Assembly: GCF_037042905.1 (NCBI RefSeq) | Contig: NC_087245.1 | Location: 22,818,001-22,882,000, forward strand | Source: Lytechinus pictus | Taxonomy: Eukaryota | Reading direction: 5' to 3' | Length of the DNA stretch: 64,000 nucleotides | Shown here: piece by piece, positions 1 to 64,000 of the stretch | Layout of the letters: each line of letters opens with the position of its first letter | How positions within the stretch are numbered: the stretch's first letter is position 1 | Made by a program: the position numbers and the translations under genes | The notes under the pieces: model-generated | What the model saw: only the letters and a program-made list of their open reading frames with translations | Databases searched by the model: none | What the model was told of the DNA's origin: nothing

Positions 1-204
1 CTTTCAGGCACGGTTTCCAAAATCAGACACGTTATGATGGCTTCCACCTCCCCTCACAACCATCCGTTCAACCCACTATCTTAAATACTCATGACATGTA
101 CATCTAATATCATTAATATATGGGCCATTTCTGACCAAGGTACCATGAGAATTGCGAGACACGACAAACTGGAAAGCTGCCATAGCCAAGAGGTAAATGC
201 AATT

Positions 205-301
205 CCATGACTTTTAACAAATTTTCCAAATTCCCTGACTTTTCCTTGACTTTCCATGACCACAAATTTTTCCAGGGTTTTCCATGACTGTGGGGACCCT
301 G
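205..301 (-). mobile_element. Terminal fragment of a non-autonomous DNA transposon (CAGGGT... end with subterminal CATGGAAA/CAGGGAA repeats)
   Basis: Reverse complement reads cagggtccccacagtcatggaaaaccctggaaaa...gtcatggaaagtcaaggaaaaagtcagggaa; no partner end found. Confidence 0.45.
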
Positions 302-454
302 ATATTTTTCAATTTTTCTTTGTTTTTGTACATTTTGTCTAAAGTTTAGGCCAATTTAATTAGTGAGTAGGGATCATCTTTGCTGGATTTTCCAAAAGTC
401 TGTTGTAGTAGTAATCATAAAGGTCATTGTCCACACTGTGTATTAAAACACTTT

Positions 455-767
455 GGCCCGTATTCTGAAGTCGGGTTTAACTTAAACTTAGGTTTAAAGT
501 TGTGGTTTAAGCATGGACAGCCAATTGCTACATAAATATTTCAGCTCATTTGGCTCTATAATATTTCAGCTCATTTGGCTCTCAAATCATTCATGATTGT
601 GTAGGAAGTATAAATAAATGACCGTCTTCACCATCGATGAATCAGTAAGAGCACAGTAAAAATAAGAAACATACAACTTAATACATTTTTGAAACGTTTG
701 GCTTTCCATAATTTCAGCACAGAGTTAGACCGTGGTCTAAGTTAAACCTGACTTCAGAATACTGGCC
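455..767. mobile_element. PIF/Harbinger-type MITE
   Basis: TIRs ggcccgtattctgaagtcgggtttaacttaaac / gtctaagttaaacctgacttcagaatactggcc; flanks ttt / ttc. First 11 bp are identical to the end of the Myb-bearing Harbinger at 61492. Confidence 0.75.
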
Positions 768-1336
768 TTCGTTCTTGGTTAAGATTTCAATGTGACAACA
801 TGGTCAAAGTTTATTAACCCAAAATGACATTTGACCACGATCATGTGCCGTGAAACTCGTGCAAGATGGTATCCCATTGAACTTACATCCAAGTTTTTTT
901 TAAATAGATCCTTATACTTTCAAAAATTTAGCTTTCCAAAAACTCAACCATGGTTAAGATTTCAAAGTAAAAAAAGCAGTACCTACATCGAGGATTTGCT
1001 TTTACTATGCAGGCGAAACAAAAATGACAAATCATATATCAATATAATTACTACCTATAATGGAACCTTATTCAACAGGGTGAAAAATGTATGATGGTCT
1101 GCAGTTGTGGCATAGCTAGGATCGGAGTAGGGACCACTTGACTTTCAGGTGGTGAAAAGTAGGGCAAATTTGAAAACAAAAATAATATTAAAAAACAACA
1201 ACTGAACTTGAAAGTTCAAACTGTTGAACATCCAAAGATGCCACAAAGCCAAGAAGCAGAAAGCGGTACAACTTTGAATTTGTATGTTTTTAAATAAATT
1301 AATTAATACTACTAATAATAATATTCCGCTATTATA

Positions 1337-2307
1337 TAGTGCGTCCCAGAAAAAACAAAACCGATTTTTTTTTTTCATTTTAGTTACTTTATATAGGAAT
1401 GTATAAACAAATAACATGACAAAGAGGTCCCCTACTGCCTCATAAAGAAAAAATAAGTAAATAAAAATAAAATACAATAAACTTTACGAAAACAGATGAA
1501 CAGTGCGTCCCAGAAAAACGAAACCGAGATTATGCGATGATTTATCATAATTTAATCACAAATACAATAGACAAATGACCTATCAATGTAAAGCTTCGAA
1601 TCTCCTCTTTCATCTGATACTACTTAGATTATTCCCCATTCACGCATGAGTGAGCAAAAACAATTTGAAGAAAGGATACCAAAAACTCATTTGGCGGGGG
1701 GTGTCTGAATTTCAAAAAGAAAATCACATGCCTAAAAATTCGATATCTGCTCTTTTATTTGATACCTTAATCACAGAAAATGGTCAAGAAGTAAAAAAGT
1801 TATGTTCCCTCGAAACAATGCTTGTATTTCCATAATTTCAATATTTAAATAAACGTGTTTCAGCATTTTCCCACAGAAGCTATCGCACGGTTAACACAAG
1901 ACTTAATGCATGGCTGATCGTCAACAAAACGGAGTGTCGAGTGAGTTTGAACGCTAGCCTGTACTACCTCTTCATTTTATGAAATTATTGAAATTTAAGC
2001 CTTATTTCAAATAACCAGAACTTTGTTATTTCTTGACCATTTTCTGTAACTGAGGTATCAAATTAAAGAGAAGATATTGAACTTTTTGAAATGTTTTCTT
2101 TTTGAAACCCGGATATAGCCCGCCAAATGGCTTTTTGGTATCCCCTCTTTAAATTGTTTTCCTTACTCATGCGTGAATGTGAAATTATCTAAGTAATTTC
2201 AGATGAAAGAGAAGATTCTAAGCTAGGTCATTTGTCTATTGTATTTGTGATTAAGTTATGATAAATCATCGCTAAATCTCGGTTTCGTTTTTTTCTGGGA
2301 CGTACTG
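1337..2307. mobile_element. Tc1/mariner-type non-autonomous element with long TIRs, inserted at a TA in the SINE tail
   Basis: Ends tagtgcgtcccagaaaaaac...gttttttttctgggacgtactg flanked by TA (1335-1336, 2308-2309). A second left-TIR copy starts at 1501 and pairs for ~200 bp with ~2100-2307. Confidence 0.75.
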
Positions 2308-2637
2308 TATAGCGCTTAATATACCGGAAAGATGTGTCTAAGCGCTTTACAGATGTATATCATCCCGGTCATCGGATTCATTCGGTTATTCCCACACACA
2401 ATTTATACACATCCTTCACTCCCTGGGGAGTATTCCAGTCAGTCGCCGGTGAGGCGCACACAGTACTGGACAAGCTACAATGACTTTCCCATCCTACCGG
2501 GTACCCATTTAGCACCTGGGTCGAAAGTGGCAAAGTGTGGATTAACGCCTTGCCAAAGGATGCCAGACGGCGGTGGGATTCGAACACACGACCCTCTGTT
2601 TCTAAGGCTCGAGTCAGAACCACTACACCATGGCTCC
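2308..2637 (-). mobile_element. tRNA-derived SINE with conserved central domain and L2-type 3' tail (tail resumes at ~1305-1334)
   Basis: Minus strand: A-box tggtgtagtgg, B-box gttcgaatccc, central cccaggtgctaaatgggtacc motif typical of deuterostome Deu/Nin-like SINEs, tail gtaaagcgctt...aagcgcta(ta)taatagcggaatattattattatt. Confidence 0.85.
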
Positions 2638-2699
2638 TGTACTATTGCAGTGATATGTCAAAGGCTCCGTCAGTGTAACAATGACCTAGTGGCAATTGT

Positions 2700-5600
2700 T
2701 TCAAACTTCTGCAGGTTTATGGGTGTAAAGATTTGTGTCGCCCTGCGTGTCGCCCTGCGTGGCTGACATGTGGTAGTTTAAGCTCTGATATTTCACGTGT
2801 TTTTCACCATTATATTGTGTACTTTTGGTTTTATTGCTGTATCATGCAAATTTGTTATATGCATGGATTCATTCGGCCAACTTTTGAACCATTTTTTTTT
2901 CCAATATTGGTGTGATCTTTGATATAAGATTTTTTGCATTGGTTTTGATTTGAACTACTCTGTATATGTAAGCCATTTTGTACATGTAGGCTGTGTATTG
3001 TATGTCTACTGCCTACACATATACTGTACTTGGTGCTCACCATTCATGTTCATTCAACTTTAAAGGCTATTGTATTGTTCAAGTAAGTCATTGATCCTAT
3101 AGCATTACAATGGAGCTATTGAGACTTTGGTTCATCTTTAACATTCTATTAACTGCTCAAGTCTCAACTGCAGCTGTGCCAAATCATGTACATGAACATG
3201 GATATCTTCATACTTCAGTATCCTGGATTCATTGCAAGTACTTGAAACACCGCCAGCCATATTATCAGAATTCAACGGCAACATTCCAGTTCCAGTTATT
3301 GAAGTCCGGCGACGTCAACCCCAACCCAGGACCAACAACCGAAAACGCTCCTGGAGAACATTTTGCTCGTAAGCTATCTGCGAGTACATCTTACAATGGA
3401 ACTAATGGACGAATTGTTTATGACAGAGATTTTCTTCTGCAGTGTAACCCTGCATGGAAACATTACAGTCCTGAGGTGGTTACAAATGGACTGTCGAACA
3501 TTGCTCACAAAACAACGAAGAACAGGGGCATGCTCCACGAGAATTTATGGCTTCGGATCAAAGAACTTGGTATCCAGACACGTGTTAGAGGTAAGAGAGG
3601 AGGGCATAAAAGGAATTCTGCGAACAGCTGTAGTCGAAAGAAGCGAGGAAGGAACAACACCAATCTTCAAACAGTGTCGTGTGTTGACAACAATCTTGTA
3701 AGATCTCGTTGCAACGTCTGTTTGTGGAACGCACATTCTATAAGAAATAAAACTACGTATGTTACCGAATATGTTAATGAATATAATATTGATGTTTTGT
3801 GCATTACAGAAACCTGGTTAAGTAATCAGGATAATGTATCAATAGGGGAGTGCACTCCTATAGGATACACATTCATTAACTCTCCAAGAGACGCAAGTAA
3901 ACGTGGAGGAGGGATTGGAGTACTGTATAAAAGTATGCTCAAATTAAAGATTAAGAACATAGATTTCAAGTTTGCCACATTTGAATGCGCTCATATTACC
4001 GATTTGTCAAGCTCTATCCATTTTTTCATTGTGTATAGACCACCCCCTTCTTCAGCAAATAGATTCACAAGTTCTGACTTCTTGAAGGAATTTGATGAAT
4101 ACATATGTGAGATATCACTATGTCCAGGAAAATTGGTGTTATTAGGTGATTTCAACGTCCATTGGGAAGATATGAATAAAAATGATGTGCTTCACATGAG
4201 GAACACCATTTCTTCGGCTGGGCTCATTCAGCATGTCCAAGGTCCAACACACAATCTTGGTCATACTTTAGATCTAGTTTTTACCAGAGATGACTCAGTT
4301 ATCTTACAGTGTCACACATTCGACACTTGTATTTCTGATCATTATATGATTCGTTTTTTATTGGCTCATCAGAAATCAGAGCCAGTCTCTGTTACTTCTT
4401 CCTTACGTAATTATCGCAAGATTGATAAAGCTCAATTCAGTAATGCTTTACTTGACTTAGTTTCATCTCAACCAGAAGATTTAGATAATGTGTCTCTTTT
4501 TGACTGGTATGTTTCTGGCGTCACTAAGGTACTCGATACCTGTGCACCATCTTCAACCAAGTCCCGCCCTCTGAAGCGACGTAGACCCTGGTTTAATCAG
4601 TCTGTACTTGTTGCTCGCCAGCACCGACGTAAAGCAGAACGTAAATGGCGTAAAACACGACTAGATTCAGATCGCACATTGTTCATAGAAGCTAATAGGA
4701 ATGTATGTCAAATCATTGATACCGCTAAAGAAGATTTCTTGAAAGAAAAGTTAGGTTCGTGTTCTGTCAAGGAGGTATATCAGATCATTCATTCACTTTT
4801 GAACAAGAAGTCGAATCAACTTCCCTTATACGAATCTGCAACCAGATTAGCTCATCAATTCTCTTTGTTTTTTGTCAACAAGATAAGGAGAATAAGAGCT
4901 GAACTTGATGCATGTACTGTACCTGTTAACATTCAGTTTAGTGATACTGAAAATCAAAATATTCCACTTTTCGCAGAATTTCAGGTGCTTTCTCAGTCAA
5001 ATGTATCCAGAATCATTATGTCTTCGGCTACTAAATCCTCCCGACTTGACCCGATTCCTACATGGTTTTTGAAAGAAAACATTGTTCATTTATTACCATT
5101 GCTCACAAATGTAATCAATCAATCTCTTTCTACAGGTATTTTCCCTGATCAAGCACATTCAGCAATCATCAAACCTTTTTTGAAGAAATCAGGGTTGGAC
5201 GTAAATGACATCAGTAATTATAGACCGGTCTCAAACTTAACATTTCTAGGTAAACTCATCGAGAAGGCGGCATGTACTCAACTAGCTGATCATATTGAAT
5301 CTAATAATATTTTTGATCCTCTCCAATCTGCCTATAGGCCAGGTCACAGCACCGAGTCAGCTCTGATCAAAGTAAAAAATGATATCATGTTTTCTCTCGA
5401 CTCAAATAATGTAGTTTTTATGGTGCTGTTAGATTTATCTGCCGCGTTTGATACAATAGATCATAACATTTTCATATCTCGGTTATTCAATAGAATAGGC
5501 GTTAGGTCCAAAGTCTTATCCTGGTTCCAATCATACCTGTCTGGATGGACTTCGCAAGTTGATATTGACGGCACATTGTCAAATCCCATAACTCTAGAAT

Positions 5601-6648
5601 TTGGACTCCCTCAGGGGTCAATAGTCGGACCCATAGGCTACTCAATATATACTCTTCCAGTTGGCGACATCATCCGAAATCACTGTATCAATTATCATTT
5701 TTATGCTGACGACATACAACTATACGTTTCTTTTGATCCGAAGACTCCTGGAGCTCTCAATAATGCACTGGTTAAACTCCAGAATTGTATATCAGATATA
5801 AGACAGTGGATGATAGTGAATAAGCTAAAATTAAATGACAAAAAAACTGAATTTTTTGTTGCGGCCTCTACTTATAACTTGCGCAATCTTCCAAATGTTC
5901 AACTTGATGTTGATGGTACACTCTTTAGACCATCAGAAAAAATAAGAAACCTTGGTGTCATATTTGATTCCCGCATGTCAATGTCGTACCATATCTCTCA
6001 TATCTGTAGCACAGTCACTTTTTATTTAAGGAACATTTCTAGAATCAGAAGGTTCATTGACCAGTCTGCCTGTCACAATGCTGTTCGTTCATTGGTTCTG
6101 TCTCGTATTGATTATTGCAATGGGCTCCTTTCTACAATTCCCTCTAATCAATTAATTCGTATTCAACGGCTACAAAATTGGGCAGCACGATTAATTTTAC
6201 AGGTTTCCCGAGATCATCCTTCCCAACCACTCTTTAATTCTCTTCACTGGCTTCCTTTTAAACAGAGAATTACGTTCAAATTACTCTTGATTGTCTACAA
6301 AACACTGAATAAACAGGCTCCACAGTATTTAAGTAACTGCTTGAATCTGTATACACCAACTAGAGCACTTAGGTCGGCCAGTGATCACCTTCGCCTCACA
6401 TATTCATTAACTCGTACATTAGCTGGTGACAGAACTTTTACAGTGTCGGCTTCAAAATCCTGGAACGACCTGCCACTAATAATTAGACAGTCTCCAACAT
6501 TAGCAATTTTCAAAAAGTCATTAAAAACTCATCTCTTTCGTACCTTGTAGTTTTTAAAATATTACATTTAATTAATTCATTGTAAGCGCTTTGGGCCTAA
6601 TGGGAAAAGCGCAGTACAAATAATAAGTAATAATAAAAAAAAAAAAAA
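2700..6648 (+). mobile_element. L2-clade non-LTR retrotransposon, intact ORF2 and 3' end; 5' boundary approximate; no ORF1 seen
   Basis: Intact 1146-aa ORF; 3' stem-loop tgtaagcgctttgggcctaatgggaaaagcgc followed by (taa)n/poly-A; C-terminal LHWLP...ITFK and FKKSLKTHLF motifs typical of L2. Confidence 0.9.
3110..6550 (+). CDS. LINE ORF2: APE endonuclease + reverse transcriptase, with N-terminal extension (signal-like peptide, 2A-like motif, YxxxxLL motif)
   Basis: APE motifs WNAHS, ITETW, VYRPP, GDFN, LDLV, SDH; RT motifs NYRPVSNL, LDLSAAFDTIDH, PQGS, YADD (5702-5713); LLKSGDVNPNPGP at aa 63-75. Confidence 0.95.
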   Translation: MELLRLWFIFNILLTAQVSTAAVPNHVHEHGYLHTSVSWIHCKYLKHRQPYYQNSTATFQFQLLKSGDVNPNPGPTTENAPGEHFARKLSASTSYNGTNGRIVYDRDFLLQCNPAWKHYSPEVVTNGLSNIAHKTTKNRGMLHENLWLRIKELGIQTRVRGKRGGHKRNSANSCSRKKRGRNNTNLQTVSCVDNNLVRSRCNVCLWNAHSIRNKTTYVTEYVNEYNIDVLCITETWLSNQDNVSIGECTPIGYTFINSPRDASKRGGGIGVLYKSMLKLKIKNIDFKFATFECAHITDLSSSIHFFIVYRPPPSSANRFTSSDFLKEFDEYICEISLCPGKLVLLGDFNVHWEDMNKNDVLHMRNTISSAGLIQHVQGPTHNLGHTLDLVFTRDDSVILQCHTFDTCISDHYMIRFLLAHQKSEPVSVTSSLRNYRKIDKAQFSNALLDLVSSQPEDLDNVSLFDWYVSGVTKVLDTCAPSSTKSRPLKRRRPWFNQSVLVARQHRRKAERKWRKTRLDSDRTLFIEANRNVCQIIDTAKEDFLKEKLGSCSVKEVYQIIHSLLNKKSNQLPLYESATRLAHQFSLFFVNKIRRIRAELDACTVPVNIQFSDTENQNIPLFAEFQVLSQSNVSRIIMSSATKSSRLDPIPTWFLKENIVHLLPLLTNVINQSLSTGIFPDQAHSAIIKPFLKKSGLDVNDISNYRPVSNLTFLGKLIEKAACTQLADHIESNNIFDPLQSAYRPGHSTESALIKVKNDIMFSLDSNNVVFMVLLDLSAAFDTIDHNIFISRLFNRIGVRSKVLSWFQSYLSGWTSQVDIDGTLSNPITLEFGLPQGSIVGPIGYSIYTLPVGDIIRNHCINYHFYADDIQLYVSFDPKTPGALNNALVKLQNCISDIRQWMIVNKLKLNDKKTEFFVAASTYNLRNLPNVQLDVDGTLFRPSEKIRNLGVIFDSRMSMSYHISHICSTVTFYLRNISRIRRFIDQSACHNAVRSLVLSRIDYCNGLLSTIPSNQLIRIQRLQNWAARLILQVSRDHPSQPLFNSLHWLPFKQRITFKLLLIVYKTLNKQAPQYLSNCLNLYTPTRALRSASDHLRLTYSLTRTLAGDRTFTVSASKSWNDLPLIIRQSPTLAIFKKSLKTHLFRTL

Positions 6649-6715
6649 TATATAACACAACAATGCACTCTGACTTCCTGTAATTCGGAAACCATTGCAA
6701 CAAATTTGATCTTAC

Positions 6716-8395
6716 CTTTCTGGCTAGTGCTCTACGATAGACAACTTTGACTCCTTTATGATCTCTCTTCAATGCATCTGTTCAGTCCTCAATTGCATCT
6801 TCTGGCTGGGTTGGAGGAAAGTAACAAAAAATGGAGGTTACTACTCACATGAGTAAGCACAGCTGCCAACCATAAGCCAAAAATAGCATAAGTTAAAAAA
6901 GCTCCTATACTTTTGAACAGAGAAAAGCTGAAATAAGAAATTAAGCTGATCTTAAAAACCTAAAACCTCACGATGCAGGCACCGTATGGGAAATGTGACA
7001 ACAGCATTAACAGGATAAAATCCTGATGATGGCGGAGTGAATTCAGTCACACTTCCTTTATGAACAAATGTCAATTTCTTTTGGCAGATTTCAGTGGGAA
7101 TCCCATGTAGCATCTTCAACATTTCAATCTGCCCGTTTTTACTGCATACACAAGATGATGGGTGACATTATTATTAAACACACAATATTCATTACATGGA
7201 TAAAGTGTTTTGTCCTTTTTTAATTGTTATGTGTGCGCTTTAACCCTAATTAAACTGGGGGGGGGGGGTCAATTTGATCCCACCTCAACAAATTTCGTCA
7301 CTGCATGCGCCGTCGCGCCAATTTTTATGACCACCCCGCTCGCTGCTTTTTTACTTTCAAGTCTTGCGACCAAATTTGCAACATCCAGAAACGCAGTTCC
7401 TAAATTATGCAAAATTTTGTAAATGCATGTCAGACCCGAAATTGCTCAAAAACGTGAGTCCATGTAGAAAGTAAATGCAAATTGTGTTTTTCAACCAAAA
7501 TTCATAAATGTTTGATTATTTTTACTATCGTTCGTTTATATGGATTTATTTTATCCTATTTATGATTGCACAAGGGTCCCCGACAAATTTCATCACAAAA
7601 AACAATAAAAAACAAAGGTTTGGCAAAACAAAGAAATGGATACCATGCATGCGCGACCATGGGGTCTTAAAAAGCACCCTAAACAAGTATTTTCCATATT
7701 CTGAAAATGCACCCCTTAACAAGTATTGGCGTGTGAAAGCCTACCCTTAACAAGTAGATCTAATATTGGAAACAAAACGATACCCTTGGCAAGTATTCCC
7801 TGAATTGAACCCATAAACTAGTACAGCGATATTTTAGTTATGTCACGGACGTCAGTTTTACCTTTACCTACATCATTGGGTATACGGCTCAACCTCCCAC
7901 ACCTCGCGCAAATCGGACTCTAAACACGTATGTGTTGACGGGGCAAAACGTACATTCTTTATAAAACATTTGTCTTTTGTATACCCTCACAAATTCGACC
8001 CTAAAAACGTAGCTTTCCTAGCGAAATAGATACCCCTTTTTCATCTTATTACGTTACGTACGTAACGTGCCATATCTTGAAAAAGACATCCCTTTACGTG
8101 TTTTGGGGGTCGCGCATGGTATCCACTGGTATGGTATCCACTCGTCAATGTGGAGAAGGTGAGGTACAGGAAGACTTAAGGAGAATCATGAAAATATCTT
8201 CTTCACAAGGTCATGGCTCTGAGCCTTGCTTGGATTCATGGAACTGTTCCTCTTCGGCCTTTGGTCTGTCTGTAGTAGCCCCCTTCTTTCCTGCTCCTCT
8301 CGTTGAGGGTTGCAATGGTGACGACACAGGTGATGCATGGGGTTATCAGCAGTCTTCGTGGAAGAGTAAGGCATGCCTACTTCGTTTTTTAAAAG
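6716..8395 (-). pseudogene. Degraded TPR co-chaperone gene fragment (SPAG1/TOMM34/RPAP3-like)
   Basis: Exon 6805-6716 with cag/gtaag boundaries translates PEDAIED*TDALKRDHKGVKVVYRRALARK, a TPR helix pair with TGA at the usual Cys position. The segment near 8200-8260 gives frameshifted AEEEQFHESK / KAQSHDLVKK (TPR start) with no intact donor. Confidence 0.6.
7638..8150. mobile_element. Truncated MITE, same family as 43603-43902
   Basis: ggataccatgcatgcgcgacc ... ggtcgcgcatggtatccactcgtcaatg inverted ends; internal aaatgcaccccttaacaagtatt is shared (inverted) with ~43780-43830. Confidence 0.6.
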
Positions 8396-8554
8396 ACTAG
8401 GCCTGTAGGTCGACAACTTGTTCCAAAGATAGCATGGGCTGCGAGAGAGAATTAAAAAATTAAAGAAATATTTAACTAAACAATGAATCCCAAGCAAAGG
8501 GGGAAAATAAAGATGATCAGTCAACCTATATCAGTGAGACCCATAACATAACAA

Positions 8555-9034
8555 AAACCGAAGTTATTTAAGTTTAGCGAAAGAGTTATAGCACATCATC
8601 ATGAATATTCATTAGGTGGGCTGATGTCTCATCGCTACTTCCCTTTTTTATGTTATTACATGAAATCATAAATAAAATGTTTCATTTTTCATCCATGTAT
8701 GCGTAAATGATGTGTCTCCATTATGACGAAATAAGTTGCGGCAATAAATAACTAATGCACTTAATCAGTTGACAATCCAATTGTTTTAGTTCTTGGTAGA
8801 AAAATTTCGAATAAGCCTAATTTCATGTAATAAAATACAAAAGAACAAGTGGAGATATGACATCATCAGCCCACCTAATGAATATTCATAAAGATATGCC
8901 TAGAACTGTTTCACCGTAATAATGCAAATCTTTAAAAACTTCGTTATTTGTTATCTGATTTTGACTAAATTTTCAGCATTTTGCTTTGTGAATTTTACTC
9001 TATTTCTTGAGATGTAAATGGGACCATCCCTTTA
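8555..9034. mobile_element. Kolobok-like non-autonomous element fragment (related ends at ~29659 and ~60273)
   Basis: Ends in ...ccctttaa (YY-TTAA); shares tgacatca / aaattttcagcat blocks with 29150-29659. Confidence 0.5.
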
Positions 9035-9089
9035 ATAACACTAAAACAGTAGAGGTGCAAGGCCAATAGGGGAGACTGTGTCTCCCATG

Positions 9090-9610
9090 TAAGAGATTAT
9101 CTCCAATATCAGAGACTTTTGTAATTCATCCTTGGCTCTCTTCAAATCAAAATTAAAAACATATCTCTTTAGTTAAGAAAATATGCTGTGTAGACATAAG
9201 TAAAAAGAGCTCTGAACAAGCGCAGCTGAATATATCCATATAAAAACTGCGCTATATAAATTAATGCTTTCGATGAAGTGGTTTACGGTACACCATGTGG
9301 AGTGTTGTAGAAACAGTGGATAGAAGAAAAGAAATGGAAAGGCGAGAAAGTGGAGATTTGAGAGTAGAGTATTCTTTCTTGAAAGTAGTCCTAAAAAGGA
9401 CTGTAAACCAGTATAAGATTGAAGAGTTGAGATTAGCTTGACTAGTAGAGCTAATGAGGAGATGCTGGCTTGAGTCGGCGAGTAGAGATGATGAGTACTC
9501 ATCCAAGCTGATTTTGTGGTCTGTACGCCATTGTGAACATGCAGGATTCTTTGCGGCAGTAGCGTGAAGAGTAAAAAAAAAACGATGGGCGCAGTATAGC
9601 ACATGTTCTA
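9090..9610. mobile_element. Old L2 3' remnant in two opposite-orientation pieces
   Basis: Plus strand FKSKLKTYLF plus gcgctatataaat tail (~9140-9262); minus strand LYWFTVLFRTTFK, a degenerate LHWLP..RITFK (~9270-9610). Confidence 0.6.
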
Positions 9611-12311
9611 AAAGCTGCTTCATATACGTCCCGAGCGAGCGAGAAAAAAAAACACCTTTTCATGAAAATCTAACTTTGAGATATTTTAACATTATAATCA
9701 GTAAATAAAATTATATCCTACACTTTTCCTTTGCTTTTCTTTCCTCCTTTTTTGTGTTCTTGTTTGTAGAACTTTTAGGGGCCAATGTCCCAACCCTTCT
9801 ATACTCATATACGGCAGTGCTGTGCGGTTGGGGGTACGGGGCAGAGCCCCCGGAACTTCTTGACATCAAAGCCATTTAAACCTCGCAGATTGCCGCTATT
9901 TTAATCGAATCGCGGGCATATACAGAATAAATATAGCTTTTACAAAACACATTTAACACAGTTGCGTAATAAACCAAATATTTTGAGGGGGCAAAACATT
10001 GAAATGTGGGGAAAATTTGTAAAAAGTCACAAGCGTGCAAAGGGAGCTGAAAAAAATTGCCTATTGAAATTAAATTTTAATTATGTGATAGATTTTTCCA
10101 TTATATTATTCAGCAAATTCATTGTTTCCATTCATTTCTTTATACGTTGTGTCCTATAATTTCTTTTATTTCCTCTTGGGTGCCGAACCAAGACCCCCTC
10201 CCCCGCCTGTATGCCAGTGCTTGAACGTGATTGAACAGGGGCGTTATAGAGCCATTTGAAGGTTATAGATGAAGAGCCCCTACTTCGTGGGGTCTGGGGC
10301 AAAGGTAGCTTATTTGAATAAAATTTAGCAAGCTTATATCCGGCTTATATCACAATGTTGTATATGCAGTCCTTCTTTCTTCCCGCTCTTTAATTTCAAT
10401 CATCGACAGCCCGGTCATGTTATTATTTATTTCTTGTCCTTTTTCTTTGTTTTCCAATTTAGCTTAACTAATTACATTCTACCTTCGTTTCCCGCTACTG
10501 TTTGCCATTTTGTCTTTTTAAATTTTTTTTACATCCGTGCTATTGCATTACACAGGCCTATTTCGGAATGATTTGTTCTTTCTCAAATGTTCTTTCGTAC
10601 ATTTTCCCGCTTTCCTTCCTTTTCCATAAAAAAGTTTGTTCGTCGTTTTCTTTTCACTTTTTTATTTCCCTTTCCTACTTCCCTTTCCTTTTTCTCCTTT
10701 CCTTTTCCTCTTTCCCTTTCTTTCTCCCTCCTTTTTTTCTTTTTCCCGTTTTTCTTTTATTTTCCCGGTGAAATCAGCCAGGGGGGGGGGGGGGGTACTT
10801 GCCCCCCTGCCACACGCCTGTTACGCCACTGGATATATGAGAGAAATGACATATCAGTATGTTCCCTAGATCTCTTCCTTATAGGGGAGATGATTTTTGG
10901 TATGATTTTTCTTAAATTTTCTCCACCTGCAATAGAATATCAAATTGCATGCAAACATTCGCCAATACATCGTGTCATCATTATTATCGCACGCAAATCG
11001 TGCACCATTCATCAAATTTATCATTTACTACTTTTAATATAAACAAGCTTTAATTATCATCATCATCATCTTCGTCGTCGGTCATCATCATAATCCATCG
11101 TACCGGCAACATAATGGCCTACCAAGTTGCATCTAACGCACTCAAGGTTGCAACTTATCTTTTTCAAATAGCAATTTATTGTCACAATCGTATTTATATC
11201 ATTTTCACCATTATCATCACATAATTCAAACAAAAAATATATATCGTATTCACAACCAACCACACTTCAGACTTTATTTACTGTAATAATTTCACGTATT
11301 TAATAAATCAACACCACTACCCGTGATTTCCCGCAGCTCTCCACAGCACAAATCTCAAGACTCTGGTATTTATTATCTTTTATTGGCCGATGAGACTTGA
11401 GATGCAAAGCAAGAAAAGGTCAACAGGTAAATATTTTCATGTTAGTTTCCATTATGATCGATGTAAAAAAAATGTATATAGGGGCTGCTATCTTCCTGGC
11501 TCTTGCAATTCCACGTAATTTCATACTTAAATAGTATTCATAACAAAATCCCCTGACAACGACATTCACTACATAGCTTTTTGTCGACAAAAATCTAAAA
11601 ATATATTTTATTAGCAGGATTATAGCGTGCAATCATTTTTAATCGCACGAGCTAGCCACGGAAATTTTATTTTTTGTGGAGCGAGCTAGCTGCCCAAATT
11701 AGCCGTCTATAGAGGGCAGTCGCATTCATTGCAAACAAAAATGCTATACTTGCGAGAATCAGCCCGCTGGCGCGGTCTTTGCCGGGGTCTTTGCTGCGTT
11801 TATGGAAACAAATTTAGACCTAAATAGAATTTGATTTGAAAAGGTAAGTTATCACATACCAATACTGATTGCAAAGCTATACTCCATATTTTCTCAGAAC
11901 TGGGCCCCGCTTATGTTTCACTTATCGGGTGATCGAAACTAAAGTTTGAAATCACTTCCTGATGTTTCCACGATTTCCTCTCAGACGCATTCAACTAAAG
12001 ATCAGGAAAAGAAAATCTAGAGGATGCCTTTTTTTCGAAACACCTATCCACCGTTCGATTCTACAGTCATTGGACATCATTCCTTCAGAATGTACGCCGT
12101 TGTTGTTGAATGTCATATTGCATTCCTGTTGGTAAAATACATTCATTCATTCACTCTCGTCTGTCCCATTCACTCTAGCCTGCCCCTATTCAAACTTCCC
12201 GCCATTTGTGTGCTCGGTTTTTTCTTCACCCCAGTGCATCACAAAGGACCTACTGTGGATTCGCCGGTGTCATGGTAATGTCAATGGATTTGTAGTGATT
12301 ATCTCCGTCAA

Positions 12312-12467
12312 TCAGGGGCTGCGCGGAACCAGGGGGGGGGGGGGGCTGGCTTCAGTGCTTCCTCTTAAAAAAAAAAAACTATGTTCAGAAAAAGTGAAGA
12401 GGCCATCTGATTGTGATTTTTGCATGGTCAGCCCCCAAGTTTAAAAACCGTAGGTTCCTCGGCTCCT
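12312..12467. mobile_element. Short MITE (CAGGGGC...GCCCCTG family; second copy 58389-58549)
   Basis: Shared TIR caggggccgcggaac-like ends and internal catctgattgtga...ttttgcatggtcag block in both copies. Confidence 0.6.
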
Positions 12468-14576
12468 GTCAATAGTGTTTCAATATAATTCAATGTCGCT
12501 TGCTTCTTCAGATTGATGATTCAGGAACCAGTGGCATTATGCCAGACAACCCCCCACAAAAAAATAACAATAATAACTAACTAACTAACTTAACTAACTA
12601 AATAAATAAATACAACTTTAAAAAAATAAAATAGAAAATACATAAATAGATAAATTAAAAAGTAAAAATTAAAATAAAAATGGAGGGGCCGTGCAGACAA
12701 ATATGGGGCAGGATATTTTGTAAAAGCTGTGAGAGGACCGATCGAGTGAACAAAAATGTTTAGCTTACTGATACAAAAAATAATAATTTTGTGGTAGATG
12801 ATCAGATAACGAGATCCCCGACGTCCATCGTAAATACATTTCCTACACCCATGTATGCGACTTGTCATCCATCATTTCTTGTAAACGAAATCAACATGGT
12901 GATATCCATGATCTCATCATCTGATCTTCTCTTAATTCTAAACGATTTAGACATCTTCTAACATTATGTCAATATGATGACATCCATCATCTCATCATTT
13001 CTTCTAAAGGATGATTATCAGGGAAGGAGTTATGAGTCAAGGGAACAACTTATTGAAGTTGTAAGTGGAGGGAGCATGTCAACGTTCTTTATACGAGATA
13101 ATAGGTTATAAGGTTACCACAATTCGACAGGATGTAGACATGATCTTTTGTCATCCTATCATTTATTCTACAGTAGACATGACGCGATGATTATTTGAAC
13201 CACTGGCGTACATACTGGGGGCTTTGGGGACTCTTCCCCCCAAAAAACAAAACACGATCAAGAAAAAAAGAAGGGAAGAACAAGAAAGGGATAAGGGTGA
13301 AATATGATATTATTTTCTGAATATTATGTCAAAATCTATCACAGCTTGGCGTTTACCAGCATAAAGCTGTCCTGCCTAAACTACGGGAGTTACCATAAAC
13401 AGAAACAGGAACAGCAATTTTTGTAATAAAAATGTCGAAATTTTTGCTCACTCGCTTCGCTAGCTCACAACTTATTAATCTTACGCGATACGCCATAACG
13501 GCCCCTCGATTTTTTTGCTCATTACGCAACTGAAACATCTGATTGGCTTCTGTAAGGATGTAGATATGAAGAGACCGGAGATGATTGCCATCTTATAAAT
13601 CTCGTCCATCCTCTTTATGAAGGCATCCGCAACACCTTACGACTAGCTAGTCCATTATCCGACTTTGAAACAAACCTGCTCATTTTCTGAAAATGTGAAA
13701 AAGTATTGAGGTTCAAATTAACTATAAGAATACTAATATATCAATAGCCTCGGTTCCATTATACCAAGTATAAATATTCTTATATGTTGAGGTCAAAACC
13801 TGTAATACTCACCAATACTCTCTTAATTATTCTGAGTATTCCAAAGTTAATCGTTTGTGTCCATCATCTACATGAGTTTATGCCAGATATTTGGTTAGAA
13901 CTGGCTTATTGCACAGCCTTCCCTTTTCAGTCATCAGGTCTTTTTTGGCTAGTACATTATTCACTTATAATGTAAGGGCACTGGGGGGGGGGGGGGGTTG
14001 GGGGGTTGACATGATTTCTGGAATGCCTCAATCACAATTTTGTTGTCATCTATGTATACCCTCTTTTTGAAAGACTTTCAAGTTTTCCTATCTAGATTGT
14101 AACCTAGGATGGTTGATCTTTAGAAGGGAGATGCAGCTAGTGATGCTGGTTGACACTGCACTTCTCTGCCCTTAACTCACACTTAGTCATATATGGTGAC
14201 TCTGCCAGAAGATTGGCATATTGTAAAATAAACTGGGTTCCAAAAGAAACTTATCAAACTTTACAAGGACACCGCACACATTCTACTAAGTAAAAAAGAA
14301 CAATATTTTTCAATAATCCTATCTAAGCACATGTCAATAATTAAGAGATTGGTTTAATCAAAGAGAGATTTATAGCCCCTCACATTAATTGGTGTCAGAA
14401 TCCAAAGTTGCAAAATAGCAAAAGAAAGATCAATGAAAATGTGATGGAATTAAACAAGATTCTCAGTTTATTACAAATGTCCTTCATGGGCATATTTAAT
14501 GATTGGCTCAATCACAAAGAAGCTACAGGAAATTAACATCAAAATTTGAAATTATTGGATCAATCACACAGCCACA

Positions 14577-17572
14577 CCCCCTGGGGATGTCCCGGCCGCG
14601 AAATTATTTTTCCCACCGAGTTCTGGACCGACATATGAATATTCATAACTTGCGTCTTCGGATTGAGAGTACGCATGCGCGTGGACTTGGCCTCGACCAG
14701 TGCCGATCGTAAGCATTCACGTTACTCAGAATGAATTAGCATCGTCAAATTACCGGTAGGGGGCCTACCCTTACATAGTTACATAGGCCTTATAGGCTTA
14801 GATCTATATATACATCCAATTCTTAAACACTTATCAAACTAGCTGCCATTAATGACAAGACATGTGCTAGGGTAGGGCTAGCTTAGGCTAGCGCATTAAC
14901 TTTACCTCAAATCTGGACCTGTCTAATGCCTAATACTATAGGAATAGCCGACTAATGCCATGGTTAACTTGAACTTGTTAATTCCGAACTTTACGTTTGA
15001 TTAGGTTTGGACCAATATAAGCTTATTTACTGGTTTAATATGTCTAGTCCGTATACAGAACCAGTCCTAGATCTAAAAAAAAATTCTTAGTTCTAGTCTA
15101 GTCTCTAGATCTAGACTCTGATCTACGCGCTAGCAGCATGGAACCACTAGTGTACCAAAGGGGGGGGGGGGGGGGCAGACTGCCCCCCTGACGAGTCACA
15201 ACTGATCCAGGGGACGTTTTAAAACAAAAATAATTTCATGATAGAGACATATTAAAATAATGATATAGTTACCAGTGTACACATAATCCATAATTTGTTC
15301 TATAGGCGATTTACATTGCAATAATTATTATTATCACGGTCATCTGATCCTGGCATTCTCAGCGTATGTTTTCTCCACTCCCTGGGACAGGGGCAGCAGA
15401 AAATTATTATGGGGGGGGGGGGTCAACGCCAAAAAGGCACCCATTTTTCAAAATGAGTTTTTTTGTGCAAGCTGGTTTTGTAATCATGAAAAAGATGTGT
15501 ATCTAACTAAAAAATAACTTTGCGCTCGCTAATTCTTTTTATATACTGACCAGTAAAGGAAGCAGTTAATTAAGCAGTTAATTACTGCATTTTGAATAAG
15601 ACTCATAACTCACCAATAAAAAATAATGCGAGCGCAAAGCGCGAGCTCAAAAATTTGTGATATTCCAACCTGAAAACTGGACATTCTAAGCATTTTTTTG
15701 TGAACGGGAAGAGAACGAGTACAATAATTGATGCGAGTGCAGGAAGCGAGCCAAATATTTGTGATATTTCAACCATAAAGCAACATTCTATACATTTTTG
15801 TAACCATTAGCAGTACTGTACTAAACAATAATTGATTCAAGCACGATTCAAAATCTGTGATTTTCGAACCTAAAATGTATTATGTTTTATTATTAAAGAA
15901 GGTATTTCTTTTTTTAAAAGGGCATATTTCATTTGAAAAAAAAAAATCCTACAGGGATTTTTTTTGGGGGGGGGGCAAGAGAGCACAAAGCGCAAGCTAA
16001 AATTTTCAAATGCTTAAACTGAAAATTAGTCATTTTTAGGACTCTTGTCAGTTTTCATATTTTTTCTGCTTACAACCACTTTTATTTAACAGTTAATTAA
16101 TCATTAATTATTAATACTTATTCATAATATTAAAAATTATTAATTATTAAATTATTATTTTTTAATTATTATTTCTTGAAACCATATTGACACAAAAACA
16201 AATACATTGTTTATTTCCTTGAAACTGTAGAGAAATGAGATTCAATGTTGAACGATATATGATTAAAAAGAAGTGAACATTTTTTCCCCTTTGTTTTGTC
16301 AATCTGACCCAAAACAAATATAAAATTTAGAAGAGAGATGGAGAGAGAAGAAGAAGTCCCACCACCAAGAATAAACTTAGACAAGGGGGAAAGGGAAAGG
16401 AAAAGATGGAGTAAATGTGATATTATTTTTTAAACAATCTATTGCAAAATTAGCTTTTCTTATAGAAAGAGGGGGACAGGTTTTGTTCACTCGCTCGCTT
16501 CAATCGCTTTCTTTTTTTTTGACATAAATTTTGCTCTATATATGCCATGCTTGGCCTCTCAAAGTTTCTGGCTCATCATGCCATTGACATAACCCATTTG
16601 GATATGACAAAATTGGAGACTGTGTTCAAGTTTACCAAATCTTTTCAGAATATCATTAACACTTAAAACATTCTTGTTGGCCAAAGAAAATAATACAAGG
16701 AAAATCCTAATGGAATAGAAATCAACCTTGTTATCGTTCTTTAGAGTTAGCTATGTTTAAAGTATGAAAATTGTTGTCAAAATTGCAGTCAGATGTAAAA
16801 ATTATTCTTGTCATCAAAGCACTATTATCTTGATCATGACCATTATTATTTGCTGTCATTATCATCATATGATTACAACACATTACCAATACATAATGCT
16901 ATTTTTCATAACTGATGTATTCTTTGTTTGAATTTCTTGATAATGGTGACGATTACAATTGATGACACTGCTAGTACACTTACTACTGCTGCTGCTACTG
17001 TTACTGGTGATTGGTAGTATTGACCATTAGTGTTATTAAATATATATATAAAAAAAACAATTGAAACATTTATAATTACTTATTTAAAACAAATGAAAGT
17101 ACAAAATACAAAATGCCTTGAAAAATCCTTAAAATTTCAAGGCTCAAAATCCTCAAGGCCAAGGCCCTCTCAAGGCCAAGGCTTTGAAAAAGTAGCTAGG
17201 CATTAAGGCGCCTTATTAAGGCCAAGGCCGAGCATCAAGGCACTACAACACTGATTAGTACTAGGCATTAATTAGACAGGTCCAGATTTGAGGTAAAGTT
17301 AATGCAGCTAGTTTATTAAGTGTTTAAGAATTGGATATATATATATATAGATAGATTTAAGCCTATAAGACCTATGTAACTATGTAAGGGCACCGGTAAT
17401 TTGACGATCTTAATTCATTCTGAGCAACGTGAATGCTTACGATCGGCACTTGTCGAGGCCAAGTCCACGCGCATGCGTACTCTCAATCCGAAGACGCAAG
17501 TCATGAATATTCATATGTTGGTCCAGAACTCGGTGGGAAAAATAATTTCGCGTCCCGGCCGGCAGGCGGGGG
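14577..17572. mobile_element. ~3-kb long-TIR (foldback/Mutator-like) non-autonomous element with nested repeats
   Basis: ~360-bp inverted repeats (14577-14940 vs 17255-17572); the interior holds gcgagcgcgaagcgcgagc-family repeats and a caaggc-rich hAT-like end (~17130-17253); no TSD identified. Confidence 0.75.
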
Positions 17573-18767
17573 ATAATCTGAACGCGATAAGGAGGGTGAC
17601 CCCCACAAAATAGTGTCACTACCAAAGGGAAAAAAGCTAGAGAAAAAAAAACATAATGTACTAAAATACTTTTAATATTTACGGGTTTAAAAGGAAGTTA
17701 GGGGTAAAGGTCATGAACCGCGCCGGAAGCGTCAGGTCGGGCAAGGCTAAGTGTATTCGGGTATAGGGAATCAGTCAAGACGTTTTCTGATTTGATCGAG
17801 ATATGTTCTGATAATTTTATTTCCACCAGCAAGGGAAGATGTGTTATTTCTATTAAGCTTGTTCGCTAATCTTCAATAGTCGAACATGGCATACGTTGAT
17901 TTTATTATTGATTTGTTTTAGTTGTGGAAAACTCACATGTGATGGTAAGCAGAATTTGAATATTCTTATTAATTAGTTGGCGATTGTATTAGACTTATAA
18001 ATTTGATTCAAATCATTATGTGTTACTAGATTTTGGAGATAATAATATGAAACAAGGTAACGTCAAACGTTTAACAGTTATTTAGGCAAGTTATTTTATT
18101 GTGAAAATGTATTATTTATGACAGTCAGAAGAGTTGTGATTAAGTATTTTCAAATACAACCCGAGTAGAATACGGTGTGCATGCGTATGATTGCGGATGT
18201 GTGTGATCTGAAAGGTTTCGGTAATAATATTATGAAATTCGAGAAGAAGTTTGGATTTTTTTTTCTTTCAAACAGAGTTTTATTTCTGGGTTCAACGATT
18301 CGCCGTCAGAGTCTGACACACGTAAAGGTCCAGACGTTGTGGAAGGCCGTCGACGGGTCGACATCAGATGTTCACCGACACTGAGCCGCCAGTAGGCCTA
18401 GTCATCGCCTGCGGATATGATGATGTCGACACAACAAGTATTAACAGGACTCTTTCGCGTTCAAGAATTACACGGGGCCACATCAGTGGACTTTTTCAGT
18501 TTTTTGGCCTTTCTTTGTACGAGTGTGTTTGGTGTGGATGAATGGGTGATTTACTTATTCAGATTTAATTACAGCCGGCCGGTTATGTTTGAAAAAAACG
18601 AAATTATTTCCATGGTTTCTGTATTTAAATTCTGTTATAACGGAATTTCACAAGCTTTGGAAATTATGATCAACACTTAAAGTATACTCTAATTAATTGT
18701 ACTTGAACTAAATCAAAGTCTGAAAAGTCTGTTGATTTTAGTCTCTGTTCTAGGATCTCATTTTGTA

Positions 18768-21145
18768 CATTAAAGCAAATGCTTAGGAGAATGTGCCAGG
18801 AACGGCCAGAGGATTGGGACAGATAAAAGGATTGGGACATATACTTACCTGCTCTCTCATTCGCTTACCGTGAGGTCCCTCATGAGAGATTGGGGTATTC
18901 CACCTTTGAGTTGATGTACGGAAGGGCGGTTAGGGGTCCGTTAACGATCTTAAAGGAGTTATGATTTGAAGAAATAGCAGAAGAGGAAGTTAAGTCTACT
19001 TACCACATTGTTAAAAAACCCTGATTTTACAGAAAAAAAAGATTTTGCAGAAAGCAATAACAGAATCATTCTATAAACTCATAAAACAGGAATTTTCTGC
19101 AATTTAACAGAACAGGTCTGTTTAAAAAGGGGAAAAGGGTGTTTTATTTAAGGAAATTTGTAAGAGTCCACACACCAAATACCAATTTCCTGTAAGATTA
19201 CGCAATCTGGTAAGATTACAGGTGTTCTCGAGACTCTGCTGCAGGAACTTCTTTTTTTTTAAGGATAAATTTTCTAACAGTGCAGTATGTTCTTGACTTA
19301 CAGGATAGTTTGAAATCGACATGCAGGGTAGCCAAGACTGAGCTCGAGAAGTCGTCGAGGAAATACAAGAAGCATTTCGATGTCAAAGCTAGAGAACGAA
19401 GGTTCGAATGCGGTGATCAGGTATTGCTGCTTCTCCCTACCAGCTCAAATAAGCTGTTGATGCAGATTAAAGGACCTTTTGAGGTAGTAAGCAAGGTTGC
19501 TCGGCACAACTATGTTCTGCAGATCGGAAAGAAGAGGAAACATTCCACACCAACCTTGTGAAGCTGTATGTAAGCAGGTCGCCAAACGAGCTAGACAAGG
19601 ACGCCGAGAGGATTGAGGAGAAAGATGCCCACGCAGCTGAAACCAGAGTACCAACAGGTAACGCAATCCAGGTTGTTGACGACCACGATATCGATTATGA
19701 AAATCGTGACAGTATGTTAGGGATCCCCTTTCCTTCAATGGATCAGACTGAAAGAGTTGGTAATGTAAAGTTTGGTGAAATGATTGAAGAGAATCAACGA
19801 GCAAAGATGGAGACGCTCATCCAAGAGTATATACCGATATTATGACGGATGTCCCTGGACACACAGATATCATTTCTCACAGCGTCGAATTAAACACACA
19901 GTTTCATATACGCTCGAGACCTTTTCAAGTTCCACATGCCCTTCGAGACACCATTAAGGAAAAGGTCGACATGATGTTGAAAATTTGAATCATCGAGAAG
20001 TCAGCTTCTCCATATGCGTCACCCGTCGTCATAGTAAAGAAGAAGGACGGTAAGAATCGGTTTTGTGTGCACTATCGGAAGATAAACGCCGGAACCGTGG
20101 TCGACAACGAACCCATACTATACATGGACGAAATACTTGCAGATGTTTGAGGAGCGAAGTCCTTCGCGAAGATTGATCTCTGCAAGGGATACTGGCAAAT
20201 ACCGGTTAAGGTTCAAGGCAGAGGGAAACTTCCTTTGTAACCCCGGATGGCCAATACCAATTCAAGGTCCTTCCGTTCGGCATGGCCAATGCCCTTGCTC
20301 TCTTCACGAGGATGATGAGAAGTCTACTACACGGTATACCACATGTCGTCAACTATATTGACGACATGCTTATCTTTATTTTTACATGGGGTGAGCACAT
20401 CGAGGATGTCAAGAAAGTGATGAATGCACTTCGTGCAGCTAATCTCACGACAAGACCAACCAAATGCTACTTTGGTTGTACTTCTGTTGAATACCTCGGA
20501 TATGTGGTCGGCGGAGGTGGATTCAAACCTACCCCGAAGGCGTCGACAAGACACTCAAGGCATTGACGCCGACGACAAAGAAGGAGGTAAGATCTTTCAT
20601 CGGCCTATAGTGAGCTATATTACTGTAAGTTCATTCCAAACATGGCGGTAACAGCTGTACTTTTCAAAGACTTAAGTAAAACATTGCACCAAACAAGGTA
20701 GGTTGGGGTGAGGCTCAGGACAGGAGGAAGCTTACCGGGACTTGAAGGAAAGAATATGTAATTCCCGGTCCTTCGCCTACCCGACTTCGAGAGGGAATTC
20801 GTACTTTGCACCGACGCCTCGGATGTAGGCATTGGTGCCGTTTTGTTGCAACCCCATGATGGTATGCTCTACCCAATTCAATTTGCCAGTCGTAAGTTGC
20901 ACGCTAGAGAACGTGCTTATCCAATCATTGAGCGCGAATGTCTCGCGCTAGTTTGGGCGATCAAGAAATTTGCCTATTTTCTGCATGGACGAAAATTCAG
21001 GTTGCAAACAAACCATTTTCCGTTACCCAATCTGTCAAAGATGCAAACGAAAATCCATGAGTAATGCGATGGGCTCTGGTAATGCAGGTATATTAGTATA
21101 ATTTTGAAATAATAAGACTCAGAAAATACTGGAGCAGACTACTGC
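18768..21145 (+). pseudogene. Decayed Gypsy pol with Gmr1-type domain order (integrase, then RT, then RNase H); probable LTR/UTR upstream from ~17614
   Basis: IN: LKQMLRRMCQERPEDWD..YLPALSFAYREVPHE..GYSTFELMYGR, GPFEV; RT: SPYASPVVIVKKKDG, PFGM, YIDD; RH: TDASDVGIGAVL, ERECLALVWAIKKF, ADY; many stops and frameshifts. Confidence 0.85.
19006..19282. mobile_element. CACT-type (EnSpm-like) MITE inserted in the Gypsy integrase
   Basis: cattgttaaaaa...ttttctaacagtg with 2-bp TSD ca; removing it restores KSTYQYVLDL. Confidence 0.75.
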
Positions 21146-21374
21146 TGAAGCACCCCTAGCACCTGCTTCCCAGGGCCATGCTTTTAAACCGTTTTCAGAC
21201 GATTTTGAAACTTGTTGCAGAGACGTTTTCCGAGGCCCCATGACTTTTCATTAGTCTCGGGAATCTCAAAACCGTCTCAAAATAGTCCCAAATCTGTCTC
21301 AGAGACGTCTCCAATACTCTTATCCCGTAAAATTTTCGGTGAATTGCCATTTGGTCTAACCCACTTTGACCAAT

Positions 21375-21557
21375 CGCCAGTATGTTGTTTTCGTATTATA
21401 ATGATGATTTGATGTTGCAATCGCAAAGTGTAAGCGCGCCACCTTGTGTTGGTCTCTTGGCCACGGTTATTAAAGACAGTAATTAAAGACGTAACCTCAA
21501 AGTTGTCTAGTTTATTTACTTCTTTTACATTAAGTTGGCCCTTATTAACCCATGGCG
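21375..21557 (+). repeat. 5' LTR
   Basis: Near-identical to 36106-36283 (a few substitutions and one small indel). Confidence 0.85.
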
Positions 21558-21573
21558 TGGTGGCAGCTGGATT
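21558..21573 (+). promoter_or_regulatory. Putative primer binding site (tRNA 3'-end complement, probably tRNA-Leu)
   Basis: tggtggcagctggatt directly after the 5' LTR. Confidence 0.55.
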
Positions 21574-21670
21574 GTCTCCACCCATCGAGTATAAATTAGC
21601 CTTCCCAAGTTAATTTAACCCTATAAATGGGGGCTAGGCACGCCGTGTTCTATCGGTTGTAGACGAGAGG

Positions 21671-22205
21671 TTGGGTTTCTTCCCGAATATAAATTTGTGT
21701 AGTCCCACATATACCATGGTCAGGGCCGCTTTGACCGCCGCAGCAGCCGTTCTAGATGCGTCGAAATGGCGTTTGGCTAGCAGGTCGTCGCAACCAGGGT
21801 TGCGCCAGTTTTCTGCCAGCAGGCAGATATTGAATAAACCTTGTTTTTGTGCCCGCACAATTGATAATTCGCGGATTAATGTTGAATTGAAGAGCGGATC
21901 ACAGCTCAATTTAATCAGTGAATCTGTAGCAGATGATATTGCTGTTGAGATTCTTGTTGATGGTTTTGGTTTTGATGATTGTTTTGTTGATGATGTGTCC
22001 ATGCTTAGTCTAGTAGATCAGACCCAGGTGGTCGGTTTGACCCAGTTCACATTATTTTATGCTGGATGTGAGCTTTGGTTTGACGGTGTGGTAGTCCAGG
22101 ATGGCTACTTGAGTGGTTCTTGTGGTATTGTTGCTGGGGCTCCGTTCATGGAGCAGAACGATATTTCAGTTCGCCCCTCCAAGCACTTGATCATGTTGGA
22201 GACAG
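21671..22205 (+). pseudogene. Degenerate gag/aspartic-protease region of the LTR element, resuming at 33476
   Basis: LKSGSQLNLI (degenerate DSG active-site position), IVAGAPFMEQNDISVRPSKHLIM, then GDSATFCYG after the insertion. Confidence 0.6.
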
Positions 22206-23889
22206 CAGGCGCGGATCCAAAATTTTGTGGGGAGGGGGGCCCAAATTTGACCTGATTTTTGGCGCCCATGTGTACTTTTCGAAAAATGGCGCCCCCTCCC
22301 TCCCGGCCAGGCTAACTTAAATGCCTTGAATGTATTTTGAATTATCTTATTACATAATCACATAAAAAAAGGCAATTAAAGACCACTTTTTTTTATGTGT
22401 TCTTGAACAAAAAAATCCATGAATATATAATGTAATATCAATTGGAGCGCGAAGCGCGAGCGATTTTTTGGGGGGTCTCAATTTGGTTTAACTTCTCACC
22501 AGATTAGGCCCTACTAGAATATTGTGTGAACGGGAGCTGTAGTTTCTTTACTAGTTGTTTAGAATAGCCCTTATTAATATCAATGATAACCTCTTGGGAA
22601 TAATGCAATCTCGAAGCAATCGACTCAATCTCCTCATCAGTAGCGAAGCTGTGATTTATTCAGCAGGGTTGCACGGGGGGGGGGGGGTGCTTGTTGAACT
22701 TTTGTAGAGGGCACCAAGATAAAACAATAAAAATAAAATGGGGGGGTAGAAGTTAAAGAAATTCCGAAATTTTATTCTTAAAAACACATTGAGGTATCTC
22801 ACAAGGCCTAAATAAATAATGATAACGCGAAGCGCGATATATTTGACATAAAATTTGGAAAATAATATTATATTTCACCATAATCCTTTTCCTTTTCTCT
22901 CTTTTTTTTCTTGGTCGTGATTTTTTTTTTTTTTTGGGGGGGGGACAAAACGCCCATGTCCTAACAGTCATTTCCTAGCTTTACTTTATAAACAACATTA
23001 ATGTGCAATAATCTCATAAGCCCTATGCGAGGAAAAAAAAATTAAATTTCATGTATTTTGACCTGAAAATTGAACATTCTGGGCAATGTTTGTGAAACTG
23101 AACAAGATGCGTATGTAACTAGATAATTACTACGAGCGCGAAGCGCGAGCAGAAATTTTTAATGTGCGTTCTGACCTGGTCGAAAAGGGACCTGTTAAGG
23201 AAGTTTTGCAGTTAGCCATTAAGACAATACATATTTCAACGATTAAATAATGCGACGCGAAGCGCGAGCTGAACATTTTTGATATTCCAACCTAAAAAAT
23301 TAGATTTCAAACCCCCAACGGGACACTCGATTCATGTTTTGTCACTCATGAAAAATGATGGGTAGTTTTTGGTATCTTCCTACATTAATAATACGAGCGC
23401 AAAGCGCGAGCAGAAAATTTTTATATTCTGATCTAAAACTGGATAATTTTAGCACGTTTTTAATAAGATCAAGATGCGTATCTCGATAAACATGCATGCA
23501 CGTGTTTTAGAGTTAGACAAAATCTGGGCATTCTGAATACATTTCATTTTTCATCATGAAAATCAATAATGCGAGTGCGGATCGCGAGCTGGAAATAATA
23601 TTTGAAATTCCGATATGAAATGGGTCAATTTAAGCAATATTTAAAGCACTGTGTATATAGGGGAATTGTGAAGTGGATGTGGAAAGTACTTAATAAATGA
23701 TTCGAGCGCGAAGCGCGAGCTGATATTTTATTATTTTTTTAAACTAGGATCGAGACATTTTAGGCCTAAGGACATTTTGTCATATAAAAATGATGCCTAT
23801 CTTTTATTCCTCTTCCTAGAACGTGTCGATATTTTTTTTTGAAAAAGGACAATTTAGTTATGAATTCATAAAAATTGTATTTCATATTT

Positions 23890-25659
23890 GAAGAGTTTAG
23901 TTGCAAAAGGGGTTAGGTCCACTTTGGACCATTCCGAGAAAAACCATGTTTTTTATTCTCACTTATTGCAATAGTCTTATGAGAAACTAAATTGTCATGA
24001 TGTACTACCCTATCATGTGAACATAAAATTGGGTATAAAAGAAATCTACCTGTCTTCAATTTTTTTCTATATATCTTTAAAAAAATTATCATTGTGGACC
24101 TAACCCCTTTTGCAACTAAACTGAAATTAATCCAATCTCTTTTCATAAGGTTCATAAGGTAGTATTTATTGTCCAGATAAATAAATAAGTGGAAATTTGC
24201 ATTTTTACATGGTATTGAACATACATAACATAGCATAGAAAATGAACATATTTACAGAAAATCGAACAATCACATATAGTCAATTATGATATACACGTGC
24301 AAATACTACCCACTGGGTAGCATTTGAAAAAAATACTGTTATTGATATTAAAATTAAGATTGAAATGGAAATCTGAACTGAAAGTTAGATATCGGATATT
24401 GAATTGAAATTGCATTAGAATTGTAATAAATCAGTACTATAAATCTTCACAGCATTGTCCACTTGTAATTGTTATTGTTATCAGTATTTACATATTATTT
24501 TTATTTTCAATATTGTTGTTTTAAAGAATTAACATCAACTACCCGACAAGGTAAATTTACATTATTGGGCATATCATTATTCTTATACAATCCCTTCCTC
24601 ATTCAGCATTCGGATTGAGCTTGGCACGATCGAATGAGTTTAAGAACCTATTTGTTCGACAACGTGCCGACCGTAGTCTATTATCAGATCTCATCCTTTC
24701 GTAGTTTACATTCAATGGGTGATCATTATTGTATAGTATCTCTTTCGCCTTTTCAAGTATTCTGTTTCGGCATACATCAGTGAGGTTAAGGTCGGGTCCT
24801 GTTATTTTTTCTGCTTGTCTGACCATTCTACTTAGTATATTCAGATCTTTTTTGCGACAGCTTGTGAACCAAACCACACAATCAAATATGAGGATGCTTT
24901 CAATAAGTGATCTATAGAATAAAACCATTACGGTGCGGTCAACATGGAATGACTTCAATTTTCTTATGAAATACATCCGTTGTATTGCCTTCTTGTAAAT
25001 TGAATTGCATTGATCTCCCCATTTTAATCCATCGTCAATAATGGTACCTAAGTATTTGAACTTATGAACTATTTCAATTTCCTCTTCATTGATTAAAATT
25101 GTGATTTTTCTTTGCCACTTTCACTCACGTTTTCATTTGAATTTCAAATTTTCTTTCGTATCATCAGAGTGACTAAAAATTTAGAGGTTTAGAGACAGAA
25201 AACAATAAAATTTATGAAAAATGGACCTAACCCATTTTGACAAATGAGTTCTTCAGAAGAGTTTTGTTGCAAAAGGGGTTAGGTCCACTCCAAGAAAATA
25301 ATTTTTTTAATTCTCCCAGATTGCAATATTTTTATGCGAAACTTAATTTTCATGATACCCTTCCATGAGAACATTAAATTGGGTATAAAAGAAATCTACC
25401 TGTCTTCATATATTTTATGATATACTTTTCCAAAAAAAATCTGTTTGGACCTAACCCCTTTTGCAACTAAACTGAAATGGACCTAAACCCTTTTTAAAAA
25501 AAAAAGTGGCTTTTGTTTGCCATTTTAGTTCACTTTTTAATAGGAATTTCAACTTTTCTTTGGTATCATCTCATAGAGCTACTAAAAATCTATACATTGA
25601 GACATAAAAATCAAATTTGATGAAAAATGGACCTAACCCCTTTTGCAAGTGAGCTCTTC
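23890..25659. mobile_element. Head-to-tail dimer of a Sola1-like MITE (23890-25254 and 25256-25659)
   Basis: TIR gaagag....ttgcaaaaggggttaggtcca at the ends of each unit; a single ATTT (AWWT) TSD flanks the whole dimer. Confidence 0.65.
24150..25110 (-). mobile_element. 5'-truncated Rex/Babar-like LINE fragment (RT C-terminus plus 3' UTR) nested in the Sola-like MITE
   Basis: EIVHKFKYLGTIIDD..QRMYFIRKLKSFHVDRTVMVLFYRSLIESIL...RCRTNRFLNSF; boundaries approximate. Confidence 0.75.
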
Positions 25660-26576
25660 ATTTATTAATCTAATAAGCCTAATGAGTGCGTGAAATCTGT
25701 TGACAGTGCATGAGGCCTGAAAAACTGGATATTTTATATTTTTTGTAATCATGAACAGCATTCATGGGTTGATACATTTATAGCAAATAATGCGAGCGCA
25801 AATCGCGATCCGAAATTTTTAAATGGGGAGAATTCAAGTAGTTTGTTACAGAATATATAGGTACAGTGACGTACCGTGGGTCACGGCATTGGGGGGGGGG
25901 GCACAACCACAAATTTGGTGTCACTTAGGGACCGCGCTCAGTTGCCAGGTATGCTGACCTAATAGAGAAATTTTAAGGACATGCAATGCCATTAAACGGA
26001 TAAGTATGTCACTGATTAAATAATGCGATCGCGAAGCGCGAGCTGAAAATTTTTGATATTCAGACCAAAAAGAGACATTATAAGCAAATTGTTTGTAATC
26101 GTGATACGTACCTGTCTCGCTAAACAAACAATGCGAGCGCGAAGCGCGAGCTGAAATTTTTGTATATATTGACCCCAAACAGGGACATTTTAAGGACTTT
26201 ATTTTAGGTATCCATTAAGAGTATAAATATCTCAGCATAGTCATCTAATGATAGTGGCATCCTTTGCTGATTTTGTTAGAATTACATCTAAACATATGAA
26301 GCACTTTTTGTTGTCATAGTAATCATGATTATCATATGCATCTCACTAATCAAATACTGCGAGCGCGAAGCGCGAGCTGAAAATTTATGAAATTCAGACC
26401 TGAAGAGGGGCATTCTAAGGCTTGTTTGTAGGAATTCACTAAGTCCTTACGTATTTCACTAACCAAATGATGCGAGCGCGAAGCGCGAGCTAAAAACTTT
26501 TGATATTCAGATCAGAAAAATTGACATTTTAAGAACTGATTTTAGGAATTCATGAAGAGCAGACATCTCACCAATC

Positions 26577-28627
26577 GGCTCGGTGTAAAAATGGCAGAGG
26601 CAATAATGGCAGAGGTAAAAATGGCAGAGGTAAAAATGGCAGAGGTAAAAATGGCAGATGTAAAAATAGCAGAGGTAAAAATGGCAGAGGTAATAATGGC
26701 AGAGGTAAAAATGACAGAGGTAAAAATGGCAGAGGTAAAAATGGCAGAGGTAAAAATGGCAGAGGCAAAAATGGCAGAAGTGAAAATGGCAGAGGTAATA
26801 ATGGCAGAGGTAAAAATGGCAGAGGTAAAAAAAATGGCAGAGGTAAAAATGGTAGAGGTAAAAATGGCAGATGTAAAAATGGCAGAGGTAATAATGGCAG
26901 AGGTAAAATGGCAGGGGTTATAATGGGATAGGTAAAAATGACAGCTCTAGGTAAAATATGGCCAGTCTTAAACCCCCATGCAATGAATTGTCAAAAAGCC
27001 CCCGCATGTACATACATTAAATAAGAAGTGCATGTCACGGTTAGGCATTTCATCATCATTATGTCTTCATCGGCCTAACAATGCTATTTACGAATTCGTT
27101 GGAGGTGTACCGTGAACGCTTTTTAAAAAGAAATCAAACGACAGATTTTTTTTTCATTCAATTTATCAGGAGCAAAATGAAACTGCACTATTCTCATTCA
27201 TCATTTCATAACATTCCTTTTTGTCTGGCTGGTTTCTTTATATCTATTTTTTTTTGTTACCTTGGTATTTTTTTTCTTATGCCTATTATTGCCATTGTTG
27301 TAAGTTGTTATATTTCTTCTATGCCCCCAGGAGGGGCCGTCAAAGAAATAAAATCATTGTCATTGTCATTGTCATTGTCATTGCCAGGTTTACCGATGCA
27401 AAAAGGAGGAAGAGTAGACATAAGAGAGGTGGAGAGACAGAGTGGGTTACGGGGGCGGGGAACAACATAGAGAACATAGCGGGGAAAGCTTAGACCTTAA
27501 AATTGTCACGAATGATTGTGGTTAAATATTATGTCCTTATTTGTAATGTCGTCTGTACTATTCTTTTTAAATATTTGAATGACAATAAGCATGCGTTCCC
27601 AGGCTTGGCACTGAATATGTAACTGATTATGAAAATCAAAAATAATCCTGTTTTGAATGGTAAACCAATCTGGGGTCGATCGAGGGGGACCGTCTGGTTC
27701 AGATTATTTGCATAAAAGAAGACCCTGAACCTTAACCACTGCATCCAATATGATATAAACGCCTTGATGGTCATAACCCTTGGAAGCGGAAGTACTGTTG
27801 GGTATTTTGTACACCATAAGCAGCACCCTCTTGGTAATTAGCTTGGTATGCTAAAATGTAGAGATTTGATACAAATCTGTTATTTTTCAAACATAAAAAA
27901 AAACATTGTTTATTATCTAATTGTTATTATTTTTGTTGTAATTCGTTTTCTGACCTAAAAGAACTTCATTTAGTTGAAATAATTTTTGTGTAATTTTCCC
28001 CCTTAACCAAATCCCCTTTCATTTTGGATTGAAAACTTTTTTTTCTCGGCTTTTTAACAAACCGGTACCCCATTTTCAATAACTTTTCAAAAGTAAGTGG
28101 TGCTCACTCAAGCGGAAATATTTTTCGACAGTTATATCGTCATTTGTTTAAATGGATCTGTACCAATATTAAAATGTGGAAAAATCTTCAGGATTTTACA
28201 TGCGGGGGCATTTTGACAATTCATTGCATGGGGGTTTAAGACTGACCATATTTTACCTAGAGCTGTCATTTTTACCTCTCCCATTATAACCCCTGCCATT
28301 TTACCTCTGCCATTATTACCTCTGCCATTTTTACCTTTGCCATTTTTACCTCTGCCATTTTTGCCTCTGCCATTTTTACCTCTGCCATTTTTACCTCTGC
28401 CATTATTACCTCTGCTATTTTTACTTCTGACATTTTTACCTCTGCCATTTTCACCTCTGCCATTTTTACCTCTGCCATTTTTACCTCTGCCATTTTTACC
28501 TCTGCCATTTTTACCTCTGCCATTATTACCTCTGCCATTTTTATTTCTGCCATTTTTACCTCTGCCATTTTCACCTCTGCCATTTTTACCTCTGCCATTA
28601 TTACCTCTGCCATTTTTACCTGGCACC
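26577..28627. mobile_element. Foldback element (TU/Puppy-like architecture): TIRs built of 15-bp tandem repeats plus an inner domain
   Basis: (aaaatggcagaggta)n left arm to ~26940 and inverted right arm from ~28270; inner IR 26940-27010 / 28197-28268; 8-bp TSD caccaatc (26569-76, 28628-35). Confidence 0.85.
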
Positions 28628-30259
28628 CACCAATCAACTAATGCGAACGTAAGCATGGACAGGAAATGTTTTATATTAAGACCCTAAAATTGGGCAATCA
28701 CTTTAAGTAGTCATGAAAAAGAAGCAAATGTCACTACATAAAACAATAATAACTCGAAATGTGAGGAAATATATTTGGTGTATATTGATTTGAAAACGGG
28801 AGGTTTTAGTACAACATGATTATACATCTCGTTAAACAGTCCACGCGAGTACCAGGAACAATGAAGACATAGGCCCTGAGCAAACTGTTTCATAAAGTCA
28901 TGAAAAAAATGCTTCTTATGTAAAATAATTATGATAAAATATAACATTATAATAAACAATAATTTTTTTTTTTTGGGGGGGGGGACGTGTCCCCCATGCC
29001 CCCTGGTAGTTACGCCACTGTATAGGTATACAGAAATCACCAATCAAAATGCGAGCGCACAGCGCTAGCTCATAGGCCTTCATTTTGACAATCGAGACAC
29101 CTGAAAATGAATATTTTGAGAATCTTATAGGAAATACACAAAGATAATAGGTAGGCCAACAACATTTTAAAGTTTCGCTTAATTTCACAATTTATATTCA
29201 AATCCTTGTCGGTATGCAAATGAGGAGACTGATGACATCACTCACTCACTACTTCTTTTTGTATTTTAGTATATGAAATATGAAATATTCCATTTTTCTC
29301 TGTTGTCGTGTGAAACAACGATTAATTCCTCCCTGAACATGAGCAATTAGCATTGTTTAATACTAAATGGTTCAATCAAGTTGGTTCATATTGTAAAATC
29401 TGTAAAAAATGAAATATTGTAAAACTCTAACAATAAAAGCAAAGGAATTCGTGAGTGAGGGACATTATCGACTGTCTCATTTGCATGTCACTGAGTTGTG
29501 CATATCACTGTTTTGTGAAAAATAAGCAAAATTTTAAAATGTCATAATTTTCTTATTTTACATCCGATTTTGATGAAATTTTCAGCATAATGCTTGTTTG
29601 ATTTTTCTCTATTTATTCAAATCAACATTTTTTTTTGGGGGGGTGGACTTGTCCTTTAAGAAATGAATGTGAGTGCGAAGCTTTTTCAGTTGTCAGATTA
29701 GAATATAAAATATTTTCAGCTTGTGCTTCTCGTTCGCATAAAAAAAAACCTGTGAGGTTGAGATGCGTATATAACTAAACAGTGATGCGAGCGCGTAGCG
29801 CGAGCTCAATTTTTTATATACTGACTTAAGAAGGACTCTTTTAAGGTATAATTCCTATTCTAAAAGTTTTTCCTTTTTCTCTTCGTCTTTTTTTTTCTTT
29901 TTTTCCCTTTTTTTTGTTGCGCCACCATGGGGGGGGGGGGCAAAAACTTTTCCCCCTGGATCGGCCTATGTATATTGACTTGAAAAACACTAACATTTTA
30001 AGGACTTATGTACGTGTGATCGATGGAGAGGATACACACCTCACTAATCAAATATTGCGAGCGCGTAGCGCCAGCTGAATTTGATATTTACCCCTTTTCT
30101 GACCCTGAACAGGTTACCTATCTTGCAAAACAAACTTCAAACTCGAGCACATTGATTTTTGTCTATTATCGTAAAAACAGGATATTTTAAATCAGCCGCA
30201 TTAATTTAACCTTTTTGGGCAGGAAATAAATTTCACTATAAACAGGCAATACGAGCAAT

Positions 30260-31820
30260 GTTGCGCCCCTGGTCGAACATGAATTTGCATGGAGCCCCCT
30301 AAGTTCAAGGTCAATTTAGCGCCCTCGGTTGAACATGATTTTGGCGCCATGTGAAATATCACTTTGCCCTCCCCCTTCTGAAACATGTCGCCTTATGGTC
30401 AAACATCAAATTAGCGCTCCCCTAGTTCGAACATCAATTTGGCGCCCCGCTAGTTTGAACATCAATTCGGCGCTCCCCTAGTTCGAACATCAATTTGGCG
30501 CCCCGCCCAGTTCAAACATCAATTTGGCGCCCCCATCTAGTTCGAAAATTAGTTCGCCCCCTCCCCCTTGTTCAAACATCAATTCGGCGCCCCATAGTTC
30601 GAACGTCATTTTGGCGCCGCCTAGTTCGAACATCAATTTGGCGCCCCCCTCGTTCGAACATCAATTTGGCGCCCCAAGTTCGAATAGCAATTCGGCGCCC
30701 CCTAGTTCGAACATCAATTTGGCGACCCTAGTTCGAATATTCAATCGGCGCCCCCCTACGTCGAACATCTATTTGGCCTCCCTAGGTCGAACATCAATTT
30801 GGCGCCCCCAGTTGGAACATCAAATTGGCGCCCCTAGTTCGAATATCAATTCGGCGCCCCCTAGTTCAAACATCAATGTGGTGACCCTAGTTCGAACATC
30901 GATTCGGCGCCCCCCCCCCCTAGTTCGAGTATCAATTCGGCGCCCCTACATGTAGGTCGATCATCAATTCGCCCCCCCCCCCTTCCCGTTCGAACATCAA
31001 TTCGACCCCCAGTTCGAACATCATTTTGGCATCCCTTCGAACTGAATTTGGTTTCCCTAGTTCGAAAATCATTTCGCCCCCTAGCTCGAGTATCAATTTG
31101 GCGCCCCCCTAGTTCGAACATCAATTCGGCGCCCCCCTAGTTTGAGTATCAGTTTGGCGCCCCCCTAGCTCGAACATCGATTCGCCCCTCCCCCTAGTTC
31201 GAGTATCAATTTGGCGCCCCCAGTTCGAACATCATTTTAAAATCCCTTCGAACATCATTTTGGCGCCCTCCTAGATCGAATATCAATTCGGCGCCCCTAC
31301 ATGTAGGTCCAACATCAATTTGGCGCCCCATAGTTCGAGTATCAATTTGGCGCACCCTAGTTCCAACATCAATTCTGAGCCCCCCTAGTTCGAGTATCAA
31401 TTTGGCGTCCCCCTAGTTCGAACATCGATTCGGCCCCTCCCCCCCCCTAGTTCGAGTATCAATTTCGCGCCCCCAGTTCGAACATCATTTTAACATCCCT
31501 TCGAACATCATTTCGGCGTCCTCCTAATTCCGAATATCAATTCGGCGCCCCTACATGTAGGTCCAACATCAATTTGGCGCCTCTAGTTCGAATATAATTT
31601 CGGCCCCCCTAGCTCGAGTATCAATTTGGCGCCCCCTAGTTCCAACATCAATTCTGAGCCCCCCTAGTTCGAGTATCAATTTGGCGTCCCCCTAGTTCGA
31701 ACATCGATTCGGCCCCCTCCCCCCCCCTAGTTCGAGTATCAATCTGGCGCCCCCAGTTCGAACATCATTTTGACATTCATTCAAACATCATTTCGGCGCC
31801 CTTTTGGTTCGAACATCATT
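30260..31820 (+). repeat. ~30-bp minisatellite (ctagttcgaacatcaatttggcgccccc)n
   Basis: About 50 degenerate adjacent units with no unique spacers. Confidence 0.9.
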
Positions 31821-33410
31821 TTCTTTCCTCCTCTTCCTCTTTTTTTCTTCTCGTCCTTCCCCTCTTCCTCTCTCCTTTTCTTCTTTTCTTTCTCTCTTTT
31901 TTTTCTCTTCTTTCCACCCTCTTCCTCTCTCCTTTTTCTCCTTTTCTTTCCCCTCTTCCTCTTTTTTCTTCCCCCTCTCCCCCTCCCTTTTCTTCTCTTC
32001 CTTTCCCCTTTTCTTCCCCCTTCTCTCTCTTTTTTTCTCTTCTTTCTTCCCTTTTCCTCTCTCTCCTTTTTCGTCTTTTCCTTTCCCTTCTTCCTCTCTC
32101 TTCCCCCCTCTTCTTTCCCTGCTTCCTCTTTTTTCTTCCCCCTCCCCCTCCCTTTTTCTTCTCTTCCTTCCCCCTCTTCCTCTTTTTTCTCTTTCTTTCC
32201 CCTCTTCTTCTCCTATTTTTTCTTCTTTTCTTTCCCCTCTTCTTTTTTCTTCTTTTCTTTCCCCTCTCTTTTTTCTTCTCTTCTTTCCTCCCTCTTCCTC
32301 TCTCTCCTTTTCTTTTCCCCTCTTCCTCTTTTTTCTTCCCCCTCTCCTTCCCCCTCCCTTTTCTTCTCTTCTTCTTTTTTCTCCTTTTCTCCTCTTTTTC
32401 CTCTCTCTCTTTTTCTTCTCTTCCTTTCCCCTCTTCCCCTCTCTCTTTTTTTTTCTCCTTTTCCTTTCCCTCTCTTTTTCCTTCTCTTTCTTTCCCCTTT
32501 TCCTCTCCCTTTTCCTTCCCTTCCTTCCCCCTCTTCCCTTTTCTTCTTTTCTTTCCCCCCCTTTTCCTCTCTCTTTTTTCTTCCCTTCTTCCCCCTCTTG
32601 TTTTCTTCTTTTCTTTCCCCTCTTTTTTCTCTTTCTTTCCCTCTCTTCTTTTTTTTCTCTTCTTTCCACCCTCTTCCTCTCTCCTTTTTCTCCTTTTCTT
32701 TCCCCTCTTCCTCTTTTTTCTTCCCCCTCTCCCCCTCCCTTTTCTTCTCTTCCTTTCCCCTTTTCTTCCCCCTTCTCTCTCTTTTTTTCTCTTCTTTCTT
32801 CCCTTTTCCTCTCTCTCCTTTTTCGTCTTTTCCTTTCCCTTCTTCCTCTCTCTTCCCCCCTCTTCTTTCCCTGCTTCCTCTTTTTTCTTCCCCCTCCCCC
32901 TCCCTTTTTCTTCTCTTCCTTCCCCCTCTTCCTCTTTTTTCTCTTTCTTTCCCCTCTTCTTCTCCTATTTTTTCTTCTTTTCTTTCCCCTCTTCTTTTTT
33001 CTTCTTTTCTTTCCCCTCTCTTTTTTCTTCTCTTCTTTCCTCCCTCTTCCTCTCTCTCCTTTTCTTTTCCCCTCTTCCTCTTTTTTCTTCCCCCTCTCCT
33101 TCCCCCTCCCTTTTCTTCTCTTCTTCTTTTTTCTCCTTTTCTCCTCTTTTTCCTCTCTCTCTTTTTCTTCTCTTCCTTTCCCCTCTTCCCCTCTCTCTTT
33201 TTTTTTCTCCTTTTCCTTTCCCTCTCTTTTTCCTTCTCTTTCTTTCCCCTTTTCCTCTCCCTTTTCCTTCCCTTCCTTCCCCCTCTTCCCTTTTCTTCTT
33301 TTCTTTCCCCCCCTTTTCCTCTCTCTTTTTTCTTCCCTTCTTCCCCCTCTTGTTTTCTTCTTTTCTTTCCCCTCTTTTTTCTCTTTCTTTCCCTCTCTTC
33401 TTTTTTTTTT
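31817..33410 (+). repeat. ~1.6-kb polypyrimidine tract made of a ~752-bp tandem duplication
   Basis: Almost only C/T; rare purine landmarks (ttccaccc at ~31912 and ~32664, tcgtc, ctgct, cctatt) recur with the same ~752-bp spacing. Confidence 0.85.
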
Positions 33411-36075
33411 GCCGAAGGGGGGGGGGGGGGGGGCCAAGGCCCCCTCGGCCCCCCCCCCCCATGGATCCGCGCCTGGGAGACAGTGCTACTTTCTGCTATG
33501 GTTTGCCATCTAGAGCAGCTCCGCCTTGTTTGTATGACGTTGATCTCGCCGGCATACATGCCAATCACATTTCACATGATCGGGAATGCGAGGAGAATGA
33601 GAGTAAAATGGATGATAGTCATGAGATTGATAATCATAACACATTAGGGACCACTGTCAAACAAATAAACACTATCATACACAAAGAAGATGATGAATAT
33701 GAGACAAGTGATACTAGCGAGATGAATAAATCTAATACTAATAGTAACGATTGTAAATCTCGGAATGAAGACCGAAGAGATGAGACCAGTGATGGTGAGG
33801 TGCTTGAAACTAACAAAGGTGAAATGAAACCATGCAATGTAGATGATGGTTACGAGAGTAGTGATGGTGGAGGTAATGACTCTAACATAGTTAATGTGAA
33901 ACAATGTAATGCAGTTGATGGATACATGACTTGTGTTGGTGAGGTGAATATAACAAACAGTGCCGACATGAAAGGATGGAATGAAGAGGTTGAGTATGCA
34001 ACTAGTGATAGTCTGGTTTATGAAAGTGACTTTGCCTGACGTGATGGTATTGCCTAACCTGACTTTGCCAAACGTGTCGCCTCATATGCTACTGAATCGC
34101 TGCATTGGTAGCAACCGTGTCGTTGACCGTGGAGGTACCGTGCTGCCTCTTGATCAAAGGTTTGACACTTTCGGATGTGTTAATACCGTGTCTGTTACAC
34201 CATCGGCCGATTTGGTGTTACCCTTTGATGCGAGTAACAGCCACAGAGCAAACACCGGGGTAACCACTATGCCTCTGTGCCCGGCTAACGTCAGCAGCAG
34301 TAGCTCTACTTCGCAAGCTATCCATCTGGCACGGGTACCATGTGTCGTGGATGGGTTGATCTCGCAGAACTTTCAGTCGGTCACCCTGCAAGCACCACCT
34401 CCAACTGAATGTCCGTACTCGGCTAGCATCTCAATCGCTAATACCCATGTTCATTCCATCTGTACTGATGTCGCATGCCATACTCGCCCTCCAGATCTGC
34501 CCCATGCTATTCCAGAGCATGGTCCTGCTGGTCTGTCCACCCCTGAAGGATGTCGTCAGGCTCGTTCGCCAGGTCAGCCCCATGCTAGTCTAGGGCATGG
34601 TCCTGCTGATCTGTCTGCCCCTGAAGGATGTCATGGTCGTCCGCCTGACCGGCCCCATGCTATATCCCGGAGCATGCATGGTCCTGCTGGTCTGTCTATC
34701 CCAGTGGTAGAGCTTCACAGACCGTATGATGTTGGTCCCTACCTGGGAATATTCTTCATGGTTCTCGCTTATCAATGCTACAGAGACATTTGTTGTTTGA
34801 TACAGTGTTAGCTCGCCTTGCTTTCAAGACCTTTGATTACATAGACATACCTTCTTTTCATGGACAGTGACTCCTCTACATTTGTTCCTAGCTTGGACTA
34901 ATGGACTCCCACGCTACCATGTGATTGTGAGGAACGAACTGGTAAAAATATCTTCACTTGAATGCCTGAACCGCCTCTTTATTTTTTTTTACCATATGGA
35001 CGGTTTTTAATACTCCATTGATTCTTTATGCCATGATGTTTGTTATGTTCTTATGGTTTTTATGTCCATGCATTGCATGTGTACATGCACTTCAACTATG
35101 ATCTATGTTATATGGATTGATTGCAAAAGTTATTGTAATAAACAGTTATATGATTTTGTGTGTGATTTATGTTGCATTTTGGGCGAGTGATTTAAGGGTC
35201 ATGATAGTTGTTGGTTGTATGAATGTGGTGTGTTATGGTGGTATGTAGCTATTGATGTTTGTTTAACATTTACTAACTGTTGACTTGTTCCTAATGATCT
35301 ATGAAACAGTGATTTCTTCTGTATCTTCATAGCCCTTTTTTTAAATATTGTTTTGAATGATTATTTAAGCATTTTAGTCAGACAGTGTAGTTATATGGTC
35401 ACAAGTTGTGGATAAGTGGCTGTTTTCAGTATTTGATCCATTTTTCTATTTGCAAGTACTTTTGATCTCATTGCAAAGGTATGATAATAATTCTGTAATT
35501 TTATCTTGTTTTTGTGCCATCCTAAATTTATTTTATGATACACAGATGATTTAGCTGTTCAGGATGAGGCTGTCGAACTGTGTATTTAATCTATTTGTTA
35601 TGTGGATATGTTGCAATGAGAGATCATTGTTTTTATTTCATTATTTTGACCATTTGCCCATATGCATCTTTTCCTTTTTCATGCAGGTTTACGGTTGTTC
35701 AATTTGTGCCGAAAATTGGTATTTAGTGCACAGCATTAATTTAGCCTTGTGTTTTGGGGTAGATTGGGGTCGAGTTTTTGCTCTTGATAATTTGATGCCT
35801 AGATAGGTAGGATGATTTGTTGTTTACCCCTTTTTAAGCCCACATATGTGTTTTTCCCATTCTTGATGACGGGGAGAGATGGGAAGTAGTGATGCTCTAT
35901 GATGTTATTTGAATTGTGACCTTTGTTGTGTTCATATGTTAGTTTAATATTCAACTCATTATGATACATTGGTGTCTAGATTTTTCAGAGTCTTACACCA
36001 GCGAAGGTCTACCCTTTTTATTTAATAGTGAGCTAATTACGAATCATCATGATTTTATTATACAGATTATATTGT

Positions 36076-36099
36076 AAAAGAGGAAGGAAAAGTAAAAGG
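36076..36099 (+). promoter_or_regulatory. Polypurine tract of the LTR element
   Basis: aaaagaggaaggaaaagtaaaagg just upstream of the 3' LTR. Confidence 0.55.
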
Positions 36100-36105
36100 C
36101 AGTCA

Positions 36106-36283
36106 CGCCAGTATGTTGTTTTCGTATTATAATGATGATTCGATGTTGCAATCGCAAAGTGTAAGCGCGCCACCTTGTGTTGGTCTCTTTGCCATGGTTA
36201 TTAAAGACAGTTACACGTAACCTCAAAGTTGTCTAGTTTATTTACTTCTTTTACATTAAGTTGGCCCTTATTAACACATGGCG
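36106..36283 (+). repeat. 3' LTR
   Basis: Near-identical to 21375-21557. Confidence 0.85.
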
Positions 36284-37135
36284 AATGTCCTTTTTGTCTC
36301 ATATCACATTCCATTTTGTCTATAACCAGTCGGTCTAACTGCCTATTGGTCTATGTAGCACTTCGCCTTTCGTCTAATGCCCATTTCGTTTACCGTCCAA
36401 TTGATCTATCACCACTTGGTCGCTCTCAGTAATAACCTGGTAATAGACTAAGCATTCATTTGGGCATTACACGAAAATGCAATTAGACCATTTGGCTATT
36501 AGACGAATTGGTCATTAGACCAAGTATATTTTAGATAAATTGCAAATTAGACCAAATTATTAGTAGACCAAATGGGTTAAGCTCGTGTGTTATTAGACAA
36601 ACGGAGAATTAGTCCAACTGTTGTTAGACCAAGTGGATAAAAACTGAGTTTTCCACGGGCTCTGCTGCTGTTCTCTACTTAACCTCACCTAAAGGTAAAT
36701 TGCCAGGTGGTCTAAACCAGATTTGACTAATGGCCTCATCCTATAAATGGTCTTATTCCATTTCGTCTACAACCAGTTTACCTTTTGGCCTTATTGTCAT
36801 TTTGCCTATTTACCATTCCGTCTAATTTCCATTTGGTCTAATTTCTATTTGTTCTAATATCTAATTGGTCTAACACCACTTGGTCTATTCCTGTAACAGA
36901 CTGGAAATATTTAGTTGCCATCTAGACGAAAAGGCGATTAGACCATTTGACTAATTCGACGATTCGGCAATTATACCGAGTGGTCAAAAGACCAAGCAAG
37001 GATTCGACCAAGTCCTATACATTAGACCAAGTGAAGTTCGATCAAACCGTTACTAGAGCAAATGGGTATTAGCTCTTATGGTATTAGACGATCAGAGAAT
37101 TTGACCAACTGCTACTGCTAGATCAAGTGGATATA
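36284..37135. repeat. Degenerate ttggtctaa/ttagaccaa foldback-type repeats (the target of the LTR element; begins ~21340)
   Basis: Two blocks, each switching from ggtcta-type to tagacc-type units. Confidence 0.6.
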
Positions 37136-40100
37136 ACCCCCCCAAAAAATAACAACAATGAAGAAAAAAATAATACACACAAATACACACACATACCAAC
37201 ACAACACCTCTAACACAACGCACACAACCTTACCACAAACAACGACACACACCGTGACGCACATACACTACACACCAGATTGGTGGTTGAAGACAATTCG
37301 TGTAATGGGCGACAATATGTGGTTCTATGTTTCTTTTTGCCGACACAAATTGGCACAATATGCTTAAAAATTTAGACCGGCACGTGCAGCACAAATTGTC
37401 GCTAAATTGTCCAGGAGGGACAATTTGTTGTGTCAGTTTTTGCACAAATTGTCGCGGGGTGACAATTTGTGGTGCAACACACTGATACATATTTTCGGAG
37501 AGGATGGTTGCTACATACTTGGTTGAGATCGCTCAGATAATATCAGATCAAGATACTAGACATTTATCCTTATGCGATTTTGAAACAGCTCTCCCCATCC
37601 ATTATCATGGTCCTACCTCAAAATTAATACAGTTCAAAACATGACTGTAAACACGCACGATATGACATGTGATTGATTTGAGAATTTATTCGCAATAATA
37701 ATTAAGATTAACAAGTGAAAGACAGTTTCACAGAGTACTGCAAGTTTAAAATGAAGGATATAGCCTAGGCTGAGGAAACGCCCAAACAATGCTGATATAC
37801 TTAGGTTAGATTTACCAGACAACGTTATAGTTGTGAAGACATATAAAAAAGCTGTCATATGATTAATCAAGCTTTTAGTATTGGAACAGTCTTTACATGT
37901 TTGTTTAAGTGACACATAGCAGCAGCGACTATAACATTTCAGAATAAAACAATTACGATATATATATATATATATATATATAAAAGTAATTTGTAGGCCT
38001 ATTTCAATTGCACATTTAAAGTAAAATGACAATGATTTATGCAAATGGTATTGAAAATTATGAAAGCTGCACACTAAAATTGACCAAACAAATATATATT
38101 ATTAAAACACACCAAGTAAAATACAAAAATATCGTATATCCAACCAATACAAAACCATTTACCGTCAATATTTACATCTCATAATGGTACAATGGTAAAA
38201 TAGTTGACAAGCCGTTTTGTTTGGCACATAGTGCATTTTTAATTAAAACATAAATTGTTTTGTTAGTTTAGATGAATATTGCTTTGAGAAATTTCATTTT
38301 CAGATAGAATGGAAGAGTATATATACATATATATATATATATTTATATATAATACACAATATGTGATACAAGCAATACAAACCTATCGTTCATTGGTAAA
38401 ATTTACAATGAAAATATCAATTCCCCACAGAGCTCACGTTTCTTCTGTGTATATCATCATCTTGTATTAAATGGAACGAGACAGATATTTTAGTCAATAA
38501 CCTTTCTACATATTTTTAGAAATTCGTTAGTAAATACATAGGTATTTTGCTATTATGAAATAAAATTTCTCAGCTAGGGCACAATATCTCTCACAACGGC
38601 AGATTTTATATTCCATAAAGAATCACATAAATTACATAACAGTTACTCTCAACCTTTGTAAGATTGGAAAGTTAGAATATATTTCGAATTATCCGACATC
38701 TAAAAGCTTATGATAGGCTTTAGATATTTCACCACGGAACCCATAAAGCCTAACTAATACTAGAATATTTACGCACAAGTAACTTGAGTGCACCTGACTA
38801 TCGACCGAGTTAAATTGACAGAAAGCTACACATATTATAACAAAATATTATAAATAATACAACCCTTCCAAATATGACAAAATCTTCAAATAATTTCTAG
38901 TCGCTATCTATACTTTACATATTTGCTCTGATGAATGATGATGTTCAAAATGGTGTTAACTAAATTCTTTGAATTAATTACTCGTATGATATTGACAGTA
39001 AAGCTGTATTTGACGGTAAAGAGTGTAATGATATCATGCAGCATTCAAATTTCAATACATTAAAAATAGTAAGTTTTTATAGTACTCTCAAGTATACTCG
39101 TTTAAGTGTAGGCAAATATGGATTAAAGGAAATTTTGATGGCAGTGATGATATTCCACCATTCAATAATGTGTCTGTGTAGCAACAACAAAATTTATCTT
39201 TTATAAGCTACCGAAATACTATGAATATATACACGATTTGATTAGCTGATAATGAATTCGTTATAAAAGTAATACGTTTTCCATTAAGTTTTTACTTACA
39301 TATTGCTTTCAATCATGTACTGTATATCATATATTTTTCAAATAAAATGCAATAATTTTTTTTTGTCATACAAACGTCTACATTGAATGAGCACAAAAAT
39401 GATGTTTAAAACAATTTACAGCACTATATCAGGTGTCCATTGCAAGTTTATCATCAAATGTACCATAGTGAAATAGAATATACATTTCCAAAAGTATTAA
39501 AATATCATAAGATCGCCATCTCATTTCATATTCAACAAAACTTTCAACTTTCCCTTTTTCTTTTCATAGACAGATACTTCCGAGTTAACTTTTGAAATAT
39601 TGCCCTCAGTATCTGGACACAACATTGGGAAATAAGATGGGTCAAATGCCTTTCTACATATATACAATCAATAGAATTATTTGGACAGTCTTGGGAGCAG
39701 ATTTAAAAAAATGCATTTTATCACTCATATTTCTCCCCAATTAAGAGATTCCAGGGCTTAAATCTATCCACGGCCATCGAAGAACATGGCCATGGAATGC
39801 TCACGTGATATGCCTTATTGCCCCACACATTGGCCTTGAATGTGTCTGGTGCATTCTTATTTGTCATTTTTCCCCTTCGTGCTGCTAAAGAAAAATGGCC
39901 TTACCCTATCAAAATTAAAGGTATGATATTTCAAAGACAAACTCTAAAATAGTATATGAGAACAAAAGACGAAATTATTTCTACTTTCTATCATATTTAT
40001 CATTCGAATTCACATCATTCGATTCCCATTCAAAATATCAATTTCTTAAAGTGAATAAGGTATTGACGTCAAAACCCTTATAATGTGGGCCCTTCTATTT

Positions 40101-40341
40101 GATGGTTTTCAAGTTCATGGCTTGAAATTTGATACGCTTATAATGACAAGAGCAGTAAATGAATTAAAAGTGGAATAAAATGGGAGTGGGATGTATTGAA
40201 AGGTTACTACACAGGATTGTTTAAAGTCTGAATTATCTTTCTTCCCAAAATATCTAACGTCTCGCTTTCTTTTTCTGCGAAAATTCCAACCCCGTTTGAT
40301 TAAAAAAGGGGAAAGAAGTACAATAAATCAACATTTTTAAC

Positions 40342-42633
40342 CTAACGGGTATGACGTCCAGTGGAAGACTTATTGAATGCACCTGTAACGTTAGTGTTTT
40401 GAGGAAAGATTTTAGTATGATTGTTGTTATTTATTGTTCTATCACCCACATGCACATCACTGACATGATTGTTGAAATCAACCTTAACATTTCCTTGAAC
40501 AGTCAAATGAACATGATTAGCGTGAATACTTCCAGTAGTATCTGGAGAAGAGGCGCTGTCCGGAGGGGCGGTTCTAGGTGCCCTTCTCTTCCCTTCTTGA
40601 ATTTCCTGGTATTCGCCAGACGCTTGCAATCTTGAACGACCAAGTAATCCACTGGGTTGATTCGAGTTCATTGAAATGAGACGTTCCCCTTCACTTCCCA
40701 CTCCATTATCAGGATGCTTCTTGCCTTCGACCTGAGGTTGCTTGTTCCGGTTGACTAGAGCCTCAACCATATGCGAATCTGAAGTAAATTGATCGGCACC
40801 GCCATATGATACCTGTCTTCCATTTCCAGAGCTTTCGCCAAACGGGCTCTTTGTAGAAAAATGTGCTCCTTTCGTAAACTTGTCGCGAAATTGTGAGTTG
40901 TTGTTAGAACCTACTTTTGCAGAACATGTAGACCTACAACTCCCACCCATTCCCGATTCAAACACTTCGTCGTCTGAGTTACTACTCCCACTACTGTGCT
41001 TATCTTTGTCCAAACCGCCGCCAGTTTTGTCATGGTCTTCCAAATCTTTTCCGTTCTCAACGCTTCCATTCTCTGGAATATTGTTTAGGGTACGACCCAT
41101 GTTTATCTGGATCGACCTGGCTTGTTCAGTCTCATTGTTTCCATGCTGTCCTTCTCCATGAAGACTGTGATGATGAAACTTGAAGATTTTGGCATGGGTT
41201 CCACTTTGGTGTACCACAGCAGTGGTTTTTGGCGATATATCCTCTTCATCAGTTAGTAGAGAGGTGACACCGGTATCAGGGGTGCCCGGTCGATTCGGAG
41301 ATCTTTCCGATGGGATTGCTCCTGTTTGTTCTACGAATTCCCTCTGAACCCACTCTGTAGTTTGGAGATGCTGGTTACCTGGTAACAATTTGATGGCTGA
41401 TTCATTATTACCACCCTCATCAACACCATGTGGGAAGAGCTTCACATTGGTACCACCATGTCCATTTCTCTGTTCCTCTTCTCTGTTTGTATAATAAACA
41501 CGAGATCCATTGGCTGATCTGCAAATCAAAAGTACGCAAAGAAATCCTTTCGTAAAAGTTTCATAAACTTAACTTCATGATATCGTGTAAGTGTTAAACC
41601 GTTACATTCACATGTATGTCTGACGATAATGCATAAATGGCCTTTTTTAAATGTGCAGAGACAACGATTGGTTTCATTTAATTCATAAAATTTTGGGGAA
41701 CCAAATAAAATATTATTACTTGCTTAAGTTTAACATTAAAATGTTCCACCATTTATTATATTCAGGATAAAACTAACGAGATCGTACTAAATATAATAGT
41801 GATATATAACAACAAATCTCAATTTACATACCTGAGATTTTTTGCAAGCTCTGATGAAGTGTCACCTTTATAGAAATGAAGGGGGAAAATCGAGTTATAT
41901 AATGCATCTACTTGGATATACATTTGAAAGAAAACCATAATAATAATCATGATAATAATCAATTTTAGTACACTCTTCTTTGTCTTCGTCCCCTTGTCTC
42001 TGTTCTCATTTTGCCTTCCATTTTCCTTTTCGTATTTTCTGCTCCTTTTGCTTACCCTTTTTCTCTACTGTTGCTCTGTATCCACATGCACTGAGGATAA
42101 GATTTATCTCATGATATTATACTGCAAATAATATTGATAACTTTATTTTACCAACACATTAAATATATACCTATAAATAAGTGTTAGTTAAACAATAGGG
42201 GAAATGCAGACCGATTTTCCGTGACCTAATCATGAATTCGGATTGTACATGTATCCCTGAACACCGAATCCATTGCAGTGTACGCTTTGAAGAAAAAAGG
42301 GAATAAACATGTCCCTTAATTTATGTCAAATAAATCATACATAAATATATACTCCCTTCAATTTTGATAAAAAAAAAATTGTATATATTTTGTTCATTAA
42401 ATTCATTGACAGTAAAGCTAATTCGTATTTATGAAAGAATATTTCGATATACTTACTTCGTTTCGTAAGACCACACCAAATCAACCATTCATCCGAGATG
42501 CAACTTGTTATTCCAGATTTCCTGCGCATGTAGCAAACCACCAACACGATTATGGTAATAACAACAACCCCCAAAACACAAGGGATGATCAGGATGAGGT
42601 GATTGAATTTGGGGCTTTGGGTTGGTTCTTCAC
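40342..42633 (-). CDS. 3' exons of a single-pass membrane receptor with a long disordered cytoplasmic tail and C-terminal RHIM-like motif
   Basis: Exons 42633-42457 (TM LILIIPCVLGVVVITIIVLVVCY then MRRK; phase 1/1), 41865-41832 (phase 1/2) and 41518-40342 (stop). All have canonical AG/GT sites with matching phases. Ectodomain exons unresolved. Confidence 0.75.
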
Positions 42634-43602
42634 CTGAAAAGAAGTTAAAAAAAAAATCAATTAAGGGCCGCAAACGTAAAGTATTTCCCACTTAATCACG
42701 TTTTTCTTTATACTCGCCGTATAACACACACACACCACACACACAGACTACAGACGTGAAGACCTGGGAAGCGTTTCATCAACATTTTCGTCCAATTGTT
42801 CAGATCTGACAACTTTCTTTGATTTTGTTTGGCTGAGAAGCAACGTTTCTATGGTAACTGTCGGATAAAACGTCCAACAAGTCCTTTCTATTGATGAAAC
42901 ACCCCCCATGACCAAGAGTCTAAAGCCATGAAAGCTAAGAGTGCGGTGCAATACTGACATGCCAAATTGGAAAACTTACCCAGAGTCTATTCTTCAAAAT
43001 ATATTTAAGGCCTCACAATCTAAAGCTAAGACATCAATAGTACAGAAATGTCAATGTACACCCTCATCCAGATTTCAAAAGGAAAATGTAATGGATAATT
43101 CCTGGTTCGGTCTTGACCTTTTGGTGTGAGTGTTTGGCTGATTGCTACATGAGCACAGCATCAAAGCTAACATGAACTGACAAGACAAGACTTGTTTTAT
43201 CCGACAGTTACCATATAGGAACTGTGTTCCTCAGCCAATCACATTCTAGGAACGTTGCTGTCGGACAAAAATGTTGAGGAAATGCCCCCAGGTCCTTTGA
43301 CGGATCTCACTAGGTGATGAACTAGATAATCCCGACCTTTCGTTGGAGAACGCGAACGCTTATTTGCGACGGTAGTTGATTTTGGAAGAGACTTTTGGGC
43401 CTGTCGTCATGGTCGTAAAACTCTGTCCTGCAATGCAAATTGTGTGACATGAGATTTTTTTTTCGTATCGCATCTGGAATGGAAACATTCAATCTGCGTT
43501 TCGTGTGCAAACTTCTGGTAGCTACTATGGTAACAGCGATATATCCGATTTAGGACGACTTTCCAAAGCCACATTTGGTTCCTCCCAGAGCTCGAGAGGC
43601 CG

Positions 43603-43902
43603 CCCGGGGGCCCACTTCCATTGAAGAGTGGATACCAGGCGCGACCACGCGTAAAAAGGGAAAGAGTGGGCAAGTACGTTACGTATAGGCCTATGTAACG
43701 TTATAAGGGTGTCAAAAACGATGTTTAAAATACTGAAAAAGGAGGATATGTTTTCAATACTTGTAGGGTTTCACAAGCTTAATACTTGTTAAGAGATGCA
43801 TTTTCATAATCTGGAAAAGCCTTGCTTCCCTTGTTCAGGGTGCTTTTCGAAACCACATGTCGTGCCTGGTAACCACTCATCAATGGAAGTGGTCCTCCCG
43901 GG
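43603..43902. mobile_element. MITE with CCCGGG termini
   Basis: cccgggggcccacttccattgaagagtggataccaggcgcgac / gtcgtgcctggtaaccactcatcaatggaagtggtcctcccggg. Confidence 0.75.
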
Positions 43903-44549
43903 AATTCGAATCTAATCCCCCATTTCTGGGGAAAGTAAAGCATAATGCCCATTACATTGTGTGCTAGAGGCATATCGTTTGAGTAGGAGTAAACAAAAGA
44001 AAAAAAACCCCGCACGTATACATGCTGTGTACATATTCAACGCATGCGAAATGGTTTCGGCTGGAGAGGTGATTTGACCCATGGAATCAATTGCCGGAGA
44101 TCCACCAATAATCCACATTAAATGCAATATCGATTCGATGGACTGTAATGATCTATATCTAAGCCTTAATTCAGTAACTTTTTCCTCACTCAATATGTAC
44201 TCGATTTGTTTGAAAAACCACTTTCTTATCCATGTCATAATCTATTTTAGGTCCTGCATTTCGAATATCTCCAGCCATCAGTCGTAATATACATGCATGT
44301 ATGGTGCGGGTGTCGCGGGAAAGAATTTTGCACACGAAAAGCAGATTTGTAGGGCCTGAAACCCCCCTGTAACACAAAGCTTAGCATTGATTGTATAGCA
44401 GTTCTCTACGTTTGACTCTATTGACTATAATGTACAATCAATCTTAAAAATCAAGTGTATGATTAAGCGTTAACTTTTGTGTTAGGGGACCCTAATATTA
44501 GCGTCCGTGAGGATTGCGAAAGGTGGCAATTGTGATCTTTAAACGCAAA

Positions 44550-46504
44550 TTAGACATGGGTTATGGAAGGCATTATGAATAGTGCTAGCAATACCGACAC
44601 TGACCATGCTGACACCGACCCCGAACCCACTCTGCCAGATTGAAGAAACCAACGTACTTGCTCCGGCGCATGCAAGCCTTGAAATACAAACACCCACCAC
44701 CCACACACAAATGTAAACGGGATAAGAATAAAAACAAAAAGGATGAACTGGGGGAGGGAAACTAGAGGAATGGGTGTCGATTGATGACCATGGTCGTAAG
44801 CAGAATTTTTTTCCAGGGGGAGGGGGACGCGTAAACGTTTTCGATGAAACCCAAACGCGAGGGAGCGAAGCGACCGAGCTTGCCATTGGCTCTTTTGTAT
44901 TTTCAAAAGTGAAATTGAAGGATTTCGTGCACACTTATCATAAATTTTGTGAATATTTTCAGTTAAAAATGTTATTCAATTTTTTTGAGGGGGGGGGGGG
45001 GGAGGAGGTGGTTAACTGCCCCTCAACCACTGCGTACGGCCATGGGATGACTGACCCAATTTTTGTTCTCTGTGAGGGATTTGTTTTGTTAGTTTGAGGG
45101 GGGCAATTGCGTAATGAGTCTAAAAATTTTCGACGGCCAGACGTGACTTAATAGGCCAACTTTATTAAAACAAAATGCGAGAGACCTCTTAATGCAAAAA
45201 TCAAATTTTGTAACAGATTTTGAAAAGATATCTAAAAAATACACATGTACATGTATATATCAAAGTCACCCTTTTTCTTCCATGGTCCCTATGCCCCACA
45301 TCTGCACGCCAGCGTGGGTAGTCCTTAATACTACAGTTTTATGTACGAGTTAGCTTTATTTCTACAACGAGACTACTAAAAGTACTATAGATCAATGCGT
45401 GCGCGAAGCGCGAGCTGTTTTTTTTTTTCAATTTACCTGAAAAGTAGTAATGTTGAGAATTTTTTGTCGGTTTTGGGGGTTATTACTCATTTTATTTGAA
45501 TTCTAATTTCTTTACATGTTCTCCATTTACGTTACATCATAAATCGGGATAAAGAATACTGACAAAAAATGAAGTGACATTCAAAAGGGTAGTAAAATAA
45601 ACGGAGCACCCAGGCGCTTGGTTGTGGGGAGGGGTGAATTTTCAAAAAGATATAATGTAATCCTGGATTTTAAAGAAATACTCTACCTATCTGCTTCTAA
45701 TGATATCTGAAAGGAATGGTTTCATTTAATAACAATTTACATAAGAAATTCAGAGAGAAAAGAATTGGTCATCATGCATACATACGACAGTCAATGTTTC
45801 CATTGATAACACACGCCATTCTATATATCTCCCACCCTCACCATGTGATCGATACCCATGAATGGGAATCGCTACCACCCACGATGATAATCATTTTTAT
45901 TATCATTACTATCATTATGATAATGATGATACTACTACTACTACTACGACTACTTCTAGTAGTAGAAGTATTAATATCAGTATTTTGATACTTGTCATAT
46001 GATTAATTGTATTGAAATATGATGTTCGACCTTAATTCATTGGGGTGATGGTAACACTGGCTATACCCCACCTAAAATACTGGGGGATATATACCTCCAT
46101 CCCCCGGGATCGACATCCATGCTGATCTTCCCCCTCCCATTAACGCTCGCTCCTTCTGTCATTATTATGTGTGTTTAAGCGACCGAGCAAATATTGACAT
46201 TTCTATTATTCTATCATAATACACGAATGAGGCTTTTTGAGGCATATTCTCACATCCATCAAAACAATACAGAGTTGTCCATTCCTTTATTCAAGATCTT
46301 TTTCAGACAAAGGATTTTCCCTCCCTTTATTCCAACTCTAGGAGTGATGCAATGTGGAAACTTAAATGAATAGTTACCATCATCTGCATCCCTGACCAAA
46401 CGGGCAATGATTGGCTGGGGCATGTCATGTGATATCCCAAATCTGTTGTTCATCTTTTTCAAAATGTCGTCACCATTCGAATCATCAGCAAGGAAGGGGC
46501 TTAC
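44550..46504 (-). CDS. Putative two-exon segment ending in a GPI-signal-like hydrophobic C-terminus
   Basis: Exon 46504-46378 (VSPFLADD...RLVRDADD, ends phase 1) joins exon 44677-44550 (GLHAPEQVRWFLQSGRVGSGSVSAWSVSVLLALFIMPSITHV*). Phases match; no start codon identified. Confidence 0.35.
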
Positions 46505-48633
46505 CTGGAAAAGAAAACCGAAAATCGAGGTCGTAAAAGTAATTAGAAGAAAAAGAGTTGTGGAATATCTCAAGGAATATGAATTAGATTGACGGGATTT
46601 CTTTCATTTTTACTATTGATAGGAACAGTTTTGTCCTAATGAAAGGTAATAGGGTTTTTTTTGTTCCAAAAATAAAGTTCACATATTACCAAACGTATCA
46701 AGTAAATGGCATACTTTTAGTCAAAGTTCCAAACTCGATTCTTTTAGATATGAGCAATGGCCCTGTAAATGTAATGGTGAATAAAAACATTCTTGACAAA
46801 ACTTTGGTATATTATGAAGTTCACTTTGATATTGCTGGTTCCTACATGACACTGAGACACTCCATAAGCATCTACAGATGAGGAAATGAGATACATTTCT
46901 TCCACAATTCGTGCTTTCGTTGATTACAAACTTTCTTTGACAAGTTGGATGTTAACTTAAAGAATACAAGTTTAAAGACATACCACAAAGGAACATGACT
47001 TTCCCACGAGGACAAAGATGACCCAAAGAGTTCTGGGCACGATTAGAATAGGATTCTTCATGCTTCAAACGATCTCACGGTAAGTTTACAGGAGAAGATA
47101 CTCGAGGAATAGCCACTGAAAGTGCGGTGCTTTGGTCAGGTGTCCTCGAGTGCAATGTGTAAGTGTGCCAGACTCAACACGTGCTTCGTAGGTGGTGTTG
47201 TGACGTGGATGTGAAGGTGTACTGGAGATTGGAGGGTGCTAGTGTTCGGTGTAGGCTCAACGCGATGAGGTTATAATGAGTGCGGTGTTTTGTGGCTGGT
47301 GTTTAGGTTTCATCATTTCGATATCCACTGAGGGGAGCACTTTAAACAGTACGTTGTTCCAATATAGACTTGTATATTCTCACTTTGTAGTTTTGACAAA
47401 AGAACCAAGATCAATTACCCGAATACCTGGAACATCCAACTTGAATGATGTATGTGAAGCGAGTGAATAATCATTGACAAATCAAATCCCAAATTAAAAT
47501 TAGAGTTACGTATCTACAAATAGAATATCTATACTGCTATCATATATCAAAGGGGGCATGGTAGAATAAGTTTCAAGTAAGTAGGCTCAGAACGAGTGGG
47601 CTTCACATGTATTTGGATGTTGTCACTCATACCGGATTCTGATGACATTGTTTCAACGAAACCCACTTGTAAAACTCCCTCAGCCATTACATTCAATAAT
47701 CACCTGCAAATAGAAGAGGAGAGATCAAGTTCAGGATGTGAATTGAATAATACATACATGTAATTAACTAAAGACATTCCAAAAATGAATGTCTACAAAT
47801 GGAATATCTATACTGCTATCATATATCAAAGGGGGCATGGTAGAATAGGTTTCAAGTAAGTAGGCTCAGAACGAGTTCCAAAAATGAATACGATACACTA
47901 TTCGTCTCCGTTCGGGTCTTTACATAAAATGCAAGTTATTTTTTGTAAAAGAAGTGTCATGGCGGCCGGGCTAAGCAAGCACGATTATTGGCACCTATGT
48001 GTAAAACCTAAGAGATGCCAGTCAATTTCTTAACATTCAAATTATGATAAATTACTTCCTATTTGTTCATTTATACTTTCGGGAAAAAATCAAATTATCA
48101 CTCTAAGAAAAAAAAAAAACAACAACAAAACAGTGACATAACGCGCTTTCCGCTTCTTCTCACGTTCAGATAGCTGTTATAGTTGTTTACATCGTCTTGT
48201 TCAGTTCTAGTATTCCCTGCAAACCTGCAACGGTGCGGTAGTACCGTCTATGAAGATATAAAATATAGTTTCGTTTTGGACAATCAGTATTTCCAGGTGG
48301 TTTTTCTTCAATGTTTTTCACGTCAACGATTCATGCGAGACACCGTTTTTGCAAAAGTTTCCATACATCTTCATGCTTGGCTTCTTATAATTCAGAAGTT
48401 ACGACAACGAATGATTTGTATCTGTAACAATACCAGCGTACCTCATGAATCTCAGTGCATTCAAGGAGAATATCTAGAATAAGTGCTTTGTGTAGTCCCC
48501 ACATTTAAGGTTAGGAGCCTAAATACAATTGTATGTCAGTCTGAATGAGAAAACCATTTCCTGTCAAATTTCTGGGCGTTCTTGATATGATCATTAATCT
48601 TCCGGGACAATGGTGAAACTGTGGGGTATACAT

Positions 48634-48793
48634 TAGCCTCTTGTCGAGGCCCGGTCGGCTGCTTTCCGAGCGAACATGGCTAAGCAAGGGAGAGAGCGAA
48701 GCAGAGCGCCGCGTAAGGCCTAATTCGCTTTGCGAATTAGGAAATCCCTCGCTTCGCTCGGGAAGCAGCCGCCAGGGCCTCGACAAGAGGCTA
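48634..48793. mobile_element. 160-bp Academ(H)-type MITE
   Basis: TAG...CTA termini, 19-bp TIR tagcctcttgtcgaggccc, 9-bp TSD ggtatacat (48625-33, 48794-802). Confidence 0.8.
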
Positions 48794-49100
48794 GGTATAC
48801 ATGAGTGTAGACATTGAAGTTATCGTGGGAAATGCCAGAGTAAAAATTATTTAAGTATTCTACATATTTCCTAGAGATTCCGAACTAAAGAATGAAAAGT
48901 AGAATGAAAATGACGGTACTCAATTAAACAATTAAATACAGTGGCATTAAAATGATAAACATACTCCTGAAAACTCTTAGCTTCAAGTTTGAACAGTTTT
49001 ACATGTGAAGACATAATAAAAACATTTACTTTGCTAAACACAATCATAAATTAAGTTCTGTACAAGTTACATGTATATATATAAATAAATAAATAAATAA

Positions 49101-49149
<49 letters not shown>

Positions 49150-49204
49150 GACTATACGAAACTACAGTTACTGAAAAGTGCTCAACTACATCGACTCTTT
49201 GATT

Positions 49205-49280
<76 letters not shown>

Positions 49281-49314
49281 AATCAAAGAGTTCTGCGTCG
49301 GCGTCATAATGTAG

Positions 49315-49492
49315 AAACAAAAGAAGACTTAATAGAAACGCCGTGAGGAGACAGAATCTTCCAAATTTTCGGTCATAGACCTTCTTCAGGGATGATTTTA
49401 TTATAATAAAATCATCCCTGAAGAAGGTTTATGACCGGAAATTTGGAAGATTTTGTCTCCTCACAGCGTTTCTATTTAGTCTTCTTTTGTTT
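49315..49492. repeat. 178-bp near-perfect palindrome within (TA)n; probable Penelope-like element end
   Basis: Centre at 49403/49404; the arms carry ctgaaga-aggtctatgacc-gaaa; flanked by TA microsatellites. Confidence 0.6.
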
Positions 49493-50616
49493 ATATATAT
49501 ATACATATATATCAATCGACAATGACATTTTGTCACATGATTGTTTTGAATTGCATGGACACCCACTATTGAAACTAACGACACGTGTAAAATATTAAGA
49601 GAAATACATTTCGATATCATAATGCAAGTTTTCACTTCAATACAAATTATAAACAGTTTAATGACCTCAACTGCCTTTGACGAATTGAATTAGAAATTTT
49701 AAAGGATATTAAACATTTTACATGTCATTGAGATAATTATGCAAGTTCCATTTGATTTTCAAGTAATTTCTGAATTATACATAATATCAAGTTTAATCTA
49801 AGCTTACTGATAAGAAATTGTCATTTAACCAGATGACCTAAAATTTTGATTGGCGCTACTTGATAACTCTTTTGTCCAATTCAATGGTATAGGAAGTGGG
49901 AACCATTATTTATTCAAAATTATCTTTGAAAATTAAGTGTTTTTATTTTGACACCACGCCGTAATCTAAGTCCGTTAACCTCATGAAATGACATTTGATC
50001 TTAATTGTCTTTGACCTGAAATTCTAAGAAGTGATCGATGATACTTGAATAATTTCACGTCTAGATTTCGTGAGACAGGACTTTATATTTTAAAACACGT
50101 GACTAAAAAGAATATTTTAGTATTGACGCCATCGGAAATGGATAATGGGTGGTAGGCTATTCTAATAAAGTAATTTTATTAAACCCATGGTTAAGTCAGA
50201 CCTGGGTTAACTTAGATCACACTTTTTTGAAGTGCCAGTTGTCAGATTATTCACTAGTTTAAAATCATTATAACCCTGCTGAAATTTTTTTTTCTAAAAA
50301 ATTAACTGAGTTTTGAAATGGGAAGAATAGGAAAATTCAAAAAAAAAAAGAAGAAGATTTTAACGAAGCAATAATGGCATATTATAATTGCCACCAATAT
50401 CATAAATATGAAAGAAATATTATGAAGCCAATGTTCTATAGAAGTGTGGTTTAAAATTCCTGTTTAAATCAGGGTTAAACTAAGTATTACACCATGTGGT
50501 TTCAGTATTATATGCAGGCGAGACACACACACAACAAAAATACGTCTTTCCTTTTTTTCAGAAAATGAAACCCCAGAGATTTTGAGTGGGGCGTTTTTCC
50601 ATTCATTCATACTTTC

Positions 50617-50852
50617 AATAGACCGGTTTACTAATGTAGTCAAATTTATGGATGTTTCTTCCCTCGGGGCCTAGTAACGAGTTATTCTATTAACCTGTAC
50701 CTAACAATGGTATTTCAATACTTGGAATCCACTTTGCATACATTAGTTGTTGATATGTCGGGGAAACATCGGGCAAGCTTTCCGGTTGTTAGGGGCAACC
50801 TTTGTTAATCTGGTATGCATAAAATTTGAATATGTTAGTAAACCGGTCTATT
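50617..50852. mobile_element. MITE, possibly ISL2EU-type (AT target)
   Basis: aatagaccggtttactaa / ttagtaaaccggtctatt inverted ends. Confidence 0.55.
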
Positions 50853-52539
50853 CAGTCTAATCTTTACTACAAAATGTTTTGGAATAACCCGACCATCTGC
50901 CTTAAACACCCAAAGACATCGTGTTTCAAAGTCCAAACACCCACTAAATCGGATGCATTGTTATTCATTTCACGCACGGGTATTTCTCTTGTGATAATTA
51001 TTTAAACATAAAGGTCATTTTAAAACAGTCGTTATTGTACAGCAATATTTCTCGAGTGATAATAAAGGGGGAAAACGAAGACGACCATGCACTTCCAGTG
51101 ACAATCAATATCATGTATTTTGCAAATGAATTTGTAAAAATTACAGAATATTAAATGAGTCTATTCATATGACCTCAATATGGGAATACCTTGAAATTAA
51201 ATATTTCGCTATTTCAAAGACATTCTTTTTTGGTAAATCTAAAGATGTTAACCAAAAAAATAAAATGCGGTAGAAGTGGTGGGATGCTGCCCGTGAACAA
51301 TATGCTTAACATAAATCACCAGACCGACGCAATTATGATTTTAGCAAACATGGTTGGCTATTGAAGTTTCAGTATGTTTAGATATTTCGTACTTTGATTA
51401 CAATGGCGTTTCCATAGTTTCCAGCTTCTTAAAACACAAAGTCCACGTGAATTACATGTTTATTGTGAAGCTGAATCAATAGAATAACACTGACAAGCAA
51501 AGCAGTAACATGATACAAAATCCGGGGAACACGATAAAAACTCGGGTAAAAACTACGTCATCATTAATTGGGTCTGATCGATCAGTTAAGAAAATTGTGT
51601 CCGTCGTGGACTTGTGGTGTCCTATGATGAGAATGTAACTAACAGTTCAACACGATCCAACTTTATTTGTACTTTCTCAAATATTATTACATGTAGTACA
51701 TGGTTTCCTCAATCAATCTGAGATGAAGACTAATTTGGACCATATGATTTTTAGTAACACTATAGTGTCGTTAAAATAGCACTTTTAAGCAAAACATATC
51801 GGTCCGTTACCATCTCGTTATTCCCGAAGGATTCAAGGAGATAATTAAAAATATTCGACAATGTTGCCAACCGATTTGGATCGTACTTGGGAAAAAGAAT
51901 TGAAAAGTCCTGCACCTAATATACGTCGGTCGTCCGCACATAGATATTTTTATTGATTTTCCCATGAATAGGAAACCATGACAACAAAACTAATCATTTA
52001 AGGGAACACTTGTTGATATCTTTCAAGATAAACCCTAAATTTTTCAATTCTGCTTACTAGGAGTTCATTAAAAAAAGTCTTCTGCATTATACAAAATAGG
52101 GTGTACATTCAGAGGGGGGAGGGGGGGGGGGGGCCAAACATAAATTTTCCCAAAATAATGTTGCAACTTGAAAAAAATGATATGCAATACAAAAATAATT
52201 TTGTTTAAAGGCATTGGAAAGCCCCATAAAACCATTAAACTTGGCCAAAAAAATAAATTTGAACATACAAAATTGTCAACGCATAATCCTTGATGACTAT
52301 TTCGACAAATCCTCAATGCATGGTTAACAGTTTTTGCCAATGAGCATTTTTTGTTCGATAAGGTGAACCCCTCCAAAACTCTTGAACAGCTTTACAATTT
52401 GTAATACGGAGTATTGTAAACCTGAAACATAATAACGTCATATCGTGGCACTCTGCATTTGATTGGATCTCATCCCCCGAATTGCCCATTCTGATTGCGT
52501 ACGCCTGATATTATGCATGGCTGGAGAACATAGAATATT

Positions 52540-53060
52540 ATATCCTACATAGAGTAAATCCTGTATAGTGATTGGTTCAAGTAGCATCATGTGACCGAAT
52601 ATATTTCAACTATGATGTTGCGTGACGTCAGACCTCGATATATTTTTGGATATACCAATATTCTGACGTCATTATTTCACAAAACTGGATATCTCGGCGC
52701 ACCGGCTTGCGCGCTCTCTCTCTCCCGGGCGCGCAAGTCCAGCGCGATGCGTCAGCGCAGACACTAATCTGCGTTCCGCTGGACGCGGTGGCTCGGAGAA
52801 AAGTAGGTAATTCAACAGGACTTTGCATACTCAGCGCATAGATTTTGATTTTGGTTATAAATTATTAAAAGTAGGATATAAAGCAAATATATCAGGCGTT
52901 TCATTCGAAAGCATAGTGGGAATTATTAATCCTCGGTTGGACTGGCAAAACTACTATATTTCCCTCGGGGCTTCGCCCCTCGGGAAAAAATAGTAATTGC
53001 CAGACCAACCTCGGATAAATAATTCCACTATACTTTCTCAAAGCCCGATATATTTGTTTA
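52540..53060 (+). mobile_element. Hairpin-ended non-autonomous element (Crypton-like architecture)
   Basis: tatcctac...gtaggata subterminal inverted pair, then an ~170-bp imperfect palindrome centred on ccctcggggcttcgcccctcggg. Confidence 0.45.
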
Positions 53061-53095
53061 CTGTAGCACCCATGCAACAAAACAGCTGATCTTAA

Positions 53096-54031
53096 GGACG
53101 TTCCACAGTTATGTTTGCGCGCATTATGATCTGCGCATAGTTTTCACTCTGCACGCTGACGTCACAATGGATGAACAGGTGATTAATTAGCTGCGGGTAT
53201 GAGCTGATTTTTCTCATCTTCTGCACTTTAACTGCAGATCCGATGCGTTATTTCATGAAGATAAAAAATTGAATTATTCCATGGACCATTCAAAAAAATA
53301 TTCTCTACAATTTCAAAATACTTTACTCTGCAGTGCTGCCAAGAATCACGAATATTACCCCGAGTTTGAATAAATGGTAGAGTGGTTTTGATTTTTTATT
53401 CACATAGATACTTAGCATTCGGCGCATTTTTGGTGTTTTAAAAAGCACATTTGCTCTAATAAAAATGCTGATAGTTTAAAAACAAGCACATGAACCCCTA
53501 TTTTTAAATGTTTGTACCTCTTAGGTATACCTTCCTCTACAACTCTGCAAATTTTTGTGAAAATGACATGGATTTTTAATAAAGTGCAGCATTTATTGTA
53601 CGTTTGTAGTTTGTTACTGATATTTTACATTTTTTAGATTGGGATTTTGTTATCTTTTACGCCATTTTTAAGAACTGACAGTGCTGTTAAACTTAAAATT
53701 GCAAACAAATAGCACTATAAATAGATTCTCCATTCTAACGATACAATTATTAACTCTCTTGCGAAATTTGATGACTTTTTCATGTATTTTGACTGAGTAA
53801 TAGAGGTTTAAACTCATTGTAGTAATCTTGGGCGGTCTAAAAATGCCAAATTCTTTTGAATGCGCAATTCTTAAAAACATCAATTTGGGTGAACTTCGAA
53901 GCTCTATAGCAAAAAATCAAGCACATGGACCTATGTTAATTTTTGCATATTTCGAATATTAAGGTTCTAAAGTATCTATGTGCACAGTTTGGTGAAAATG
54001 ACATGGATTTCACTTTAACTGTGGAACGTCC
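53096..54031. mobile_element. Kolobok-type non-autonomous element
   Basis: 16-bp perfect TIR ggacgttccacagtta / taactgtggaacgtcc; TTAA TSD; RR...YY termini. Confidence 0.8.
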
Positions 54032-54370
54032 TTAAAAGAAAAAAAAACACCAGGAAAATTTGAACGTATTCAAACGTTCGGACAGAGCGGAATTTAGGTC
54101 ACATGATATCCCTATAGTTGACCACAACAATGCAAATCATTAAATTTGAAATACAAATATCATCGATGACTCACCTATTCTGGAATCCTATGCGCCATGA
54201 TGTATCCACAACAGACATTTCCAACAAGCAAAAGGTGTTTCGATATCAAGCGGCACAGAACACGAGGCGAATATGCGACTCGATACGAATGGCGCTCCCG
54301 GGCAACTCCCCAGCTGTGTGTGCATGACCATGGGGGACAATTGGCGCTTTGTGCTTGTGCGTTGGAAAAA

Positions 54371-54382
54371 GGGGAATTTCCC
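54371..54382. promoter_or_regulatory. Consensus NF-kB-type site
   Basis: ggggaatttccc matches GGGRNWYYCC; a weaker gggcaactcccc lies at ~54300. Function unproven. Confidence 0.35.
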
Positions 54383-54503
54383 GAATTGAAAAAGATGACA
54401 TAATGTTTCAGAAAATTCTCTGAAATTCGTGTTGCACGATAAAACAAATACCATTTCAAATAGCCCCGGGAAGCGAGGGTGCTGCATATGTTGTTCTCCA
54501 TAG

Positions 54504-54703
54504 GGGCAATTCCATAAAATAATCAACCTTTTTGTACGTCCGACCACCATTTTTCTCAAGTTTTACTTCACTTCATAAAGTGACCAAGTCATGGTCATTA
54601 GAGAGCATTACAGACTGTCAAAAGAACAAGAAATCAGAGACAGAAAATTTCATGAAGGTCCCACATAAAGGGGGTCGGACGTACATATTTTATGGAATTG
54701 CCC
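54504..54703. mobile_element. Harbinger-like MITE
   Basis: gggcaattccataaaata / tattttatggaattgccc TIRs plus an inner tgtacgtccgacc / ggtcggacgtaca pair. Confidence 0.65.
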
Positions 54704-56010
54704 ATAGGCAGTACCCCCTGGAATTCTCCGGGAATTCTGTTTGGTGTGGCAAAATGGAGAAATGTAACCAAAATGACGTACATTTTGTAGTGAACCCCAT
54801 TTTTTGCTTGTTAAATTTACAACAGCATCCCCGGTATAAAAAGAAAATCGTTCCCAATTTTCATAGCATTTTGACCATCCGTATCGTCCCGCCATTCTTA
54901 GTATCATTGGTAGCAATGTGTGGATCCATGTATATAGCTATCCACCTAAGGTCCAGATCATGGATCTCGGATTGGCTGGAATTTTCACACTGTTGGCTTT
55001 CAATATTATTGGCTGAAGAAAGTCATGGAATTTCATTATAAAGCTGAGGAAATGATTTGCATGTTGATCAAAATAACGAAACAAAAATATATACTATTAT
55101 AAATACAAATACTGATAAATGAAACCAATTACTAACATCCATGTTAATGCTGAAATCATATTGTTTGTCAATTATTTAAAAAGCAGATATGAGTACACGA
55201 CCATCCTTTTAATTGTCGAGGAATAAGTCCATTTACAATTTAATTAACATGTCAAAATTAAAGGTGTGATTTAGGCCTATGAAATAAGAAAACGTAATCT
55301 TAATTTTTTGACGTGTGTGGTTTCTTGATGATTTACATATTTAACTTTCTGGTCTCCCCTCTTATTTTCATGCCAGAAGGCTCTCGGGCATTCAATCACA
55401 TTACTGATTATATTGACCATCCTTCTTTTGCAATTATTCAATCACAGATAACTTGCATTTCATTTGTTTTCATTTTGATTAGATTGTCTAAAATTGCTTT
55501 AGATATTGATCAAACTATAAAACTTTTTGTCGAAATTTATAGGGCTTACTTTTAGTATTACATGCGTTACAGTTTTGAATAGGGAAGATTTTTACTTCTC
55601 TTTTTTTCCTTCACATTTTGCGCCCCTCATAGAAATGCCTACAGAACATAGAGGCGATCTTAACATGATGGGGTGATTTGAACATGATCCATTGTAAATC
55701 GCCAACACCTCAACGAATTTTTTTTTTTCGGGGGTTTCTTTGTTCCTTCTTCTGTCTCGATCCTTCTTTCCAATCCCGTGATGAGCAGCGGCCCCATTCG
55801 GGGGGGGGGGGGGGGGGGTGGGGGTGCCAGTTTCTCCTTCAGATATGCGCATTTGGCTTCGCGCACAGCAAGGCAAGCGTGTCACTTGACAATGCATAAT
55901 TCACGCCATCCCTGAATTTAACCAAAATAGATCTCATTTTTGAAATAAGATCTAACTGTTAGATCTAATTTTGTCGAAATCTACAGAACTTGAATGGGTA
56001 TAATATCTAA

Positions 56011-59000
56011 ATGATGTTTTCACAACTTCTGCTGTTTGTTCTTACTTTCAGGCTCTGTGTTGGCGTTTCTATATCGGGATGTCTCGATATACCAACGGTA
56101 AGAAAATATATTGTGTTGATCAAACTTTCGTTTTGATTTGCTTTGTTGACTCGGGTCAGCTTCCGTTTATTTCTTCCTCAATTGACTTTCATTTATTTTG
56201 TCCGCTTGTATTTTTCAATTGTCAACCTTTTTGTTTTATTTAAAGGAGCTCTACTATGTTGGCAGATTTGGATTTGGCCCTAACGGCGGACAGCTCTCCT
56301 ATGAATTAAAGTGGCCGACAGAAATTGTGAGTAGCCCCTCTACCCCCTCAGATAGATTCAGGTTCCCGTAAAAAAATATCCAAAGAAAGGACGGTGCCAC
56401 GGTATTTGGTAGGGGTGGTGGCAAGAAGACCTGAAGTGAAGGCCAAGTTGGATTTATTTTTAAAAGAAAAATTAGGTTTTGGCTTAAGTACTCTCTTGTT
56501 TGTAAATGATCTAGGCCTAGACTATTGTTTATTCTCCCTTTTACTTTTCTACATCTTGTTCATTCTTCTTTAAAATCCTGTTGGCTGTGACACTCTGCTT
56601 CCATCAATACAGTCATATTTTAGATATGCATTACAGGGGCATCCCGACAGGAGGCATGGTGTCAAAAGAAGCAAAGCAGGGAAGAAGAAAAATGAAAATA
56701 AGAAACAGGGATCCTTTACGAACAAGATGACTATATTCTAAGCACAGTTGGCCTATTTATAATCATGTTTTCGAAGAATCAAAATTATGTTTCCCATTCT
56801 CATCTTAGGAGAAGCGCCCGAAATACGGTATCGCTCTTCTAACTGCTTCTCAGCACATTGCTACAAGGCTCAATTCCCTGGTAAGTGATGTGTACAAACA
56901 ACTATGAACATGATTTAGGTGGGACACATCATTTGGTCGATAACTTCCTATTCACACTTTCCACATGCATGTTCCATAATTTTTGTCATTATTTTTAGAA
57001 ATGCTAATCTCGCTGTACACTGCAAAAACGCCGGAGTCAATTTAACACAAGCCCGGAATCAGAGAAGTATTGAAACAACACCAATTTGGAATCAAACCGA
57101 TGTTGTTTTAATACTAATTGATATTATATAAACACATATCTGGTGTTAGACCAAACCAAACTGGTATTGTTTAGCACTTCTCTGGACATATATAGATTCT
57201 GGGCTGGTAATGGTAAATCAACACCGGAGTTTTTGCAATGTAGGTTCCCTCCATTTTTAAACTGACATAAATTCATCTTCGTCAGGGCTGTGCGGAATTC
57301 AATTTTCTGTTATAGGCCCAGGGTCGTATATAATCAGGTTTCTTTATTTCATTCGCATGGTTGTGGGTAAATGGCATTAAAGAACGCACCAATGCAATTT
57401 TAGTTGATACATTGTTAGCATTTCTTTAATTTTCGTTTTTTATATTCATTTCCATGCTGTTAAACAATTTGTAATACATTGAAATTAATTCTAATATAAA
57501 GAGAAATCATGTTTAAAAGTGTCAATAGTTTTCATAACACTCTTGCACACTCTGCGACTCATGTAAATGAACTCAATAATATTCCAACCATTGCTGTCTT
57601 TCATTTAAAAAAATGACCTTATGTTTTCGCATCATGTTTGGGCAATAATAAAAGCGATTTTGAATTGAATTGAGAGAAAGTTATCTTTGTCATTATTTCA
57701 TATATAAGACTGCAGAATACTTACCACTCGATTATTGAAACGTATTCCAAGATTTATTTTTCTCATTTTGATTTGTATTTTCATTAGATAAAACAATTAA
57801 TGATAAACAATAACGGACATATAATAAGATATAAAATAACAAAAAAGCTAAATTTTGAAATGAATGAAAAATCAGAGGCTAATGAGAAGAAAAGCTCATG
57901 AAGAGCATGCAGGCATCGGTTTACAAACAGAAACAAATATAATTGCACGTAATAATTTTAGAGGCTCAAGGGGAAGGGGGGGGGGAATGGTGAATCGCGA
58001 TCTCGAAAAATTTGATAAATGACACATATGAAAATAAAAAATAATATATATGGAACGTTTATATAGTCCTACCGAGCTTAGAATATATTATTTTGATAAT
58101 CCATTTTCCCACTTTCCTATAGACATGCAATCAGAAGTTATCCAAATCTCGCATGATAACACCAAAAAATTACTCCATCGATATGGAAGGAGATTTGCAG
58201 GTAATGTATACGGCTAAGCTTTCTTTAATATTTTTGGTTTTGTCAAATGCCTATCAATTCTGCATGATGAGCGTTGCCGAAAAGGTTGCATTTCAACGTC
58301 GATTAATTAAATATTAACCAAAAGTTGTAAAAGTATATGTTTCAGATTGGCTGGGCAATCAATCACTGGTAAGTTGTTTTTTTATAAGCAGGGGCCGCAG
58401 AAACGGGGGAGGGGAGGTGGGTGGGCTTCAGCCTTCTACTCTGTTCCAAAATGGATCCGTGTACGAAAACTTAAAAATTACCATCTGATTGTGATGTTTT
58501 GCATGGTCAGTACTCAGCCCCCACTTTCAAAACCGTTCCGCGGCCCCTGATTGCAATTGTCTTCTTTGACATTGGGATTCAGTTGAATTCTTGTAACTTG
58601 GCCGATATAAAGACACTAATATTGTTCATACAAAAATTTAAATGGTTGGCCTGGGTTCTGTTATAATGTACGACAAAATTTCTTAACCAACGTATATTTT
58701 TTCGCTTCAAAGCTATTGGCATTTAATTATTCTGGGGTGTTTTAAAGCAGGTTATGATATAATTTTGTGCGATGAAATAACACGTTTCATGTGAACGGTA
58801 TGAGGACCATAATAATTAGGACAAGACATGCTGTCTAATACAAGCTGTAGGCCTATATACCTTCAACTTCACGTTCTAAGGTCAGTTACAGAAAGAAAAA
58901 AGTTGCATTTGAACGAAACCCAAGAAATCAAACGCAAATCCCAAAATACGCTCTTCTGAATGGTTGAAAATCGAGTTACGTTTAATTGCAATTCTTTGCT

Positions 59001-61491
59001 GAAAACATTAACTTAATACCTAGCTTCATTATTTTCATTAGTTGTTATTTTTAGTGATTTTTGAGATGTAGGATAAAACATAAAAAATACTTTTCTACGC
59101 GTGCAGTTCACAATGTGTCATGGACAGGACACGTTTAAAGACGAGTCTTTCATCTACATCACCGATTGCCGATCTGGTTCTGGTAGGCTCCATGACGTCA
59201 CATACAACATTACCTTGAGGAATCAAGGCAAATCGTTGAGGAGGGAGTTCTCGGCTGATGAAATGTGTACGTGTATTTATTGGCAATTGCAAACGAAATC
59301 TGTAACCGAATAAATCTATGCCTACAGGAAATACCCCCTCAATGCATTATTCAGTTTCAGTTTTAGTTATTATCCCCACATAGACCGACTCCAAACAGAC
59401 GTCATATCGGCTTCAAACTTCATGCCGACTTCGAACATGTTCGAACAGATAAGATATTTATAATCTTACCCACTTTATATTGACGTCACACCAAGTTCAA
59501 ATCGACTGTTTACAAAAAAGTCTTTCTGTGTTCGTTCTTTGTGTCACGTGTTTTGTCTAGCAATGTCATTGTTACATGATTATTGTAATTTTTTATAACT
59601 CCAAATATCATGATACTTTTTTAGTATTATTTTATCATCATTATTATTATAATTACCATCATAATTATCATCATTGTTATAACTGTTATTATCATTAGTT
59701 TTATAGGTGTTTTTATCATCATCTTATATCATCATTATTATTATAATTCTAATCATTTTTCTTATTGAAATCATTGGTATATTCATGTGATTATTCATGC
59801 AAAAATGATCGTTAAAAATGGGATTCAGTGTTAAGCTGTGAGGGTAACGCCCTATTTTGACTCTTTTTTAAATATAAGCAGAAAAGTTTAAAGTAATATT
59901 CATTAAGGTCTGGCGAAAATCACGGAGACACTATTTGTGAATTTTGATTTGGTGACATCAGTAAGCAAAAATCCTTAAATCGAAATTTCTAATGAATATG
60001 ATGCTCGAAGATATTTTTATTAAGGCGTGTACAACCACTTTAAAGTATGTGATGAAAATATTGAACGCAGAGTTAAGCCCATTTTCATCTTTTTAAAATA
60101 AAAAATGTATGTATATTACATACATTTATGGGGAGCTACCCGCATCTAAACGTCGAAAAATGGTAACTTTAAAATAAGAAACCTTGATGGATTTCAGCAA
60201 GCCTTTATGTTTTCATCGCATATTTCTTATTTTAGTAAAAGTAACTAGATGTAAGAATGAACACCCCCTTTAACACGGACATTTGAAGATTAATTTTGTT
60301 TCCTTCTTACTTTCAGACATGTTAGAAACGAATTTACCTGTCCTCTTCCTGTATATCCTGATGTTTACTATGGGGACCTGGCTGCTTGGTAAGTAATTTA
60401 AACAAACACAGAACATAAGTATCTTGAATTGTATATGCATGGAATATGCGATGATTATAGTTATGAACTCAATTGATGATAGGTACAGTAATAAATCCGG
60501 TTATTTTACCGCAAAAAAAACCCACTACAAAATCAAAACCATATCACTAGATATTATCAAGAAAAATTGTGTGACGATAAGTATTAAGCAACTGAATCTG
60601 GTTGACAGTTCAAGTGTTTTTTGATATTTTTTGTCGTTGTTTTGTTAAAGTCACCTGGTTACCTTTCGGCCAACAAATCTCTTAAACTTCAATTTTGGCT
60701 TGAAAGTTGGAAGATTTTGTTGCCATCCCTGCCATCCTTGCATATAAAAGAAAATACAATGATTGATCTGTTCATTCAGCTTCATTAACCGAACTGATTT
60801 ATTGAATTTTCTTTCCCAGTTAATTTTTTCAGGACGAGACTGAAGTTCATCTTTCGATGGTATTATTTGTCCCTCTGCTCACAAACATGCGGTATTATTA
60901 TCGCAACAATAGCTTTAGCATGTTTCTCACAGACCGGCAGAGCTCTCATTCATGTACAGAGAATAGGTAAGAATTATTGCTGAAAACAACTGGAGAAAAC
61001 ATCATTTTTAAAGGCCATACGAACCAACAGCCTTAATAGCCACGCCTCTAGAAAAAAAAACTACTCATATTCGGCCACATTCATTACCCATAATGCAACA
61101 TCCTGGGAATTGCAGTCTTGTAATACAGGCCCACTTGAATGCATTCATATCGCCATGATTATGTTACCAAGTAGCAAAACAGTAACTTATCCTCCCAAAC
61201 ACAGTTTAGTTTCCTCACTGAAATAAAATAACACAGTATTTTATTCTCTGTATTGTAAGCTCAAAAGGAGCATTTTAAGCTATTTATATAACACACAGTC
61301 AACGAGAGACCACGCAAGTGCTGGTCATTTTGCTCCCCGTTAAAGCGTAAGAATAAATTTATTGAGATGTCATTGGTTAACGCTTTACGTTTATCTCTCG
61401 CAAAAAGTAACCTATTTTTTTTTTAATATGATAATCCCTGAAATTATATATTTTTTCTATCCTTCACTGCAGGACAAACTTTCAACTGTTT
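56011..61491 (+). CDS. TMEM145/GPR180-family protein (lumenal GOLD-like domain + 7TM), divergent paralog; exon 8 interrupted by a transposon
   Basis: Exons 56011-56097 (signal peptide MMFSQLLLFVLTFRLCVG), 56246-56326 (YYVGRFGFGPNGGQLSYELKWP), 56809-56880, 58123-58200, 59107-59266 (YNITLRNQGKSLRREFSADE), 60317-60388 (MLETNL + TM1), 60820-60966 (TM2), 61473-. All AG/GT with consistent phases; FSADE..LET is a TMEM145 hallmark. Confidence 0.8.
57018..57240. mobile_element. CACT-type MITE in an intron
   Basis: cactgcaaaaacgccgg / ccggagtttttgcaatg with TA duplication. Confidence 0.7.
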
Positions 61492-61750
61492 GGCCCGTAT
61501 TCACAAAAGAAGTTTAAACCCCCCCTGGGTTTAAACCCCCTCCTGGTTTTTTGAAACCATGGTTTAAACCCAGGGGGGGTTTAAACCCCCTCTCTGATTC
61601 ACAAACGATGGTTTTTTTAAACCATGGTTTAAACCACAGTCTAAATTTAAACTGTGGTCTAAATTTAGACTGTGGTTTAAACCATGGTTTAAATTTAGAC
61701 CATGGTTTAAACCATGGGTTTTTTCCTACTGAGCATGCTCAGTAGGTCAG

Positions 61751-62248
61751 ATGCTGTCTGCTACATCCAAAATGGAGGAGGCTAACTTTAGGTGTGTTGG
61801 AGCTGGAAGGGAGAGAGCAAAGGGAAACTGGCAGACAGCTGAAAGAAACCTCCTCCTCCAACTAATCACAGAGCGAAGGGAAGTTCTTCTATGTAGGAAG
61901 ACTGATTATAATAGTAATTTGAAAAAAACAGCAGCATGGGATGATTTGTCCAATAAATTCCACTCCAAATATGGAAATAAATGGAGCACAAATCAAATTA
62001 AGGACCAGTGGAAAAGAATGAGGCTCAATGCCAAGAAAGAACATTCCAATTTCAGTAAGGAATCAAGAAAGACTGGCGGAGGTCCACCTCCACCTGAGCC
62101 CAGTCACTTCAGCATGATTGTGAAGGAGCTATGCCCAATGGATTTTCAGCAATTCAGAAATCCATTTGACGATGACAACGAAATCGCAGCCGAATACTTG
62201 GCATTTGGATCGCTCAGTTCCATGGCAACAGGTCGTGCCACTGAGTAA
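61751..62248 (+). CDS. Myb/SANT-like DNA-binding protein (Harbinger accessory ORF; NAIF1/MSANTD-like), possibly spliced at ~62246
   Basis: RAKGNWQTAERNLLLQL...KKTAAWDDLSNKF...QIKDQWKRMRLNAKK...KTGGGPPP, a trihelix signature; gtaagt donor overlaps the stop. Confidence 0.85.
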   Translation: MLSATSKMEEANFRCVGAGRERAKGNWQTAERNLLLQLITERREVLLCRKTDYNSNLKKTAAWDDLSNKFHSKYGNKWSTNQIKDQWKRMRLNAKKEHSNFSKESRKTGGGPPPPEPSHFSMIVKELCPMDFQQFRNPFDDDNEIAAEYLAFGSLSSMATGRATE

Positions 62249-63354
62249 GTCCATTTTATGGTTAAAATCAACATTTTCTAGGAATACATGTATAATCAGC
62301 TCAAACAAAATGAATATTTTATAAATATGAAATGCTATTTGTAATTTTCAAACGACAAGATTGGGTAAAATTAAACTTCAAACTTTGGGCAAATCACGAT
62401 CGTCTGCTCATCCTCACTCGTCCGAGTTCAGTCCCATCCATTGCAATCCATGTTATGAATTTTAAGACCAACGCTAGCGAACGAGCTGGCCGCCCGGAAC
62501 TTGGGGATGCCACCGACTCAGCTTGTCGAACGTAGACGATCACCGCCAAATGAGGGTTTTTAGTCCCGGGTTCGGTAATCTAATCAATTGGCAAATTTCC
62601 TTACAATATCATAGAATTTCATTTTAGTTGCTAGTATGAAGAATATTCTCAATTAACTACTTACATTGGCAGTGTAGAATGTCGCTCTTGTAAAATATGA
62701 AGCCTACATTATTTAAAGTAAATTAGCAGCCAGTCGGCCAAAGGCAAAGCCAAGGCAAAGTTTTAAATCCAAGTTCAACAATTAATTTGCATACATATCC
62801 ATTGCGCAGAATCCAAACGTTGTGTTCGGATCAGAGCGTCATGTTTGTTATAAACTTGAAGTAAAATGAGAAAATCAAAAGTAGATATGAACTTATCACG
62901 AAAGCCTATTATACCGGGCTATTATAATGTCCATCAAAATTAAGAGAGAGAACGAGAGAGAGAGTAAAAATAACCAAAAAGGAAAAAACACTACCTAAGT
63001 CTTAATGAAAGTTATTAACGTCAATTCAACTCCATGGCATTACTGAAAATAAATCAGGAGGAACGTCTGAACATTACCCATTGTTGAGAGGCTGAAGTGA
63101 TGAAAGGTAATATGAATCATCAATAATTTCCTGGGGGGGGGGGGATCAACGTTGGTAAACGGTGACCGAGTAAAAGTGATTTCATATCCTTAGCTGATTA
63201 TGATTCAAGTGTGTACTTTTAAAACGAATTTATTATAAGTGTTTAAATGCTCACTCTTTTTAATTCCCCCTAAAACAGCTTCATGAATTTTATTCCATGG
63301 AAGGAAAAAAAGAGATCAATTATTTGAATTTATTCCCAGTAGCTTATGTAGACT

Positions 63355-63810
63355 TTTGGGGGGGGGGGGGGGATTTTGAAATGTTTAATTTTCAAAGGAA
63401 AATAGGGTACATCCTGTGGGTGAAATTGAACCCCTGAAATGGAAGGACCCCAAAAAATATTTGAAAGGATTTTTTTCCCAGCTCGAACATAAAAAAAATT
63501 GGCGAGGGGGGTGGACTTTGAAATATTTAGTTTTCAAAGGAAATGGGGTACGTCCTGTGAGGAAATTGAACCCCCTGAATTTTGCGGAAGGACCCAACAA
63601 AATATTACAAAGAAGGATTTTTTCCCAGCTCGAGTATAAAAAAAAATTGCGAGGGGGGGTGGTCTTTGGGGGATTTTGAAATGTTTAATTTTCAAAGGAA
63701 AATGGGGTATGTCCTGTGGGTGAAATTGAACCCCCTGAAATTTTGCGGAAGGACCCCAAAAATATTACAAAGAAGGATTTTGTCCCAGCTCGAAAATAAA
63801 AAAAAAATTG
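63355..63810 (+). repeat. Three ~150-bp tandem units
   Basis: tttgaaat.ttta.ttttcaaaggaaa...gaaattgaacccc..gaa...cccagctcga..ataaaaaaaa repeated three times. Confidence 0.85.
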
Positions 63811-64000
63811 CATAGGGCTACAGGCCTGGATGTATTTAATTAATATTTTAGATATATATAAATATTGATACAATTTTGAAATGTGTAGGTGTTCCATTGG
63901 TTAATTGCATTCAATGCGATCACAAATATACGCAGAAATTAATCCCGGTGACAAGACACTGTTACATACAATTTTTCGTAAAAAACTACTTGTATGCAAG

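Follow-up and report, generated by a model that had tools for sequence, protein, structure and literature searches.

We have identified a predicted bipartite eIF4E-binding module in the ORF2 protein (ORF2p) of a single-ORF LINE, and the module is well supported computationally by sequence comparison and structural modelling. Such a module has apparently not been described in LINE ORF2p so far. It quite probably binds some protein of the eIF4E family. The element lies in a window of 64,000 nucleotides of Lytechinus pictus (NC_087245.1, positions 22,818,001 to 22,882,000), where the window means the whole stretch of DNA that was analysed. The finding bears on the way in which LINEs that lack ORF1 select their RNA and pass from its translation to its reverse transcription. 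The features of the element are as follows.

2748..6648, + strand: full-length single-ORF L2-type non-LTR retrotransposon, delimited by a shared 5' end, 3' matches, and an A-rich tail
2748..3109, + strand: U-rich 5' UTR of 362 nt with eight upstream ATGs and no ORF1
2749..2767, + strand: 5'-terminal hairpin (3 bp, one bulged base, and 2-4 bp) that is common to distant families
3110..3175, + strand: signal-like hydrophobic leader, aa 1-22, with the ATG in the context ACAATGG
3236..3334, + strand: extended 2A-like tract, aa 43-75, with the core GDVNPNPG/P at 3308-3334 and Glu replaced by Asn
3335..3409, + strand: variable linker, aa 76-100, pLDDT ~42
3410..3448, + strand: canonical eIF4E-binding-like motif RIVYDRDFLLQCN with Y104, L109, and L110, assigned on conservation and a complex model
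3545..3574, + strand: non-canonical helix LWLRIKELGI with L146, I150, L153, and I155, spaced as the second motif of Cup
3587..3655, + strand: RGKRGG and basic tract, a candidate RNA-binding or nuclear-import segment
3725..4342, + strand: APE endonuclease domain, aa 206-411, PF03372 with E 1e-18, pLDDT mostly >90
5192..5962, + strand: reverse transcriptase (RT) domain, aa 695-951, PF00078 with E 2e-32
6580..6619, + strand: 3' stem-loop ahead of the A-rich tail, -15.2 kcal/mol, z -3.0

One frame is open at 3110-6550 (+) and encodes 1146 aa, in which APE and RT are the only domains above the Pfam cut-off. APE and RT in one ORF without ORF1 is the arrangement that defines 2A-bearing APE non-LTR retrotransposons. 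The absence of ORF1 that the first-pass annotation had claimed is borne out, as the 362-nt 5' UTR has ORFs of 30 codons at most and the 5' end at ~2748 is common to three further copies (L002-L004) with identity of 95-99%. Shared 5' starts lie 498-585 nt upstream of the 'GD' of 2A in 6 of the 8 families compared. The 3' matches that were scored (40 out of 417 candidates, self included) are 98-100% identical, which points to recent multiplication of the family. The element is thus an intact, recently multiplied single-ORF L2-type LINE, with its RT placed by eye. The L2 assignment rests on likeness by eye of the window RT to STR-51_SP (L2) in the accessible part of the supplement of PMC3708506, and the RT tree holds no named reference rows.

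In the window copy, 12 nt of the 5' end are also duplicated in tandem at 2735-2758, which is not the case in L002-L004. A short repeat at 2500-2634, just 5' of the element, is matched by thousands of diverged RNA reads that are mostly in one orientation; it is SINE- or MITE-like, and no tRNA gene was called over 2200-2800. The tract at 30001-36000 of the window exhibits very strong GC and AT skew, down to -0.65, and probably consists of simple repeats or satellite DNA.

The 2A-bearing single-ORF LINE is a known type, and 2A sites in such elements have already been published (PMC3708506, accessible part). The sea-urchin elements STR-51/61/142/197_SP also have one ORF, with a 2A-like site placed 40-80 aa into the protein (Odon et al., 2013; PMC3708506), and the 2A-like motif of the window element at aa 67-75 lies inside that range. 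Frequent loss of the Glu in 2A is described for them as well. The tract between 2A and APE comprises 90-115 aa in those elements and ~125 aa in the window element. This tract after 2A is the new part, and it was said to have "no motifs suggesting a function" in the accessible text, which mentions neither a hydrophobic leader nor eIF4E, unlike the features found here.

The three motifs that had been placed ahead of APE were all recovered in the 1146-aa ORF, namely the hydrophobic leader, LLKSGDVNPNPGP at aa 63-75 (nt 3296-3334), and YDRDFLL at aa 104-110 (nt 3419-3439). The last has R at +2 and N at +9, and the window copy conforms to the canonical YX4LΦ. Not noted in the first-pass annotation are a second conserved helix, predicted from the sequence, which gives the site two parts, and the basic RG tract behind that helix. 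The order of the module is therefore YxxxxL, W..I..LGI helix, and basic RGxRG. The basic tract has 11 K/R and zero D/E in aa 155-185, and its R is invariant in alignment A1. When aa 76-200 were shuffled 5000 times, 2% of the shuffles gave the strict motif YxxxxL[LMF] and 0.02% gave the extended motif [RK]xxYxRxxL[LMF], and a further strict match is found inside APE at aa 412. The 2% chance level and this second match make the bare motif weak proof, and the case is carried by conservation.

Five full-length homologues retain the Y and L of the motif when read by eye (the aligner misplaced P0005), and the preceding linker is divergent in them, with 1-11 identities out of 23; its length is 7-37 aa over 66 relatives. 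The retention of YxxxxLL and its spacing across relatives was found in part. Y and L are kept. Of 138 relatives, 80 have L/M/F at +6 (Φ) and 98 have a hydrophobic residue of any kind there; 17 have His and 9 have Arg. Loci with His at +6 include L048 and L056. The strict Φ is found in just 29 of 64 members of the 2A class. The helix positions 146, 150, 153, and 155 are hydrophobic in 65%, 89%, 100%, and 100% of 122 relatives, where the last two figures follow partly from how the helix was located. The distance from Y to I has a median of 30 aa in the 122 relatives, which falls in the published range for the hydrophobic second motif (~15-30 residues in the sources, as far as accessible); in the window copy, lengthened by an insertion, it is 51 aa. 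The insertion of ~20 aa between the two motifs (aa 116-143, 3455-3538) is shared by the window subfamily, which includes L046 and L015.

The same-genome set consisted of 20 of the 150 listed matches that were chosen for long open frames, and its query included the motif. All 20 loci exhibit the hydrophobic leader and the 2A-like tract, and 18 of them exhibit YxxxxL (one as YxxxxM), the W..I..LGI helix, and the basic RG tract after 2A. The other two, L057 and L058, do not have the module, and their 2A runs nearly straight into APE, so the module is dispensable in some lineages. In the RT tree of 28 rows (L052 omitted for its short RT match), the module is found in four deep lineages with RT identity to the window of 25-33% outside its own lineage. 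These lineages are L2-, Crack-, CR1-, and Rex1-like by eye against the accessible supplement of PMC3708506, and L055 resembles STR-197_SP (Rex1). Two Crack-like loci, L048 and L052, have a Cys-rich finger, which we take to be PHD-like, between the module and APE, and many module-less relatives have one right after 2A.

A further comparison was blind to the motif. A profile of the 2A tract only was used, for which the best 120 of 159 matches were listed. From these, 51 were dropped (1 with the motif not located, 23 with <70 aa downstream, and 27 redundant), which left 69 non-redundant relatives. The helix/RG part, scored by a profile without the Tyr motif, is present in 28 and absent in 41 of the 69. 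YxxxxL/M occurs 4-40 aa after PGP in 25 of the 28 relatives with the helix/RG part (shuffle mean 4.4, max 12, 2000 shuffles) against 5 of the 41 without it. The Fisher p of 8e-11 for this contrast overstates the case because the rows are related, and the counts given here carry no correction for relatedness. The three misses include one F for Y and one 3-residue duplication. Conservation of the motif across the family is supported.

The module profile matched 327 representatives at E <=0.001, and the named carriers are sea urchins, a brittle star, a crinoid, an acorn worm, and a limpet. Among the best 150 of these 327 matches, the module comes after a 2A-like site in 66; in 61 it lacks 2A but has a Met within 8 residues, and in the remaining 23 it has neither. 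It had been suggested that ribosomal skipping would leave the module near a new N-terminus; this agrees with the sequences, and the nearby Met has the same effect without 2A in the 61 matches. In the 2A-only search, coral-named members were found in 2 of the 10 clusters looked up, and both representatives are module-less. The precomputed family PF28493 marks the relatives P0190, P0208, P0243, P0247, P0259, and P0266, and a Pfam scan of P0243 did not return it.

The likeness to 4E-BP that had been pointed out recurs in sequence matches that are below significance. When the module profile was compared with 177,635 PDB sequences, the top match was the 4E-BP1 peptide (E 0.098), and 4E-BP1 accounted for 6 of 8 matches; RPC6 and HIV Tat, which were also matched, are at chance level. 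A profile of 30 short, mostly 2A-less module matches (alignment A4) gave no PDB match at E <=10. Pfam eIF_4EBP (PF05456) matches weakly at aa 97-121 (E 0.015-0.06, 13.7-15.6 bits over ~22 residues), which is under its cut-off of 24 bits, and even such a weak match is found in just 1 of 17 members of alignment A1. A score below this cut-off argues for a mimic and not for a member of the 4E-BP family. Foldseek of the isolated module gave nothing at E <=0.001; two of its four matches at E 5-9 are eIF4E-bound peptides (4ueb_B and 5wb5_B), which are not significant and were not counted. The best ESM Atlas score was 0.86, to unnamed clusters, and serves as a lead only.

The modelled complex of sea-urchin eIF4E P0007 (aa 32-227) and window aa 99-174 scored 0.89, whereas none of three controls scored above 0.03. 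The runs share at least 81% of contacts, and the partner pLDDT is at least 55. Among microbial pairs, the mark used is attained by 51 of 78 that are solved and by 2 of 108 that are mismatched; for eukaryotic pairs the figures are 39 of 65 and 2 of 126, respectively. Peptides and disordered chains lie outside this calibration, and one copy and one eIF4E paralogue were modelled. The model agrees with the docking on eIF4E that had been anticipated, and on the right surface. As in Cup, the first motif is predicted to occupy the dorsal face of eIF4E, and the helix is predicted to fill the lateral pocket. Y104, L109, L110, and C112 would contact H47, V79, W83, L145, and I148-E150 of eIF4E. The predicted interface also includes window residues 146, 149-150, and 153-159, and the eIF4E side includes F57, V73, and I89. 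By offset from Trp, V73 and I89 correspond to I96 and I112 of the lateral pocket in Drosophila, and the spacing of L146/I150/L153/I155 equals that of Cup L364/L368/M371/I373 (PMC4164784, accessible part). Because 4E-BP complexes have been solved, the score and the canonical contact may reflect memory of, or likeness to, those structures. The predicted second (lateral) contact is the more telling one. In the AlphaFold2 prediction, the tail is disordered apart from short helices at the two motifs, and APE is modelled with confidence.

The same data were weighed against a different role, in which the module would be a small element for RNA binding or nuclear import, its likeness to 4E-BP would be coincidental, and its hydrophobic residues would pack mutually or on another partner. 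The +8 position is hydrophobic in 134 of 138 relatives, exceeding +6, a basic RG tract is attached, and the sequence matches to 4E-BP are below significance, all of which would suit such an element. On the other hand, the isolated module is not predicted to fold compactly (pTM 0.34), both motifs dock in the model on two known surfaces of eIF4E with Cup-like spacing, and the +8 residue contacts W83 and V79 there. We consider this reading unlikely.

It is improbable, in our judgement, that the true partner is another member of the eIF4E family, e.g., 4EHP, through which the RNA would be silenced or stored. eIF4E-family matches are found on three contigs of the genome, the relaxed +6 could mirror a different paralogue, and a pass by the complex tool does not discriminate between family members. 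Against this, the class-I-like P0007 already scores 0.89 as the only paralogue modelled. The host eIF4E exon is 99% identical to the Lytechinus pictus protein.

Known eIF4E binders exhibit a similar architecture. Cup, Thor/4E-BP, 4E-T, Mextli, yeast p20, and Eap1 likewise pair YX4L with a downstream amphipathic helix that docks in the lateral pocket, both within a disordered stretch (PMC4164784, PMC4573856, and PMC6061780, as far as accessible), and the second motif of Cup has a spacing identical to that of the window helix (PMC4164784). Unlike these binders, the window module is encoded by a mobile element, is fused to APE-RT, has a relaxed Φ, and falls under the Pfam eIF_4EBP cut-off. Among the papers listed, which do not extend to subscription journals and Repbase notes, none was found to describe LINE ORF2p with an eIF4E-binding motif or with a leader resembling a signal peptide. 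In the accessible part of PMC3439904, retrotransposons and the motif are both named but never together.

The module is preceded by a leader and a 2A-like tract that are themselves conserved. The best 11-residue Kyte-Doolittle window (KD11) of the leader is 2.1, a moderate value that still qualifies as an N-terminal hydrophobic core, and the small residues at aa 19-22 are, we assume by eye, compatible with a signal-peptide cleavage site. KD11 of at least 2.0 within the first 30 aa is found in 21 of 24 module-bearing relatives (expected 5.2) and 26 of 35 module-less relatives (expected 4.7), i.e., in 47 of 59 overall against ~10 expected. The start codon looks selected because ACA precedes ATG in 14 of 19 families. 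Some 2A-less elements (P0038, P0083, P0088, P0111, P0167, and others) have an in-frame hydrophobic extension and a second Met right before the Tyr motif. Among extensions of at least 25 aa in such elements, 14 of 16 have KD11 of at least 2.0, T-rich UTR sequence being uncontrolled for; leaky scanning might take the place of 2A there.

The 2A tract departs from the canonical D(V/I)ExNPGP under which it had been listed, as Asn replaces the Glu. That Glu is kept in just 13 of 112 relatives, and F, G, D, N, P, G, and P are invariant over 19 families. The strongly conserved Glu-less 33-residue class is a natural test set for the rules of StopGo. The E-to-N 2A of the sea-urchin LINE STR-197_SP was active, described as low (PMC3708506, accessible part), and protein abundance was reduced for 59% of the tested ORF2p 2A-like peptides in the accessible part of a 2026 preprint (bioRxiv 2026.06.17.732966). 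In sea-urchin NLR proteins, 2A-like signal sequences likewise combine signal and 2A recoding and set secretion against the cytosol (Roulston et al., 2016; PMC4981915, accessible part). In that case one 26-aa peptide of a host gene does both, whereas the h-region and 2A of the LINE are ~45 aa apart. Yeast Ty1 RNA is translated with SRP at the ER (Doh et al., 2014; PMC3945221), which resembles the putative ER routing of the LINE product. Ty1 differs in being an LTR element that acts through Gag, and neither 2A nor an eIF4E motif is mentioned in the accessible text.

The leader, 2A, and the motif had been taken as one three-part system. An obligatory unit of this kind is not supported, as leader and 2A occur without helix/RG in 41 of 69 relatives and the module also occurs without 2A. 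These comparisons make leader+2A and the eIF4E module separable cassettes. A functional secreted peptide had also been proposed. Residues 23-42 are not conserved, the conserved part being the 2A tract of ~33 residues, which argues against a secreted effector peptide. The combination of such a peptide with general translation shut-off is very improbable. Free bipartite 4E-BP peptides repress reporters (PMC4164784, accessible part) and the signal-like leader is family-wide, but the would-be mature peptide is conserved in its 2A part only, and ORF2p is thought to be scarce (PMC3708506, accessible part). General shut-off, which the first-pass annotation had raised, is unsupported and would be unlikely for a scarce protein.

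A mechanism can be proposed from the evidence in hand, which comprises sequence, conservation, modularity, the absence of ORF1, and the structural model. We regard it as evenly balanced whether the leader and 2A ration or route the product while nascent ORF2p captures eIF4E on its own mRNA, ends translation, and keeps the template. The first cassette, the leader and degenerate 2A, would set the amount of usable enzyme. The ribosome exit tunnel holds 30-40 residues. With a median distance from Met to the 'GD' of 2A of 68 aa with the module and 92 aa without it, the hydrophobic core would be fully exposed at the PG/P pause. The ribosome would pause there just after this segment has cleared the tunnel. 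Skipping would release a cytosolic APE-RT that begins at P75, and ribosomes that do not skip would yield a signal-tagged product destined for the ER or for destruction.

The second cassette would be a Cup-type bipartite eIF4E-binding element in a disordered tail, followed by the basic RG tract. ORF2p, as it emerges, may grip in cis the cap-bound eIF4E of the mRNA that encodes it. eIF4G would be displaced (no eIF4G-type domain was found in ORF2p), and further initiation would stop. The RG tract would hold the RNA, and the mRNA would be reserved as the template for reverse transcription. The outcome would be cis-preference and a switch from translation to replication without ORF1p.

Bipartite binding is also used by metazoan eIF4G (PMC6061780, accessible part) and is thus no proof of repression; the direction of the effect is what we infer. 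The module may bind eIF4E for other ends: it could retain the factor on the element's RNA so as to favour translation despite the upstream ATGs, it could shield the cap, or it could travel with eIF4E to granules or into the nucleus. The profile, model, and motif-blind evidence serve this reading as well as they serve capture, the translation promoters eIF4G and Mextli use both surfaces too in the sources as far as accessible, and there are eight upstream ATGs in the UTR. However, Pfam gives no ribosome recruiter beside APE and RT, and the protein must exist before it could help. Binding for such ends does not seem likely to us. In the UTRs of L046-L065, depletion of upstream ATGs is no more than mild (125 against 151 +/- 9).

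The 5' end of the RNA offers a candidate partner for the RG tract, namely the 5'-terminal hairpin. Across 14 5' ends, delimited by hand and eye with 5 of 19 families left out, 66 of 70 cells are paired, whereas the null with swapped arms has a mean of 57.3 and reaches 66 in 0 of 5000 trials. Compensatory and G-U changes are found among families with RT identity as low as 25%. The UTRs also contain GCCAT in 14 of 19 cases of L046-L065 (shuffle mean 4.5, max 10), at ~2972 in the window. It may belong to an internal promoter. We presume that it resembles a YY1 site.

No RNA runs are on record among the sequence holders listed. In three raw RNA runs (~6% of each), coverage of the ORF was low on either strand, and coverage of 2644-3075 was zero; these runs are uninformative on start or splicing, and no splice joint within the element was found in them. 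A contig of one guessed-RNA run covers 2917-3591 unspliced. A hidden intron in the 5' UTR is unsupported.

Taking capture of eIF4E by nascent ORF2p further, we put forward tentatively, as a possibility about which we are more doubtful, that several ORF1-less LINE clades of marine invertebrates share an exchangeable front end that forms a self-capture device. This front end would consist of the cap-proximal hairpin, the signal-plus-stall leader, and the Cup-like eIF4E clamp with its RG tract. Nascent ORF2p would grip eIF4E and the 5' hairpin of its own mRNA, end translation, and commit the RNA to reverse transcription. If true, the transposon would encode a mimic of 4E-BP, and cis-preference would have a physical basis at the 5' end. 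The idea is testable, as the module has 55 residues and the residues on both partners are named. If it holds, a tract published as motif-less would acquire a function, and mobile elements would join the eIF4E binders.

Follow-up and report, generated by a model that had tools for sequence, protein, structure and literature searches.

The window, that is, the whole 64,000-nucleotide stretch of the Lytechinus pictus genome that was analysed, carries on its minus strand a gene of five coding exons (47061-40342), which have GT-AG ends and join in phase to encode a protein of 530 amino acids. The translation is identical to XP_054753763.2, the uncharacterized LOC129259504 of Lytechinus pictus (stored protein P0006), and the features of the gene and protein are collected in Table 1. 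The transmembrane exon, the 34-nt exon and the last exon, which span the interval marked in the first-pass annotation of this DNA, are in phase with GT-AG ends.

Table 1. Features of the LOC129259504 gene and protein, in the order of the minus strand.
Feature	Position	Strand	Basis or remark
Coding exon 1, Met1-Val26, probable signal peptide	46984..47061	-	hydropathy; 14/26 identical to S. purpuratus
Exon 2, bulk of the 53-aa extracellular part, domain-less	46378..46504	-	spliced contig gap
RxxR site of minimal furin type at residues 61-64, RLVR (S. purpuratus: RFAR)	46391..46402	-	hand-computed coordinates
Exon 3, encoding the stalk, the TM helix and a conserved juxtamembrane segment with Cys and Trp	42457..42633	-	S. 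purpuratus identity
TM helix, residues 80-103	about 42601-42530	-	18/24 identical to S. purpuratus
Exon 4, 34 nt	41832..41865	-	spliced contig gap
Exon 5, disordered cytoplasmic tail and stop	40342..41518	-	GT-AG chain, contig, AlphaFold
ESxxxLL, acidic dileucine-like	41383..41403	-	E, S, L, L invariant in alignment A1
PSExSP, TP, SL-x-TD-x-E block, residues 203-231	41242..41328	-	Ser/Thr-Pro rich, contains PxExS
DDEVF acidic motif, S-x-D-D/E-V-F	40960..40974	-	conserved
EGERLI, [DE]xxxL[LI] sorting-type	40675..40692	-	pattern in 3/4 sequences scanned
Beta-prone RHIM-like region, residues 469-506 (38 residues)	40417..40530	-
VKVD, site of the second upstream tetrad	40477..40488	-	hand-computed coordinates
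Core tetrad VHVG, residues 494-497	40444..40455	-
GAFNKSS, C-terminal	40363..40383	-	F, N, S invariant; terminal AFN-x-S conserved
3' UTR, lower bound on length	38500..40341	-	contig X15 record 7

Transcription and gene models

It was found that these exons are transcribed and spliced, as had been proposed, from a spliced contig and from raw RNA runs, the latter supplying the strand evidence. A spliced contig (X1 record 3) covers 47347-46981, 42631-42455 and 41518-40692 and supports the exon chain. Two stretches of the contig, 126 and 32 letters long, have no listed position; allowing for letters shared at the junctions, they match exons 2 and 4, which leaves no space for an extra ectodomain exon. 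A further contig (X15 record 7) is continuous between 41518 and the limit of the examined stretch, and the 3' UTR extends beyond 38500. Raw first mates over 39164-41819 lay on the plus strand only in two RNA runs, at a depth of about 0.3-3 with 6% of each run read; assuming the usual stranded library, this indicates low-level minus-strand RNA. Very deep coverage on both strands was noted over repeats at 42484-45100 (intron 2) and 52444-55099 (upstream), probably derived from other copies of these repeats.

The 812-Mb assembly contains one copy of the gene, and searches of it returned no paralogs. One candidate paralog (P0015) was rejected, as it maps back to this gene's own locus and resembles a duplicate model with a frameshift. 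RefSeq predicts further isoforms as well, one with a different first exon and others with later starts, including forms of 427 aa without the TM helix. The alternative first coding exon of isoform X1 (P0004) lies at 47607-47687 on the minus strand; its start is not signal-peptide-like, and the contig over it is unspliced down to 47393.

Elsewhere in the window, by eye, the plus strand contains a 1151-aa open frame resembling a non-LTR retrotransposon endonuclease and reverse transcriptase (3095-6550) and broken LTR-retrotransposon pol-like fragments (19200-21100). Two related arrays of 15-base units (26500-26990 and 28130-28690) have several frames open on both strands, and a polypyrimidine repeat of about 2 kb (31650-33650) shows an internal duplication and a GC skew of -0.6. 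A Myb/SANT-like frame lies at 61733-62248 on the minus strand, with Harbinger-like transposase fragments just outside the window (L081, L083) and a piggyBac-like fragment beyond its other side (L080, 738-1616), again judged by eye. Only transposon-like frames were seen by eye in the 20 kb on either side of the window.

Protein layout

Residues 1-26 are probably a signal peptide by hydropathy (peak 1.97). The extracellular part comprises residues 27-79 and contains no cysteine and no domain; 22 of its 53 residues are identical to Strongylocentrotus purpuratus, with the best block around PIIARxxRD. The S. purpuratus ectodomain is about equally short, and its overall layout is the same. The first-pass annotation had called for a full-length transcript to obtain the ectodomain; the five-exon chain encodes no ligand-binding ectodomain, only these 53 residues. 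Because the extracellular part is this short and domain-less, the term receptor is unsupported in its ligand-binding sense. We infer that the protein is cleaved at RLVR.

On the cytoplasmic side, the juxtamembrane segment (residues 104-128) is identical to S. purpuratus at 18 of 25 positions and holds three conserved cysteines and a conserved WLIWCGL. The cytoplasmic tail that begins here (residues 104-530) consists of 11% S, 11% G, 9% N, 7.5% T and 7% E. AlphaFold gave a mean pLDDT of 32 from a shallow six-row alignment, with residues above 50 only in the TM region. The tail had been described as about 410 residues of S/G/N/E-rich sequence; its disorder and lack of a folded domain stand, and its length is corrected to 427 aa. 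There was no Pfam domain in the 530-aa protein, scans of seven sequences giving only sub-threshold matches in the TM region, and PDB sequence searches returned 0 matches at E<=10. The ESM Atlas held nothing for the motif and, for the S. purpuratus protein (P0010), only matches below 0.9 to unrelated single-pass proteins. We agree with the earlier view that a TIR or death domain is absent (Pfam, AlphaFold).

A short ectodomain, juxtamembrane cysteines and a disordered tail of short motifs are shared with LAT/PAG-type transmembrane adaptors, whose ectodomains are tiny, and with TNFR relatives without a CRD (RELL1/2, NRADD). No sequence link to these types was found with Pfam, phmmer or the ESM Atlas. 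The tail holds only 4 tyrosines, so that a phosphotyrosine adaptor reading fails. A TNFR cysteine-rich domain is absent from both protein and locus, no death domain is present, and the protein cannot be filed as a member of the TNF receptor superfamily. An origin from that family by linkage was also rejected: all 23 matches to TNFR cysteine-rich exons in the genome lie away from the locus, the nearest on the contig about 10 Mb off. Four such exons are clustered at G000:C14:16.07-16.33 Mb (L015, L019, L020, L026).

Several other short motifs of the tail are conserved (Table 1). Summed over three distant relatives, the most conserved 20-residue window of the tail is residues 203-222, containing PSExSP, and the PSExSP/TP/SLxTDxE block looks like a chained phosphorylation site. 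P-x-E-x-S is retained in all four sequences scanned and is only TRAF-like with respect to the consensus. The dileucine, sorting and TRAF-like labels follow consensus patterns and mark putative functions, and ESxxxLL may serve in sorting. A TRAF2-type TDEE had also been pointed out; that reading fails, because the site becomes TDDE in 3/3 distant relatives.

Relatives and conservation of the RHIM-like region

Relatives were sought with phmmer among 1.84 billion representatives (E<=0.001), which returned 4 proteins, with identities to the L. pictus protein of 83% for L. variegatus, 45% for P0010 (S. purpuratus LOC100891954) and 36% and 42% for the assembly proteins P0011 and P0012. A profile search added just one duplicate model of the L. 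pictus locus. Family members were found only in Lytechinus, S. purpuratus and the two assembly proteins, with no named match outside these two sea-urchin genera; fast divergence could hide other relatives.

The core tetrad was confirmed at the position first given for it. The motif had been described as ending the tail; its C-terminal position holds, though 24 more residues follow the segment originally quoted. The best beta-propensity window of the tail falls within residues 469-506 in 5/5 sequences. In the distant relatives the core reads VQVG (P0010), FQVG (P0011) and VQVG (P0012), and F487, V491, V496, G497 and R499 are invariant. The change between H and Q requires one base. It was probably a single event, as the three distant relatives share 64-78% identity among themselves and hence are not independent.

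Chance was assessed with shuffled tails. Of these, 4.5% contain the pattern [VI][QH][VIL]G and 99% a bare VxxG, which makes the tetrad alone weak evidence; a longer hydrophobic pattern occurs in 0.9%, the extra loop residue having been permitted only after inspection of the sequences. It is conservation in relatives that raises the motif above chance. Identity over residues 469-506 exceeds that of the tail elsewhere in P0010 (19/38 versus 95/331; p = 0.004) and P0011 (17/38 versus 86/331; p = 0.009), so that the expected conservation was recovered for these two and not for P0012 (12/38 versus 111/331; p = 0.66), in which 8 residues of the region are lost. The motif is free of gaps in the P0010 and P0011 comparisons, versus about 34% gaps in the remaining tail. 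When the three relatives are summed, it ranks second in conservation among 20-residue windows, the PSExSP block being first; in the S. purpuratus pairwise alignment, 43/350 windows match or exceed its conservation.

A second tetrad lies 11 residues upstream of the core, as AQVG in P0010 and AQFG in P0011. As RIPK1 does, P0010 has G-x-x-N-x-hydrophobic behind its AQVG. In Lytechinus the position reads VKVD or FKFD-like, and the upstream tetrad has apparently decayed in L. pictus.

Comparison with RHIM and cRHIM motifs

We assessed whether the region belongs with the established RHIMs. The core (V/I)-Q-(V/I/L/C)-G is matched by P0010 and P0012, while Lytechinus (VHVG) and P0011 (FQVG) do not match it. 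The RHIM model PF12721, a scan of the kind that the first-pass annotation had suggested, detected 0/7 sequences at E<=10; a genome search with the same model gave no match anywhere, controls included, and its sensitivity is therefore low. Hydrophobic residues at -8, -6, +1 and +3, the strict RIPK spacing, were found in 0/5 sequences. With one extra loop residue, which places the upstream pair at -9 and -7, the pattern fits 5/5, this being a relaxation made after the data were seen, with shuffle rates below 1%. Such a loop insertion may explain the lack of a PF12721 match. Asn-x-apolar following the core Gly is absent at the main tetrad in 5/5 sequences, and only P0010 shows it, behind its upstream AQVG; the Asn residues four positions ahead of the core and three past the Gly are both missing. 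The cRHIM-type VxxG, in itself unspecific, is present with an invariant Gly (G497) in a beta-prone hydrophobic stretch, and the flanks are unstructured by Pfam, composition and AlphaFold. Three tested RHIM features failed, and canonical RHIM membership is therefore not assignable. The RHIM-like core first proposed survives in part, with a canonical VQVG in two of three relatives and FQVG in the third, set against the missing model match and strict spacing. On sequence grounds, the protein may nevertheless work like a RHIM or cRHIM protein.

Published motifs were compared by eye (PMC9387487 supplement 1). In that material VHVG is the cRHIM core of Nilaparvata lugens PGRP-LC and VQVG is the human RIPK3 tetrad; by a count made by eye, 13/15 insect cRHIMs have D or N directly before the core and 9/15 have His at its second position. 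The L. pictus motif likewise has D directly before the core. The listed PGRP-LC motifs continue G-[DN]-K-x-hydrophobic, the urchin family G-[DN]-R-x-hydrophobic, and the urchin upstream strand lies one residue further away than in the insect cRHIMs. As described in PMC9387487 and PMC13506858, insect PGRP-LC/LE/LA and Imd similarly have a cytoplasmic His-type core on a membrane protein, whereas the urchin motif lies near the C terminus of a type I protein that has no PGRP or other sensor domain.

The mammalian RHIMs of RIPK1, RIPK3, TRIF and ZBP1, as presented in PMC9444067 and PMC12119088, share with the family the VQVG of S. purpuratus and P0012, disordered flanks, a hydrophobic first interface and the tandem tetrads of two relatives. 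These mammalian proteins are cytosolic, with kinase, death, TIR or Z-alpha domains, while the urchin protein is membrane-bound without these domains, lacks the downstream Asn and has no PF12721 match. The text of PMC4262963 stresses the Asn after the core as a RHIM feature, and the disordered flanks of the urchin motif fit the RHIM setting given there. In the reported mutational scan of RIPK RHIMs, the four hydrophobic positions examined above were essential for nucleation, and insertions before the second strand raised it (bioRxiv 10.64898/2026.02.19.706818).

Among invertebrates, shrimp SRB2 is reported as a membrane protein that signals by way of amyloid formed by a cytoplasmic cRHIM at its C terminus; it differs in its LPS-binding scavenger-receptor ectodomain and its core, ARNG, the core of shrimp IMD being VHIG (PMC10268257). 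The Branchiostoma proteins of PMC4262963 belong to invertebrate deuterostomes and have RHIMs where death-fold domains usually sit; neither 'urchin' nor 'purpuratus' occurs in the searched text of that paper, its architecture figure lying outside the search.

Search for partners

A search of the genome with the motif returned its own gene only. Three exact pattern scans for a RHIM partner gave 43 matches versus 36 in the control, 32 versus 32 and 43 versus 37; split or divergent motifs escape such patterns. Of these, 30/43, 12/32 and 0/43 were inspected, with no credible coding RHIM among the 42. Three matches were examined as possible partners and set aside. One looked RHIM-like and adjoins what is presumably an alpha/beta-hydrolase-like exon (L056), another lies within a Cys-rich frame that we take to be folate-receptor-like (L089), and the third is an intron read-through past the donor site of a presumably TMEM131-like gene (L093). 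Complex prediction with four motif copies without an alignment scored 0.02, which is evidence neither way.

Discussion

Tentatively, and at slightly under an even chance, we favour a type I, membrane-tethered RHIM-type scaffold, adaptor or co-receptor whose C-terminal motif is RHIM-like in action. A furin-type cut at RxxR would leave a stub of about 15 residues, so that the protein itself would bind no ligand. A partner receptor, or lipids attached to the juxtamembrane cysteines, would bring about clustering, upon which the clustered motif would stack into a cross-beta seed at the membrane and recruit further copies or a cytosolic RHIM-type partner. The PSExSP/TP block may recruit kinases or TRAFs, and the dileucine motifs would route the complex to endosomes, ending the signal. 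An immune, NF-kB-type output is assumed only by analogy with known RHIM proteins. In favour of this reading are the VQVG and FQVG cores of relatives at 36-45% identity, the hydrophobic spacing with one extra loop residue, the raised conservation in P0010 and P0011, the second tetrads and the disordered flanks. Against it weigh the lack of a PF12721 match, the failed strict spacing, the missing Asn residues, the unraised conservation in P0012, the higher rank of the PSExSP block, the lack of a partner in the genome scans and the reported absence of RHIM-bearing RIPK1 from echinoderms.

A more specific and distinctly less probable form of this proposal is a sensor-less, protease-trimmed 'seed adaptor', which would nucleate RHIM-type amyloid at the membrane and so couple RHIM-less receptors to amyloid signalling. 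The family would then switch its core between the mammalian (Q) and insect (H) types and between one and two tetrads.

It is also conceivable, though rather unlikely, that the region is a beta-strand outside the RHIM class, serving self-association or strand addition to a folded partner, with the likeness of its tetrad convergent. RANK provides the precedent, in that its cytoplasmic IIVVYV is reported to drive ligand-independent oligomerisation (PMC4076115), and an IVVY-like role would fit the missing HMM match, the Asn positions out of register, the lack of a partner and the equal conservation of other short tail motifs. Against it stand features specific to RHIMs, namely the invariant Gly after V-x-V, the interchange of Q and H, the D before the core and the second Q-V/F-G tetrad of two relatives.

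Less probable again is a membrane-tethered decoy or inhibitor that would capture RHIM proteins and direct them to lysosomes, in the manner of viral M45 or of Pirk, described as a RHIM-like negative regulator (PMC13506858). The protein has neither a ligand-binding nor an enzymatic domain, two dileucine-like motifs are present and the TM-less 427-aa models would suit such a role, but conservation of the Ser/Thr-Pro block with its PxExS points to effectors being recruited, and no target RHIM protein appeared in the genome scans.

We see little prospect for a genuine receptor whose ectodomain is miniature or that is activated by RxxR cleavage, which comes near the original proposal: the conservation around PIIARxxRD would favour it, while residues 27-79 lack cysteines and domains, the spliced contig leaves no extra exon, and the nearest TNFR cysteine-rich exon is distant. 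Least probable of all is a lineage-specific, non-immune membrane protein with a chance or neutral match, since gap-free, above-background conservation in 2/3 relatives with five invariant residues opposes it, even with the tetrad arising in 2-5% of shuffled tails and so few relatives known.

A literature search on the gene and protein identifiers, covering few subscription papers, found no paper, and topic searches of titles and the starts of abstracts, figures not covered, returned no description of a sea-urchin RHIM membrane protein. Echinoderms are reported to possess MLKL (PMC11932488, PMC11507063, PMC12119088), and sea cucumber AjMLKL is reported to be activated by cleavage. For a phylum in which RIPK1 with a RHIM is reported absent (PMC12119088, PMC11507063), this gene provides a single-copy, expressed candidate for amyloid signalling in a sea urchin that is kept in laboratories. 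The RHIM-like membrane proteins described in the sources above (PGRP-LC/LA, SRB2) act as sensors and carry a ligand-binding domain, and an architecture lacking one would be new. With VHVG and VQVG both occurring in one family, the question whether RHIM and cRHIM cores can stand in for each other could be put to a natural test.
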